Source: Candidatus Nitrospira inopinata (lineage in GTDB: Bacteria > Nitrospirota > Nitrospiria > Nitrospirales > Nitrospiraceae). Taken from it: a stretch of 32,000 nucleotides of DNA. The notes below the pieces were generated by a model. That model saw only the letters and a list, made by a program, of their open reading frames with translations. It ran no database searches and was not told where the DNA came from. Numbering within the stretch: position 1 is the first letter of the stretch; every line of letters begins with the position of its first letter. A program made the translations under genes and the position numbers. Below are positions 1 to 32,000 of the stretch, in pieces. The stretch spans positions 2,850,001 through 2,882,000 of the forward strand of contig NZ_LN885086.1 in the NCBI RefSeq assembly GCF_001458695.1. Reading direction: 5' to 3'.

Positions 1-1014
1 TATTGAGTTGTACCGCTTCCACATCTTCTCTGACTTGTGACCAACAATCTTCATCGCGGTTGCTGTATCCACACCGGCGCGTCGTAGGTTTGTCGATGCA
101 CAATGACGGAGATCATGGAATCTAAAGTCAGTTATTCCAGCATCTCTCAATGCGGTCCTGAAGGATCGGCTGATACGTTGAAGCGGTCGGCCCTTGTAGG
201 TGAAAACGTGGTTATTCGACAGACTACGAACCTTAGCCAGGCGTTGGAAGGTTGCGCGAACGTCTGGCGTCATGGGAATACGTCGGCCTGTTTTCGTCTT
301 GGTCTCATGACTGCGAAGGGTGATGAATCCCCTACGGAGGTCAACATGGTCCCAGGTCAGAGACACAATCTCCCTGAATCGCTGGCCCAGTTGGTAGGCC
401 GTTAAGAGCACCGGGCGGAGGTGTGGCTTCGCGGCGTGATGTAACCGGCTCCATTCGTCCTCGGTCAACACTCGGTCCCGCTCGTTCTGTGGGTTGGGTA
501 TGGTTACCCGTGAAGCAGGGTTAGCCTGCAGTAGTCCTCGCTTGATGGCCACGTTCAAGCAATGCTTCAGGGCGATGTGATCATGGTTGATGGTCTGAGT
601 GCTGGCCGGTTTGCCATTTGGCTTCTTTCTTTGGCTGCGGAAAGCTTCTATGTCTTCCGGTCGGATCTCAGAGAGGATCTGATGACCGAAGAAGGGTATG
701 AGGTGGGTGTTGATGCTATGGGAACGGCCAATGAAAGAACGAAGCGTCCTCACGCTCTCAAGCTCAAGGTAGGCCATCGCCCATTCCTTGAACAACGTAG
801 GCTTGGCTTGTTCGGTTTTCTCGTGACCAAGTAGCAAGCGAGTCTTCACCGCTGCTTCCATCTCTCTGGCAACAGTCTTATTGAGACACCCCACCTTCCA
901 GCGTTTCCATCGGGCACCGGGTACACCACTCGCGAGGACCAATGATTTTCCGTCCGCACTTTCGATCACCGGAAACTCCACATAGTAACTATCCCGCCGC
1001 TTAGTGAGTCCCAT
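1..1014 (-). CDS. Tyrosine recombinase / phage-type integrase, 3' end beyond the left window edge
   Basis: Absent from the ORF track because its stop lies outside the window. My minus-strand translation from ATG 1014 stays open to position 1 (338 codons): MGLTKRRDSYYVEF...LTAYQLGQRFREIVSLTWDHVDL...ITDFRFHDLRHCASTNLRRAGVDTATAMKIVGHKSEKMWKRYNSI. It carries the R...HxLRH...GH...Y catalytic-core motifs of tyrosine recombinases. The plus-strand ORFs 103..405 and 562..834 are shadows of it. Confidence 0.85.
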   Translation of the reverse strand, partial: MGLTKRRDSYYVEFPVIESADGKSLVLASGVPGARWKRWKVGCLNKTVAREMEAAVKTRLLLGHEKTEQAKPTLFKEWAMAYLELESVRTLRSFIGRSHSINTHLIPFFGHQILSEIRPEDIEAFRSQRKKPNGKPASTQTINHDHIALKHCLNVAIKRGLLQANPASRVTIPNPQNERDRVLTEDEWSRLHHAAKPHLRPVLLTAYQLGQRFREIVSLTWDHVDLRRGFITLRSHETKTKTGRRIPMTPDVRATFQRLAKVRSLSNNHVFTYKGRPLQRISRSFRTALRDAGITDFRFHDLRHCASTNLRRAGVDTATAMKIVGHKSEKMWKRYNSI

Positions 1015-1198
1015 GGCTGTCTCTCCGTGGTGTGATCGTGTGCTGATCGATCCAGGCGTCCAGCTGAGCTTGCTTGAACTTCACCAGCCGTCCGATTTTG
1101 ACGTACCCCAGTTTCCTCGCGGAGACCCATCCGTACAGGGTCAATTTGGATATGCCTAAATACTTCGCGGCCTCATCCATTGTCAAAAGGTTATTCAT
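1001..1198 (-). CDS. Excisionase / AlpA-type helix-turn-helix DNA-binding protein
   Basis: 65 aa. MDEAAKYLGISKLTLYGWVSARKLGYVKIGRLVKFKQAQLDAWI matches the HTH_17/excisionase pattern. It overlaps the integrase start by 14 nt (1001-1014), consistent with a xis-int operon. Confidence 0.8.
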   Translation of the reverse strand: MNNLLTMDEAAKYLGISKLTLYGWVSARKLGYVKIGRLVKFKQAQLDAWIDQHTITPRRDSHGTH

Positions 1199-1519
1199 GG
1201 CGCTTCAGCAGCCCTTTTCTTCATGCACGACACATTTGGTCGATCGAACCGACCGACATACCTACACACCTCTCGCGAGTGGCACTTATGAGAGGGTTCA
1301 GAATTATTCACCATACCGAAAAGGTAGGGTAAGGGGCACAAAACCTGAGATCGTGGCGTTGGGTACACCATTTATTGGCCCTTCTCTCACCTTCACAATC
1401 GAAGGGACAGTGCTTGCCCCATGACACCTAATCCACAAGTGGGGCCTATCGTATGACCAACAGGCTCTCCGTCCACAACATGTTGCCGATCCCTTTCTTT
1501 TCTTCGATCAGCCCTCCAG

Positions 1520-1559
1520 TTGACAGCACTCCATAACCAATGTAACATTTTGTTACATG
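1520..1559 (+). promoter_or_regulatory. Sigma70-like promoter with palindromic operator; apparently leaderless start of the repressor gene
   Basis: TTGACA (1520-1525), 17-nt spacer, TAACAT (1543-1548). A perfect inverted repeat TGTAACA-ttt-TGTTACA (1541-1557) covers the -10 element and ends on the A of ATG 1557. There is no room for a Shine-Dalgarno sequence. Confidence 0.55.
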
Positions 1560-2099
1560 CAGCCTCATGAACTCAAACAGGTGCGGACTTCTCTCGGATT
1601 GACCCAGGACACCCTTGCGCAGACCCTCAATGTGACGAGGCAGACCATCAATCGGTACGAACAGAAGATCGTGCCGATCCCCACGACCGTCGAACTGGCC
1701 CTAATGCAACTCAGCTCCTCGCAGATTCAGCTGGCTGGGGTTGTCGCGGCAGGGGCGCCCATTGAACCGATTCCTCAGATGGAACGCGTCGAGGTTCCGA
1801 AAAGCATGGTCGGTCGTGGAGAGACCTTCGCCCTTCGGGTGAAGGGCATGTCCATGCAGGACGAAGGAATCTTCTCCGGTGATGTGGTCGTAGTTCAGAA
1901 GCAAGCCACTGCCCGCAATGGGCAGACCGTGATCGCCTTGGTGAATGGCGAGGCCACGATCAAGACCTATCACCGCAAGGGCAGCACGGTCGAACTCCTC
2001 CCTGCCAATGACGCTATGCAGCCGATCATCATCAAGCCGTCGGACAGCTTCCAGATCGAAGGCATTGTCGTCGGCGTCATCCGTCATCTCCGAAAGTGA
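1557..2099 (+). CDS. XRE-family HTH + S24 peptidase repressor (phage CI / LexA-like, self-cleaving type)
   Basis: The N-terminus LGLTQDTLAQTLNVTRQTINRYEQ is a Cro/C1-type HTH. The C-terminus has the S24 hallmarks: a VAAG|AP cleavage-site-like motif, GMSM (catalytic Ser) and ATIKTY (Lys). Confidence 0.85.
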   Translation: MQPHELKQVRTSLGLTQDTLAQTLNVTRQTINRYEQKIVPIPTTVELALMQLSSSQIQLAGVVAAGAPIEPIPQMERVEVPKSMVGRGETFALRVKGMSMQDEGIFSGDVVVVQKQATARNGQTVIALVNGEATIKTYHRKGSTVELLPANDAMQPIIIKPSDSFQIEGIVVGVIRHLRK

Positions 2100-2118
2100 G
2101 GCCTCGGCTGTTGGCACC

Positions 2119-3303
2119 ATGGACCGCCAAATTGTCTGCTTTGGGATTCCTGCCTTCGAAGTCGCTGTCGCGCGGTTGCATGATCCCAGCCTCTCGACGC
2201 GACCAGTCGCCATCGCTCCATTAAATACCCCTCGGGCATGTCTGCGTGAGGTCTCAGCTGAAGCCGAACAAGAAGGTCTTGGGATCGGAATGTCCGTCGA
2301 GCAAGCACGACGGATCTGTTCTTCCCTGCACGTCCTTTCCCCGAATCCTGCTGGAATCCGTACGGCGGATGAGTCGTTGCTTCACATCGTGAGCCGCTAT
2401 GCTCCGGTCTGGGAACCAGTTCAGCCAGGGTCCTTCGTGATGGATGTGACCGGAACTGGTCGACTCTTCGGACCTGCGTATGACATCGCGACAAAGGTCC
2501 AACATGAAGTCCTTGCTCAATATCGCCTCGACGGGGTCGCCGGTGTGGGGAGCAACAAGCTCGTGGCTCAGACTGCGGCGACGTTGATTCAGCCGTCAGA
2601 ACTGTATGATGTCCGCCCAGGGTCGGAGCCGGTGTTCATGGCACCACTGTCGGTGGGCACCCTGCCGGGCTTGCAGCGGCCTTGCATGCGGCAAGTGCTA
2701 ACGCGGCTCGATGATCTGAACCTCGATACGCTCGGTGACGTGGCGGAGAGTCCCGTTGACGCGTTGGAAGTGGCGCTGGGGGACTATGCCGGACAACTCT
2801 CCCGCTGGGCGCTGGGGATTGATTCATTGCCGGTGTTGCCACCGTCGAGTCAGCCCCGGCTCGAAGAGACGGTCCTTCTCGATCCAGATGAAATCGATGA
2901 TCCCGTGCTGACCGGTCGATTGCTCGACGCGCTACAACGGCTCTGTCGAATGCTGCGGAGTCAGCGTCGCGTCTGTGGCCGTCTGTCCCTCACGATCCGC
3001 TATAGCGATCACATTGAGGTGACCAAACACAAGCACCTCACACCTGAGACCTGTTGGGAATATGACCTGTCTTCCGTGGTGCTATTACTCTTTCAGAAAT
3101 GCATGCGTCGGCGGATTCGCTTGAGAACCATGACTTTGAGCGTGACAGGCCTAGCTGAGTATACCGAGCAAGGTGCCCTCTTCGATACCCGATCCCTCGA
3201 CGACCAGCGTCGGCAGGAGCGGGCCAAGAAGCTCGCCGTCGCGCTCGATCAGCTCCATACCCGTTTTGGCGAACAGTCCATTCGCTATGGGAGGAGTGGG
3301 TAA
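2119..3303 (+). CDS. imuB: Y-family DNA polymerase-like protein lacking catalytic acidic residues (ImuB-like)
   Basis: The ORF-track frame is 1945..3303. The plausible start is ATG 2119 (MDRQIVCFGIPAFEVAVA), 19 nt after the repressor stop. It shows Y-family (DinB/ImuB) fold motifs. GIP replaces the DMD of the DinB N-terminal motif, and GSFVMDVTG replaces SIDEAYLDVTG. The gene lies directly upstream of dnaE2. Confidence 0.8.
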   Translation: MDRQIVCFGIPAFEVAVARLHDPSLSTRPVAIAPLNTPRACLREVSAEAEQEGLGIGMSVEQARRICSSLHVLSPNPAGIRTADESLLHIVSRYAPVWEPVQPGSFVMDVTGTGRLFGPAYDIATKVQHEVLAQYRLDGVAGVGSNKLVAQTAATLIQPSELYDVRPGSEPVFMAPLSVGTLPGLQRPCMRQVLTRLDDLNLDTLGDVAESPVDALEVALGDYAGQLSRWALGIDSLPVLPPSSQPRLEETVLLDPDEIDDPVLTGRLLDALQRLCRMLRSQRRVCGRLSLTIRYSDHIEVTKHKHLTPETCWEYDLSSVVLLLFQKCMRRRIRLRTMTLSVTGLAEYTEQGALFDTRSLDDQRRQERAKKLAVALDQLHTRFGEQSIRYGRSG

Positions 3304-6300
3304 GTGGCCTTCGTCCACCTGCACACGCATTCGTCCTTTTCGCCGATGTGGGGCGTGCCCACGCTGGATGCCCTCTGTCAGGCAGCTCAATCACAAGGAC
3401 AAGACTATCTCGCGCTCACCGATACCAACGGACTCTATGGCGCGATCCGCTATCTCGAAGTCGCGCACGAGCATGGACTCAAGCCGATCTTGGGCGCGGA
3501 ACTCGTCTCCGATCAGCACCGGGCCGTGTTGCTCGCGAAGAACTTCACGGGGTACGGCAATCTTTGCCGGATTCTGTCCGCGCGTCACTGTGATGCGTCC
3601 TTTGAGTTCATCGAGACCGTGGCGCGGCATCGCACGGGACTGGTGTTGCTGTCTGATGATCCTGTCGCGGTGACTGCGTGGCAGGCGGAGTCGGCAACGG
3701 ATCTCTACATCGAGCTCACACCGGGTCTCACCTTACAAGACACGGTCGCAGTGAGCCGCCGACTTAGACTGCCGCCGGTAGCCACCACCCGCGCCGCGTT
3801 CCTTCACTCGGCCGACTATCAGGCCCATCGGCTCTTACGGGCCATCGCCGAAAATACGACGCTCTCACGACTCAAGCCCGACCACTGTGCGCTCCCCTCT
3901 CACTCGCTGATGCCGGAACCCGTGCTCACGCGACATCTGCCTCACGTGCCGGAAGCCATCGCCAACACGCGGCAGATTGCCGAACAGTGCCACACCGAGT
4001 GGGACTTCAAACAGACTATCTTTCCCTCCTTCCGTCGGCTCTCCTCAGGCGCCGCCTTTGAAACACTACACCGCAAGACCTACGAAGGCGCCATCTGGCG
4101 CTATGGTGCCTTGTCTCCCGTAGTCCGAGAGCGCATCGAAAAGGAACTCATGGTGATCCGTGACAAGGGCTATGCCGACTACTTTCTCGTGGTGGATGAG
4201 ATCGTGCGGCAAGCCCCACGGACCTGTGGTCGAGGGTCCGCTGCGGCGTCAATTGTCTCCTATTGTCTCGGCATCACACATGTGGACCCGATTCGGCACA
4301 ATCTCCTCTTTGAGCGGTTTCTCAATCCCGGTCGGCATGATCCGCCCGACATCGACGTAGACTTTCCCTGGGATGAGCGGCCTGCCATTCTCGAATGGGT
4401 CTTTCAGCAGTATGGGCATCAGCACGCCGCGATGGTCGCCAATCAGAACCAGCTGGCCACACGTGCGGCCTTGCGCGAGATTGCGAAGGTCTATGGCCTG
4501 CCGGCCGGTGAGATCGGCAAGGCGTTGAACTTTCTCCAGCGACGAGCGGACTTCGTCGATGTGCAACCGGGGATGACGGTGAAAGACTGGGCGCGGGATG
4601 TCTGCAGGGCCTTGAACCTCAGAAGCCCCTGGCCGGAGATTCTTTACTGGTCAACGCAATTGGACGGCCACTTCCGAAATCTGGGGCTCCATCCTGGTGG
4701 CGTCGTACTGGTCTCCGATGAGATCCGACGCTATGTTCCGGTTGAGATCTCCGCGTCAAACCTGCCGGTGATCCAATGGGAGAAAGATCAAACCGAAGAC
4801 GCGGGACTCGTCAAGATCGATCTCTTAGGCAATCGCTCGCTCGCCGTCATCCGTGACGCCATCGTGGCCATCACTCGCAACACGGGACATGTCATCGACT
4901 ATGCGACCTGGGACCCACTCACTGATCCAGCCACCAATGACTTGATTCGTCGGGGTGAGACGATGGGCTGCTTCTATGTGGAATCTCCCGCAACCAGGCT
5001 GTTACTCAAGAAGCTCTGGGGTGGAATGCCACCAGAGCGACGTGCCGTGGCCGATGTCTTTGAGTATCTCGTGGTGGTGTCGTCGATCATCCGCCCCGCG
5101 GCGAATGTGTTCGCCGATGAATTTGTGCGTCGGGCCCATGGGCAGCAGTATCAGTCACTTCATCCCTTGCTTGATGAAGTACTCGCGGAGACCCACGGCA
5201 TCATGGTGTATCAGGAAGATGTGATGAACGTGGCGGCCGCCTTGGGTGGACTCTCGGTTGAAGATGGTGATCAGCTTCGGAAGGTGTTGAGCAAGAAGCA
5301 CAAGGAACGGCAACTGCGAGACTATCAACGCCAGTTCTATCAGGGAGCGATGGCCCGTGGTGTGAACTGTCGCGTGATCGACTCGATCTGGGCCATGGTC
5401 ATGAGCTTCGCGGGCTATAGTTTCTGTAAGCCGCATAGTGCGAGCTATGCGCAAGTGAGCTTCAAGGCCGCCTATCTCAGAGCGCATTATCCGGCGGAAT
5501 TCGTTGCCGCCGTCGTGAGCAATCAAGGCGGCTATTACTCGGCCTTTGCGTATTTGTCAGAGGGACGACGGATGGGCCTCACCATCCTGCCGCCGGACAT
5601 CAATGCGAGTGTGTGGACCTACACCGGATCAGAAACCACCGTTCGCATGGGACTGATGCAGATCAAAGGCCTTCAAGAAAATCTCGCCAAGCAGCTCATT
5701 GCCGAACGAGAACAGCACGGTCCCTACCGATCGCTGTCAGATTTTCTGAGTCGCGTGAAACTGGACTACACCCAAGCCAAATTGTTGATCAAAGCCGGAT
5801 GCTTTGATTCGATTGCCGGTGAACTCACCAGACCAGCCCTGCTCTGGCGTGTCTTCGCTGCGCAGGCGACCAAGCCACCGAGTTCCATCCCAATCCCAAC
5901 GGAGTATTCAGCCCAGAAGACACTACAGCACGAACTCGCCCTCTTCGGCTTCCCCTTATGCTGTCATCCGCTCGACCTGTTCAAGGAGGCGCTGGCTGCG
6001 ACCCCACACACGCTCGCGAGAGACTTGGATCAGTATGTGGGACAAGAAGTCACCCTCATTGGGTGGCTCCTGACGGAGAAGATCGTCTCCACGAAGAAAG
6101 GCGAGCCGATGGAGTTCATGACGCTGGAGGATCAGACCGGGATGTATGACGCCACCGTGTTTCCCACCACCTACAGGCATTACTGTCATCTGCTCGCGAC
6201 GAACCAAGCCTATGTGGTGACCGGTTTGGTGGAAGAGCATTTTGCGACCGTCACGGTCACCATGAAAACACTACAACTCCTGACCACCGGTGGAATCCCG

Positions 6301-6336
6301 GCATCGAGTGAGCCGCTTGAGGAGCTAAGCGTGTAA
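3304..6336 (+). CDS. dnaE2: Error-prone DNA polymerase III alpha-like subunit DnaE2 (ImuC)
   Basis: 1010 aa with a GTG start abutting the imuB stop (TAAGTG). It has the PHP domain motif FVHLHTHSSFS, a Pol III alpha core (e.g. KPHSASYA) and an OB-fold-type C-terminus. Size and imuB linkage are typical of DnaE2. Confidence 0.9.
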   Translation: MAFVHLHTHSSFSPMWGVPTLDALCQAAQSQGQDYLALTDTNGLYGAIRYLEVAHEHGLKPILGAELVSDQHRAVLLAKNFTGYGNLCRILSARHCDASFEFIETVARHRTGLVLLSDDPVAVTAWQAESATDLYIELTPGLTLQDTVAVSRRLRLPPVATTRAAFLHSADYQAHRLLRAIAENTTLSRLKPDHCALPSHSLMPEPVLTRHLPHVPEAIANTRQIAEQCHTEWDFKQTIFPSFRRLSSGAAFETLHRKTYEGAIWRYGALSPVVRERIEKELMVIRDKGYADYFLVVDEIVRQAPRTCGRGSAAASIVSYCLGITHVDPIRHNLLFERFLNPGRHDPPDIDVDFPWDERPAILEWVFQQYGHQHAAMVANQNQLATRAALREIAKVYGLPAGEIGKALNFLQRRADFVDVQPGMTVKDWARDVCRALNLRSPWPEILYWSTQLDGHFRNLGLHPGGVVLVSDEIRRYVPVEISASNLPVIQWEKDQTEDAGLVKIDLLGNRSLAVIRDAIVAITRNTGHVIDYATWDPLTDPATNDLIRRGETMGCFYVESPATRLLLKKLWGGMPPERRAVADVFEYLVVVSSIIRPAANVFADEFVRRAHGQQYQSLHPLLDEVLAETHGIMVYQEDVMNVAAALGGLSVEDGDQLRKVLSKKHKERQLRDYQRQFYQGAMARGVNCRVIDSIWAMVMSFAGYSFCKPHSASYAQVSFKAAYLRAHYPAEFVAAVVSNQGGYYSAFAYLSEGRRMGLTILPPDINASVWTYTGSETTVRMGLMQIKGLQENLAKQLIAEREQHGPYRSLSDFLSRVKLDYTQAKLLIKAGCFDSIAGELTRPALLWRVFAAQATKPPSSIPIPTEYSAQKTLQHELALFGFPLCCHPLDLFKEALAATPHTLARDLDQYVGQEVTLIGWLLTEKIVSTKKGEPMEFMTLEDQTGMYDATVFPTTYRHYCHLLATNQAYVVTGLVEEHFATVTVTMKTLQLLTTGGIPASSEPLEELSV

Positions 6337-6354
6337 CCAGTACACTCCCTCTCC

Positions 6355-7257
6355 ATGCCCCTCTCACCGCTGATTCGGTTCGGAACTTCCACCTGGACCT
6401 ACGAAGGCTGGCAAGGACAGGTCTACTTCAAGAAGTACGCGAAGACCACCTTTGCGCGGGAATGTTTGGGAGAATACTGCCAATACCTCCACAACGGTGA
6501 ACCCTGCTTTCGCACGGTCGGCAATGATTCCACGTTCTACCGTCCACCGACAGCCAACCAACTACGACACTATCTCAATCAGATACCCGAAGATTTTGAG
6601 ATGTGCTTCAAGGTCTGGGAGGAGATCACGATTCCGGCCTATGCGAAGCAAGCTCGGTATGGCACGAAGGCCGGACAACCGAATCCGCGCTTCCTGGATG
6701 CAAAGCTCTTCAACGACCTCGTATTGACCCCCTATCGAGAAGCGAAGTTTGAACCACACACCGGCCCATTCTTGTTCGAGTTCCAACGGCACGGGATGTC
6801 GGGTGAGGAGTTCTGCTCGCGACTGGACACTTTCTTCAGCCAACTCCCCAGGGACTTTCTCTATGCGATCGAAATTCGCAACGCGGGCTTGCTGGGTCCT
6901 GACTATCGCAAGGTCTTAGAGAATCACGGAGTCGCGCATGTCTACAACCATTGGTCCTACATGCCGCCGTTACGGGAGCAGCATCAACGGATGGAGGAAC
7001 GCTTCACGGCACCCTTCACGGTCCTGCGCCTCCTGACGCCGCTTAAGATCTCCTATGAAGCCGCGAAGAAACGAGCAGAACCGTACACGAAGATTGTGGA
7101 AGAGCTGCCAGAGATGCGGCGAGACGCCGTGGAGCTGGTGAAGAAGGCGGTCGGAGAAAATCGCCGGGCGTACGTTTTGGTCAACAACCGCAGCGAAGGG
7201 AACGCGCCGTTGACGATTAAGGCCCTACGGAATGCGCTGCGAGACGCGCCGCTGTGA
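6355..7257 (+). CDS. DUF72 (YecE/UPF0759) family protein
   Basis: 300 aa. FGTSTWTYEGWQGQVY ... VGNDSTFYRPP ... IPEDFEMCFKVWEEIT ... AIEIRN matches the DUF72 pattern as recalled from E. coli YecE. It starts 18 nt after the dnaE2 stop. Confidence 0.75.
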   Translation: MPLSPLIRFGTSTWTYEGWQGQVYFKKYAKTTFARECLGEYCQYLHNGEPCFRTVGNDSTFYRPPTANQLRHYLNQIPEDFEMCFKVWEEITIPAYAKQARYGTKAGQPNPRFLDAKLFNDLVLTPYREAKFEPHTGPFLFEFQRHGMSGEEFCSRLDTFFSQLPRDFLYAIEIRNAGLLGPDYRKVLENHGVAHVYNHWSYMPPLREQHQRMEERFTAPFTVLRLLTPLKISYEAAKKRAEPYTKIVEELPEMRRDAVELVKKAVGENRRAYVLVNNRSEGNAPLTIKALRNALRDAPL

Positions 7258-7686
7258 GGGTTTGTAAGCCTTTCCGACCCGTCCCCATAAGTCCTCGTCA
7301 GAACCGTGAAACCCCGCTCCAGGAGCTGCGCATGGCTGGTTTTCGCGCTCAGTTGGGCTCAGTCCAATTCAGGTGAATTTGGGTGAATTTTGCTGTCACG
7401 GGAACACGTAGGGTTAATATCTAGAGACGTCGGATTCTCATGAAGCAGACTGACCATTCGTGCGAAGCGCTCGTCTCGCCGTTCCATGTCGTGGTCGCTC
7501 GTTTCGCCTGTCTGGTAGACTCGTTTGACGCGTGGGCCGGTCACATCTCATAGGGCCACAGTCCTCTTTCGGATATAGGCACTGAGATGGGCTTGCACCT
7601 GCCCATCCATGACCAGCGTTTCAATCCCGAACTCTTCGCCTCTCACCCATCGCACCATCCCCGCTGTCACCGAGATCTGTTTGCGC

Positions 7687-7716
7687 GTCGAGCAGTCTCG
7701 CGTTGGACTGCTCGAC
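7687..7716. terminator. Stem-loop 3' of the multicopper oxidase gene (candidate terminator / 3'-end stabiliser)
   Basis: GTCGAGCAGTC (7687-7697), 8-nt loop, GACTGCTCGAC (7706-7716). This is a perfect 11-bp stem, 35 nt downstream of the stop at 7751. There is no clear U-tract on either strand. Confidence 0.4.
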
Positions 7717-7750
7717 GCCTTTAAGGTTGGTCTTCCTCTCCCACTCTAGC

Positions 7751-9913
7751 CTAGTAATCGACGCCCATCACATAGGTTCTTGCCGCACCTCGTGCAGCGC
7801 TGACTTTAATCGGCCGCATCATGTCATTGTCCTCATGGTCGAGGATATGACAGTGCCATACGAATCCATGCGTACCGGCATCTGGATCAAAGGCATAGTT
7901 TCCGGCCAGGCCGGCTGCCGTGTCTGTCGGCGCGAAGCGTACGGCGATACGAGTGACGTGGCCCGGATACACGATCACCGTATCTTTCCATCCGGCTTCG
8001 TTGGCTTCCGGAGGATGTACGGGGCCATGCAGGTATGGCTGAATATTCGGATTCCCTCCGTATTTCAATCCAGAAGCGACGGAAGGCGCATACGTCAACG
8101 GTGGACCATCGCCAAACATAGAGGTGCCGCCGGGGAACGACCCCTCGTAGGCCTTATTGTACCGGTTCAGATGGATCTTCTGCCGATTGATCAACTGAAC
8201 CTGCGTCAAGTGCGTGTGGATCGGATGGGCATCGGCTGTCAGGTTGACGATTTCCCAGACCTCGGTCTCGCCTTCAGCCGGCAACTCGGACACATATTCC
8301 GTTATGCCTCCCACCGTGACGGCCGTAAAATCCGTTCGGATCGTTCCATCGGCACGTTTGCCGGACATCTTCGTATTGTTCAGCAGCAATTCAACCATTT
8401 CCATTCCGCCAGCACCCATCATGTTGTTCAGGGTGAGTTGGCGCGTTTTCGAAGGAACGACGGCCAGCGTCCCCGTGGCCGGGTTCACCAACCGACGCAT
8501 GGGTGGGCGGAGCGCGCCGCCATGAGCCGGGTTGTAGCTCGCGTCGGCCCCTGCCAACGTGGACGGTCCCACTCGGAACTGAAGAATGCGTCCCACCGTC
8601 GCCCCGTCGGGTGGAGCCCCATCGGGGAATGGTGCGCGGCCGTGATTCTTCAAAATCAGCGTTCGGCCCTCTAATCCTGAAAAGTCGATAATGATGTCGG
8701 CGCGCTCACCAGGCATCACGGTCAGCTTGTGTAGCCGAACCGGCGCATCGAGATACCCTCCGTCGGTTGCGATCTGCCATAGATGCTGTCCGTGCAAGGA
8801 GAGTTCATACGTACGCGCGTTTGATCCGTTGATGAGGAGGAACCGATAGCGCCTGGCCTCGACATTCAGATAGGGCCAGACCTTGCCGTTCACCACAATC
8901 GTGTCGCCGAAGAACTCCATCATCCAGAACGGGTGCTCCGGGTTGGGCCCCATGTTGGGGAAATAGAGCTGCCCGGTCGTATCGAACGTGCGGTCCTGAA
9001 TCACCAGCGGAATAATATAGTCTACGGAGCCTGCGGTGCCTTGCTGCAACCCGATCGGATGCAGACCGGCCGGTAACGTCAGCGTTGGATCAACGATTAG
9101 ATAGCCCCCTGCCAACCCCGCATAGACGTTCAAGCGTGTCACGCCCAACGCATGGTCATGAAACCAGAGAGGAGCCGCCTCCTGCTTGTTCGGATAGCGG
9201 TACATCGCTCCATTCGCCACCGCACCGGCTTTGCTGTAGTACGAATGGCCTCGGTAGGCTCCATCACTGGTGAACCAGGCGTTCGGATTTCCATCCAGCA
9301 CCGGCGGCACCTCCCCTCCATGCAAATGGGGAACGGTTGGGACTGGGCCGGCATAATTCGACGCGCAGACCCCCACCGGCGGTTGGTTTTCAGTGACCGC
9401 ATCCGCACACCTGTTCGCTTCACCGTTCAGCGGATCGGCCCAGTCAAGAGTCTGATCGGTCGAGGTCTTCCACGCCGATAGTTGGCTCGCCGCCGTATTG
9501 GGCAGACTGTTGATGTACTGAATTTCGGTCGGAGTTCCACGCGTCGCGACGAACACCGGCCCAATGTAGGTTGGGAACGGCGTCCCCGATCCAGGACACG
9601 TTGAACCGTTGCGGTAGCCCCAGACGTACGTTCCCGAGTAGGCGGGAGCGGAAGACGCCGGTACGAATGTCGAAGGCATGACGTTGGCCTTGAACTCACA
9701 CATCGAGAGTGTTGCTGATGCCGTGGTGATGGTCTCGATGGTACCGCCCGCCACAGCGAGAAGAGGCAACGGGTCCACGAACTGCGGAATCTCACTGCCC
9801 GGTAACGGTGCTGGCTGAGCTGTGGCCGGAGTGTAGGAGACCAGCGTCAGTGCCACCAAGAGGTAGTGAGCCGGAGACCAACTCCTTATGATTTTTTCTC
9901 GAAGGCATCTCAT
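7751..9913 (-). CDS. Multicopper oxidase (three-domain, CotA/CueO/bilirubin-oxidase-like), secreted
   Basis: All four Cu-ligand motifs are present: HLHGG, WFHDHA, HPIHTHL and HCHILDHEDNDMM. I prefer ATG 9913 (MRCLREKIIRSWSPAHYLLVALTLVSYTPATAQ, signal-peptide-like), preceded by GGAGGTG. The track ORF extends to 9949. Confidence 0.9.
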   Translation of the reverse strand: MRCLREKIIRSWSPAHYLLVALTLVSYTPATAQPAPLPGSEIPQFVDPLPLLAVAGGTIETITTASATLSMCEFKANVMPSTFVPASSAPAYSGTYVWGYRNGSTCPGSGTPFPTYIGPVFVATRGTPTEIQYINSLPNTAASQLSAWKTSTDQTLDWADPLNGEANRCADAVTENQPPVGVCASNYAGPVPTVPHLHGGEVPPVLDGNPNAWFTSDGAYRGHSYYSKAGAVANGAMYRYPNKQEAAPLWFHDHALGVTRLNVYAGLAGGYLIVDPTLTLPAGLHPIGLQQGTAGSVDYIIPLVIQDRTFDTTGQLYFPNMGPNPEHPFWMMEFFGDTIVVNGKVWPYLNVEARRYRFLLINGSNARTYELSLHGQHLWQIATDGGYLDAPVRLHKLTVMPGERADIIIDFSGLEGRTLILKNHGRAPFPDGAPPDGATVGRILQFRVGPSTLAGADASYNPAHGGALRPPMRRLVNPATGTLAVVPSKTRQLTLNNMMGAGGMEMVELLLNNTKMSGKRADGTIRTDFTAVTVGGITEYVSELPAEGETEVWEIVNLTADAHPIHTHLTQVQLINRQKIHLNRYNKAYEGSFPGGTSMFGDGPPLTYAPSVASGLKYGGNPNIQPYLHGPVHPPEANEAGWKDTVIVYPGHVTRIAVRFAPTDTAAGLAGNYAFDPDAGTHGFVWHCHILDHEDNDMMRPIKVSAARGAARTYVMGVDY

Positions 9914-9972
9914 ATTCACCTCCATATAAGATAGAAATAGAAGAACCACGTCCCCCTGCTCTCACAAGACGA

Positions 9973-10194
9973 TCAGGTTTTCTCGTGATCCGGACCTCCC
10001 CGTATTAACAACACAGCCCCAACGATGACGTAGGCGACGACCGGAATAGCCCACAGGATCTTCGTGGTGTCAAACTCCGTGCTGCCAGACGCCGTGGTGT
10101 GAAACCCTAGGAGTAGCCATATCGGCTCATGAATAAAGAGAAAGAACACCAGCATTGCTAAACCCAGCCAATTGGTCCAACGCATGCCCATCAT
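9973..10194 (-). CDS. Small 2-TM membrane protein, unknown family (paralog of 22299..22490)
   Basis: 73 aa: MMGMRWTNWLGLAMLVFFLFIHEPIWLLL...ILWAIPVVAYVIVGAVLLIRGGPDHEKT. AAAGGAG lies upstream of ATGATGGGCATGCGTTGG. The short start is supported by the paralog, which begins with the same nucleotides. The track ORF extends to 10329. Confidence 0.7.
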   Translation of the reverse strand: MMGMRWTNWLGLAMLVFFLFIHEPIWLLLGFHTTASGSTEFDTTKILWAIPVVAYVIVGAVLLIRGGPDHEKT

Positions 10195-10366
10195 GAGATG
10201 TTCTCCTTTCATGTGATAATCAGCCCCTCTTCGAGTGCGTGGACACCGGATGGAGTAGCGTCGGGGCCGATTGTGTAATGAAACCTCCAGACCAAACCGA
10301 ACGGATGAATCCATGCCGCCTCCGAGCACAAAAACGGAGTGGCAGGGAATTGACTGGAGGTAGGAA

Positions 10367-10744
10367 TTAAATTCTAAGGACCGATGACGAGGCTATGGAG
10401 ATGGGGACAAACTCCGAGGCAGAGCTCCAGGATGAGGATTCTAACGTTGAGGAAACAGTGGATGCTGTGACAGGGCTAAGCAGTGCTGCTTTCGGATTCA
10501 CATCGGTGGTCGCCTCATGCTTGAGCTGCCGTTCCGGCGATGATACGGCGGACGGTGGGCACATGAGCATCCCGTCCATGGGACAGGCCATATGGTTTAT
10601 CTCGTCAGCCAATTGTGTTGCCTCGCCGGCCAACGACAGATCAGGCACCGTACACATTGTCCCGATGATTTGACAAAGGGCGAAGAGCAGGACCACGCTG
10701 AAGGACTGCATCTTATCTTTGACGATGATCCAACGGTTTATCAC
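10367..10744 (-). CDS. Cys/Met-rich small protein, unknown family (paralog of 29860..30264), heads the oxidase operon
   Basis: Shares CQ(I/V)IG(T/S)MC..PDLS, MACPMDGxxMCPPSxxxSPERQxK, SWSSA and the C-terminal VPISIxSSSVLRI with the second copy. The start is ambiguous: GTG 10744 gives a basic N-region (MINRWIIVKDK), and the alternative is ATG 10711. Confidence 0.7.
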   Translation of the reverse strand: MINRWIIVKDKMQSFSVVLLFALCQIIGTMCTVPDLSLAGEATQLADEINHMACPMDGMLMCPPSAVSSPERQLKHEATTDVNPKAALLSPVTASTVSSTLESSSWSSASEFVPISIASSSVLRI

Positions 10745-10801
10745 TTAAGAACTCTCTGTGGATCCATGGCCCTACCCTTGGGTCCAAAACTTACGGCCGA
10801 T

Positions 10802-11122
10802 TTACGACACAAGAAGGTTGAAGCGAAGTGAACGGTATTCTTTATCCGCGCTGGATTTAAGATCAGCCGGTAGCGTCAACAATCGGTGTACTTCCTTACG
10901 CGTCAATCCGCTGAGGGTCGTAATTCTCGATACCGACTGCTTCTTGCCTGCGATCCTGAACTCGGTGTTCGCGACCTCCACATAGACCCGCTTGACGAGT
11001 TCAGCGCACGTTGGATGGGAAACACTGTTTCGCAAGAAGATCCTCACCAACGGTCGCCGCAGGTGACCAATAGCAGCGGAAAGTGCTTGGACTGAGCCAT
11101 GAACCTTCACAATTGTTGCCAT
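10802..11122 (-). CDS. Hypothetical protein with possible HTH (SVSRITTLSGLTRKEVHRLL)
   Basis: 106-aa ORF, co-directional with its neighbours, filling the gap between the ATPase and the Cys/Met-rich gene. No family recognised. Confidence 0.4.
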   Translation of the reverse strand: MATIVKVHGSVQALSAAIGHLRRPLVRIFLRNSVSHPTCAELVKRVYVEVANTEFRIAGKKQSVSRITTLSGLTRKEVHRLLTLPADLKSSADKEYRSLRFNLLVS

Positions 11123-11242
11123 GGTGAACTCACGTACATATAAGACCGGCCTGATCCGTCTGCGCGACGACCAATGGGACCGTCCCGACTGTCATCCGAT
11201 TGGCTTAATTCTCGCTTCTTCTGAACCGCCTCTTCTCTGCGT

Positions 11243-13948
11243 TCACCTCCCCCCTCGAGAACGCGCCGCTTTCCAGATCTCCATCGCCACCAGCGGCAAG
11301 ATCCCGATGCCGAGAACAAGAAGCCAATGTTCGGTGTCAAAGGGCACGACGTCGAAAATCGAATGGATCGGCGGAGTAAGTACAATGACGGCTTGCAGCG
11401 CCGCCGAAAGGGCAACGGCCCCGAGCAGCGGTCTATTTGTCAGGAATCCAATCTCGAAAATGGACCGGCGGTCGCTTCGATTATTGAAAGCATGGAAGAG
11501 TTGAGCCGTGACGAGGATCGTGAAAGTCAGCGTGCGGGCCCGCTCGAGGTTCAAGTCCATGCCGTACAAACAGTACACAAACGCCCCGAGCGTAATCAGT
11601 GCCAAAAAGGAGCCCTGGGCGAACAACATGAGAAACCGGTCTTTCGTCAGGAATTGTTCCGCTGGTGGTCGGGGTGGCCGTCTCATCAAGTCGGGATCCT
11701 TGGGATCAACGGCGAGTGCCAACGCAGGGAGGCCGTCTGTCACCAGATTGATCCAAAGAATTTGCACCGGCAACAACGGCAGCGGAAGGGCAAACAGCGT
11801 GGCGAGCAACATGAGGAGAATCTCGCTGATGTTGCAGGAGAGCAGATAGAACACCGCTTTTCGGATATTATCGAAGACGGCTCGTCCCTCTTCTACCGCT
11901 GCGGCAATCGACGCGAAGTTATCGTCGGTGATGACCATGTCAGAGGCTTCTTTCGTGACGTCTGTCCCGGTGATGCCCATGGCCACACCGATATCGGCCG
12001 CTTTCAGCGCCGGCGCGTCGTTGACCCCGTCGCCGGTCATGGCGACCACCGCCCCTCGCCGCTTCCAAGCCTTCACGACCCGGAGCTTGTGCTCAGCCGA
12101 CACCCGAGCGTAGACCGCAGTGCCGGCAACTCGTTTCTCCAGCTCGTCATCCGACAGCTGGTCCAGCTCTGTACCGGAGATCGCTTGCGCACCCGTTTCC
12201 AAAATCCCTAAGTCGTGCGCAATGGCAATCGCCGTGTCCTTATGGTCGCCTGTAATCATGACCGTCCGAATGCCCGCAGTCCGACAGGTCTCCACGGCCG
12301 CCTTGGCTTCCGGTCGGATCGGATCTTTCATGCCGACCAACCCTAAAAAAGTTAAGTCGTGCTCCAAGCTGGTGGCTGTATACGCGTCCGGCAGGATGTC
12401 CAACGGCCGCATAGCCACGCCGAGGATCCGCAGGGCTTGCGAGGCAAATTGCTGATTGATGGAGAGGATTTGTTGACGGATCTCCTCCGTCAGCGCTGTG
12501 ATCTGCCCGTCACGGGTCATCCAGGCGGTGCAATCGCGCAGCAGCACATCCGGTGCGCCTTTGACGTAGGCGACAGGACCGGAGGCGGCGCTCCGGACCA
12601 TGGACATCTTTTTACGTTCGGAATCGAACGGCACCTCACCAAGCATCGGATTATCACGATCCAGATCGGCTTTCGAGAGTCCGGTCTTCGCCGCCACGAC
12701 GAGTAGGGCACCCTCTGTCGGGTCGCCCAGCACCTGCCAGGCGAAGGCTTCCAGACGCAATTCGGCTCCGTTACACAACACGCCAGCCTGCAGGAGGGCC
12801 GTGAGCCCCGGATACGGACTTCCGTTGGTCGGTCCTTCGTTCACACGGATCTCACCAACCGGCGCATACCCTTCGCCCGAGACAGTCAAGACCTCACCGC
12901 CGAGGTACAGGCGAGTCACGGTCATCTCGTTCTTGGTGAGTGTGCCCGTCTTGTCCGAGCAGATCACGGTTGTTGACCCCAATGTTTCCACTGCCGGCAG
13001 CCGTCGGATCAAAGCATGGCGTTGCACCATGCGGGTGACGCCCAGCGCCAGTGTGATGGTGACTACTGCGGGCAAGCCCTCTGGAATGGCCGCAACGGCT
13101 AAACTCACCGATGTAAGAAACATCATGATCAGTGGCACGCCGCGGAGCATGCCCAGGAGGAACACGGCTCCTACAATCACCAGCGAGAGCCACAGCAAGG
13201 TGTGTCCGAGCTGTTCGAGTCGGCGCTGGAGCGGCGTCTCTTCTTGCTCCGCCTGCGCCTCGCGATGGATCATCGCCGCGATCTTTCCCAGCTCGGTCAG
13301 GGGTCCGGTGGCCGTCACCAACGCCCGGCCTTTTCCAGAAACGGCGATGGTGCTCATAAAGAGCATGTTGCGACGGTCCCCCAAGGGCACCTCGGTCTGA
13401 GAAATTAGCTCGGCGGACTTGCTGACCGGCGTGGATTCTCCGGTCAGAGAGGCTTCTTGTGTCTGGAGGCTCGTCGCATAGATCAACCGGCTGTCGGCTG
13501 GGATCCGATCTCCGGCTTCCACTTGGATGAGATCGCCGGGAACCAGTTCGCGGGCCGGGATCGACCGCGCGACTCCCTCGCGGATCACCCGCGCAGTCGC
13601 GACCGACAGTTTGCGGAGTGCTGCCAAGGAGCGTTCGGCGCGGAACTCCTGGACGAATCCTAGGATGGCATTGAGGACCACAATCGCAACAATCGCGGCC
13701 GCGTCGATCCATTCTTGCAGCAAGCCAGATACGAGCGCCGCGCCGATGAGGACCCAGACGATCAGACTCGAGAATTGCGCCAGGAGGATTTTGAGAGGGG
13801 AAGGTGGAGGGGCTTCAGGCAATTCATTCGGCCCCACGGTCGAGAGGCGATGCTCCGCCTCACGTTCAGTCAATCCATCATTGATGTCGGAGTCTAGTTC
13901 ACGTTCCAGCGATTCGAACGTGAGCGTGTGCCAGCCGTTGGATTTCAT
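11243..13948 (-). CDS. P2-type (Ca2+/cation, SERCA/PMCA-like) P-type ATPase
   Basis: 901 aa with TGES, IPEGLPAVVTITLALG (TM4 PEGL motif), DKTGTLT, TGDHKDTA and TGDGVNDAPALK. There is no CPx motif, so it is not a P1B heavy-metal pump. Confidence 0.9.
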   Translation of the reverse strand: MKSNGWHTLTFESLERELDSDINDGLTEREAEHRLSTVGPNELPEAPPPSPLKILLAQFSSLIVWVLIGAALVSGLLQEWIDAAAIVAIVVLNAILGFVQEFRAERSLAALRKLSVATARVIREGVARSIPARELVPGDLIQVEAGDRIPADSRLIYATSLQTQEASLTGESTPVSKSAELISQTEVPLGDRRNMLFMSTIAVSGKGRALVTATGPLTELGKIAAMIHREAQAEQEETPLQRRLEQLGHTLLWLSLVIVGAVFLLGMLRGVPLIMMFLTSVSLAVAAIPEGLPAVVTITLALGVTRMVQRHALIRRLPAVETLGSTTVICSDKTGTLTKNEMTVTRLYLGGEVLTVSGEGYAPVGEIRVNEGPTNGSPYPGLTALLQAGVLCNGAELRLEAFAWQVLGDPTEGALLVVAAKTGLSKADLDRDNPMLGEVPFDSERKKMSMVRSAASGPVAYVKGAPDVLLRDCTAWMTRDGQITALTEEIRQQILSINQQFASQALRILGVAMRPLDILPDAYTATSLEHDLTFLGLVGMKDPIRPEAKAAVETCRTAGIRTVMITGDHKDTAIAIAHDLGILETGAQAISGTELDQLSDDELEKRVAGTAVYARVSAEHKLRVVKAWKRRGAVVAMTGDGVNDAPALKAADIGVAMGITGTDVTKEASDMVITDDNFASIAAAVEEGRAVFDNIRKAVFYLLSCNISEILLMLLATLFALPLPLLPVQILWINLVTDGLPALALAVDPKDPDLMRRPPRPPAEQFLTKDRFLMLFAQGSFLALITLGAFVYCLYGMDLNLERARTLTFTILVTAQLFHAFNNRSDRRSIFEIGFLTNRPLLGAVALSAALQAVIVLTPPIHSIFDVVPFDTEHWLLVLGIGILPLVAMEIWKAARSRGGR

Positions 13949-14259
13949 GTTGCCTCATGAGAGATAGGCTGGCTCCACTCGTTCTGTCGAATCCATAGGA
14001 CGATCTCCTTGTTCAGAGTAGCTGTGACATATTCCGGCACGGCGCCTTCAATGGAGGCATCCAGCCCGGTCGTATACCTCTGGCCGCAGTATTTCATGAT
14101 GAGGGCCGCGACCACCGCCACTCCATATTTTCCACCCGGCTTCACCTCAAGAAGATGGAGGTAGGCCAAGCCGAAAGGATTGCCGAGCCCCATGACCCTC
14201 AGAAACCGACTGCCCAATACCCTCATGGAGAATGAAAGGGCTGTGAGTGTCAGCGGCAT
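13945..14259 (-). CDS. Hypothetical protein (104 aa), translationally coupled on both sides
   Basis: ATG 14259 shares one nucleotide with the TGA of the upstream YHS gene (TGATG). Its own TGA overlaps the ATPase ATG (ATGA at 13948-13945). No family recognised. Confidence 0.55.
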   Translation of the reverse strand: MPLTLTALSFSMRVLGSRFLRVMGLGNPFGLAYLHLLEVKPGGKYGVAVVAALIMKYCGQRYTTGLDASIEGAVPEYVTATLNKEIVLWIRQNEWSQPISHEAT

Positions 14260-14435
14260 CACAGTTTTGGACCTTCAAAGTCTTTCATGTACGATTCCGG
14301 ATCGTGATCGAAGTGCTCCTTGCATGGCTTCGAGCAAAAATAATATGTCTTCCCCTTGAAGAGGCTTTGGAATGGGGCGCTCTCCTTGTCGATCCACATC
14401 CCGCAAACTCGATCCAACTCTTCGGTTGACTTCAT
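14259..14435 (-). CDS. YHS/TRASH-domain metal-binding protein (58 aa; below the ORF-track cutoff)
   Basis: My translation: MKSTEELDRVCGMWIDKESAPFQSLFKGKTYYFCSKPCKEHFDHDPESYMKDFEGPKL. It fits the YHS pattern CGM...G..YYFCS..C...F...P..Y. A strong SD, GGAGGAAGGAGG, precedes ATG 14435. Confidence 0.8.
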   Translation of the reverse strand: MKSTEELDRVCGMWIDKESAPFQSLFKGKTYYFCSKPCKEHFDHDPESYMKDFEGPKL

Positions 14436-14475
14436 GATCCCCGCCTCCTTCCTCCTCAGTTACGTGAATGCCCTG

Positions 14476-16839
14476 TCACTTGAGGAACGCCTCCGTACTA
14501 CGTGCCCCGCCTGCACGACGTGATGCGCGTCCTCTTCCTTTAGCTTGACTGCCGATCACCGAGATCCGCTGCAGGCTCGCTCGACAACAAGGATCAGCAC
14601 CGCAGCAGCCTGGATGGAGACACCGGAATTGGAACTCGATCCATTGAATCGGCGGAGCGAATGGGCCCAGCGTCAGACTGAATCGGTGTACCGCGGCCAT
14701 TACGCCGCCAGCTGCGATCAACTCGTGCGTCGTCCACTGTTCGCCCTGATTGGTCTTCCAGGTCAGCTCACCTGGGCAGTTCGTTCTGATGCTAAGTCGA
14801 TCACCAACACGGATTGAGCGGATGGGTCTGGCGAACGTCCAGACGAGGGCATGGGGCACGATCCCATCATGGAGCGCCGCGGGTGGCTTGCGCCGGAGAG
14901 TTCCATAGATCGCCTTGACATGATCCCGAAAGAGATCATCAAATTCTGCGTCGGAGTCTGAGGCTTGATCCTCACCAAACCACCAGAACCAATCACTGCC
15001 TTCGGCGGCATAGAGGGCTTCGAAGGTTTGGGGATGACCAACCGGTGTTGCCTTCATCCGATCGAGCCATTCCCTTGCTTCGCGGAGATGATCCCACCCG
15101 CGATTTTCCTCACGCTCGCCAATCCACGTGCCCAAGTCGTTGCCTGGTGCCGAACCATTCTCGTCGATCCAGCTTGCTTCAGCCAGGTCATAGACTTTCG
15201 GCAATGCTTCGATCGGGTGAGCCGGCACTCGCCGCATCGGGTTGCCTTCAAGATACTCCCGAAACGTGACCGTGCGGATCTCCGGATCAGCGGCAAGCGC
15301 CGTATATAGGGCATGCAGGAACGGGCGGGCCTGGTGTGGATAGGCCCCCCAGGCGTTTTCGCCATCTAGAATCACGGACACGATGCGGTTCGGAGGGTCG
15401 TTGACCTGCCAGGCGAACCGCTCTTTCAATTCTTGCAGAAAGTCGGCGGCCGCCTGTGCGGGATTTGCGTAGCGGTGGTAGTGAAAGCCGATCTTGTCTG
15501 ACAAGACGGGATCGCGGAAGAAGACGGCGACACCACGGCCCAGCCCATTTTCAGCTCGATACGCTTGGCATAGGACATTTGAGTCCTGGACGTCATAGCC
15601 ATACTGCCCAGAGCGTGCCAGGACGCCGCGATCGGTCGCGATCCATCGCACGCCGGTCTCTGCGAACAGCGAGACCACCGACTGACCGACCGCTCCCTCA
15701 GCAGGCCACATCCCGGCGGGCGGATGCCCGAAGCGGTCCTCGTAGAACCGCCTGGCACGGTGGAGTTGCGCCACTGCGTCTTCTGGGTGGTGAAACCGCC
15801 GGGGATGCACTGCGCCGGGACGATCAATGGTGGCGCGATCCGAATCAACAAGCAACGGAAGGATGGGATGGTAAAACGGGGTGGTGGAAATCTCGATCTG
15901 CCTTCGCTCTTGGAGCTGTCGATGGATCGCGACGACATGGTGCAGGATCTTCAGTTGCTCGGCAACCATAGCCTCGATCTCACGAGCGGTATAGCCGGAG
16001 CCTTTTTCGACGAAGCGACGCACGGAGGAAGTCGTGCCATCAGGCAGCGCCACCTTGCCTTCTTGAAACTCTGGGCCGAACCAGGACAGGTTGAACCACA
16101 TCTGGAGATCCGCGAGATCCTGGACCGTGAACGCACGACCGTTCTGGCGCTGCTCGAACAAGGCGCGATAGCGAGGCCAGGGGAAAATCTGAGTGTGCCA
16201 GTCGGCTTCGTAAAAGGTGGCGAGGAGTTCCTCGCGTTGGGCGGTTGAAAGCCGATGCGCAGGGGTCATGGTCAGCTCGAGCGCGCGATCCGTAGCCCCG
16301 CGCTCGACATAGTCCTCGATCTGCCACAGCAGCACCGGGGTCAGGTTGATGGTGAGGTGGACCTGAGGATGCTGTTCCAGCAACGCAGCCATGGCGTAGT
16401 AATCGCGGATGGCGTGCAGCCGCACCCAAGGGAACCGATACGATCCCTGTGGTCGCTTGGAGTGCAGATTTTTGTACAATGGCTGGTGCTGATGCCAAAG
16501 GATCGCCAGATGAATCTTGGGACCTACCTGAAAGGTGAAGGGGCCAATTTCACAAGTACCGGACGGCGAACTCCCGTGCAGCCGGTACTCCACCCGATCC
16601 CCGTCCGCAAACGGCCCGACATTGATGAACCAATAGCTATTGGCATCGTGGTTGAAGTTCCACCTCCCTTCGAGCCGTTTCCTGTCCTCGGCTCCGTCCG
16701 GATGCACCACGCAAACGTTGATCCAGGCTTGCTGGCCCTCCTCGATCGGCCAGGTGCCGAACTGGAGGTTAACGTTCTGCCCCGCACTGATGTGGAACGG
16801 GAAGCGCGGCGTGTCCGACGTGAGATGCCAGATCACCAT
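14476..16839 (-). CDS. Glycoside hydrolase family 57 protein (alpha-glucan-active) with ~110-aa N-terminal extra domain
   Basis: 787 aa. LAILWHQHQPLY, WVRLHAIRDYY and LTPVLLWQIEDY are typical GH57 N-terminal motifs. Confidence 0.8.
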   Translation of the reverse strand: MVIWHLTSDTPRFPFHISAGQNVNLQFGTWPIEEGQQAWINVCVVHPDGAEDRKRLEGRWNFNHDANSYWFINVGPFADGDRVEYRLHGSSPSGTCEIGPFTFQVGPKIHLAILWHQHQPLYKNLHSKRPQGSYRFPWVRLHAIRDYYAMAALLEQHPQVHLTINLTPVLLWQIEDYVERGATDRALELTMTPAHRLSTAQREELLATFYEADWHTQIFPWPRYRALFEQRQNGRAFTVQDLADLQMWFNLSWFGPEFQEGKVALPDGTTSSVRRFVEKGSGYTAREIEAMVAEQLKILHHVVAIHRQLQERRQIEISTTPFYHPILPLLVDSDRATIDRPGAVHPRRFHHPEDAVAQLHRARRFYEDRFGHPPAGMWPAEGAVGQSVVSLFAETGVRWIATDRGVLARSGQYGYDVQDSNVLCQAYRAENGLGRGVAVFFRDPVLSDKIGFHYHRYANPAQAAADFLQELKERFAWQVNDPPNRIVSVILDGENAWGAYPHQARPFLHALYTALAADPEIRTVTFREYLEGNPMRRVPAHPIEALPKVYDLAEASWIDENGSAPGNDLGTWIGEREENRGWDHLREAREWLDRMKATPVGHPQTFEALYAAEGSDWFWWFGEDQASDSDAEFDDLFRDHVKAIYGTLRRKPPAALHDGIVPHALVWTFARPIRSIRVGDRLSIRTNCPGELTWKTNQGEQWTTHELIAAGGVMAAVHRFSLTLGPFAPPIQWIEFQFRCLHPGCCGADPCCRASLQRISVIGSQAKGRGRASRRAGGARSTEAFLK

Positions 16840-16907
16840 GCTCTGTGACTCTCCCTGCTTCCTCTACTTCATCATGTCGTCAAACGGCTGCTCTGACTAT
16901 CAACTCA

Positions 16908-17576
16908 TCAACTGTCCAGACGCCCATTAATCTGTTCTCGTCTCTGCCTCCCCCATCGCGGGAAGAAGGCGGGTGTGGTCTCCGCATAGCGATCATAGGC
17001 TTCGCCGAATTCCGCGCGGATTGGCTCCTCCTCTTTGTGCGCGAGACGGACATACATCGCCACGAGTACGGGGAACATGAACAATGTCGGAATGGTTGGC
17101 CATTGGAGGAGAAAACCCAGCATGATCACGATGAAGGCTACATACTGAGGATGTCTGATCCGGGCATAGGGTCCGGTCGTGGCGAGGGTCTGGCTTCGTT
17201 GCGCCCGATACAAGACTTCCCACGAGGCCGCCAGTAGAAAGAACCCTCCGAAGATCAGCACCTCGCTGAGAATGTGGAGTGGATCAACATGCGCATGACC
17301 TTCCATGCCTAAGAGGGTATGCCAGAGATGGCCGGTCTCATGGGCGTACAGGTTAACGTCAGGATATCGACTGCCCAACCATCCTGACAGCAGGTAGATG
17401 GTCAAGGGGAATCCATACATCTCCGCAAACAGAGCTACGATAAACGCCGAGAAGGCACCCAAGGATCGCCAATCGCGTGTCGTCCGCGGCCGCGTGAAGC
17501 TGAACGCGAAGAGGATAAACACCAGCGAGTTGATGATCACCAACGACCACAACCCATAAGCCGATCCTTCATCCAT
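16908..17576 (-). CDS. Isoprenylcysteine carboxyl methyltransferase (ICMT)/PEMT-family membrane methyltransferase (CzcN-like)
   Basis: Multi-TM protein with the TTGPYARIRHPQYVAFIVIMLG motif. The preferred start ATG 17576 overlaps the DUF2933 stop by 8 nt (ATGGATGA). The track ORF extends to 17723. Confidence 0.75.
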   Translation of the reverse strand: MDEGSAYGLWSLVIINSLVFILFAFSFTRPRTTRDWRSLGAFSAFIVALFAEMYGFPLTIYLLSGWLGSRYPDVNLYAHETGHLWHTLLGMEGHAHVDPLHILSEVLIFGGFFLLAASWEVLYRAQRSQTLATTGPYARIRHPQYVAFIVIMLGFLLQWPTIPTLFMFPVLVAMYVRLAHKEEEPIRAEFGEAYDRYAETTPAFFPRWGRQRREQINGRLDS

Positions 17577-17802
17577 GGGAATGGCCTCCGGTGTCGGCCT
17601 GTGAGTCGGGCTGCTTCCCGCCTTGCGGAGAATCCGAGTCATGACCACGATGTCGCCTGTGCAGGAGGAGATGGAACAACGGACAGGCAAAAAGGAGAAG
17701 ATAGGGGAGGATTCCGAACACATGCGCCCGGTGTTCGGTCAAGAGAAAAAATCCCAGGACAGCGAGAAACGCATAGAGAACGAGCCGTCGTAGGTTATTC
17801 AT
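17569..17802 (-). CDS. DUF2933-like small membrane protein with His-rich tail
   Basis: MNNLRRLVLYAFLAVLGFFLLTEH...LLFACPLFHLLLHRRHRGHDSD...GGHSHG. The CP(L)xH plus His-rich C-terminus matches my recollection of DUF2933. GTGAGG lies 8 nt upstream of ATG 17802. Confidence 0.6.
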   Translation of the reverse strand: MNNLRRLVLYAFLAVLGFFLLTEHRAHVFGILPYLLLFACPLFHLLLHRRHRGHDSDSPQGGKQPDSQADTGGHSHG

Positions 17803-17852
17803 CGAAATGGACCTCACTTGCACCGGTGGACCATTGACACTTGCATGTGCTC

Positions 17853-19685
17853 TTACACATAGGCATTAGCGGCATACTGCTGGACCATGCGGTGGGTGTT
17901 GAAGAATGACGCGTTGAATGCGATCGTATGCCGCATCACGTCGATCCAACGATCCCGCGATTGGTAGTACATCGGCAGGATCGTCCAACGCAGCTTCTGA
18001 TACAGCTCGCGCGCATCCTCCTGCTGATCGGTCCCTTGGCTCATCACCCGTGAGCCGATCGACCAACCGGTGACGCCTTCAATGTGGCCCTCCAGCCACC
18101 ATCCGTCCAGGACGCTAAGACTCGGCACGCCGTTGTGCGCCGCCTTCATGCCGGACGTCCCCGACGCTTCGAGCGGCCGCTGGGGCGTGTTGAGCCACAG
18201 ATCCACGCCGGCAGTCAGGAGCCGAGCGAGGGTCATGTCGTAGTTGTCGAGATAGTGAATCGTCACATCCGGATCGAGCTGCTTGGCCGCTTGCACGATC
18301 CGCCGGATCATGTCCTTGCCGGGCTCATCCTTGGGGTGCGCCTTGCCGGCGAATATGATCTGCAGCGGTCCTGCCTTCTTGGCTACGTCGATCAATTCAC
18401 GAGGCGCCGACACAATCAAATCGGCCCGCTTATATACGGTCGCACGGCGGGCAAACCCGATCGTGAAGGCATCCAGGCTCAACTGCTGCTGCGTGCGCTG
18501 TCTCACCTCTTCGAGCAGCCGCGCCTTGGCCTTGCTATGCGCGTCCCAGATCCCCTGATTTGGGATACTGATCGTGTAGCGCAGAGAGAACGGATCGGTT
18601 CGCCAACCTGGAATCGACCGATCGTAAAGATCCTGGAAGCTCTCGCAGGTCCAGGTGACTGAATGGACGCCGTTCGTGATCGAATCGATGACATGCGCGG
18701 GAAACATCTGTTGCGAGACTTCGCCATGCCGCTTCGCTACGCCATTGACATAGGTGCTCATGTTGAAGCCCAGGAGCGTCATGTTGAGGCGGTCCTCCCC
18801 ACCTAGCATCTGTAAGACTTCCAACGGTAGTAGGTCCCCCATGACCCGACCCACAAGGTCATACGCGAATTGATCGTGCCCGGCCGGAACCGGCGTATGG
18901 GTGGTAAAGACGCAGCGACGTCTCACCGCAGGGAAGTCCCACTCTGTGGAACCGGCCGGAGTCGACTCGCGCAGGAGCTGGAGCGTCAAGAAAGCGGCAT
19001 GCCCTTCATTCATATGGAATCGTTCTACCGCGGAATACCCAAGAGCCTGGAGCATTCGGATGCCGCCGATGCCCAGGATGATTTCTTGCGCGAGCCGGTA
19101 GCGGTCATCCCCTCCGTAGAGCCACAAGCTCAGCTCTCGGTCTTGCTGGGCATTGTCCGGGCGATTGGCATCCAACAAGAGCACTGGCACCCGGCCGCCT
19201 GTGACACCGACGAGATCGTATTGCCAAGCCTGGACGATCACGGTCCGTGCTTCGATAGTCACTGCCACTGTGGCTGGGAGGAGGTGAAGTCGGCCTCTCG
19301 GCTCCCAAGACACTGGCTGCTCGTGCTGGTTGCCCCACTCGTCCAGCTTCTGCTCAAAATATCCGTTCCAGTACAGGAGGCTAACTCCGACGGCTGGAAT
19401 TTTGAGATCGGCAAACGATCGCAGCGTATCTCCCGCCAGGACTCCCAACCCTCCGCTGTAGGTGGGCATGGCAGGATCAAGCGCCACTTCCATCGTAAAG
19501 TACGCCACACGTCGGGTGGAGGAGCCGTCCGTCCCTGCTGGCTCGAGCGGGCTCAGGTATCTCTCCGGATCGGTGAGGAAAGAGCGCCGGCACAGCTCAG
19601 AACAGAAGTAGAGCGTCCGGTCTCCATAGGTTGTAGACGACGCCTGTTCTCGGAAGACGGTCATGCCACAGACCGGATCTTTCAT
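17853..19685 (-). CDS. YHS-domain :: alpha-glucan phosphorylase (GT35, GlgP-family) fusion protein
   Basis: From ATG 19685: MKDPVCGMTVFREQASSTTYGDRTLYFCSELCRRSFLTDPERYL (YHS). The same frame continues into VAYFTMEVAL...YSGGLGVLAGDTLRSFADL...EASGTSGMKAAHNGV (PLP Lys motif). The start overlaps the upstream gene's stop (ATGA). The track ORF extends to 19847. Confidence 0.85.
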   Translation of the reverse strand: MKDPVCGMTVFREQASSTTYGDRTLYFCSELCRRSFLTDPERYLSPLEPAGTDGSSTRRVAYFTMEVALDPAMPTYSGGLGVLAGDTLRSFADLKIPAVGVSLLYWNGYFEQKLDEWGNQHEQPVSWEPRGRLHLLPATVAVTIEARTVIVQAWQYDLVGVTGGRVPVLLLDANRPDNAQQDRELSLWLYGGDDRYRLAQEIILGIGGIRMLQALGYSAVERFHMNEGHAAFLTLQLLRESTPAGSTEWDFPAVRRRCVFTTHTPVPAGHDQFAYDLVGRVMGDLLPLEVLQMLGGEDRLNMTLLGFNMSTYVNGVAKRHGEVSQQMFPAHVIDSITNGVHSVTWTCESFQDLYDRSIPGWRTDPFSLRYTISIPNQGIWDAHSKAKARLLEEVRQRTQQQLSLDAFTIGFARRATVYKRADLIVSAPRELIDVAKKAGPLQIIFAGKAHPKDEPGKDMIRRIVQAAKQLDPDVTIHYLDNYDMTLARLLTAGVDLWLNTPQRPLEASGTSGMKAAHNGVPSLSVLDGWWLEGHIEGVTGWSIGSRVMSQGTDQQEDARELYQKLRWTILPMYYQSRDRWIDVMRHTIAFNASFFNTHRMVQQYAANAYV

Positions 19686-20134
19686 ACGATATTCCCCATC
19701 TTGCGGTGCCACCACGCCAGCAGAGCAAAAATCAGCGGCGGCAGCACCAGCATCTGCGCCAGCGGAGCCAACCCGATGTTCAACCCCGGCACGAGAGGCA
19801 TACGCGGGCTGTAGGCCCACCAATGTGCGCCATAGATCGTGATCCACTCGACAGTGACGCTGATGACCGCTCCCGACAGCAGCAGTACGGCATAGCCTCG
19901 CGCTCCCGGCCGGAGATACCAGTCACGCTGTCCGATCACCAGCCAGCCGATCCGAAAGAGCAGGAGAACCACCAGGCCGTCCGCAACACTTGCCGCCGTA
20001 CACATCCACCACTCAACCTCTGCCTCGCCAGGCATGACATACAGACTGGACTGGGCCCGTTCCCAAGGATGGTTGACCACCACGGCAAGACCGAAAAGAA
20101 CGGTGAGCCGTTGATGGAGCAAGTGGCTCCACAT
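19682..20134 (-). CDS. Hypothetical ~4-TM membrane protein
   Basis: 150 aa from ATG 20134, preceded by GGAGG with a 7-nt spacer. It is Trp-rich and hydrophobic. The stop is coupled to the YHS::phosphorylase start. Confidence 0.6.
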   Translation of the reverse strand: MWSHLLHQRLTVLFGLAVVVNHPWERAQSSLYVMPGEAEVEWWMCTAASVADGLVVLLLFRIGWLVIGQRDWYLRPGARGYAVLLLSGAVISVTVEWITIYGAHWWAYSPRMPLVPGLNIGLAPLAQMLVLPPLIFALLAWWHRKMGNIV

Positions 20135-20186
20135 CACGCTGCCTCCGAGGGACTTGCGTCGTCGATTGAACAAGCGACGCTCACAT

Positions 20187-20876
20187 TCATGATGTCCGGT
20201 TTCCTCTTTCATTACCGGCCACTCCTACCTCTGGTTTGACCGCACGAATGAGAACGAGCGTCCCGAACGCGGTCGTGTAGCGGCCTGTTTCCTCCACGTG
20301 AGTAAATCCCGCTTCGCGAATCAGCCCCGGCACCATTCCTTTCACGTGCTCGTAGGCTTCTTCCAACCAACGCACGATGAGCGAGACACAGGCCATCAGA
20401 GCTGTATGGAGTTTCCCAAAATCCGCGATGTGCAACTCCCCGCTCGGTTTGAGTACACGGAAGGTTTCAGCCAGCGCGCGGCGCTTGTCCTCCAGAGTCA
20501 GATGGTGCAAGAGCAGACTCGCGACGACACGGTCAAAGGAACGATCTGGATATGGCAGTTGATAGGCCATCCCCTCGTCGAACGAGATATCGACGCCCGC
20601 CTCAGCGGCTTTCTCCCGAGCGCGTGCCAACACCACCGGGTCGCCGTCGATTCCCGCAACCGTAGATTGAGGCTGACGCTGCTTGAGCAGAATCGTGAGC
20701 GTGGCGGTCCCACAGCCGAGATCCAGCACCCGGTGACCCGGCTGCATCCCTACCTGTTCAACCAAACGAGGCTTAAACAGGTCCTCCCGCATGGTCCAGC
20801 GGATGACGGGATCGTACAAGCCAGTCAGCCAACCAAACCTCAGCGCAGGGATATACTGGTGACGCGTCTCGTCCAT
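20187..20876 (-). CDS. Class I SAM-dependent methyltransferase
   Basis: VLDLGCGTATLT (motif I) and RVLKPSGELHIADF indicate a Methyltransf_11/UbiE-like fold. Substrate unknown. Confidence 0.8.
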   Translation of the reverse strand: MDETRHQYIPALRFGWLTGLYDPVIRWTMREDLFKPRLVEQVGMQPGHRVLDLGCGTATLTILLKQRQPQSTVAGIDGDPVVLARAREKAAEAGVDISFDEGMAYQLPYPDRSFDRVVASLLLHHLTLEDKRRALAETFRVLKPSGELHIADFGKLHTALMACVSLIVRWLEEAYEHVKGMVPGLIREAGFTHVEETGRYTTAFGTLVLIRAVKPEVGVAGNERGNRTS

Positions 20877-21018
20877 CGTCAGTTCTCCGCCACTGAGTGG
20901 ACATCGTTCGTGACGACATCAACGGCATGCGCACGAGACATCTCCCACGTGGCTTCGCCATGCCGTTTGGCAACACCTCCGGTGCCGGTCCCGAAGAACC
21001 TAGCGGCCAGAAGAACAG

Positions 21019-21234
21019 TCACGCCTGTACAGTCGGCAACGCAAGAATCTCTCGCTCCGCATCAACCCAATCTTCCACATCACACCCCGGCCTGCAGCCT
21101 CGTTCGAGGTAGAGCTCGTAAGCCCGCTTCGCAATCCGCTCACGAAGGTCATCGGACATGATCTGTTCGGGGATAGCAGCCTGTGCGGTATCAGCCTTGT
21201 CGTTGTGCGGTTTCTTCACATGCTGCGGTTTCAT
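21019..21234 (-). CDS. DUF2934 family protein
   Basis: 71 aa. RERIAKRAYELYLERGCRPGCDVEDWVDAEREI is the characteristic DUF2934 motif. SD AAGGAGGGAG precedes the start. Confidence 0.75.
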   Translation of the reverse strand: MKPQHVKKPHNDKADTAQAAIPEQIMSDDLRERIAKRAYELYLERGCRPGCDVEDWVDAEREILALPTVQA

Positions 21235-21413
21235 GCTCCCTCCTTTTTCGGTCTCACAGATGAAATCCTTCCAGGTCCTGCGAGCTGGTGAATGCGCAAT
21301 AGAACCTCATCGCCCTGGTGCTTCCGTGCCTGTCTGCCGACGCGGGTGAAGCAGGCTGGTCGCGGAACAATTCGAGAAACTCAACATCCACAGAGGGATC
21401 ATCCTGGCTCCCA

Positions 21414-21752
21414 TCAAGGAATGGCCGACTCTTGTTCGCGATGCAGCTTGGCGAGAGCCTCCGCTTCTTCGGCGGCTTTCGTGTAAGCGTGCATAAAGTC
21501 GCGGCAATGCCTGAGCAGCTCTCCTTTGGACTCTTTTGGAGAGAGCGGATAGGCGTGGAGCGCGTATCGATCACCCATCTGACGCATCTCCTCTGCCTTT
21601 CCTCGTAGGCGCACGGCCTCCTGCTCATACCAGGCCGCCAGTCCACTGTGATCGTTGCGTTCAATGAGTTCGCGTGGTGGGCCCGTCGAACAGGCCATGA
21701 CCGCCACGACGAACAACAGGACGAACCACGACAGCTGCCGCGAGATCTTCAT
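21414..21752 (-). CDS. Small exported protein, probable lipoprotein (paralog of 21890..22228), unknown family
   Basis: From ATG 21752 (SD GAAGGAAGGAAG): MKISRQLSWFVLLFVVAVMAC (lipobox-like), then NDHSGLAAWYEQEA...LLRHCRDFMHAY...EALAKLH. Confidence 0.65.
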   Translation of the reverse strand: MKISRQLSWFVLLFVVAVMACSTGPPRELIERNDHSGLAAWYEQEAVRLRGKAEEMRQMGDRYALHAYPLSPKESKGELLRHCRDFMHAYTKAAEEAEALAKLHREQESAIP

Positions 21753-21790
21753 AGACGCTTCCTTCCTTCGAATAGGGAGGACCCAGAGCA

Positions 21791-21840
21791 CCGCCGAGGC
21801 GTCTCTTCGCATACGTTTTGAATACAGATCGCCTCGGCAG
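21791..21840 (-). other. Intercistronic RNA stem-loop between the two paralogs
   Basis: On the minus-strand RNA, CUGCCGAGGCG, a 28-nt loop, then CGCCUCGGCGG. This is an 11-bp stem that includes one G-U pair. Confidence 0.4.
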
Positions 21841-21889
21841 TGCTCCCTGCTCGGCTCCTCTCGAACAGAGACTTGAACTGCGTCGCTGT

Positions 21890-22228
21890 CTACGGGCCCT
21901 TGCGCGTCAGACTCAAGTGTTCACTCGCCAAGGCTGCGGCCTCGTCGGCCATCTTTCTGTAGTTGCGAGCGATTTGACGGCAGTGCGCCGCCTCGTCGGC
22001 GATGTCGCTCGACTTATAGAGCTCTGGGTGATGCTCATAGGATTCCGCGGTATTGTCCCAGAACCGCACCTTCGCCTTGAAATCCTGCGCCTGATCGGCA
22101 TAGTACATCGCGAGTGCCTGATGATCCCCCTTGGCAATCCCAGGCTCAGGCCCTGTCGCGGCCAAGCTTGGCATGGCGAAGACCAACAAGAGGACGATGA
22201 ATGGAAGCCCCCTCATAACCTGTCGCAT
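21890..22228 (-). CDS. Small exported protein (paralog of 21414..21752), unknown family
   Basis: From ATG 22228 (SD GAAGGAGGG): MRQVMRGLPFIVLLLVFAMPSLAA signal peptide, then GDHQALAMYYADQA...AAHCRQIARNY...AALASEH. Confidence 0.65.
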   Translation of the reverse strand: MRQVMRGLPFIVLLLVFAMPSLAATGPEPGIAKGDHQALAMYYADQAQDFKAKVRFWDNTAESYEHHPELYKSSDIADEAAHCRQIARNYRKMADEAAALASEHLSLTRKGP

Positions 22229-22298
22229 CGTAATCCCTCCTTCTATTGTTGGCAGTGACCCATTCACTGCCTCTGTTGAGAACACACGTGAAAGACGA

Positions 22299-22490
22299 TT
22301 AGGTGCTCTTGAGATCTGGACCTCCCCGTATTGACAACGCAGCCGCAACAATGATGTAGGCTACGACCGGAATCGCCCACAGGATATTGGTGGTGTCAGC
22401 CGACAGAAACAACCATATCGGCTCATGAATGATGAGAAAGATCCCCAGCATCAGAAATCCGACCCAATTGGACCAACGCATGCCCATCAT
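22299..22490 (-). CDS. Small 2-TM membrane protein, unknown family (paralog of 9973..10194)
   Basis: 63 aa: MMGMRWSNWVGFLMLGIFLIIHEPIWLFLSADTTNILWAIPVVAYIIVAAALSIRGGPDLKST. It has the same AAAGGAG ... ATGATGGGCATGCGTTGG start context as copy 1. Confidence 0.7.
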   Translation of the reverse strand: MMGMRWSNWVGFLMLGIFLIIHEPIWLFLSADTTNILWAIPVVAYIIVAAALSIRGGPDLKST

Positions 22491-22640
22491 GAGCTCCTTT
22501 CATTCACCGAGCCCATCTCGTATTGAGCTATCGTTCATGTGGAGTACGGGCCTGCCTAGTTGAAAGGCAAGGCAACCGCTGTGCCGCATCGTGAGAGTCA
22601 TACACTCAATACCGATGGGTGGGCTTGGTTGATATTTAAC

Positions 22641-23184
22641 CTGACAGACAACACACTGCCGGAGCACACGCATTATTCTTCTCCTATGATTTCTATCCGG
22701 CTTCGCTGTTTCACGGCCGTGAGCTGACGTCGCTCCGACATGATTCCTTCGGGGGATGTCTTGACTTGATGCGCCTTCACGCGTTTCTGTCTCGTCTCCA
22801 GATCATGCCGGAGCCACACGCACCGGACGCCGGCCGGTGAAATGGCGACCCCTTGCTTGTGGAGTTCATTGGCCACGCGGACCGGCCCCCAAACGGGCTG
22901 ATCGATGGCCATCTGCACGATGGCGTGCTCGGTGGCGGATGACACCCGATTCTTCAAGAGTGGTTTCTTTCTTGAAATTTCTTGAAGCGCCGTTTCGCCG
23001 CCGTTCTCGTAGAGTCGCTTGAATCGATAGAAGCTATCTCGGCTATAGCCCATCAGCTGGCAAGCCTTTGACACATTGCCCAGTTGCTTCGCCAGTTCCA
23101 ACAACTTCAACTTCATCCTGATGAGCTTCTGCTCCGCCATCATGACTGCCACCCATGTGGGAAAATGCGCGGCCTGTCTGTCAG
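22641..23184 (-). mobile_element. Internally deleted IS remnant (candidate 10-bp terminal inverted repeats around a truncated transposase ORF)
   Basis: CTGACAGACA occurs at 22641-22650, and its reverse complement TGTCTGTCAG at 23175-23184. These flank ORF 22673..23152 by 22 nt on each side. Confidence 0.45.
22673..23152 (-). pseudogene. Truncated IS481-like transposase (N-terminal HTH part only, no DDE/integrase core)
   Basis: [56 protein letters not shown]...[37 protein letters not shown] matches, from memory, the N-terminus of an IS481-family transposase lineage. The ORF ends after 159 aa, before the catalytic domain would begin. Confidence 0.6.
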
Positions 23185-23444
23185 ATGAAATTCTTGCTCA
23201 TGTACTCGACTGTCCGATCGGATGCTGACCGACCCTCTCTCTCGCTGTTGAAGCCTGGTGGCAAGAAGGGACAGTGGACTCATCTGGCCGTTGCGTAATG
23301 CCACAATAGGCAATCGGGCAAAGCCTTTTGGGCAATGATACGGTCGCATAGAACGCCTCCCCCTGTTGGGGATAGGGTGCTTGACTGCTATACGGAGAAG
23401 ACGGAATTGTGCTCAGAGCATTACAGTTCGCATAAACACATCAT

Positions 23445-24050
23445 TCAAACGTGTCTATTTCCTTTGTGAGCACATTCACAGTTCATAAAGCCCTGTTCAC
23501 ACCCCTCACATGAGGCGAGGAAGACCTTCCGTAGAGCCTGTCTGGCCCTATGCAGGCGTACCCGTACTAGATTGGTGGTGATGCCCAAGGCCTCCGCCAC
23601 CTTTCCGCGTGAATCATCGCTGAGATCGACCCGCTGCAACACCTCGGCATACTCGGGTTTGAGCATGGGGAGGAGTTGATAAAAGCACTTGCATACTGAC
23701 TCCGTATCGACATTGGATTCGTGTGATGACTCGGGGTGAGTGTGGGCATATTCTCCCTCACCGTGACGTCTGGCCCTTTCGCCACGATAAAAATCTGCCA
23801 GCGTGCTGTTCAGCACTCGAAACAGCCATGGCACAATGCTCTCTTGCTGTTTGATCTCTGAGGCTTTGCTGAGAGCTCGGAGATAGAACTGCTGAAGCAC
23901 TTCCTCCGCAGTCTCCGCGCTCCTCATACGCCGGGCGAGAACGCGAAGGAACACTTGCCGATTCTCTACGAGCGCCATTGCGACATCGACGCTCATGGGA
24001 TTGCTGGAGTTGGGCGATGCTGGCTTGGAAAGCACCGTTGAGAACGTCAT
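23445..24050 (-). CDS. ECF sigma factor with linker CxC and C-terminal Cys-rich extension (CorE-like)
   Basis: Sigma-2 region: EEVLQQFYLRAL...WLFRVLNSTLADFYR. Sigma-4 region: EVLQRVDLSDDSRGKVAEALGITTNLVRVRLHRARQAL. A CKC motif sits in the linker, and the tail is SCEGCEQGFMNCECAHKG. ATG 24050 overlaps the cusA TGA (ATGA). The track ORF extension to 24452 lies inside cusA. Confidence 0.75.
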   Translation of the reverse strand: MTFSTVLSKPASPNSSNPMSVDVAMALVENRQVFLRVLARRMRSAETAEEVLQQFYLRALSKASEIKQQESIVPWLFRVLNSTLADFYRGERARRHGEGEYAHTHPESSHESNVDTESVCKCFYQLLPMLKPEYAEVLQRVDLSDDSRGKVAEALGITTNLVRVRLHRARQALRKVFLASCEGCEQGFMNCECAHKGNRHV

Positions 24051-27000
24051 GGGTTCAATGCTCCACGTGCTTCTTGCTCCATCTTCCTCATGTGTCCTCG
24101 CTTGTTCTCGCTCCACCACCGCCACATGACATAGACGGGCGGAATGACGAACAGCGTCAGGATCATGGCCGAGAACACCCCGCCGACCTGTGGCGCGGCG
24201 ATCCGCTTCATCACATCCGCTCCGGTTCCTGTGGCCCACATGACCGGGATCAACCCGATGACATCGACCAAGCCGATCATCGCCATGGGCCTGATGCGCT
24301 CGACTGCACCAAGCTGGACGGTGTCGATCAGATCTTGCAGCGTCGTGAGCCCACCCGCCGCCTTGCGCCGTGCGCAGGCTTCGTCCAGATAGGCCAACAT
24401 CACGGCGCTGGTCTCCGCTGCCGTGCCCACGACCGTGATCAGGCCTACCCACACGGCAATGCTCATGTTGTATCCGAGAATCGAGAGGTACCAGACGGCC
24501 CCGACTAATGAGAGCGGTACCCCCACCATCACCATGCAGGTCTTGGCCACCGACGCGAACGAGAAGTAGAAGGTGACGAAAATGATCACGAGCGTCAGCG
24601 GCACGACGAACTTCAGCCGTTCCTTCACCCGCTGCATGAATTCGTATTGGCCGGACCAGACGAGGGTATAACCAGCCGGCAGCTGAACCTTTGCCGCCAC
24701 GGTCTTCTTGAGATCCTCCACATAGCTCCCGACATCACGGCCCTTCATATCGAGGAACACGTAGCCGGCGAGCATGCCGTTTTCGTCACGGATCATGGGC
24801 GGCCCGTTGACGAAGCGTAGTGTCGCGAGTTGCGCGAGCGGCACTTGCGCGCCGGTCGGTGTATCCACGAGCACGCGCTTCAGCTTTTCAGGATCATCCC
24901 GCAACTCACGGAGATAACGGACGTTGATTGGATACCGCTCACGGCCCTCGATCGTGGTCGCGATGTTTTCGCCGCCAATGGCCGATTCGATGATCCTGCC
25001 GACGTCCATGAGTTTCAGCCCGTAGCGGGCGATCTCCTCGCGATTGATCTCGAAGTCGAGGAAATACCCGCCGGATACTCGTTCCGCATAGGCGCTTCTG
25101 GTGCCGGGAACATCCTTCAAGACCATCTCCAAATGTTTCCCGATCTCCTCGATCTGCTTCAGGTCTGGTCCGAAGATCTTGATCCCCACGGGGGTGCGGA
25201 CGCCGGTCGTGAGCATGTCGATCCGTGCTTTGATCGGCATGGTCCAGGCGTTCGTCACGCCGGGGAACTGAAGCGCGCGATCCATCTCGTCGATCAATCC
25301 TTCATAGCTGATGCCGGGTCGCCACTGGGCTTTCGGTTTCAATTCGACGACGACTTCGATCATGCTGAAGGGTGCAGGATCGGTGGAGGTTTCCGCTCGT
25401 CCGGCTTTGCCGAACACATGGTCCACTTCGGGAAAGGAGCGGAGCTTCTGGTCCATGATCTGCAACATGCGCCCGGCTTCCGTGATGGAAAGACCCGGCA
25501 AGGTCGTCGGCATGTAGAGAATCGTCCCTTCGTAGAGCGGCGGCATGAACTCCGACCCCATCTGTTGATAGAGCGGGACGACGCTGGCCATCAGCGCGAG
25601 GGCTCCGACCACGACCGCCTTTCTGTAGCGAAGAGCCAGACGCAGGAATGGCGCATAGAGCCGTTGGAGTGAGCGACTGACGGGATGTTTCTGTTCCGGA
25701 AAGATCTTGCCGCGAATGAACGTCGGCAGGCAGGCCGGGACCAAGGTGATCGCCAACACGGCACACATCGCGATGGCCAGATTATTGGTCCAGGCGAGCG
25801 GTTTGAACATCCGGCCTTCCTGTGCCTCAAGCACAAAGACCGGAATGAAGGAGATCGCAATCACGAGGACCGACGCAAAAATCGGTGGCCCCACTTCCTT
25901 GGCCGAATCGATGAGGACCTGGAGCCGTTCGCCGACTTTGCCATCCCGCTCCCATTCCTCCAACCGTTTGTGGGCGTTGTCCACCATGACGATCGCCGCA
26001 TCCACCATGTCGCCAATCGCCACGATGATGCCGCCGAGCGACATGATGTTGATGCCGATATTCATGAGATACATGGGAATGAAGGCGAGCAACACCGCAA
26101 TCGGCAGGGTGAGGATCGGCACGATCGCGGATCGGACGTGGAGCAGGAATGCAACAATCAACAGCCCGGTCACGAGCAACTCCTCCAGCAGACTTTCATT
26201 GGCCGTGGCGATGGATTCGTGGATCAGGTCGCTCCGGTCATAGACTGGCACGACCTTCACGCCCTTCGGTATGGAGGGCTCAAGTTCCTTGAGCTTGGCT
26301 TTCACCCGCTCGATGACCGTGAGGGCGTTCTCTCCGAAGCGCATGATCACGATGCCGCCCGCTACTTCCCCCTGGCCGTTCAATTCCACGAGGCCCCGCC
26401 GCATATCAGGCCCCAGCCGAACAGTCGCGACATCGCGCAAGAGAACCGGCGTCCCGTTCTCATTGACGCCAACGGCGATCTTTTCGATGTCTTCGGTCTT
26501 CTTCAGGTAGCCACGCCCTCGAATGACGTATTCGATGCCGGAAAATTCCACGACTCGCCCGCCGACATCGTTATTACTGTCACGAATCGTTTCAATGATG
26601 GAAGGGAGGGAGAGGCGATAGGCCGAAACCTTTGTCGGGTCTAAGTTGATTTGGTACTGGCGGACAAAGCCGCCGATGCTGGCCACTTCTGCGACGCCTT
26701 CCACGGCTCGCAGCCAGTACTGCAGATACCAATCTTGGAAGCTGCGCAGGGCAGCAAGATCATGCTGCCCGGTCTCATCGACCAGGGCATACTGAAAGAT
26801 CCAGCCCACGCCCGTTGCGTCTGGACCGAGCTGCGGGGTGACCCCTTCCGGCATGCGTCCAGAGAGTTGGCTCAACCGTTCAAGGACCCGCGACCGCGCC
26901 CAATAGATGTCCGTGCCGTCTTTGAAGAGAATATAGACATAGGAATAGCCGAAATCGGAGAAGCCACGGACGACCGTCACGTTGGGAGCCGACAGGAGCG

Positions 27001-27214
27001 CTGTGACGATGGGATAGGTAATTTGGTCTTCGACCAGATCTGGCGAACGGCCCTGCCAGGTCGTGTAGACGATGACTTGCGTATCGGAGATATCGGGCAG
27101 TGCGTCGATCGGTGTCTGCCACATGGCCCAGAGCCCCACGGCAGACAGCGAGAAGACTAACAGGAAGACGATGAAGCGGTGTCTTGCACTGTATTCGATA
27201 ATCCGTTCAACCAT
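24047..27214 (-). CDS. cusA: Heavy-metal efflux RND permease, CusA type (Cu(I)/Ag(I))
   Basis: 1055 aa, closely collinear with E. coli CusA as I recall it (PIDALPDISDTQVIVYT..., GPDATGVGWIFQYAL, AIGDMVDAAIVMVDNAHKRLEEW). The three Met-cluster contexts are present: ILYMPTTLPG, APFSMIEVV, ARIDMLTTG. Confidence 0.95.
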   Translation of the reverse strand: MVERIIEYSARHRFIVFLLVFSLSAVGLWAMWQTPIDALPDISDTQVIVYTTWQGRSPDLVEDQITYPIVTALLSAPNVTVVRGFSDFGYSYVYILFKDGTDIYWARSRVLERLSQLSGRMPEGVTPQLGPDATGVGWIFQYALVDETGQHDLAALRSFQDWYLQYWLRAVEGVAEVASIGGFVRQYQINLDPTKVSAYRLSLPSIIETIRDSNNDVGGRVVEFSGIEYVIRGRGYLKKTEDIEKIAVGVNENGTPVLLRDVATVRLGPDMRRGLVELNGQGEVAGGIVIMRFGENALTVIERVKAKLKELEPSIPKGVKVVPVYDRSDLIHESIATANESLLEELLVTGLLIVAFLLHVRSAIVPILTLPIAVLLAFIPMYLMNIGINIMSLGGIIVAIGDMVDAAIVMVDNAHKRLEEWERDGKVGERLQVLIDSAKEVGPPIFASVLVIAISFIPVFVLEAQEGRMFKPLAWTNNLAIAMCAVLAITLVPACLPTFIRGKIFPEQKHPVSRSLQRLYAPFLRLALRYRKAVVVGALALMASVVPLYQQMGSEFMPPLYEGTILYMPTTLPGLSITEAGRMLQIMDQKLRSFPEVDHVFGKAGRAETSTDPAPFSMIEVVVELKPKAQWRPGISYEGLIDEMDRALQFPGVTNAWTMPIKARIDMLTTGVRTPVGIKIFGPDLKQIEEIGKHLEMVLKDVPGTRSAYAERVSGGYFLDFEINREEIARYGLKLMDVGRIIESAIGGENIATTIEGRERYPINVRYLRELRDDPEKLKRVLVDTPTGAQVPLAQLATLRFVNGPPMIRDENGMLAGYVFLDMKGRDVGSYVEDLKKTVAAKVQLPAGYTLVWSGQYEFMQRVKERLKFVVPLTLVIIFVTFYFSFASVAKTCMVMVGVPLSLVGAVWYLSILGYNMSIAVWVGLITVVGTAAETSAVMLAYLDEACARRKAAGGLTTLQDLIDTVQLGAVERIRPMAMIGLVDVIGLIPVMWATGTGADVMKRIAAPQVGGVFSAMILTLFVIPPVYVMWRWWSENKRGHMRKMEQEARGALNP

Positions 27215-27220
27215 GATCGG

Positions 27221-28474
27221 TCACTCACTCATCTTCATGCCGGACATCCCACCCATACTCTCGACGACCGACTTCAGCCGGCTTTCGCTGTCGATTAAGA
27301 AGTTGGCCGAGGTGACGATATGCTCGCCTTCTTTCAGACCCGTCAGAACTTCAGACCACTCGCCGGTCTTGACGCCGGTTTTGATCAGGCGCGGCTCGAG
27401 CTTCCCGCCGCCCAGATGGAGAAAGACGACCTGCTTTTGTCCCGATTCGATGATGGCTTCTTGCGGGATCGCCAGACGAGTGCCCAAATTCACCTGCAAT
27501 TCCACGTTGGCATACATGTCCGGTTTCAGTTTCTCGTCGGCATTGTCGAGCTCAAACCGCACCTTGGCCGTGCGGGTCTTCGGGTCCATCGTCGGATAGA
27601 TGAAACCCACCTGTCCGGTCAGGACCGTGCTCGGATCATAGGAGAGGGTGACGGCGGCTTTTTGCCCGGCCTTCACGAACGAAAGTTCATATTCATAGAT
27701 GTCCGCCAGAATCCAGACACGCGAGAGGTTCACGATCGTGTAGAGTTCCTGACCAGGATCCACATGGGCGCCTGTGAGAACTTCTTTCTTGATGACAGTG
27801 CCGGTGATGGGCGAATGGATTGGGAGCGTCTTCATCACCTTGCCGGTCTTTTCGAGTTTCCGGATGTGAGAATCCGTGATATCCCAAAGTTCAAAACGAC
27901 GCCTGGTCGCTTCCAGCAGATCCTGTGAGCCCCGAGCCACTTCCGGGAATTCGCTCTCACCCATTTGCCTGCGGCCTTGTAACGCCAGAAGATATTCCTC
28001 CTGACTGGCCACCAAATCGGGACTGTAGATTGTGAAGAGCGCCTGGCCTTTCTTCACATGATCCCCCAGTGCGCTGACGAACAGCTCCTCAATCCACCCG
28101 TGAAATTTGATGGTGACTTTCGCGACCCTCCGTTCATCGACGGCCACACGACCGACAGTCCGGATCAGTTTCTCCAGCGGTCGCCGTGTCACCTGGCCGT
28201 ATTTCACCCCGATCGTTTGCAGCCGTTCCGGAGGGATGGTCACGATGCCGGGAACGCTTTCCGGCTCACGGGCAGACTCGGTTCCGACGGACTGTGTCGC
28301 CGGAGCCGATTTCTTCTTTTCCTTCTGTTTCATCCCCGGCATCTCCATGCCGGCCATTTCACCCTGCCCGGACTCCGCCTGCGGAAGGATCGCTTGGTGC
28401 GACAGCAGCCAGGTAAAGCCGCCTGCCATGAAAACGATGAGCACGCTGGCCTTGATGAAACTGCGGCGGCTCAT
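27221..28474 (-). CDS. cusB: RND efflux periplasmic adaptor (membrane fusion protein), CusB-like, Met-rich termini
   Basis: 417 aa with a signal/TM segment, then GEMAGMEMPGMKQ. It has HlyD-type adaptor architecture and the C-terminus MGGMSGMKMSE. Its ATG overlaps the cusC TGA (ATGA at 28474-28471). Confidence 0.85.
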   Translation of the reverse strand: MSRRSFIKASVLIVFMAGGFTWLLSHQAILPQAESGQGEMAGMEMPGMKQKEKKKSAPATQSVGTESAREPESVPGIVTIPPERLQTIGVKYGQVTRRPLEKLIRTVGRVAVDERRVAKVTIKFHGWIEELFVSALGDHVKKGQALFTIYSPDLVASQEEYLLALQGRRQMGESEFPEVARGSQDLLEATRRRFELWDITDSHIRKLEKTGKVMKTLPIHSPITGTVIKKEVLTGAHVDPGQELYTIVNLSRVWILADIYEYELSFVKAGQKAAVTLSYDPSTVLTGQVGFIYPTMDPKTRTAKVRFELDNADEKLKPDMYANVELQVNLGTRLAIPQEAIIESGQKQVVFLHLGGGKLEPRLIKTGVKTGEWSEVLTGLKEGEHIVTSANFLIDSESRLKSVVESMGGMSGMKMSE

Positions 28475-29775
28475 GATCCCGGTTTCCTTTCTGACCCATC
28501 CAACGGCCCACCGGTGACGGCCTCGAGGCGGGCCAGCGCTTTCTCGTGATTGACGATCTCGCTGTGCAGTTCGAGTTGGCTGTCCTGCAGTGTTAGCAGA
28601 CTGTTGAGCAGCGTCAGAAAATCTACTTTGCCCACGGCATAGCCCGCCTGCGCCGCCTGCAGGCCCAGCGTCGCTTGGGGAATAATGGCGTCGCGCAGAA
28701 TCGTGATCAGCCGTTCGGCTCGCTGCGCTTGGACGAAGCCGTCCTTGACTTGAAACAAAAGATCCTGTCTGGCGGCGGCAAAGTCTTCCCGAGCACCTTC
28801 AAGCCCTGCCAATGCTTCTCGCACGCCTTGTTTCTGTTTCGTTTCATAGAACAGCGGAATCTTGATGCCCACCATGATCTGATACCCGTTGTCATTGATC
28901 TTGTCGTTACGGATCCCCAGGGCCGTCACATCGAAATCGGGGTAGTACTGCCGTTTGGCGAGCGAGACGGATCGTTCCGAGCGATCGATGCCTTTTGCCG
29001 TTGCGAGCAGCGCGGGCGAGAATTCGTTCGCCCGCCGGTTGAGTTCTTGGAGCGGGAGCGTCAGGAGAGTGCTGTGCACTTCTTCCGGGGTGCCCAACGG
29101 GCCATCCGGTGGGCGATTCAGGAGCCGATTGATGGCGGCGTGAAGGCTCTCCTTCTGCTGGTCGAGGACGGCCAGCCGATCGAGGACACGTGAAATCTCC
29201 ACTTGGGCCCGGAACACATCCTGTTGGGCGGCTTGACCCACGCTGTACCGGGCTTTGGCTGTCTTCTCGAACTGTGTCAGCAGCGTCTTGTTCCTCTCCA
29301 CGATGTCGATGCTCTTATGGACGAAGTGGAGGTCGTAATAGACCTGCTTGAGCGCGGCAAGGAGCCTCAATCTGGTGGCGTTGTATTCTTGCTCCAACCG
29401 TTCGGCATCGCTTTGCGCCACTTCACCCTTCAGCTTGAGTTTGCCCGGAAACGGGATCTCTTGGCCGATTCCGTACATCACTCCCTCCACGACGGGAGGC
29501 ACCATCGGCATGCGTTGATACCCCAACTGGAGGCGGGGATCTGGCAAGGTCTGCACTTGAGGCACGACTGCCTGAGCAGATTCCCATCGGTGGCGGGTTG
29601 CCTTGATCTCGGGATTGGCGACATCGAGTTCTCGAATGAGACCGGAAAGATCCAATCGGCGTTCAGTCGCTTCATCGGCCGCACCAGCCGGCCAGGGCAG
29701 AAGCAGGAGTGTCAGCGCAATCAGCCACGCAGCTCGTACTCGCGAGAACGAAAGAGGGATATGAGTTTGTCTCAT
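28471..29775 (-). CDS. cusC: TolC-family outer membrane efflux protein, CusC-like
   Basis: The preferred start ATG 29775 follows GGAGGTG (MRQTHIPLSFSRVRAAWLIALTLLLLPWPAGA signal). Two OEP-type repeats are present. The track ORF extends to 29829. Confidence 0.85.
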   Translation of the reverse strand: MRQTHIPLSFSRVRAAWLIALTLLLLPWPAGAADEATERRLDLSGLIRELDVANPEIKATRHRWESAQAVVPQVQTLPDPRLQLGYQRMPMVPPVVEGVMYGIGQEIPFPGKLKLKGEVAQSDAERLEQEYNATRLRLLAALKQVYYDLHFVHKSIDIVERNKTLLTQFEKTAKARYSVGQAAQQDVFRAQVEISRVLDRLAVLDQQKESLHAAINRLLNRPPDGPLGTPEEVHSTLLTLPLQELNRRANEFSPALLATAKGIDRSERSVSLAKRQYYPDFDVTALGIRNDKINDNGYQIMVGIKIPLFYETKQKQGVREALAGLEGAREDFAAARQDLLFQVKDGFVQAQRAERLITILRDAIIPQATLGLQAAQAGYAVGKVDFLTLLNSLLTLQDSQLELHSEIVNHEKALARLEAVTGGPLDGSERKPGS

Positions 29776-29859
29776 GGCACACCTCCGCGCAGTAAAAGAC
29801 ATCACCGCCCGCTCAGCGTCAGCAGCCAAGCAGGGGACGACGATACTGGAGGTGTGGGA

Positions 29860-30228
29860 TCAGATTCGAAGAACCGAGGAAGAACTTATGGAGATGGGAA
29901 CAAGGGAATAGGCGCTACTCCAAGACTCAATCATCACAAGAAAGACACCGGCGGGAGCTTCGGCACGACTGACGAGAGACGGAACAGGATCAACTACCAC
30001 GACCATGCTGTTTTTTATCTGACGCTCAGGCGACGCGGTGAGCGACGGCGGGCACATGATGGTCCCGTCCATCGGACAGGCCATACTCCCTTCCACCAGG
30101 ATCGCCGTTTCTTCTGCTTCAGACAGATCGGGCAAGGCGCACATTGATCCAATCACCTGACAGAAGGTGAAAACAATGGCAATCGCAACGAATCGGAAAG
30201 CTGGCGGTGAACTCATTGACAATGACAT
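29860..30228 (-). CDS. Cys/Met-rich small protein, unknown family (paralog of 10367..10744), heads the cusCBA operon
   Basis: ...FRFVAIAIVFTFCQVIGSMCALPDLSEAEE...SMACPMDGTIMCPPSLTASPERQIK...ESWSSAYSLVPISISSSSVLRI. The start is ambiguous among ATG 30228, ATG 30216 and the track's TTG 30264. Confidence 0.7.
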   Translation of the reverse strand: MSLSMSSPPAFRFVAIAIVFTFCQVIGSMCALPDLSEAEETAILVEGSMACPMDGTIMCPPSLTASPERQIKNSMVVVVDPVPSLVSRAEAPAGVFLVMIESWSSAYSLVPISISSSSVLRI

Positions 30229-30302
30229 AACGTTAGTATGTAACACCTCTGGCCAACAGGTCAAGTAGGCAACTCAGCACAGGTTCCTTCATCTGCCTGT
30301 GC
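30229..30302 (-). promoter_or_regulatory. Candidate promoter and upstream inverted repeat for the Cys/Met-protein-cusCBA operon
   Basis: On the minus strand: TTGACC (30264-30259), 18-nt spacer, CATACT (30240-30235), 6 nt, then ATG 30228, which would give a leaderless transcript. Upstream lies the inverted repeat GCACAGG-N12-CCTGTGC (30277-30302). Confidence 0.3.
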
Positions 30303-30563
30303 TAAATACGACGACAATGGCGGCCTCAATACACGCCTATAATTTCCTTAACTTAAACCTTATGCCCACGGCTCAGTCACTTTGTTCCTCTATGCTAAGT
30401 TCACGGCGGTTTTATAACTACCTCTTTACTCATCACTTATTTCCTCAACCTGACCAGACAGCTCAGTATCGCCACAGAGCGGAACTTGCCGACTCGCGAT
30501 CGGTGACATGCTTATCTCTCTTTTGTTTTTTTGCGGGCCGGCTCTGGCCGCCTTGAGATGAGG

Positions 30564-32000
30564 TTAAGACACGGCTCCTCTCCAACCGACTCGTAACCCG
30601 TTCGCTACTGCCAAGAGCTCGCTCAGCTCATGGATGAGAACCACCAGGGCGACGCTGAGGAAACCGCTAACTGCCAGCGGAATAAGCATCGCAAGAAGCA
30701 GGAGAGAAAAGGTGATATTCTCCCAACTTATTCGCCTCGCTGTCTGTCCCAACCGCAGCACCTCAGGCACCTTCGCGAGGTCATCGGCCATTAGTGCCAC
30801 ATCTGCCGCCTCGATTGCCGCATCGCTTCCCGCTGCCCCCATGGCCACGCCGCAGGTTGCAGCCGCCAGAGCCGGCGCATCGTTGATCCCGTCGCCGACC
30901 ATCAGAACCGGCCCATAGCAACGTTCCAACTCCTTGACCGCTTCAACCTTGTCCTCCGGCTTGAGGTCCGCCAGGCTGTCATCAAGGCCGAGGCTCTCCG
31001 CGACAGTTCGGGCCGTGCTCGCGTTATCTCCGGTTAGCATGACAGTCCGGATCCCCAAGCGGCGGAGATCGTCGATGACATCCCTCGCCCCGTCGCGGAC
31101 ACGATCCTGTAAGATGAGCAGGCCGTACAGGTTGTGATTTGCCCCAACGAGAACGACCGTTTTTCCTTGGGCTTGCTGTGTCTGCACCTTCTCTCGAACG
31201 GCGTCCAAGGGGATCCCAAGCTCCTCGAACAGCGCCGGACTGCCGACATACCACCTCATGCCATCAGAAGACACCGCGGTAGCTCCCACGCCGGTCAGGG
31301 CCTCAAACTCCTGCATGGACCTCAGAGCAAGCCCTTCAGCCCGTGCCTTCTCAAGGACGGCCCGCGCCAGCGGATGTTCGGAACCATGCTCGATGCCGGC
31401 CGCGACCGCGAGCAATTCGCCTGGTGAGCCGTTGAGAGTGATGAGGTCCGTGACAACCGGCTTGCCGGCAGTGAGGGTGCCCGTTTTATCGAAGGCTGCC
31501 ACGCGGATACTCCCGAGATGCTCCAGATGCACGCCGCCCTTGATGAGAATGCCATGCTTGCCTGCCCAGCCAATCGCGGCGGCGGTCGCCACGGGCGTCG
31601 ACATCACCAGCGCGCATGGCGCAGCCGCGACTAAGAGCACCACCGCGCGCTCAGCCCAATCCTCCAGTGGCAAACCGAAAAGCCAGGGCACAAGGAGAAA
31701 CCCGACCGACACCAGCAACACAGCGGGGCTGTAGCGGCGACCGAAGCGCTCGATCCACTGCTGAGCTTGCCCCTTGCGCTCCTGCGCCGCTTCCACCAGA
31801 TGAATAATCTTGGCCAGGGTGTTGTCTTGAAACGACGCGGTCGCCTCGATCTCCAGGAGGCCTTGTCGGTTGAGCGTTCCGGCAAAGACTTTCATGCCGG
31901 GGACCTTATCGACCGGAATGGATTCACCGGTGACTGCCGCTTCGTCCAGGCTGGAATTTCCGATCCGAATCACTCCGTCGGTCGGAATGGTCTCGCCTGG
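30564..32000 (-). CDS. P1B-type heavy-metal-translocating ATPase, 5' end beyond the right window edge
   Basis: The frame is open to the window end (…PGETIPTDGVIRIGNSSLDEAAVTGESIPV). Motifs present: TGES, AAPCALVMSTP (an APC variant of CPx), DKTGTLT, GDGINDAPALA, and HELSELLAVANGLR in the last TM. Confidence 0.9.
   Translation of the reverse strand, partial: PGETIPTDGVIRIGNSSLDEAAVTGESIPVDKVPGMKVFAGTLNRQGLLEIEATASFQDNTLAKIIHLVEAAQERKGQAQQWIERFGRRYSPAVLLVSVGFLLVPWLFGLPLEDWAERAVVLLVAAAPCALVMSTPVATAAAIGWAGKHGILIKGGVHLEHLGSIRVAAFDKTGTLTAGKPVVTDLITLNGSPGELLAVAAGIEHGSEHPLARAVLEKARAEGLALRSMQEFEALTGVGATAVSSDGMRWYVGSPALFEELGIPLDAVREKVQTQQAQGKTVVLVGANHNLYGLLILQDRVRDGARDVIDDLRRLGIRTVMLTGDNASTARTVAESLGLDDSLADLKPEDKVEAVKELERCYGPVLMVGDGINDAPALAAATCGVAMGAAGSDAAIEAADVALMADDLAKVPEVLRLGQTARRISWENITFSLLLLAMLIPLAVSGFLSVALVVLIHELSELLAVANGLRVGWRGAVS

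Follow-up and report, generated by a model that had tools for sequence, protein, structure and literature searches.

The left end of the window (the whole stretch of DNA that was analyzed, 32 kb from Candidatus Nitrospira inopinata) sets an integrase-excisionase pair back to back with a repressor gene that leads two polymerase genes, raising the question of whether the repressor governs a mobile element together with its polymerases or only an operon of its own. Gene calls supported by Pfam and NCBIfam models returned the order int (truncated at the window edge) and xis, followed by a divergent XRE-HTH/S24 repressor and the genes for a Y-family protein, a DnaE paralogue and DUF72, which confirmed the gene set and order of an earlier sequence-only reading; as that reading had claimed, no imuA-like gene was found within or adjoining the operon. 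The features are located as follows:

1-1014, minus strand: tyrosine integrase IntArg (Pfam Phage_integrase, E = 3e-28; the R...HxLRH...H...Y residues are readable)
1001-1198, minus strand: excisionase-type HTH protein of 65 aa, overlapping the start of int (HTH_17, E = 1.5e-14; TIGR01764 'excise', E = 7e-17)
1199-1329: conserved stretch upstream of xis; the int-xis module has its outer edge at 1329
1330-1516: strain-specific filler of ~187 bp between the int-xis module and the cassette
1520-1548, plus strand: sigma-70-type promoter of the operon, TTGACA-17 nt-TAACAT
1541-1557: operator palindrome TGTAAC-ATTTT-GTTACA, overlapping the -10 box, its last base being the A of the start codon
1557-2099, plus strand: predicted autorepressor of 180 aa (HTH_3 and Peptidase_S24)
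2119-3303, plus strand: inactive Y-family polymerase of 394 aa (iPolY, 'gbDinB2-like')
3304-6336, plus strand: DnaE2B-type C-family polymerase of 1010 aa (PHP, DNA_pol3_alpha, finger, HHH_6 and OB domains)
6355-7257, plus strand: DUF72 protein, the fourth gene of the operon (PF01904, E = 1.6e-30)
7261-7529: conserved cassette tail, non-coding or with a small ORF
10802-13948, minus strand: DUF6502 protein and P-type cation ATPase (Pfam)

Judged from sequence comparison, positions 1517-7529 probably form a mutasome operon of the iPolY-DnaE2B-RecA type that is self-contained, regulates itself and is induced by DNA damage. The Y-family protein has lost all three catalytic carboxylates relative to E. 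coli DinB (D8->G, D103->G, E104->S) and retains a putative clamp-binding motif, QGALF, at residue 351. In the iPolY family alignment (A2), the catalytic acids are absent throughout, Q351 is invariant and L354 nearly so, and the C-terminal RecA-N-terminus-like motif forms a conserved tail, LxxALDxIRxRFG; the clamp and RecA-N-terminus-like motifs were recognized from their pattern and from homology with published members of the family. The protein is 41% identical to the 'gbDinB2-like' protein SLM47932 of N. japonica and 36% identical to the gbDinB2-like protein of Citrifermentans. Its partner, the gene of which abuts directly (3303/3304), shares 60% identity with the N-terminal 400 aa of N. japonica DnaE2B and carries intact active-site motifs (PDIDVDF at 348, KIDLLG at 504); the tau-binding C-terminus is absent, and the protein scores under both NCBIfam cut-offs, DnaE1 and 'error-prone' (572 bits vs. 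a cut-off of 939 for the latter).

By these sequence criteria, the two proteins belong to the published iPolY-DnaE2B-RecA class, which is predicted to use RecA. Genomes with this class are described as being without imuA and imuB (PMC12926913; PMC6511836), and the accompanying supplement gives Ca. N. inopinata one DnaE1, no DnaE2A and one DnaE2B; proteins encoded in the flanks of the cassette match N. inopinata accessions exactly. The ImuA-less state, which the sequence-only reading had set against the classical cassette, is therefore no novelty, and a Nitrospira exemplar has been published (PMC6511836; PMC12926913).

The repressor consists of an XRE-type HTH (residues 5-44) followed by a LexA-type S24 self-cleavage domain. 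It had been assigned to the CI/SetR type, which was rejected: the top PDB matches of the C-terminal domain are LexA (E = 6e-24), the lexA model TIGR00498 scores 126 bits (cut-off 111), through the C-terminal part only, and no CI or SetR structure matched in the PDB at E <= 1e-3. The protein is therefore best described as an XRE-HTH::LexA-CTD hybrid. The intact AG cleavage motif and Ser/Lys pair noted earlier do align with E. coli LexA (A65-G66, S99, K136), consistent with RecA-stimulated self-cleavage.

The palindrome at 1541-1557 proved real, with a single perfect copy in the 32-kb window, where 0.4 matches with up to two mismatches are expected by chance. A promoter scan of 900-2200 returned TTGACA-17-TAACAT as the sole promoter-like site (10/12 positions matched) and no promoter-like site for xis overlapping the operator. 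Promoter and operator are unchanged in six aligned loci, TTGAC recurs at equal spacing throughout Nitrospirales, and the layout TTGACA-17-[TGTNNC-N5-GNNACA]ATG, with the palindrome at -16, is found in about 60 of 67 Nitrospirales loci. Additionally, the symmetric half-sites co-vary with the recognition helix: TGTAAC occurs with TTRQTI/TTRMTI, TGTGAC with RRSII/RRTII and TGTATC with KRLAI/TRLTI. Because of this conserved position and covariation, the repressor almost certainly binds the 1541-1557 palindrome; since the palindrome ends on the A of the ATG, the mRNA is predicted to be leaderless. No second operator was detected near xis or int, either in the window or in 80 related loci, and neither the window nor the ~19 kb surrounding each of those loci yielded extra copies. 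The repressor thus appears to control its own operon with no sign of xis or int regulation, contrary to the joint control proposed earlier.

These elements suggest the following mechanism. In undamaged cells, a repressor dimer would occupy TGTAAC-N5-GTTACA, as conservation and covariation suggest, and would cover the -10 box and its own leaderless start. RecA filaments on single-stranded DNA would stimulate cleavage at A65-G66 via S99/K136, as expected of a LexA-like domain, freeing transcription of the four genes encoding the dead Y-family scaffold, active DnaE2B, the DUF72 protein and the repressor itself. Following the published AlphaFold-supported model, the scaffold may bind the beta clamp through QGALF and, through its C-terminal RecA-N-terminus-like motif, RecA itself rather than ImuA, and would deliver DnaE2B to stalled primer ends for error-prone bypass. 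The xis-int-tRNA-Arg region bears signs of recombination and horizontal exchange, and the cassette would have been repeatedly gained, deleted or replaced there.

DUF72 lies directly 3' of DnaE2 in about 33 of 80 loci, mostly in the genus Nitrospira, and is lacking in deeper clades. DUF72 proteins are TIM barrels; solved structures are described as closely related to UV-damage endonuclease, and the binding site has been likened to that of endonuclease IV (PMC11791011, PMC3828134). Gene order suggests that DUF72 probably processes damaged DNA in the same pathway as the polymerases. The 7261-7529 tail also follows DUF72 immediately in non-integrase cassettes (L023, L025, L028, L040) and persists beside xis in L110, where the cassette genes are gone.

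The relationship of the operon to the integrase was approached through its left flank. The leftward extension proposed in the sequence-only reading recovered the full int (373 aa, 8337-9458 of locus L001), the last 36 codons of which lie beyond the window edge, and a tRNA-Arg(TCT) 15 bp past the int stop, just outside the window. The tRNA lies on the strand of int with its 5' end facing int, a non-classical orientation; an IntArg-family integrase followed by a same-strand tRNA-Arg was seen in 55 of 79 metagenome loci. The matching direct repeat that was to define an element was not found around the cassette: the sole att-like repeat consists of 47 bp from the 3' half of tRNA-Arg and brackets a 3.7-kb segment laden with IS elements across the tRNA, opposite the int/cassette side, and no att repeat enclosing the latter side was detected out to window position ~47,000. 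Twelve IntArg loci, some with and some without the cassette, were compared with the window: in 10 of them the homology breaks off at 1329, in one at 1333 and in the last, which has a divergent xis, at 1199. The filler at 1330-1516 is missing in L013, L017, L101, L102 and L173 and is not repeated elsewhere; just 44 bp of it resemble L034.

The wider survey covered 80 cassette loci, nearly all from Nitrospiraceae or Nitrospirales. A tyrosine recombinase is nearby in 11, whereas 69 have none within 9 kb, and many lie in core contexts (uvrB, serS, ffh-rpsP-trmD), which speaks against the lysogeny switch that had been proposed. In Nitrospirales, the operon is ancient and for the most part chromosomal; in Ca. 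N. inopinata and close relatives, this version of it is one of several alternative cargo blocks abutting xis-int-tRNA-Arg at 1329. The variable presence that had been anticipated in relatives was found, since the cassette is present, deleted (several loci carry deletion remnants) or absent beside IntArg-family integrases.

One unlikely alternative holds that the cassette is a resident chromosomal SOS operon beside an int/xis pair that is a fixed fossil at a tRNA-Arg hot spot, the adjacency having no functional or mobility meaning. The arrangement xis-int-tRNA-Arg-asmA-ahpC is indeed kept across many Nitrospira (integrase identity 62-99%), the att repeats that could be identified bracket insertions across the tRNA, GC content is even throughout the window, and the single DnaE2B of Ca. 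N. inopinata makes the window copy its sole cassette. However, within the close clade of the window, cassettes of one type, sharing the operator TGTAAC-ATTTT-GTTACA and repressors that are 90-97% identical, adjoin three unrelated int/xis/tRNA sets (Arg, Phe and Thr); in L015, this type also occurs beside a type IV secretion cluster. Among closely related integrases, the cargo left of xis is nearly all unique to each genome, and the chromosomal flanks are conserved far less than int-xis: in a two-species comparison, nucleotide identity is 89.6% for int-xis, 84% for the cassette and 64-78% for flanking ahpC and asmA, and in L101 protein identity is 98% for int and 58% for AsmA. Several genome bins also hold a second cassette with a different operator in the serS context, although such MAGs may be mixed bins. 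Together, the identity contrasts and context changes point to horizontal exchange around int-xis, with the reservation that asmA may simply evolve fast. Of the horizontally mobile module proposed earlier, a variable, exchanged region beside int-xis stands, but neither a defined element nor an att repeat enclosing the cassette does.

It is quite improbable that the repressor is instead a global, non-canonical Nitrospira LexA governing a wider SOS regulon via TGTNNC-N5-GNNACA sites. Bacteroidetes offer a precedent for an SOS regulator with an XRE/CI-type N-terminus, an S24 domain and dyad-N5-dyad motifs (PMC8565304), and in deeper clades the repressor gene stands back to back with the classical SOS gene uvrB; against this stand the lack of additional operators around the 80 loci and in the window, and the differing operator specificities of co-resident cassettes, which argue for private regulators.

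The original proposal makes the repressor the master switch of a single mobile unit, metal-resistance genes included, so that its RecA-stimulated cleavage would derepress the divergent xis-int as well as the polymerase operon. This is very unlikely. Several observations would fit it: the divergent geometry, with xis and the repressor 358 bp apart; the 122 bp from upstream of xis (1208-1329) that stay with the cassette despite a different xis/int (80% conserved in the tRNA-Phe/other-integrase island L017); the repeated position of the cassette as first cargo beside xis at three tRNA sites; and a second island type in which DUF6502 and the P-type ATPase are likewise linked to the cassette. It is opposed by the single operator per locus, the absence of an overlapping xis promoter-like site in the scan, the 69 of 80 loci that have this repressor, operator and operon but no recombinase, the many IntArg loci that keep int-xis with unrelated cargo or a deleted cassette, and the lack of enclosing att repeats to ~47 kb. 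Coupling of the cassette to excision is unsupported. The inclusion of the metal-resistance island is borne out in part, as the counterparts of DUF6502 and the P-type ATPase in L017 (14611-17185, 82-91% nucleotide identity) lie downstream of the cassette in that tRNA-Phe island, but no element is defined.

Read as an autoregulated mutasome operon, the locus can be compared with several known systems. SXT/R391 ICEs (SetR, rumAB) and plasmid mucAB/impCAB likewise combine a mobile element with an SOS-inducible translesion polymerase, a self-cleaving repressor and int/xis; there, transfer and excision are under repressor control and the polymerase resembles Pol V, whereas here the repressor lies inside the polymerase operon, mostly without a mobile element, with no operator near xis/int and no conjugation genes in the window. 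The canonical (lexA2)-imuA-imuB-dnaE2 cassette (Pseudomonas, Caulobacter, Mycobacterium) follows the same logic of an SOS-controlled dead Y-family scaffold recruiting a DnaE paralogue, but the window lacks ImuA and the ImuB-C domain, and its DnaE is of group B rather than A. The ImuA-less, LexA-led Deinococcus operon (2009; review PMC8072749) shares the inactive Y-family protein and DnaE2; its RecA/LexA-dependent UV mutagenesis was shown experimentally, and some copies are plasmid-borne (PMC8072749). It differs in having a standalone ImuB-C gene between imuY and dnaE2 (DnaE2X type), where the genes of the window abut without ImuB-C, and a LexA rather than an XRE DNA-binding domain. The non-canonical LexA of Bacteroidetes, another phylum, is S24 self-cleaving with an XRE/CI-type HTH, binds dyad-N5-dyad sites and controls error-prone polymerase genes, with paralogues having diverged motifs (PMC8565304); it resembles the window repressor in HTH type and palindrome, whereas the latter has a clearly LexA-like C-terminal domain and visible autoregulation of one operon only.

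The closest known system is the iPolY-DnaE2B-RecA putative mutasome of the gbDinB2-like group (Timinskas & Venclovas, NAR 2019, PMC6511836; NAR 2026, PMC12926913), exemplified by Nitrospira japonica (SLM47932/SLM47931) and Citrifermentans bremense. Three features of the window do not appear in the parts of those two papers considered here: the repressor that joins an XRE-HTH to a LexA-CTD, together with its leaderless operator; the position of DUF72 as fourth gene; and the integrase-adjacent island. The polymerase pair itself does not differ from the group: both have a dead ~395-aa Y-family polymerase with a clamp motif and RecA-N-terminus-like tail, followed by a 1010-aa DnaE2B, and both are without imuA and ImuB-C.

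All genes that the sequence-only reading had named at the left end of the window were recovered by ORF listing and by Pfam and NCBIfam scans, which returned the following features (window coordinates):

1-1014, minus strand: tyrosine integrase (int), 373 aa at full length, running 36 codons past the window edge
1001-1198, minus strand: excisionase-type HTH protein (xis)
1557-2099, plus strand: repressor of 180 aa with HTH_3 and Peptidase_S24 domains
2119-3303, plus strand: Y-family protein of 394 aa with IMS and IMS_C domains
3304-6336, plus strand: DnaE paralogue of 1010 aa
6355-7257, plus strand: DUF72 protein

The four plus-strand genes are separated by gaps of 19, 0 and 18 bp, and no RecA-like ORF lies among them, in agreement with the earlier statement that the operon is missing imuA; ORF and domain scans found no imuA, imuB or ImuB-C in the operon or in the 32-kb window. 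The tRNA and Rfam scans detected no RNA genes within the window, a tRNA-Arg being located just beyond its left edge. The flanking proteins match those of N. inopinata exactly (AsmA-like CUQ67896, CzcB-like CUQ67935 and CzcA CUQ67934), so the idea of a different source organism was rejected; the integrase sequence is likewise present on the 3.295-Mb N. inopinata chromosome. In contig CZLC01000009.1 (GCA_001458715.1) the window corresponds to approximately 178,416-210,415.

The missing imuA is explained by the polymerase pair, which is of the published iPolY-DnaE2B-RecA type. In an alignment with E. coli DinB, the catalytic acids of the Y-family protein are replaced (D8 to G, D103 to G and E104 to S), and the catalytic Asp/Asp/Glu is missing in all 30 of the family members that were aligned from the 298 relatives found at E <= 1e-30 among 1.8 billion cluster representatives. 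These 30 proteins are approximately 385-415 aa in length, all have a QxxLF clamp-binding motif in which the Q is invariant and the L near-invariant, and all terminate in LxxALDxIRxRFGxxAV. As recognised by pattern, the window protein carries the clamp motif as QGALF at 351-355 (Q351 invariant, L354 at least 90% conserved), and its tail, KKLAVALDQLHTRFGEQSIRYG, fits both the family's terminal consensus and the RecA N-terminus pattern. Full-length BLASTP comparisons gave 41% identity to Nitrospira japonica SLM47932 (E = 8e-99) and 36% to Citrifermentans BCG45748 (E = 1e-70), and on these alignments the protein is classed as a member of the gbDinB2-like group of inactive Y-family polymerases (iPolY). 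The DnaE paralogue shares 60% identity with the N. japonica DnaE2B over the 400 aa compared, keeps the polymerase-site motifs PDIDVDF and KIDLLG, and scores under the NCBIfam cut-offs of DnaE1 and of the classical 'error-prone' (DnaE2A-type) DnaE2, as is expected for a group B DnaE2.

The 'RecA-NT' motif in Y-family proteins was described by Timinskas and Venclovas, who propose that it binds RecA or ImuA (PMC6511836). In a 2026 survey by the same authors (PMC12926913), DnaE2 is divided into groups A, B and X, genomes with DnaE2B are stated to be devoid of imuA and imuB, and an iPolY-DnaE2B-RecA system with 'gbDinB2-like' inactive PolYs is defined; its supplement contains AlphaFold models of this system from N. 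japonica proteins and gives DnaE1 = 1, DnaE2A = 0 and DnaE2B = 1 for each of N. inopinata, N. moscoviensis and N. japonica. The ImuA-less make-up, which the sequence-only reading had set against the classical cassette, is therefore already described, Nitrospira included (PMC6511836, PMC12926913), and the understanding of ImuA-less cassettes is unchanged by the present finding. The third subunit in place of ImuA is presumed to be RecA itself.

The C-terminal two-thirds of the repressor are LexA-like, with PDB LexA matches to E = 6e-24 and a TIGR00498 score above cut-off, the latter match being limited to profile positions 74-202. Residues A65-G66, S99 and K136 align to A84-G85, S119 and K156 of LexA, so the Ala-Gly cleavage site and Ser/Lys dyad are intact in this alignment, as originally noticed. 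The N-terminus matches HTH_3/HTH_31 of the XRE type and not the LexA winged helix. The former assignment to the CI/SetR type is not upheld, the C-terminus being LexA-like and CI or SetR structures having given no match; from its domain matches, the repressor is instead described as a hybrid of an XRE-HTH and a LexA C-terminal domain.

The region has a single sigma-70-like promoter (TTGACA-17-TAACAT, 1520-1548), whose -10 box is overlapped by a perfect palindrome, TGTAAC-ATTTT-GTTACA at 1541-1557, the last base of which is the A of the repressor ATG. No Shine-Dalgarno sequence was found ahead of this ATG and the palindrome reaches it, so a leaderless operon mRNA would be the simplest reading. 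The promoter and palindrome are unchanged in six loci despite diverged surroundings, and a TGTNNC-N5-GNNACA palindrome is placed at the identical distance from the ATG in about 60 of the 67 Nitrospirales loci with enough upstream sequence. Additionally, the inner half-site bases vary symmetrically and together with the recognition helix of the repressor: TTRQTI or TTRMTI goes with the TGTAAC half-site (TGTAAC/GTTACA), RRSII or RRTII with TGTGAC (TGTGAC/GTCACA), and KRLAI or TRLTI with TGTATC (TGTATC/GATACA). This covariation is strong, if indirect, evidence for binding of the repressor to the 1541-1557 palindrome and for autoregulation of the operon. Upstream of a tRNA-Phe island, a region of phage-like character (terminase, HTH_17; compared locus L017, 1133-1196, equivalent to 2133-2196 of L021) has three tandem TGTGAC-N5-ATCACA near-palindromes spaced 23-24 bp apart; these may be operators of another repressor.

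The cassette was sought in one genome per species with a 7-sequence alignment, a wide 30-sequence alignment being too diverse, and 80 loci were obtained, almost all from Nitrospira, Nitrospiraceae or Nitrospirales. The repressor, iPolY and DnaE2 were present in nearly all of them, with DUF72 next in about 33, mostly from the genus Nitrospira. In many close relatives serS lies upstream of the cassette, and the core neighbourhoods of the operon in deeper clades include a divergent upstream uvrB, ffh-rpsP-rimM-trmD-rplS, and ftsE. According to an iteratively built recombinase profile, a tyrosine recombinase occurs within 9 kb in only 11 of the 80 loci. These core contexts and the rare recombinase linkage indicate that the cassette is primarily a chromosomal operon of the order Nitrospirales and that the repressor does not serve primarily to switch mobile elements. 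Within a deeper Nitrospiraceae clade (loci L071-L086; e.g., L080, 6172-8169 and 8319), the repressor gene has uvrB as its immediate, divergent upstream neighbour; therefore, the single operator may act on this excision-repair gene as well. Several genome bins contained two cassettes with differing operators, one integrase-linked and the other serS-linked or elsewhere, with the caveat that such bins may be mixed.

The sequence-only reading had interpreted the repressor as a lysogeny switch, the cleavage of which might also drive excision of the element. Each locus has one operator, at the repressor's own start, with none in 1199-1520; no second operator was found near xis or int, either in the window (allowing up to 2 mismatches) or across all loci (allowing up to 1), and no promoter-like site was detected for xis. 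The absence of an operator at int/xis, combined with the 69 cassette loci that have no recombinase within 9 kb, speaks against the switch. A weak hint for coupling is that the cassette retains the 122-bp stretch ahead of xis (1208-1329) even where xis and int belong to another family. Overall, coupling of excision to the repressor is considered unlikely, and the repressor is best understood, from operator placement, as the operon's own regulator across the whole order.

In the clade of the window itself, the integrase linkage is not random. Among the closest cassettes, those sharing the operator type of the window, with repressor identity of 90-97%, are found beside three integration modules:

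Module 1: IntArg (the integrase family of the window) and xis at tRNA-Arg; window, L013, L024 and L037
Module 2: unrelated 410-aa integrase and 91-aa xis overlapping the tRNA-Phe 3' end; L017/L021, L033 and L034
Module 3: third integrase, overlapping tRNA-Thr; L070

The 3' end of the window's 373-aa integrase and the neighbouring tRNA, which the sequence-only reading had proposed to look for, were both located, with tRNA-Arg(TCT) 15 bp off. The 5' end of the tRNA adjoins the int stop and the tRNA points away from int, an unusual orientation. A metagenome scan for IntArg gave 79 loci, 55 of which have a tRNA-Arg (TCT or CCT) after int on the same strand, followed by the conserved asmA-ahpC chromosome. 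The block homologous to the window starts 15-20 bp beyond the 3' end of the tRNA and reaches window 1329 in 10 of 12 loci (1333 once); in one further locus it extends to -245 past the tRNA, with the other edge again at 1329, and in L111, which has a divergent xis, it stops at 1199.

Direct repeats enclosing the integrase and cassette cargo were not found on the cassette side as far as ~47.3 kb. An att search with the tRNA-Arg region (window, L001, which extends past the left edge of the window, L013, L019 and L180) gave repeats only on the asmA side, across the tRNA from int; on the cassette side, neither a tRNA copy nor a repeat was detected within the window, up to 38.5 kb or up to ~47.3 kb. 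Matching searches at tRNA-Phe, tRNA-Thr and tRNA-Ser loci found no repeats on the cassette side, and those flanking the cassette itself (1150-7800) were chance-level 12-29-mers. On the asmA side, a perfect 47-bp direct repeat of the 3' part of tRNA-Arg(TCT) (L001, 4508-4554 and 8245-8291; window ~-3936 to -153) bounds a 3.7-kb segment lying between tRNA and asmA, which encodes a PEP-CTERM protein and transposases of the IS3 and IS5 families, has no integrase, and is missing from L013. The att-like repeats consist of 46-47 bp of the tRNA 3' part from the anticodon loop and flank small insertions between the tRNA and asmA; other tRNA-Arg islets, bounded by tRNA repeats of 41-46 bp, were seen in L126 (11159-12769) and L127 (1.5 kb in each), with two in tandem in L156 (7002-13516). 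Additionally, L137, L141, L156 and L160 encode, immediately beyond the tRNA, another integrase from the family of the first, in convergent orientation. These islets and second integrases suggest a resident xis-int-tRNA unit upstream of an active integration hot spot. The far end of the island may lie beyond the ~47.3 kb reached, and an element with its own full tRNA-Arg copy beside int would account for the geometry, predicting a second tRNA-Arg farther right. A bounded mobile element is not demonstrated.

The cassette was found complete, partly deleted or absent among related genomes, consistent with the variable presence that had been anticipated. Between the window and L013, nucleotide identity is 89.6% for the tRNA-int-xis block and 84% for the cassette, versus only 64-78% for ahpC and asmA, and homology does not continue past the stop codon of DUF72. 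In related loci, conservation is higher in the island-side block than in the chromosomal flank. The genes beyond window 1329 differ in nearly every related locus. Of the metagenome loci, only L101, L102 and L173 have the full cassette next to xis, and among the 39 IntArg loci for which 9 kb or more of sequence is available, just 3 have the repressor, iPolY and DnaE2 beside xis. Remnants beside xis are limited to a 3' piece of DUF72 in L109, L161/L165 and L112, and to the 220-bp post-DUF72 tail in L110, where the cassette genes are lost. In the integrase-linked loci L022 (2310-8205) and L037 (2337-8232), an insertion with a 151-aa ORF and a ~1,800-aa protein separates xis precisely from the repressor gene. 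The constant edge at 1329, the changing neighbours and the remnants mark the cassette (1517-7529) as a distinct unit of cargo on the border of a hypervariable region, gained, lost and eroded at the IntArg site.

Several further features of these neighbourhoods were observed. By eye, the ~1,800-aa protein of L022 and L037 appears to have a CHAT-like N-terminal region and many TPR repeats. In the tRNA-Arg-linked L024 (13575-16968), DUF72 is replaced directly after dnaE2 by tyrosine recombinases of 360 and 774 aa lying side by side, and L026 (5700-7615) and L037 (13219-14999) share a pair of ORFs (~355 and 250-300 aa, secreted-protein-like) positioned between dnaE2 and DUF72 or after dnaE2. The 187-bp filler at 1330-1516 was considered as a repeated element and rejected, no repetition having been found. 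The cassette of L015 adjoins a type IV secretion cluster and mer genes; homologues of these secretion genes are absent from the 80 genome loci, and a general link to conjugation was therefore rejected.

The cassette ends with DUF72 and a conserved segment of ~220-270 bp (window 7261-7529) that is common to serS-linked cassettes. This segment, which includes a possible 61-aa ORF (7359-7544, minus strand), could represent a terminator region, a small RNA or a small protein. The DUF72 structures that have been solved are TIM barrels and are described as close relatives of UV-damage endonuclease, the DUF72 protein Tm1631 has been likened to endonuclease IV by binding-site comparison, and members of the family have been reported in the vicinity of other SOS-type polymerase operons (PMC11791011, PMC3828134). 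The conserved place of DUF72 as fourth gene suggests that it may have a damage-processing role in the mutasome pathway.

From 7751 to the window end at 32000 and on to ~47,300 (L019, L180) extends a dense metal-handling region. It encodes three consecutive RND efflux systems, two P-type ATPases, a phosphorylase-like protein with a YHS domain, and a multicopper oxidase that is unusually long at 732 aa; no recombinase, tRNA or island end was found in it as far as ~47,300. A 159-aa ORF (22673-23152, minus strand) with only HTH_28/29/32 domains, which we take to be an isolated transposase N-terminal fragment, sits between a methyltransferase/phosphorylase block and a sigma-factor/RND block and may mark a module junction. 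A 134-aa ORF was additionally listed at 29860-30264.

Taken together, the sequence-only interpretation is partly supported, and the locus is a predicted damage-inducible mutator operon in exchangeable DNA beside an integrase. A broader scenario, which we regard as improbable, is that tRNA-targeting islands (Arg, Phe, Thr) of lineage II/comammox Nitrospira carry a complete, privately regulated mutasome as first cargo beside xis, where read-out transcription from the derepressed region might add to xis/int expression. The island cassette has TGTAAC-ATTTT-GTTACA as its operator and the resident serS-linked cassette TGTGAC-ATTAT-GTCACA; with two different operators, a recipient would acquire a further damage-inducible mutator, tuned independently of the first. 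Ca. N. inopinata, a slow-growing nitrifier, is the model complete ammonia oxidiser; its only DnaE2 system would be an SOS-type inducible mutator in a variable, metal-resistance-rich region, which bears on the adaptation of such organisms. New here are the putative XRE-LexA hybrid repressor, the order-wide, apparently leaderless operator architecture with its helix/half-site covariation, DUF72 as an operon member, and the recurrence of one cassette type beside three integration modules. The operator and recognition-helix variants across the order offer a natural matched series for the specificity of XRE-LexA hybrids, which could also be used for studying the iPolY-DnaE2B-RecA mutasome and DUF72.

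Compared with known systems, the operon is without the RecA-like imuA gene of the canonical imuA-imuB-dnaE2 cassette, and whereas canonical ImuB has a C-terminal ImuB-C beta-barrel domain, the window iPolY stops 39 residues past its clamp motif. The ImuA-less operon of Deinococcus includes a separate ImuB-C gene, for which the window operon has no room. In phage and ICE switches (CI, SetR), operators govern int/xis or transfer promoters, whereas the window operator is found only at the repressor start. A precedent for the repressor is provided by the S24 SOS regulators of Bacteroidetes, which have XRE/CI-type N-termini and dyad-N5-dyad sites (PMC8565304). Finally, island and resident repressors with separate operator specificities would be analogous to the repressors of hetero-immune phages.

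Follow-up and report, generated by a model that had tools for sequence, protein, structure and literature searches.

What does a small protein rich in Cys and Met do at the head of a multicopper oxidase operon in Candidatus Nitrospira inopinata, when a second member of its family heads an RND efflux pump? We addressed this question in a window of 32,000 nucleotides (positions 2,850,001 to 2,882,000 of contig NZ_LN885086.1), to which all coordinates refer. An earlier note had placed both copies in one family and had argued for a generic role, such as metal sensing, metal delivery or operon-level regulation, and against a pump-specific subunit.

Gene models and paralogy of the two copies

Copy 1 (10367..10744(-)) is a 125-aa ORF with a GTG start and the stop codon TAA at 10367..10369. 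The internal Met12 is replaced by Thr or Val in some homologs, and the upstream GTG start is therefore genuine; the majority of type-A homologs begin with MN.W... at the equivalent codon. Copy 2 (29860..30228(-)) comprises 122 aa from ATG 30228 to the stop codon TGA at 29860..29862. The ORF-finder call for copy 2 is longer and extends to TTG 30264 (29860..30264(-)). Because a promoter-like TTGACC-18-CATACT element at 30235..30264 falls inside this longer ORF, ATG 30228 is most likely the start; a leaderless transcript is predicted for copy 2. Most family genes have promoter-like elements with internal dyads on their 5' side. Copy 1 lacks the CTTGAC promoter-like element found 5' of most members, and a DUF6502 gene fragment adjoins it.

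Pairwise protein alignment of the two copies gave 42/94 identities (45%) with an E value of 3e-26, and both carry MACPMDG(M/T)(L/I)MCPPS, which bears out their assignment to one family. The C-termini, previously called identical, are not identical in the strict sense, with one residue of difference between VPISIASSSVLRI and VPISISSSSVLRI, and the 2-aa indel reported in the linker is real (LADEINH vs LVE--GS). Calculation of dN/dS per block yielded 0.10 in the Cys motif and 0.19 in the C-terminus, compared with 0.63 in the linker; the picture of a diverged linker between preserved ends thus holds, with purifying selection on both ends and a nearly neutral linker. Synonymous sites are saturated (pS 0.6-0.9) while the motifs are kept, which rules out the recent segmental duplication that had been raised as a possible refutation. 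Copy 1 is also conserved in relatives, where homologs at 72-99% identity occupy the same synteny. The two copies are old paralogs under selection.

Distribution and anatomy of the family

We retrieved 253 homologs at E<=0.01 and 57 genome loci. Clustering at 90% and 50% identity groups the family into about 250 and 75 clusters, respectively, all of them from Nitrospira/Nitrospiraceae. Searches of Pfam, NCBIfam, PDB sequences and Rfam returned no match to the family, and the Pfam column was blank for all 120 homologs listed. Two AlphaFold runs (27 and 102 sequences) predicted no fold, with pLDDT values of 50 and 54 and pTM values of 0.19 and 0.23; the model contained a helix at residues 2-27.

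The peptides are about 114-125 aa long. In copy 1, residues 13-39 (10628..10708(-)) form a hydrophobic segment resembling a signal peptide or anchor, with an S-x-A|DD cleavage-like site. Its Kyte-Doolittle maximum is 2.17 at residues 15-33, a 19-aa hydrophobic core preceded by an n-region of net positive charge. At the putative cleavage site, position -3 is Ser or Ala in 151/176 members and position -1 is Ala in 154/176. From these features, the N-terminus appears to be a Sec-type signal peptide or, alternatively, an uncleaved anchor; a lipoprotein or pilin signal was rejected on inspection of the sequence, as F-A-L-C is not a lipobox. The h-region is conserved to an unusual degree, including C24 and C31: F21, C24, Q25, G28, M30, C31, D35, L36 and A39 are invariant within residues 13-39, and the N-terminal pattern F..CQ..G.MC is invariant in the family.

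The Cys/Met motif follows at residues 52-75 (10520..10591(-)) as M-A-C-P-M-D-G-x-x-M-C-P-P-S...S-P-E-R-Q-L-K, with columns that are invariant or nearly so (family consensus M.CPMDG..MC..S...SPER). The invariant Cys therefore number four, two within the hydrophobic segment (C-x6-C) and two in M-x-C-P-M-D-G-x-x-M-C (C-x7-C), and C54, C62 and M52/56/61 may constitute a putative Cu(I) site. The linker, residues 76-104 (10433..10519(-)), is hypervariable in sequence and fixed in length, with an AF2 pLDDT of about 40; the last Cys stands 63 aa before the C-terminus in 137/163 members, and the full range is 59-66 aa. The C-terminal block, residues 105-125 (10370..10432(-)), reads SWSSASEF-VPISIASSSVLRI and ends at the stop codon, and the last 15 residues of copy 1 (E-F-VPISIASSSVLRI) contain a single Pro. 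The family tail is SSSVLRI-stop; VLRI is terminal in 154/163 members, and an extension past it occurs in none. The stop codon after the terminal motif is UGA or UAA, never UAG, and the following base is always U. The terminal residues are preserved through synonymous and CGN/AGR changes, and the Arg of VLRI is encoded by CGA, CGG, CGC, AGA and AGG; therefore, selection acts on the amino acid. The oxidase-heading clade, taken alone, gave the same pattern, with dN/dS values of 0.11 for the Cys motif and 0.17 for the C-terminus (motif range 0.11-0.19).

Downstream genes

Copy 1 is followed by a 73-aa two-TM protein (MMGMRWTNW..., 9973..10194(-)) and a 720-aa multicopper oxidase (7751..9913(-)), as the earlier note had described, with both starts now corrected to ATG 10194 and ATG 9913. 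The two-TM gene is preceded by the SD AAGGAG (10203..10208), and its start is fixed by a related locus (L004) in which a stop codon stands just upstream. The protein has no match in Pfam or NCBIfam and is present at 9 family loci. The oxidase gene has the SD GGAGGTG, and its product matches Pfam Cu-oxidase, Cu-oxidase_2 and Cu-oxidase_3; its PhsA/CueO-like matches lie under the NCBIfam cut-offs. Copy 2 heads an OEP-MFP-RND operon (24047..29775(-); Pfam OEP, HlyD_D23 and ACR_tran) comprising an OEP gene (28471..29775), a CusB-like MFP gene (27221..28474) and a CusA/CzcA-family RND gene (24047..27214), the last matching TIGR00914 at 1157 bits. The RND gene is followed by a gene for an ECF sigma factor whose tail is Cys-rich.

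Among 55 family genes, the genes headed are OEP-MFP-RND in 32, a CopA/PcoA-type oxidase in 7 and small-TM plus oxidase in 9, so the claim that the family is not pump-specific stands. In three loci (L021, L025 and L029), the leader SD and a GTG are joined in frame to the CopA-type oxidase. We propose that a cassette of peptide plus leader was recombined before three kinds of copper-detoxification gene, and that copy 1 belongs to the lineage transplanted before small-TM plus oxidase.

Leader RNA of the pump-type copies

In the pump-heading copies, an anti-SD, CACCUCCAG, lies 4-14 nt past the stop codon, and its partner is the GGAGGUG SD of the next gene. The SD stands 64-80 nt and the start codon 73-92 nt past the stop, and about 75-85 nt separate anti-SD and SD. 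In copy 2, the anti-SD CACACCTCC (29848..29856(-), 4-12 nt past the stop) forms an MFE helix with the OEP SD at 29778..29786, which is part of GGAGGTGTG (29773..29786(-), ATG 29773..29775); the leader folds at -39.1 kcal/mol (z -2.86) and the pairing probability is 0.98. The unpaired probability of this SD was 0.02 in the free leader vs 0.72 with the stop codon and the next 12 nt masked. Across the pump-type leaders, the SD paired with the nucleotides right after the stop at a median probability of 0.98, and the same masking raised SD accessibility from 0.006 to 0.27, compared with 0.006 for a control mask. Eleven of the 39 leaders, including that of N. defluvii (L050), paired at a probability below 0.5.

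Conservation is 0.85 in the anti-SD vs 0.62-0.64 in its flanks, and the SD:anti-SD helix is paired in 82-83% of cells vs 34-50% in slid controls. This outer helix was specified by hand, RNAalifold over all leaders having recovered 4 pairs only. Its covariation is weak, as the SD side is invariant and a two-sided change occurred in one lineage only (L037/L041/L043); the invariance of the SD side also makes the shuffle control for this helix uninformative. The inner hairpin (29808..29836(-) in the copy 2 leader) is paired in 85% of cells across 27 leaders, contains 5 pairs with compensatory changes and has a covariation score above all 500 shuffles. At the same loci, OEP genes without a family gene do not have a sequestered SD (median 0.25 vs 0.000, Mann-Whitney p 0.0013). 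A strict CCTCC after the stop tracks a functional SD plus start (19/36 vs 4/19, Fisher p 0.04, uncorrected for phylogeny). Transcription attenuation was considered and rejected: a terminator-like hairpin with a T-tract was present in 10/39 leaders vs 8% of shuffles, and its positions vary.

Of the generic roles proposed earlier, operon-level regulation or metal sensing fits best, given that the anti-SD after the stop hides the next SD in pump-heading copies. Metal delivery gains no support, with neither a predicted fold nor a CusF-like domain.

Leader RNA of copy 1 and the oxidase-type copies

The copy 1 stop codon is 173 nt from the start of the small-TM gene. An anti-SD-like octamer, ACCTCCAG (10354..10361(-)), lies 6-13 nt past the stop and pairs with 10283..10290 at an ensemble probability of 0.83, compared with about 0 in 7 related oxidase-type leaders. 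The partner, CTGGAGGT (10283..10290(-)), is an OEP SD remnant with no start codon after it; its homolog in type-A pump leaders is the CTGGAGGTGTCATCGTG start region, and at its position one relative (L008) retains an OEP N-terminal remnant. Leader hairpin 1, GCCACTCCG...CGGAGGCGGC (10315..10343(-)), has arms that lie nearly entirely in invariant alignment columns and occurs also in type-A pump leaders; no compensatory changes were seen. Leader hairpin 2, ATCGGCCCC...GGGGCTGAT (10219..10271(-)), is specific to oxidase-type leaders and represents an RNAalifold consensus of 8 leaders without covariation.

Several other candidates in this region were rejected. A conserved switch in oxidase-type leaders is contradicted by folds that differ among the 8 loci and lack compensatory pairs. 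Neither a second mini-ORF in the copy 1 leader (ATG 10314 behind GGAGG) nor an N-terminal extension of the small-TM protein (ATT/ATG after the SD remnant) has a conserved start codon or frame, and there are indels of 7 nt and 1 nt. A Rho-utilisation site gains no support from the composition of the copy 1 leader, which is only mildly C-rich (C 0.35, G 0.22).

In the oxidase-heading clade, of which copy 1 is a member, the anti-SD and its partner have drifted, with no consistent predicted structure, while the peptide is still under purifying selection. The peptide must thus have a function independent of the helix, through either another cis read-out or a role in trans, and a trans-acting role is possible for copy 1.

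Comparison with known systems

In CutF of Rhodobacter capsulatus (cutFOG), a Sec signal and 4 Cys are combined with a stalling motif at the C-terminus, and the cutO SD is shielded by a stem-loop (PMC9973294; bioRxiv 10.1101/2025.02.05.636593). The family resembles CutF in its size (<150 aa), putative Sec-type N-terminus, four Cys, conserved motif at the extreme C-terminus and same-strand position directly 5' of a metal pump or multicopper oxidase; as in the CutF class, the gene downstream belongs to metal homeostasis (OEP in 32, CopA-type MCO in 7 and small-TM plus MCO in 9 of the 55 genes described above). In copy 2 and most other pump-type leaders, the downstream SD is likewise predicted to be hidden in a stem-loop, which a stalled ribosome would open, whereas the copy 1 helix engages a remnant lacking a start codon and is absent in 7 relatives. 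There are differences as well. PF11162 (DUF2946) gave no match at E<=10 in 27 family members; the mature part has C-x7-C with Met in place of the CxxxC (or CXXC) of CutF; the tail is SSSVLRI-stop without PP/PPP or a proline-rich motif in the last 15 residues; and the last Cys lies 63 aa from the C-terminus, compared with about 45 aa between the two motifs of CutF. Intergenic regions in the CutF class are mostly <100 nt (PMC9973294), as are those of the pump-type copies, with start codons 73-92 nt past the stop. Copy 1 is separated from its oxidase by 173 nt and the small TM gene. Nitrospirota are absent from the main text of PMC9973294 and from four of its supplementary files.

CruR (Bordetella pertussis bp2923), a related case of a copper-sensing upstream ORF (PMC9426467), and CopL (Xanthomonas/Stenotrophomonas) likewise head copper-homeostasis operons; copper is perceived through Cys of the nascent or exported peptide, and the conserved C-terminus is required. 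At 162 nt, the CruR intergenic region, whose read-out depends on Rho, comes close to the length of the copy 1 leader (173 nt). However, CruR acts as a repressor of a TonB-dependent importer and has CXXC and the arrest motif RAPP, while the family lacks RAPP, its leader is not clearly rut-like and it has no sequence homology to CruR or CopL.

CzcI (Cupriavidus metallidurans pMOL30) is similar to copy 2 in being a signal-peptide protein of about 115 aa encoded 75 nt 5' of an OEP gene, and its layout of signal peptide, Cys/His motif, variable middle and conserved C-terminal PDRPQW is comparable. The CzcI-like position, a small signal-peptide ORF right 5' of an HME-RND OEP gene, is occupied by copy 2 and at 31 other loci, not by copy 1. 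czcI2 has been reported as leaderless, as is predicted for copy 2, and CzcI is reported to be a periplasmic protein that dampens the activity of the pump (PMC10127602). In contrast to the family, CzcI is His-rich and tied to Zn/Co/Cd. Comparison of the CzcI-homolog profile (invariant C26, HxGHHEH, DCGxCH, PDRPQW) with the family by hhalign gave a probability of 4% over 13 signal-peptide columns only; therefore, we rejected membership in CzcI/DUF2946 and retained the analogy.

The export monitors SecM, MifM and VemP are comparable in design: an export signal at the N-terminus is combined with an arrest segment of about 17-25 residues at the C-terminus, and the SD downstream is held in a helix that the arrested ribosome opens. 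They differ in that they regulate Sec/YidC components and sense translocation, whereas the genes downstream of the family are OEP or MCO genes of copper pumps and oxidases, not protein-export components, and the arrest motifs are unrelated. Chaperones of the CusF/CopC type are Met/Cys-rich and exported, as is predicted for the family, and occur in cus-/cop-like clusters. Nevertheless, they are folded beta-barrels with Pfam models, and in the family we found neither a Pfam match to the CusF domain (PF11604) nor a beta-barrel in the AF2 models.

A putative mechanism and its alternatives

We tentatively suggest, at somewhat less than an even chance, that the family members act as metal-sensing leader peptides (upstream ORFs), controlling whether the next gene is translated, and are not ordinary structural proteins. 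By analogy, and with about the same reserve, they may be a proline-free functional counterpart of the copper-sensing upstream ORFs CutF, CruR, CopL and CzcI. A peptide without a predicted fold, a fixed 63-aa linker, a terminal VLRI and an unusually conserved h-region are the anatomy typical of nascent-chain sensors. When the ribosome reaches the last codons or the stop, about 30-35 residues would occupy the exit tunnel and about 25-30 would span SecYEG, so that the Cys/Met motif would be newly arrived in the periplasm. The force that pulls on the nascent chain could then change, through binding of Cu(I) or failed disulfide formation, and the pause on VLRI-stop would lengthen. The paused ribosome would cover the anti-SD and free the SD, and the downstream gene would be translated. 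In its most specific form, which we consider rather doubtful, the family would be an arrest peptide that lacks proline and evolved independently, acting on ...SSSVLRI-UGA/UAA and sensing periplasmic Cu(I) co-translationally; together with its anti-SD leader it would be a portable translational switch, recombined by Nitrospira before efflux pumps and two unrelated oxidase types. The four-Cys/Met site would then consist of the signal peptide plus a loop kept at exactly 63 residues' distance from the peptidyl-transferase centre. Against the leader-peptide reading count the lack of proline and of any match to known arrest motifs in the terminal motif, the weak covariation of the outer helix, the 11 leaders with a pairing probability below 0.5, the drift of the helix in the oxidase-heading clade and the periplasmic quenching reported for CzcI; moreover, plain translational coupling would equally require an anti-SD after the stop.

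An explanation in trans, which we hold to be rather unlikely, is that the family is a small, exported, largely disordered Cu(I)-binding protein of the periplasm or anchored in the membrane (chaperone, buffer, sensor or CzcI-like quencher of the efflux complex), with the anti-SD only coupling its synthesis to that of the next gene product. The conserved Cys/Met motif and N-terminus agree with it, as does the purifying selection that persists in the oxidase-heading clade despite decay of the SD-masking helix. CzcI, at the same position 5' of czcC, offers a precedent as a periplasmic CzcCBA quencher (PMC10127602), and the hydrophobic conserved C-terminus could serve as a strand for docking or as a tag recognised by a protease or PDZ domain. 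Such a protein, however, has no predicted fold even with 102 sequences and no homology to CusF, CzcI or DUF2946, and a hypervariable linker of fixed length with a motif at the absolute C-terminus is hard to explain. Moreover, the same peptide occurs before a pump and before oxidases of two unrelated types, which makes a pump-specific partner unlikely.

Plain translational coupling without sensing would have the terminating ribosome open the helix while metal control remained purely transcriptional, for example via promoter-like elements or the neighbouring ECF sigma factor. The anti-SD geometry, the dyad-containing promoter-like elements 5' of most family genes and the Cys-rich tail of the ECF sigma factor encoded after the RND gene all fit this account; we nonetheless judge it improbable, as it leaves unexplained the invariant C-terminus, the 63-aa ruler, the signal-peptide Cys and the Cys/Met motif. 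That copy 1 is a non-functional relic, by segmental duplication or as a spurious ORF, could be argued from its missing CTTGAC element, the DUF6502 fragment next door and its GTG start. Against this stand saturated synonymous sites with the motifs kept, the 72-99% identical homologs in the same synteny and the within-clade motif dN/dS of 0.11-0.19, by which the idea is effectively refuted and retains hardly any probability.

Significance

To our knowledge, metal-sensing upstream ORFs (CutF, CruR) were first described only in 2022-2025. Their definition rests on homology to DUF2946 and on stalling motifs rich in proline, and most come from Pseudomonadota and Bacteroidota. If the leader-peptide reading is true, a non-homologous family with the same architecture and another terminal motif would mean that control of this kind has more than one evolutionary origin, and the family would supply a new candidate arrest sequence for studies of the ribosome and release factors. 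With its fixed 63-aa ruler, VLRI-stop and CACCUCCAG anti-SD, the family lends itself to a direct test of the hypothesis. Soils, drinking-water filters and wastewater plants, in which the dosing or limitation of copper is important, have Nitrospira among their key nitrifiers, and genes of this family, annotated only as hypothetical, head most Nitrospira cus-like pumps and many copper oxidases.

The two copies belong to one Nitrospira gene family

Copy 1 (10367..10744 (-), GTG start, 125 aa) and copy 2 (29860..30264 (-) in its long ORF version) align by BLASTP with 42/94 identities and a single 2-aa gap (E 3e-26), have MACPMDG(M/T)(L/I)MCPPS in common and end in VPISIASSSVLRI and VPISISSSSVLRI, respectively. 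The earlier note had read them as one family with a MACPMDG..MCPPS core and a 2-aa indel, and its gene order also holds: copy 1 heads a 73-aa two-TM protein (9973..10194 (-)) and a three-domain multicopper oxidase (-, true start ATG 9913), and copy 2 heads an outer-membrane factor, a CusB-like adaptor and a CusA/CzcA-family RND pump. The start of the small TM gene is fixed at ATG 10194 (SD AAGGAG, 10203..10208) by a stop that immediately precedes this ATG in locus L004. The long ORF of copy 2 contains a promoter-like TTGACC-18-CATACT (30264..30235 (-)), which points to ATG 30228 (122 aa) as the probable real start. From this element, transcription would begin at or beside ATG 30228, and the mRNA is possibly leaderless, as reported for czcI2 of C. 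metallidurans (PMC10127602). Many relatives carry CTTGAC and a dyad within the spacer, resembling a MerR-type operator; the element is absent from copy 1.

A search of 5.8 billion proteins returned 253 homologs at E<=0.01, every named one an unannotated Nitrospira/Nitrospirota protein, and only 75 clusters at 50% identity emerged from 1.84 billion representatives searched with a profile. With one genome per species, 57 family loci were found, all in Nitrospira/Nitrospiraceae and including N. moscoviensis and N. defluvii. Members matched no Pfam model or PDB sequence at E<=10 and no NCBIfam model at E<=0.1, and the leader, the RNA from the family stop to the next gene, had no Rfam match. A recent segmental duplication is ruled out by a pS of 0.6-0.9 between the copies in every block; by this divergence they are old paralogs. 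Pooled over 55 genes, dN/dS was lowest in the Cys motif (0.10), followed by the last 13 codons (0.19) and the hydrophobic N-terminus (0.25), and reached 0.63 in the linker, which bears out the earlier proposal of a diverged linker between two selected ends. The homologs, the loci and the low motif dN/dS exclude ORFs that are not conserved in relatives; judged by sequence, these are real selected genes restricted to Nitrospira.

Peptide anatomy

The (near-)invariant residues are F21, C24, Q25, G28, M30, C31, D35, L36 and A39 near the N-terminus, M52, C54, P55, M56, D57, G58, M61, C62, S65, S69, P70, E71 and R72 in the middle, and I117...S119-S-S-V-L-R-I125 at the C-terminus. The N-terminus resembles a Sec signal peptide or anchor: its n-region is net positive, its hydrophobic core has 19 residues (Kyte-Doolittle 2.17), and DD follows S-x-A; the core is itself conserved and has two Cys, which is unusual among signal peptides. 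The most distant members retain the conserved blocks alone, and their stretch of ~45 residues from SPER to the tail is unalignable. The length is nevertheless fixed: of 163 complete members, 137 place the C-terminal residue 63 aa from the last Cys (range 59-66); VLRI is the protein end in 154 of the 163, and none extends beyond it.

Tail residues persist through third-position changes and CGN/AGR switches, and selection therefore acts on amino acids. The last codons favour the uncommon CTT (32/55 vs 9%) and CGA (42/55 vs 17%). The 55 genes, with the window stops at 10367..10369 (copy 1) and 29860..29862 (copy 2) among them, stop with TGA (37) or TAA (18) and never with TAG, which makes up 20% of stops in long ORFs at family loci, and the base after the stop is always T. 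AlphaFold2, run with 27 or 102 sequences, predicted no structure beyond the N-terminal helix and a short one at 40-48 (pLDDT 50 and 54; pTM 0.19 and 0.23).

The leader of pump-type copies is predicted to hide the next ribosome-binding site

In the DNA listed after each stop, T(T/C)C-CACACCTCCAG (the anti-SD) lies immediately 3' of the family stop, CTGGAGGTG (the SD) lies ~64-80 nt further, and the GTG/ATG of the next gene follows 5-7 nt beyond. The two elements are mutually complementary. Conservation in a 39-leader alignment was 0.85 for the anti-SD, 0.91 for the SD and 0.45-0.65 for the remaining intergenic sequence, and the 10-bp helix formed in 83% of cells, compared with 36-50% when the partner was slid by 1-3 columns. 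Among 27 TGA-type leaders, the outer helix formed in 82% of cells and the inner hairpin in 85%, five inner-hairpin pairs showed compensatory changes, and the combined covariation score exceeded all 500 shuffles. Since the SD side has no freedom to vary, the outer helix covaries in a single lineage only (CCGAT/ATCGG); most anti-SD substitutions are C-to-U and wobble-compatible.

In ensemble folding, the SD paired with nucleotides right after the stop at a median probability of 0.98. SD accessibility was 0.006, rising to 0.27 when the stop codon and next 12 nt were masked as a ribosome footprint and staying at 0.006 with a control mask. The MFE structure of copy 2 is exactly this fold (-39.1 kcal/mol, z -2.86), and masking raised its SD accessibility from 0.02 to 0.72. 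OEP (outer-membrane factor) genes at the same loci without an upstream family gene are unsequestered (median accessibility 0.25 vs 0.000, p 0.0013).

The copy 1 leader is degenerate

By its sequence, the copy 1 leader (10195..10366 (-)) derives from the TAA-type pump leader and retains ACCTCCAG (10354..10361 (-)), the inner hairpin (10315..10343 (-)) and CTGGAGGT (10283..10290 (-)). Unlike in pump leaders, the start codon after the remnant SD is lost; the small TM gene has an SD of its own and begins 173 nt past the copy 1 stop. Folding still predicts the remnant helix in the window (P 0.83) and shows the true SD of the small TM gene partly paired with UUCCU just past the stop (accessibility 0.23, 0.54 masked). 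Drift has affected both the anti-SD and the remnant in the seven closest relatives, and the predicted folds disagree; together with copy 1, these leaders have no compensatory changes at any pair. Strict CCTCC occurs in 19/36 leaders with a functional SD and start vs 4/19 without, which fits a helix kept by selection only in leaders with a working SD to hide. Since the peptide of the oxidase-heading clade stays under purifying selection where the helix decayed (dN/dS 0.11 in the Cys motif, 0.17 in the tail), it must do something that does not need the helix.

We also considered ATG 10314 (-) as the start of a 113-aa ORF in frame with the small TM gene, where the 3' arm of hairpin 1 provides GGAGG and 4 nt in this window only. 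The ATG and frame are not conserved in relatives, and this start is probably unused.

Genomic context

Classified by downstream proteins, 32 of 55 family genes precede OEP(-MFP-RND), 7 directly precede a CopA/PcoA-type copper-resistance oxidase (TIGR01480, >800 bits), and 9 precede the 73-aa TM protein, followed by the 732-aa oxidase type (5) or a CopA-type oxidase (4). Three are the first of a tandem family pair, two lie at contig ends and two have no reference protein downstream. The family is tied to copper and, as previously argued, is not pump-specific.

Several junctions are, from their sequences, clear recombination scars. At locus L008, the family gene and the small TM gene are still separated by an OEP N-terminal remnant. 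At L021, L025 and L029 (~10327..12400), the leader SD, GTG and first OEP-like codons (VKRLLVHIL) are joined in frame to a CopA/PcoA-type oxidase, adding ~45 aa before its Tat-like signal. Just upstream of copy 1, a DUF6502 fragment (106-aa ORF, 10802..11122 (-), the first 87 of 268 positions only) separates it from a P2-type ATPase (11243..13948); L001 has the same scar sequence, and the rearrangement is therefore shared.

Tandem pairs occur at L001 (9218..10378), L014 (5505..6526) and L023 (2970..4509); in L001 and L014, a first member with a full pump-type leader and truncated OEP start precedes an oxidase-type copy. The 73-aa protein (MMGMRWTNW...HEPIWLLLGF...) belongs to no known family and recurs in L002, L030, L038, L052 and nine oxidase-type loci, lying after RND genes, before family genes, or between a family gene and either oxidase type.

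Elsewhere in the window, an ECF-type sigma factor (23445..24032 (-); SigZ/ECF models, below cut-offs) lies directly 3' of the RND gene. Its Cys-rich C-terminal tail, CEGCEQGFMNCECAHKGN, recalls CorE-type copper-sensing sigma factors, and it may supply a transcriptional control layer. Between the two copper clusters, adjoining a GH57 gene, are a 58-aa YHS/TRASH-like metal-binding ORF (CGMW...YYFCSKPC, 14259..14435 (-)) and a YHS domain fused to a glycogen-phosphorylase-like protein (17853..19847 (-)). An ImuB-like (IMS family) gene and, after it, a DnaE2-like error-prone polymerase (1945..6336 (+)) form a mutagenesis cassette at the metal-island edge, and a transposase-like HTH fragment lies at 22673..23152 (-). 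The neighbouring small ORFs 21414..21812 (-) and 21890..22351 (-) have signal-like N-termini and similar C-terminal halves (...YY/WYEQ.A...A.E.....Y......H.......HC....Y.K.A.EA.ALA..H) and may be paralogs.

A putative mechanism and its rivals

The observed anatomy, selection pattern, context and RNA pairing are the basis for a putative mechanism. An export-like signal, a Cys motif, a fixed-length spacer of free sequence, a conserved segment ending at the stop and an anti-SD in the footprint of the terminating ribosome make up a layout that matches the recently described metal-sensing upstream ORFs. By this analogy, the family could quite possibly be a cis-acting metal-sensing leader peptide, a reading that we hold tentatively and rate higher at copy 2-type loci than at copy 1. 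The exit tunnel spans ~30-35 residues and the translocon ~25-30. The 63-residue spacer would thus put C54-C62 just outside SecYEG once the ribosome reaches the stop. Cu(I) binding, or disulfides not forming, would then lower the pulling force on the chain and lengthen a pause on VLRI-stop, exposing the SD of the next gene. In this scheme, the export, the metal binding, the pause and the sign of regulation are inferred.

That the peptide acts in trans, as a periplasmic Cu(I) binder or a CzcI-like quencher of the pump, seems to us rather unlikely. This would suit a peptide still selected where the helix decayed, and CzcI is reported to be a periplasmic quencher of CzcCBA (PMC10127602); however, no fold is predicted, the linker is fixed in length yet sequence-free, the motif is strictly terminal and the downstream partners are of three unrelated kinds. 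Plain translational coupling, which accounts for the anti-SD but for no peptide feature, is improbable, and a relic gene, excluded by selection, is scarcely conceivable.

The cis-sensing model has counterparts in CutF, which is Sec-exported with four Cys and a C-terminal PPP motif (PMC9973294), and CruR, with CXXC, a RAPP motif and Rho (PMC9426467); CopL and CzcI have been classed with both as CutF-like proteins (PMC9973294). The Nitrospira family would work alike, yet it falls outside that group. CutF-like proteins have CxxxC and a PP motif, which served as a filter in the published lists (PMC9973294), whereas the family has C-x7-C and no PP. PF11162 matched none of 27 family members at E<=10, hhalign gave a probability of 4% between the family and the CzcI alignment, and Nitrospirota are not mentioned in the main text or four of the supplementary files of PMC9973294. 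Although tempered by the degenerate switch at copy 1, the finding is of interest to the arrest-peptide and nitrifier copper-physiology fields. The family would be a probably convergent, proline-free version of metal-sensing upstream ORFs.

Follow-up and report, generated by a model that had tools for sequence, protein, structure and literature searches.

A Cys/Met-rich leader ORF of Nitrospiraceae copper operons ends beside a covarying anti-Shine-Dalgarno helix and may act as a cis-acting translational regulator

The small Cys/Met-rich ORF at the head of the cusCBA operon of Candidatus Nitrospira inopinata is a real gene, confined to Nitrospira/Nitrospiraceae, and its stop codon is abutted by a covarying RNA helix that pairs an anti-Shine-Dalgarno segment with cusC's Shine-Dalgarno (SD) sequence. 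We consider it somewhat probable that this ORF encodes a small leader peptide that is exported co-translationally and controls in cis the translation of the operon that follows, cusCBA in this case and an oxidase operon in the case of a paralog. It reads best as a regulator of translation that acts in cis and resembles CutF, but with another C-terminal module. All coordinates below lie within the window, the 32,000 nt stretch of NZ_LN885086.1 from position 2,850,001 to 2,882,000.

The frame at 29860..30264 on the minus strand is open and counts 134 aa from its first TTG (30264). Homologs are mostly 118–124 aa long and their alignment begins at ATG 30216, which makes this copy (copy 2) a protein of 118 aa. 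The most plausible start of cusC is ATG 29775, with GGAGGTG ahead of it, leaving a gap of 84 nt. The features of this operon and of the leader protein are:

30235..30264, minus strand: candidate sigma-70-like promoter, TTGACC-18 nt-CATACT, directly 5' of the leader ORF (consensus match only)
29860..30216, minus strand: leader ORF copy 2, with an alternative ATG at 30227 and the stop TGA at 29860–29862 (ORF, homolog alignment, pN/pS)
30139..30201, minus strand: N-terminal membrane helix or export signal, residues 6–26 (AlphaFold2, invariant columns, pN/pS 0.26)
30013..30084, minus strand: Cys/Met block M45-A-C47-P-M49-D-G-x-x-M54-C55-P-P...S-P-E-R-Q-x-K68 (invariant C47, P48, M49, C55 and P56; pN/pS 0.28)
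29863..29925, minus strand: conserved C-terminal segment S98...V106-P107-I-S-I-x-S-S-S-V-L-R-I118, running to the stop codon (pN/pS 0.26)
28471..29775, minus strand: cusC-like outer-membrane factor (Pfam OEP, NCBIfam TolC/NodT, signal-peptide-like N-terminus), the proposed regulated first structural gene after copy 2
27221..28474, minus strand: cusB-like adaptor (Pfam HlyD_D23; NCBIfam CusB and CzcB scores about equal)
24047..27214, minus strand: cusA-like RND pump (Pfam ACR_tran, 755 bits; TM4 motif AIGDMVDAAIVMVDNAH)
23445..24050, minus strand: CorE/ECF44-like ECF sigma factor whose linker carries a CxC motif and whose C-terminal tail is Cys-rich, its ATG overlapping the cusA stop

The CxC motif and the Cys-rich C-terminal tail are hallmarks of ECF44 (PMC4937300). 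The promoter pattern was found once in the scan, against 0.5 expected by chance, and related motifs, TTGAC(A)...AGACT, occur 5' of the leader ORF at many homologous loci. An earlier note on this DNA had described a Cys/Met-rich ORF of ~120 aa, 84 nt ahead of cusC in a cusCBA-sigma operon that lacks cusF. Each of these points holds, including the last: none of the intergenic gaps in the operon is large enough for a cusF.

Homologs in related genomes, on which the earlier note had made its reading depend, are numerous. The family comprises ~300 clusters, and every named one comes from Nitrospira/Nitrospiraceae. At E up to 10 neither copy matched a Pfam or NCBIfam family, CusF, CzcI-like and DUF2946 included, in agreement with the description of the protein as unrecognised; scanning ten divergent members in the same way gave nothing usable, and a profile search of PDB sequences at E up to 10 found no relative. 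Across 64 members, F16, C19, Q20, M25, C26, C47, P48, M49, C55, P56, S58, R65, V106, P107 and R117 are invariant. Five of these residues (F16, C19, Q20, M25 and C26) lie in the membrane helix, where G23 is nearly invariant. The terminal ...SSSVLRI is also nearly invariant, and VLRI forms the C-terminal end of 165 of 195 family proteins, the most divergent ones included. Copy 2 ends in ...VPISISSSSVLRI, with one Pro only, and PP within the last 15–20 residues was seen in only a few divergent members. The invariant cysteines come as two pairs, C19-x6-C26 and C47-x7-C55, accompanied in the alignment by M25, M45, M49 and M54. The third and fourth Cys are spaced by 8 in all 148 members compared, and the fourth lies 63 residues from the C-terminus in 119 of the 148 (80%; range 59–66).

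The gene is selected at the protein level. The Cys motif of the helix, the Cys/Met block and the C-terminus have pN/pS values of 0.26–0.28, versus 0.75–0.88 for the linker, and the V, L, R and I codons of the C-terminus vary synonymously; the cysteines, the Cys/Met block and the VLRI end are thus under purifying selection. The linker drifts near-neutrally in sequence while its length is kept, as in a ruler. Leader stop codons are TGA in 64 cases, TAA in 17 and TAG in none, against 22% TAG in the background of the same loci, and the base after the stop is T in 81 of 81 (background in the same loci, 17%). A T after the stop codon is a context for efficient termination in E. coli, and by itself does not suggest stalling.

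Basic residues precede the hydrophobic stretch of the leader protein and acidic ones follow it, an N-in/C-out-like distribution. AlphaFold2, run with the 64-sequence alignment, gave a mean pLDDT of 54 and one confident segment, the helix at residues 6–26; values are below 50 over residues 57–104 and 109–118, with no folded domain past the helix. The extracytoplasmic part is therefore predicted to be disordered. By analogy, the Cys/Met block is presumed to be a soft-metal (Cu(I)/Ag(I)) site and the segment S98–I118 a ribosome-tunnel or pausing module. Other readings of the ORF were considered and rejected. A lipoprotein does not fit, as the residue ahead of C19 is F, L or V and not G, A or S, and modification enzymes expected for a RiPP or chalkophore precursor are absent nearby. 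The ORFs antisense to the leader copies (29203..30147 and 10395..10673, both plus strand) are unconserved between the two.

The paralog, copy 1, shares 49% identity with copy 2 over 110 aa (BLASTP, E 6e-30), and all of the sequence blocks previously listed as common to the two are present in both. Its operon contains:

10367..10711, minus strand: leader ORF copy 1, 114 aa from ATG 10711, the frame being open from GTG 10744
10283..10362, minus strand: post-stop element of copy 1 (minimum free energy (MFE) fold, alignment)
9973..10212, minus strand: two-helix membrane protein of 79 aa, encoded between copy 1 and the oxidase
7751..9949, minus strand: multicopper oxidase (MCO; Pfam Cu-oxidase domains 1–3; NCBIfam CueO/PhsA-like)

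The earlier note had placed this paralog, at 10367..10744, at the head of a multicopper-oxidase operon. The paralog is there and the oxidase is in the operon, but the 79-aa membrane protein comes first. It matched no family in Pfam or NCBIfam, and a protein of its type follows the leader in 11 loci.

We took a census of operon position over 81 VLRI-ending copies in 80 Nitrospiraceae loci. CusC-CusB-CusA follows directly in 53, a small membrane protein in 11 (mostly with an MCO), a CopA-like MCO with CopB in 9, a second leader copy in 2 and other genes in 2; the remaining 4 copies lie at contig ends, leaving 77 with enough flanking DNA. Of these 77, 73 lead an operon of the cusCBA-like, small-membrane-protein/MCO or CopA-CopB type, and 2 more precede a second leader; to the question raised earlier, whether homologs always stand first in RND or MCO operons, the answer is almost always. 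At the census loci the leader gene was always first and at no other place in the operon, and the spacer to the next gene is mostly 83–99 nt. A divergent branch keeps the order leader-OEP-CusB and has a DsbA-family gene immediately upstream of the leader; extending this branch from protein P0187 yielded one further protein only.

The spacer between copy 2 and cusC folds at -39.1 kcal/mol (z -2.3) into a structure where CACACCUCC pairs with GGAGGUGUG, and contains the following elements:

29844..29856, minus strand: 5' arm of the long-range helix, the anti-SD CACACCTCC(AGTA), beginning 4 nt past the leader stop
29800..29842, minus strand: inner hairpin inside the long-range helix (MFE; also a weak terminator-like site)
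29778..29794, minus strand: 3' arm of the long-range helix, holding the cusC SD GGAGGTGTG (29778–29786)

The anti-SD/SD helix covaries. Over 53 loci, 84% of cells are paired, versus 35–50% when the partner is slid by 1–3 columns, and the covariation score is 0.242 for the helix versus at most 0.116 for a slid partner. Pairs flanking the SD change from AU to GC (29 vs 10) and from GC to AU, GU or CG. RNAalifold on a MAFFT alignment independently recovers the core anti-SD/SD helix only; between locus subtypes the alignment of the inner hairpin is off by one column, and the hairpin was specified by hand for pair counting, whereupon 7 of its 9 core pairs showed double-sided, pair-keeping changes in some loci. 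The SD bases pair with the 20 nt past the stop at a mean probability of 0.74, and the SD is paired in the MFE structure of 38 of 52 CusC-type loci. The unsequestered count of 14 is inflated, because the SD finder chose a GGAGG of the inner hairpin in five loci (including L005, L008, L030 and L045) and four of the five are among the 14. In about one fifth of CusC-type loci the anti-SD has decayed and the SD is free of the post-stop segment. Spacers of the divergent branch fold ambiguously, and in one of two loci the SD is masked by another upstream segment. Against Rfam, the spacer gave no match at E up to 1.

Copy 1 has a related element, in which TACCTCCAGTCAA (10350–10362) pairs with TTGGTCTGGAGGT (10283–10295) around an inner hairpin at 10315–10343. 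Its GGAGGT partner has no start codon after it, and the next gene's own SD lies ~70 nt further on, so the RNA mechanism of copy 1 may differ or be a vestige. Three exact occurrences of the 9-mer ACCTCCAGT lie in the window, one past each leader and one within a GH57 gene, the last probably by chance.

How could such an arrangement work? In the scheme that we propose, the N-terminal hydrophobic helix would bring the nascent chain to the membrane, so that the Cys/Met block, at its fixed distance of 63 residues to the C-terminus, would already be on the periplasmic side when the ribosome reached the stop codon, with the conserved last ~20 residues (...VPISIxSSSVLRI) filling the exit tunnel. CACACCTCC, just past the stop, is the 5' arm of the helix that sequesters the cusC SD; a ribosome at the stop codon would melt this helix and allow cusC to be translated. 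The dwell time of that ribosome might be set by the four cysteines and the methionines of the nascent chain, through held Cu(I)/Ag(I) or through disulfides pulling the chain out, and periplasmic copper would then lead to more pump synthesis. From the analogy with CutF we infer that the leader is exported, that it binds metal, that ribosomes pause at VLRI-stop and in which direction regulation runs. The earlier note had taken the conserved C-terminus for a docking or sorting element. A ribosome-proximal module of a cis-acting leader peptide, as in CutF, CruR and SilD (PMC9973294, PMC9426467), accounts for it better, because the invariant end adjoins the SD-sequestering RNA helix. Several observations weigh against the scheme. 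The RNA data would fit plain translational coupling without sensing just as well. No characterised arrest motif looks like VLRI-stop, and the polyproline or RAPP that CutF and CruR require is absent. Were the membrane helix only an export signal, invariant cysteines in it would be unusual. The T after the stop codon, the loci described above at which the post-stop segment leaves the SD free, and the GGAGGT of copy 1 that lacks a start codon count on the same side.

The nearest functional parallels are CutF, CruR, CopL and SilD, all of them small, exported, Cys-containing proteins encoded at the head of MCO or OEP/RND operons and working by a C-terminal stall combined with an SD-shielding stem-loop (PMC9973294; bioRxiv 10.1101/2025.02.05.636593). 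Like CutF, the DUF2946 protein of the Rhodobacter capsulatus cutFOG operon, the leader is the small first gene of a copper operon, standing before a multicopper oxidase in the case of copy 1. It also shares an N-terminal export signal, four Cys in two pairs of which the first is spaced by 7 (bioRxiv 10.1101/2025.02.05.636593), a conserved C-terminal module beside the stop, a stem-loop over the downstream SD and a spacer below 100 nt. Unlike CutF, to which it has no detectable sequence similarity, the leader family is found in Nitrospiraceae only, carries Cx7C plus Met as its metal motif where CutF has CxxxC, has invariant Cys, Gln and Met in the hydrophobic helix itself, and ends in VLRI-stop with no PPP, so that no EF-P logic is expected. 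Measured against the CutF-like/DUF2946 proteins as a class, the leader, at 118 aa and with its predicted helix 6–26, agrees in size (<150 aa) and in having a signal or membrane segment at the N-terminus. The spacing from metal motif to C-terminal motif, the first-gene position with a short spacer and, computationally, the stem-loop over the downstream SD are likewise found, while a PF11162 match, a polyproline/RAPP arrest motif and a CxxxC/CXXC motif are not.

SilD/CusD, the CutF-like protein of silDCBA on Cupriavidus metallidurans pMOL30, heads an OEP-MFP-RND operon as copy 2 does. It has 131 aa and a signal-like helix with a conserved Gln, ends in ...FRI-stop where the leader ends in ...LRI-stop, and is followed by a silD-silC spacer whose fold is a helix that joins the stop codon with the silC SD (z -3.3). 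It differs in having PPP(R)P ~11 residues from its end and the His/Cys motifs LCxxHC and HCC. CruR, a DUF2946 uORF of Bordetella pertussis, is likewise a small exported product with a Cys motif, an arrest motif few residues from the stop and a conserved inter-motif spacing, which in CruR is functionally required (PMC9426467); it differs in its CXXC and RAPP motifs, in acting through Rho-dependent termination, in that copper relieves its stall, and in heading a copper-repressed TonB-dependent importer (PMC9426467). SecM, MifM and VemP resemble the leader in layout: a signal or membrane segment comes at the N-terminus, a variable linker serves as a ruler, and a C-terminal arrest sequence interacts with the tunnel; and in these systems the stalled ribosome opens a helix that sequesters the SD of the next gene. 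They regulate Sec/YidC components, however, and sense translocation force rather than metals, and their arrest motifs are unrelated in sequence; the cusC and oxidase genes downstream of the leaders and the lack of a RAPP/RAGP-type motif set the family apart from Sec/YidC-monitoring arrest peptides (SecM, MifM, VemP, Apd). CzcI of czcNICBA, just before czcC, and CusF are small periplasmic proteins of heavy-metal RND loci, but the leader has no sequence or profile match to either, neither is known for an anti-SD element beside its stop codon, and CusF is a folded beta-barrel whereas the leader is predicted to be disordered. For metallochaperones of the CusF (PF11604), CzcI, CopK, CopZ or MerP type, neither a profile match nor a predicted folded domain was obtained.

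A quite different account is that the product matters as a protein, a stable membrane-anchored or secreted soft-metal binder (a chaperone, a sponge or a pump accessory replacing CusF), with the RNA helix doing no more than tie its translation to that of the next gene, so that the two are produced jointly. We regard this as rather unlikely. Its attractions are the four invariant Cys and several Met, the constant placement in copper operons and an operon without cusF; disordered periplasmic metal sponges do exist, such as SilE/PcoE, the invariant helix residues could form a contact surface or a metal site, and plain translational coupling is compatible with the RNA data. Set against these are the absence of a folded domain in the AlphaFold2 model, the same cassette before three unlike operons (RND pump, membrane protein plus MCO, CopA-CopB), a linker that keeps its length and not its sequence, conservation that is strongest in the last four residues beside the stop, a leader that is always the first gene, and the precedent of CutF, which has the same layout and is degraded on export and active only in cis (PMC9973294). 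The periplasmic metallochaperone of the earlier note thus loses ground, since the extracytoplasmic part is predicted to be disordered and the cassette precedes three unrelated operon types; the evidence favours its alternative suggestion, a regulator of the pump. What stands of that interpretation is the family and its operon-heading position; the chaperone and the docking or sorting element are not supported, and the RNA element and the link to CutF were absent from it. Descent presents another possibility, in which the leaders are highly divergent true members of the DUF2946/CutF-CruR-SilD superfamily that lost the polyproline; this seems improbable to us. Architecture and operon positions are indeed shared with the superfamily (PMC9973294), SilD-type proteins end in ...PPLAILHCCFRI, close to the ...VPISISSSSVLRI of the leader, a few divergent members have PP in their last 15–20 residues, CutF and the leader family agree in a spacing of 7 within the first Cys pair, and SilD, having no PF11162 match, shows that the superfamily already extends past the reach of that HMM. 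Yet neither the two copies nor ten divergent members matched PF11162 at E up to 10, hhalign against the 31-sequence SilD alignment, the one cluster compared out of the 29 published as CutF-like, gave a probability of 7.9% over the hydrophobic N-terminus only, and the motifs are Cx6C and Cx7C rather than CxxxC or CXXC.

Two further explanations receive very little weight from us. The leader could serve the Cys-rich ECF sigma factor that closes the copy-2 operon, as its membrane anti-sigma factor or its partner in signalling; the same sigma type lies 0.1–3 kb from a leader in at least 15 loci, and its end is 116 nt ahead of the leader in N. moscoviensis. The ~5–8 residues ahead of the helix (fewer than 10) are too few for a cytoplasmic sigma-binding domain, however, the sigma gene occurs on either strand at variable distance and is missing at most loci, and ECF44/CorE-like factors sense metal themselves, with no need of an anti-sigma (PMC4937300). 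Equally remote is a transcription attenuator formed by the inner hairpin and a U-rich tail, in which leader translation would govern RNA polymerase read-through by the Rho/terminator logic of CruR. A terminator-like site was called on this hairpin, which covaries strongly (7/9 pairs) and is followed by T-rich stretches in many loci, and CruR does act via transcription termination (PMC9426467); but the called stem has 5 pairs only and a poor T-run, as many such sites are expected by chance, the hairpin begins ~20 nt past the stop, beyond the reach of a terminating ribosome, and the element that abuts the stop is the anti-SD and not the hairpin.

Within the preferred reading of a cis-acting leader peptide, a bolder version is possible, though we hold it as doubtful. 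The family would be a proline-free "transmembrane" sensor, independently evolved or diverged beyond recognition, in which VLRI holds the ribosome at an RF2-read stop (TGA or TAA, then T) and the copper or thiol-redox state of four Cys just emerged in the periplasm releases it, setting the translation of the copper RND pump or oxidase in Nitrospira. If true, this would add to the known arrest motifs a new one that acts at termination, solve the problem of CutF a second time, and make the leader, the spacer and the next gene's first codons a portable cassette that moved before three or more types of operon.

Descriptions of nascent exported peptides that sense copper in the periplasm date only from 2022–2025 and concern only polyproline-stalling DUF2946 proteins. 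If the leader family works alike, the CutF principle reaches a phylum from which it had not been reported and is free of prolines and EF-P, and surveys filtered by homology or PP would miss it. VLRI-stop with RF2-type stop codons is a candidate termination-linked pausing sequence for ribosome biochemistry, the conserved spacer is a candidate cis-regulatory RNA, and ~300 clusters of "hypothetical proteins" could have their label changed to leader or regulatory ORF. In wastewater, drinking-water and soil systems, the principal nitrite oxidisers and comammox organisms are Nitrospira; copper is both needed and toxic in these habitats, and how the copper pumps and oxidases of these bacteria are switched on therefore matters.

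The Cys/Met-rich ORF ahead of cusC (copy 2; 29860..30264, minus strand) is open for 134 codons counted from TTG. The frame proposed as its paralog in the earlier note, at the head of the oxidase operon (copy 1; 10367..10744, minus strand), is indeed related, with 49% identity over 110 residues (BLASTP E 6e-30), and all of the shared blocks described there are present in the two ORFs. From the family alignment, the likely starts are ATG 30216 for copy 2 (118 aa) and ATG 10711 for copy 1 (114 aa). The true start of copy 2 is uncertain between 30227 and 30216; a -10-like hexamer (30225..30235, minus strand) ends 8 nt ahead of ATG 30227, so the leader mRNA in this genome may be leaderless or nearly so. 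A first database search returned 300 proteins, mostly 118-124 aa, all unnamed or 'hypothetical', with no Pfam domain among them and with every named source in Nitrospira or Nitrospirota. When the family profile was run with HMMER over 1.84 billion cluster representatives, only 76 matched, and a scan with one genome per species gave 80 loci, all from Nitrospira/Nitrospiraceae, including the cultured N. moscoviensis. The leader family is genuine, taxonomically narrow and unannotated.

A heavy-metal P-type ATPase lies upstream of copy 2, and downstream of copy 2 are four genes with no gaps between them:

ATG at 29775: OEP/CusC-like, first gene downstream of copy 2
27221..28474: HlyD/CusB-like, copy 2 operon
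24047..27214: ACR_tran/CusA-like, copy 2 operon
23445..24050, minus strand: ECF sigma factor, end of the copy 2 operon, its ATG overlapping the cusA stop (ATGA)

The TM4 segment of the CusA-like pump is AIGDMVDAAIVMVDNAH and the adaptor N-terminus is Met-rich, which, judged against E. coli CusA, we take to agree better with a Cu/Ag-type than with a CzcA-type pump. The ATPase (P1B-type; 30564..31973, minus strand) scores 423 bits with the Zn/Cd/Pb-type model TIGR01512 vs. 320 bits with the copper-type TIGR01511, so the island may not be purely copper. Behind copy 1 lie a 79-aa membrane protein with two helices (9973..10212, minus strand) and then a multicopper oxidase. This small protein, without family assignment, recurs between leader and oxidase; it is also present in homologous loci from other Nitrospiraceae genomes (L005 7786-8019, L006 16175-16366, L001 1169-1601), and elsewhere sits directly after cusA or ahead of another cusC. 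Beyond cusA, gene order in the window departs from that in L001, the 99%-identical genome locus, and this points to a rearrangement there; a transposase-N-terminus-like helix-turn-helix fragment (22673..23152, minus strand) lies directly after the sigma factor. Just upstream of copy 1, a 106-aa ORF (10802..11122, minus strand) matches only positions 1-87/268 of the DUF6502 profile and looks like a truncated gene; in L001, DUF6502 also adjoins a Ca/Mg-type ATPase. A 664-aa ORF (17853..19847, minus strand) adjoining a GH57 enzyme has a carbohydrate-phosphorylase-like region and, at its N-terminus, a YHS domain, which binds metal and usually belongs to copper ATPases. In the ECF sigma factor a C-K-C motif separates sigma-2 from sigma-4.2, and the C-terminal tail is SCEGCEQGFMNCEC; CxC and a Cys-rich C-terminus are both hallmarks of the CorE-like (ECF44) sigma factors, which sense metal (PMC4937300). 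In other loci a matching sigma gene precedes the leader, on the same or the opposite strand.

We sorted 81 leader copies ending VLRI (one VLRV), from the 80 loci, by the gene that follows. CusC-CusB-CusA follows 53 copies, the small membrane protein, usually then the oxidase, 11, and a CopA-like oxidase plus CopB nine; a second leader copy follows two, something else two, and four reach a contig end. Two deeply divergent members (about 35-40% identical) retain the leader-OEP-CusB order. Directly upstream of both most divergent leaders, on the same strand, is a DsbA/Thioredoxin_4 gene (L082 3767-4396, L083 5282-5929), a neighbour that fits a role for periplasmic disulfide formation and could be coincidental. 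Paired same-strand leaders ~0.6-1.5 kb apart precede one operon in L010 (stops 3336, 4507), L016 (5937, 6524), L038 (10337, 10997) and L043 (2286, 3808). CusC-type loci and a CopA-type oxidase locus (L029 10331-10450 vs. L021 and L042 in alignment A3) begin the downstream ORF with the same codons, GTG AAA CGA T.. ... GTT CAT ATC, so leader, spacer and next-gene start seem to have travelled as one cassette.

Across 64 members, F16, C19, Q20, M25, C26, C47, P48, M49, C55, P56, S58, R65, V106, P107 and R117 are invariant, and the final seven residues, SSSVLRI, nearly so. AlphaFold2, given the 64-sequence alignment, predicts one confident helix, at residues 6-26, with pLDDT below 50 for all residues past about 57, and the PDB holds no sequence relative. 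The helix has basic residues ahead of it and an acidic stretch behind it, a charge pattern consistent with an N-in/C-out signal anchor or a signal peptide. In a Nei-Gojobori-type profile of 78 genes, pN/pS is 0.26 in the FCQVIGTMC helix segment, 0.28 in the MACPMDG..MCPPS block and 0.26 in the last ten residues, vs. 0.75-0.88 in the 30-residue linker. The final V (GTC/GTT), L (CTT/CTC/CTG), R (CGA/CGG/AGG/AGA/CGC) and I (ATC/ATT) codons vary synonymously, so the constraint acts on the peptide, not the RNA. The most divergent representatives keep the (V/I)LRI ending, with otherwise little in common in the C-terminal half. The Cys3-Cys4 distance is 8 residues in 148/148 members, and Cys4 is 63 residues from the last residue in 119 of the 148 (range 59-66); linker length is thus fixed despite sequence drift.

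After the leader stop, both copies share a sequence (TGA-tcc-CACACCTCCAGT in copy 2, TAA-ttcc-TACCTCCAGT in copy 1) found at the equivalent position in nearly all 81 copies. In copy 2, CACACCTCC (29848..29856) is exactly complementary to GGAGGTGTG (29778..29786), the Shine-Dalgarno (SD) sequence 2 nt ahead of the cusC ATG (5 nt from the GGAGG core). Folding the 99-nt stretch that runs from the leader stop to codon 4 of cusC gives -39.1 kcal/mol (z -2.3), with this anti-SD paired to the SD around an inner hairpin, and RNAalifold recovered the same helix from a plain MAFFT alignment of the 53 CusC-type loci. With the structure set by hand (an outer helix of 10 pairs and a hairpin of 9), 84% of cells in these loci are paired, vs. 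35-50% with the 3' partner slid 1-3 columns; the covariation score is 0.242 vs. at most 0.116 slid, and the observed score was reached in 0/500 column shuffles. One pair just outside the SD switches between A-U and G-C (29 vs. 10), another between G-C and A-U/G-U/C-G, and 7/9 hairpin pairs have changed on both sides with pairing kept in some loci. When each sequence is folded singly, 38/52 CusC-type loci pair the SD with the first 20 nt past the stop (mean probability 0.74); the 14 unpaired loci include four of the five in which the SD finder took the wrong GGAGG, and others in which the anti-SD has decayed. In the divergent branch, one of the two loci has its SD masked by another segment upstream. 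No Rfam family matched the spacer. Copy 1 and other oxidase-type loci keep the GGAGGT partner with no start codon behind it, and a separate SD farther downstream serves the next gene. Copy 1 may therefore act in another way or be vestigial in part. ACCTCCAGT has a further exact match in the window, its third (16761..16769, minus strand), within the 5' end of the GH57 gene and probably due to chance; three copies were reached in 0/100 shuffles.

The leader stop codons are TGA in 64 copies, TAA in 17 and TAG in none, and all 81 have T as the following base, vs. 22% TAG and 17% T among long ORFs of the same loci; these counts come from related copies and are not independent. They point to selection on the termination context.

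When a stop codon occupies the A site, the ribosome holds and unwinds about a dozen downstream nucleotides. These cover the start of the anti-SD arm, so translating the leader to its stop should free the cusC SD, and we strongly infer that cusC translation is coupled to leader translation in this way. By established estimates, 63 residues is about the length that spans ribosomal tunnel and translocon. The Cys/Met block would thus be just at the periplasm when the ribosome reaches the stop, with the ~20 conserved C-terminal residues inside the exit tunnel. An export helix, a soft-metal ligand set at a fixed distance from the end, a sequence-free linker of constant length and a conserved tail are expected of a nascent-chain sensor, not of a finished protein, and we therefore propose that the state of the four cysteines sets the dwell time at VLRI-stop, which would in turn set cusCBA translation. 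The cysteines could be Cu(I)/Ag(I)-bound, or oxidised to disulfides that would help pull the chain out. We infer that the leader binds metal and that the ribosome pauses, as well as the direction of the response.

The logic proposed is that published for CutF of Rhodobacter capsulatus, the small first gene of cutFOG, which has a signal peptide, a CxxxC plus two further Cys and, at the C-terminus, a proline-rich motif for stalling, and a stem-loop masks the cutO SD; CutF action is confined to cis, and the exported protein is degraded (PMC9973294; bioRxiv 10.1101/2025.02.05.636593). CutF-like genes most often precede OEP/RND genes and oxidases (PMC9973294), the two contexts seen here, and in Bordetella CruR the CXXC-to-RAPP spacing is conserved and required for function (PMC9426467). 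However, the Nitrospira leader has neither PP nor RAPP and its Cys spacing differs. DUF2946 (PF11162), a profile named in the earlier note, matched neither window copy nor any of ten divergent members at E up to 10, and hhalign against a 31-member alignment of SilD, an RND-linked example on pMOL30, gave a probability of 7.9%. We thus find no support for membership of the CutF/DUF2946 family. SilD itself has no PF11162 match, so a very remote homology may still exist, and the Nitrospira family would have been lost to the published filter, which asks for PP in the last 15 residues. The SilD spacer folds, like that of the Nitrospira leader, into a stop-codon-to-silC-SD helix (z -3.3). SilD ends ...PPPRPLAILHCCFRI, and the (F/L)RI-stop ending common to both is a lead, not a test.

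In the main alternative, the ORF encodes a stable protein that binds metal, and its translation is simply coupled to that of the next gene; the RNA data alone are compatible with this. Against it, no folded domain is predicted, one cassette stands ahead of three different machineries, conservation is strongest at the last four residues and the linker behaves as a ruler. We consider an anti-sigma for the ECF sigma factor unlikely, since the stretch ahead of the helix is too short, the position of the sigma gene relative to the leader varies, and the sigma factor bears the CorE-like hallmarks of a group needing no anti-sigma (PMC4937300). Transcription attenuation by the inner hairpin is possible but weakly supported. 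On evidence that is all computational, we lean towards a cis-regulatory leader, and a new proline-independent, termination-linked arrest peptide sensing periplasmic copper is a more tentative prospect. The earlier observation was real and more specific than thought: the ORF belongs to a probable leader-peptide cassette that is restricted to Nitrospiraceae and has an SD-sequestering helix next to the stop codon, resembling CutF in design and unlike it in sequence and stall motif.
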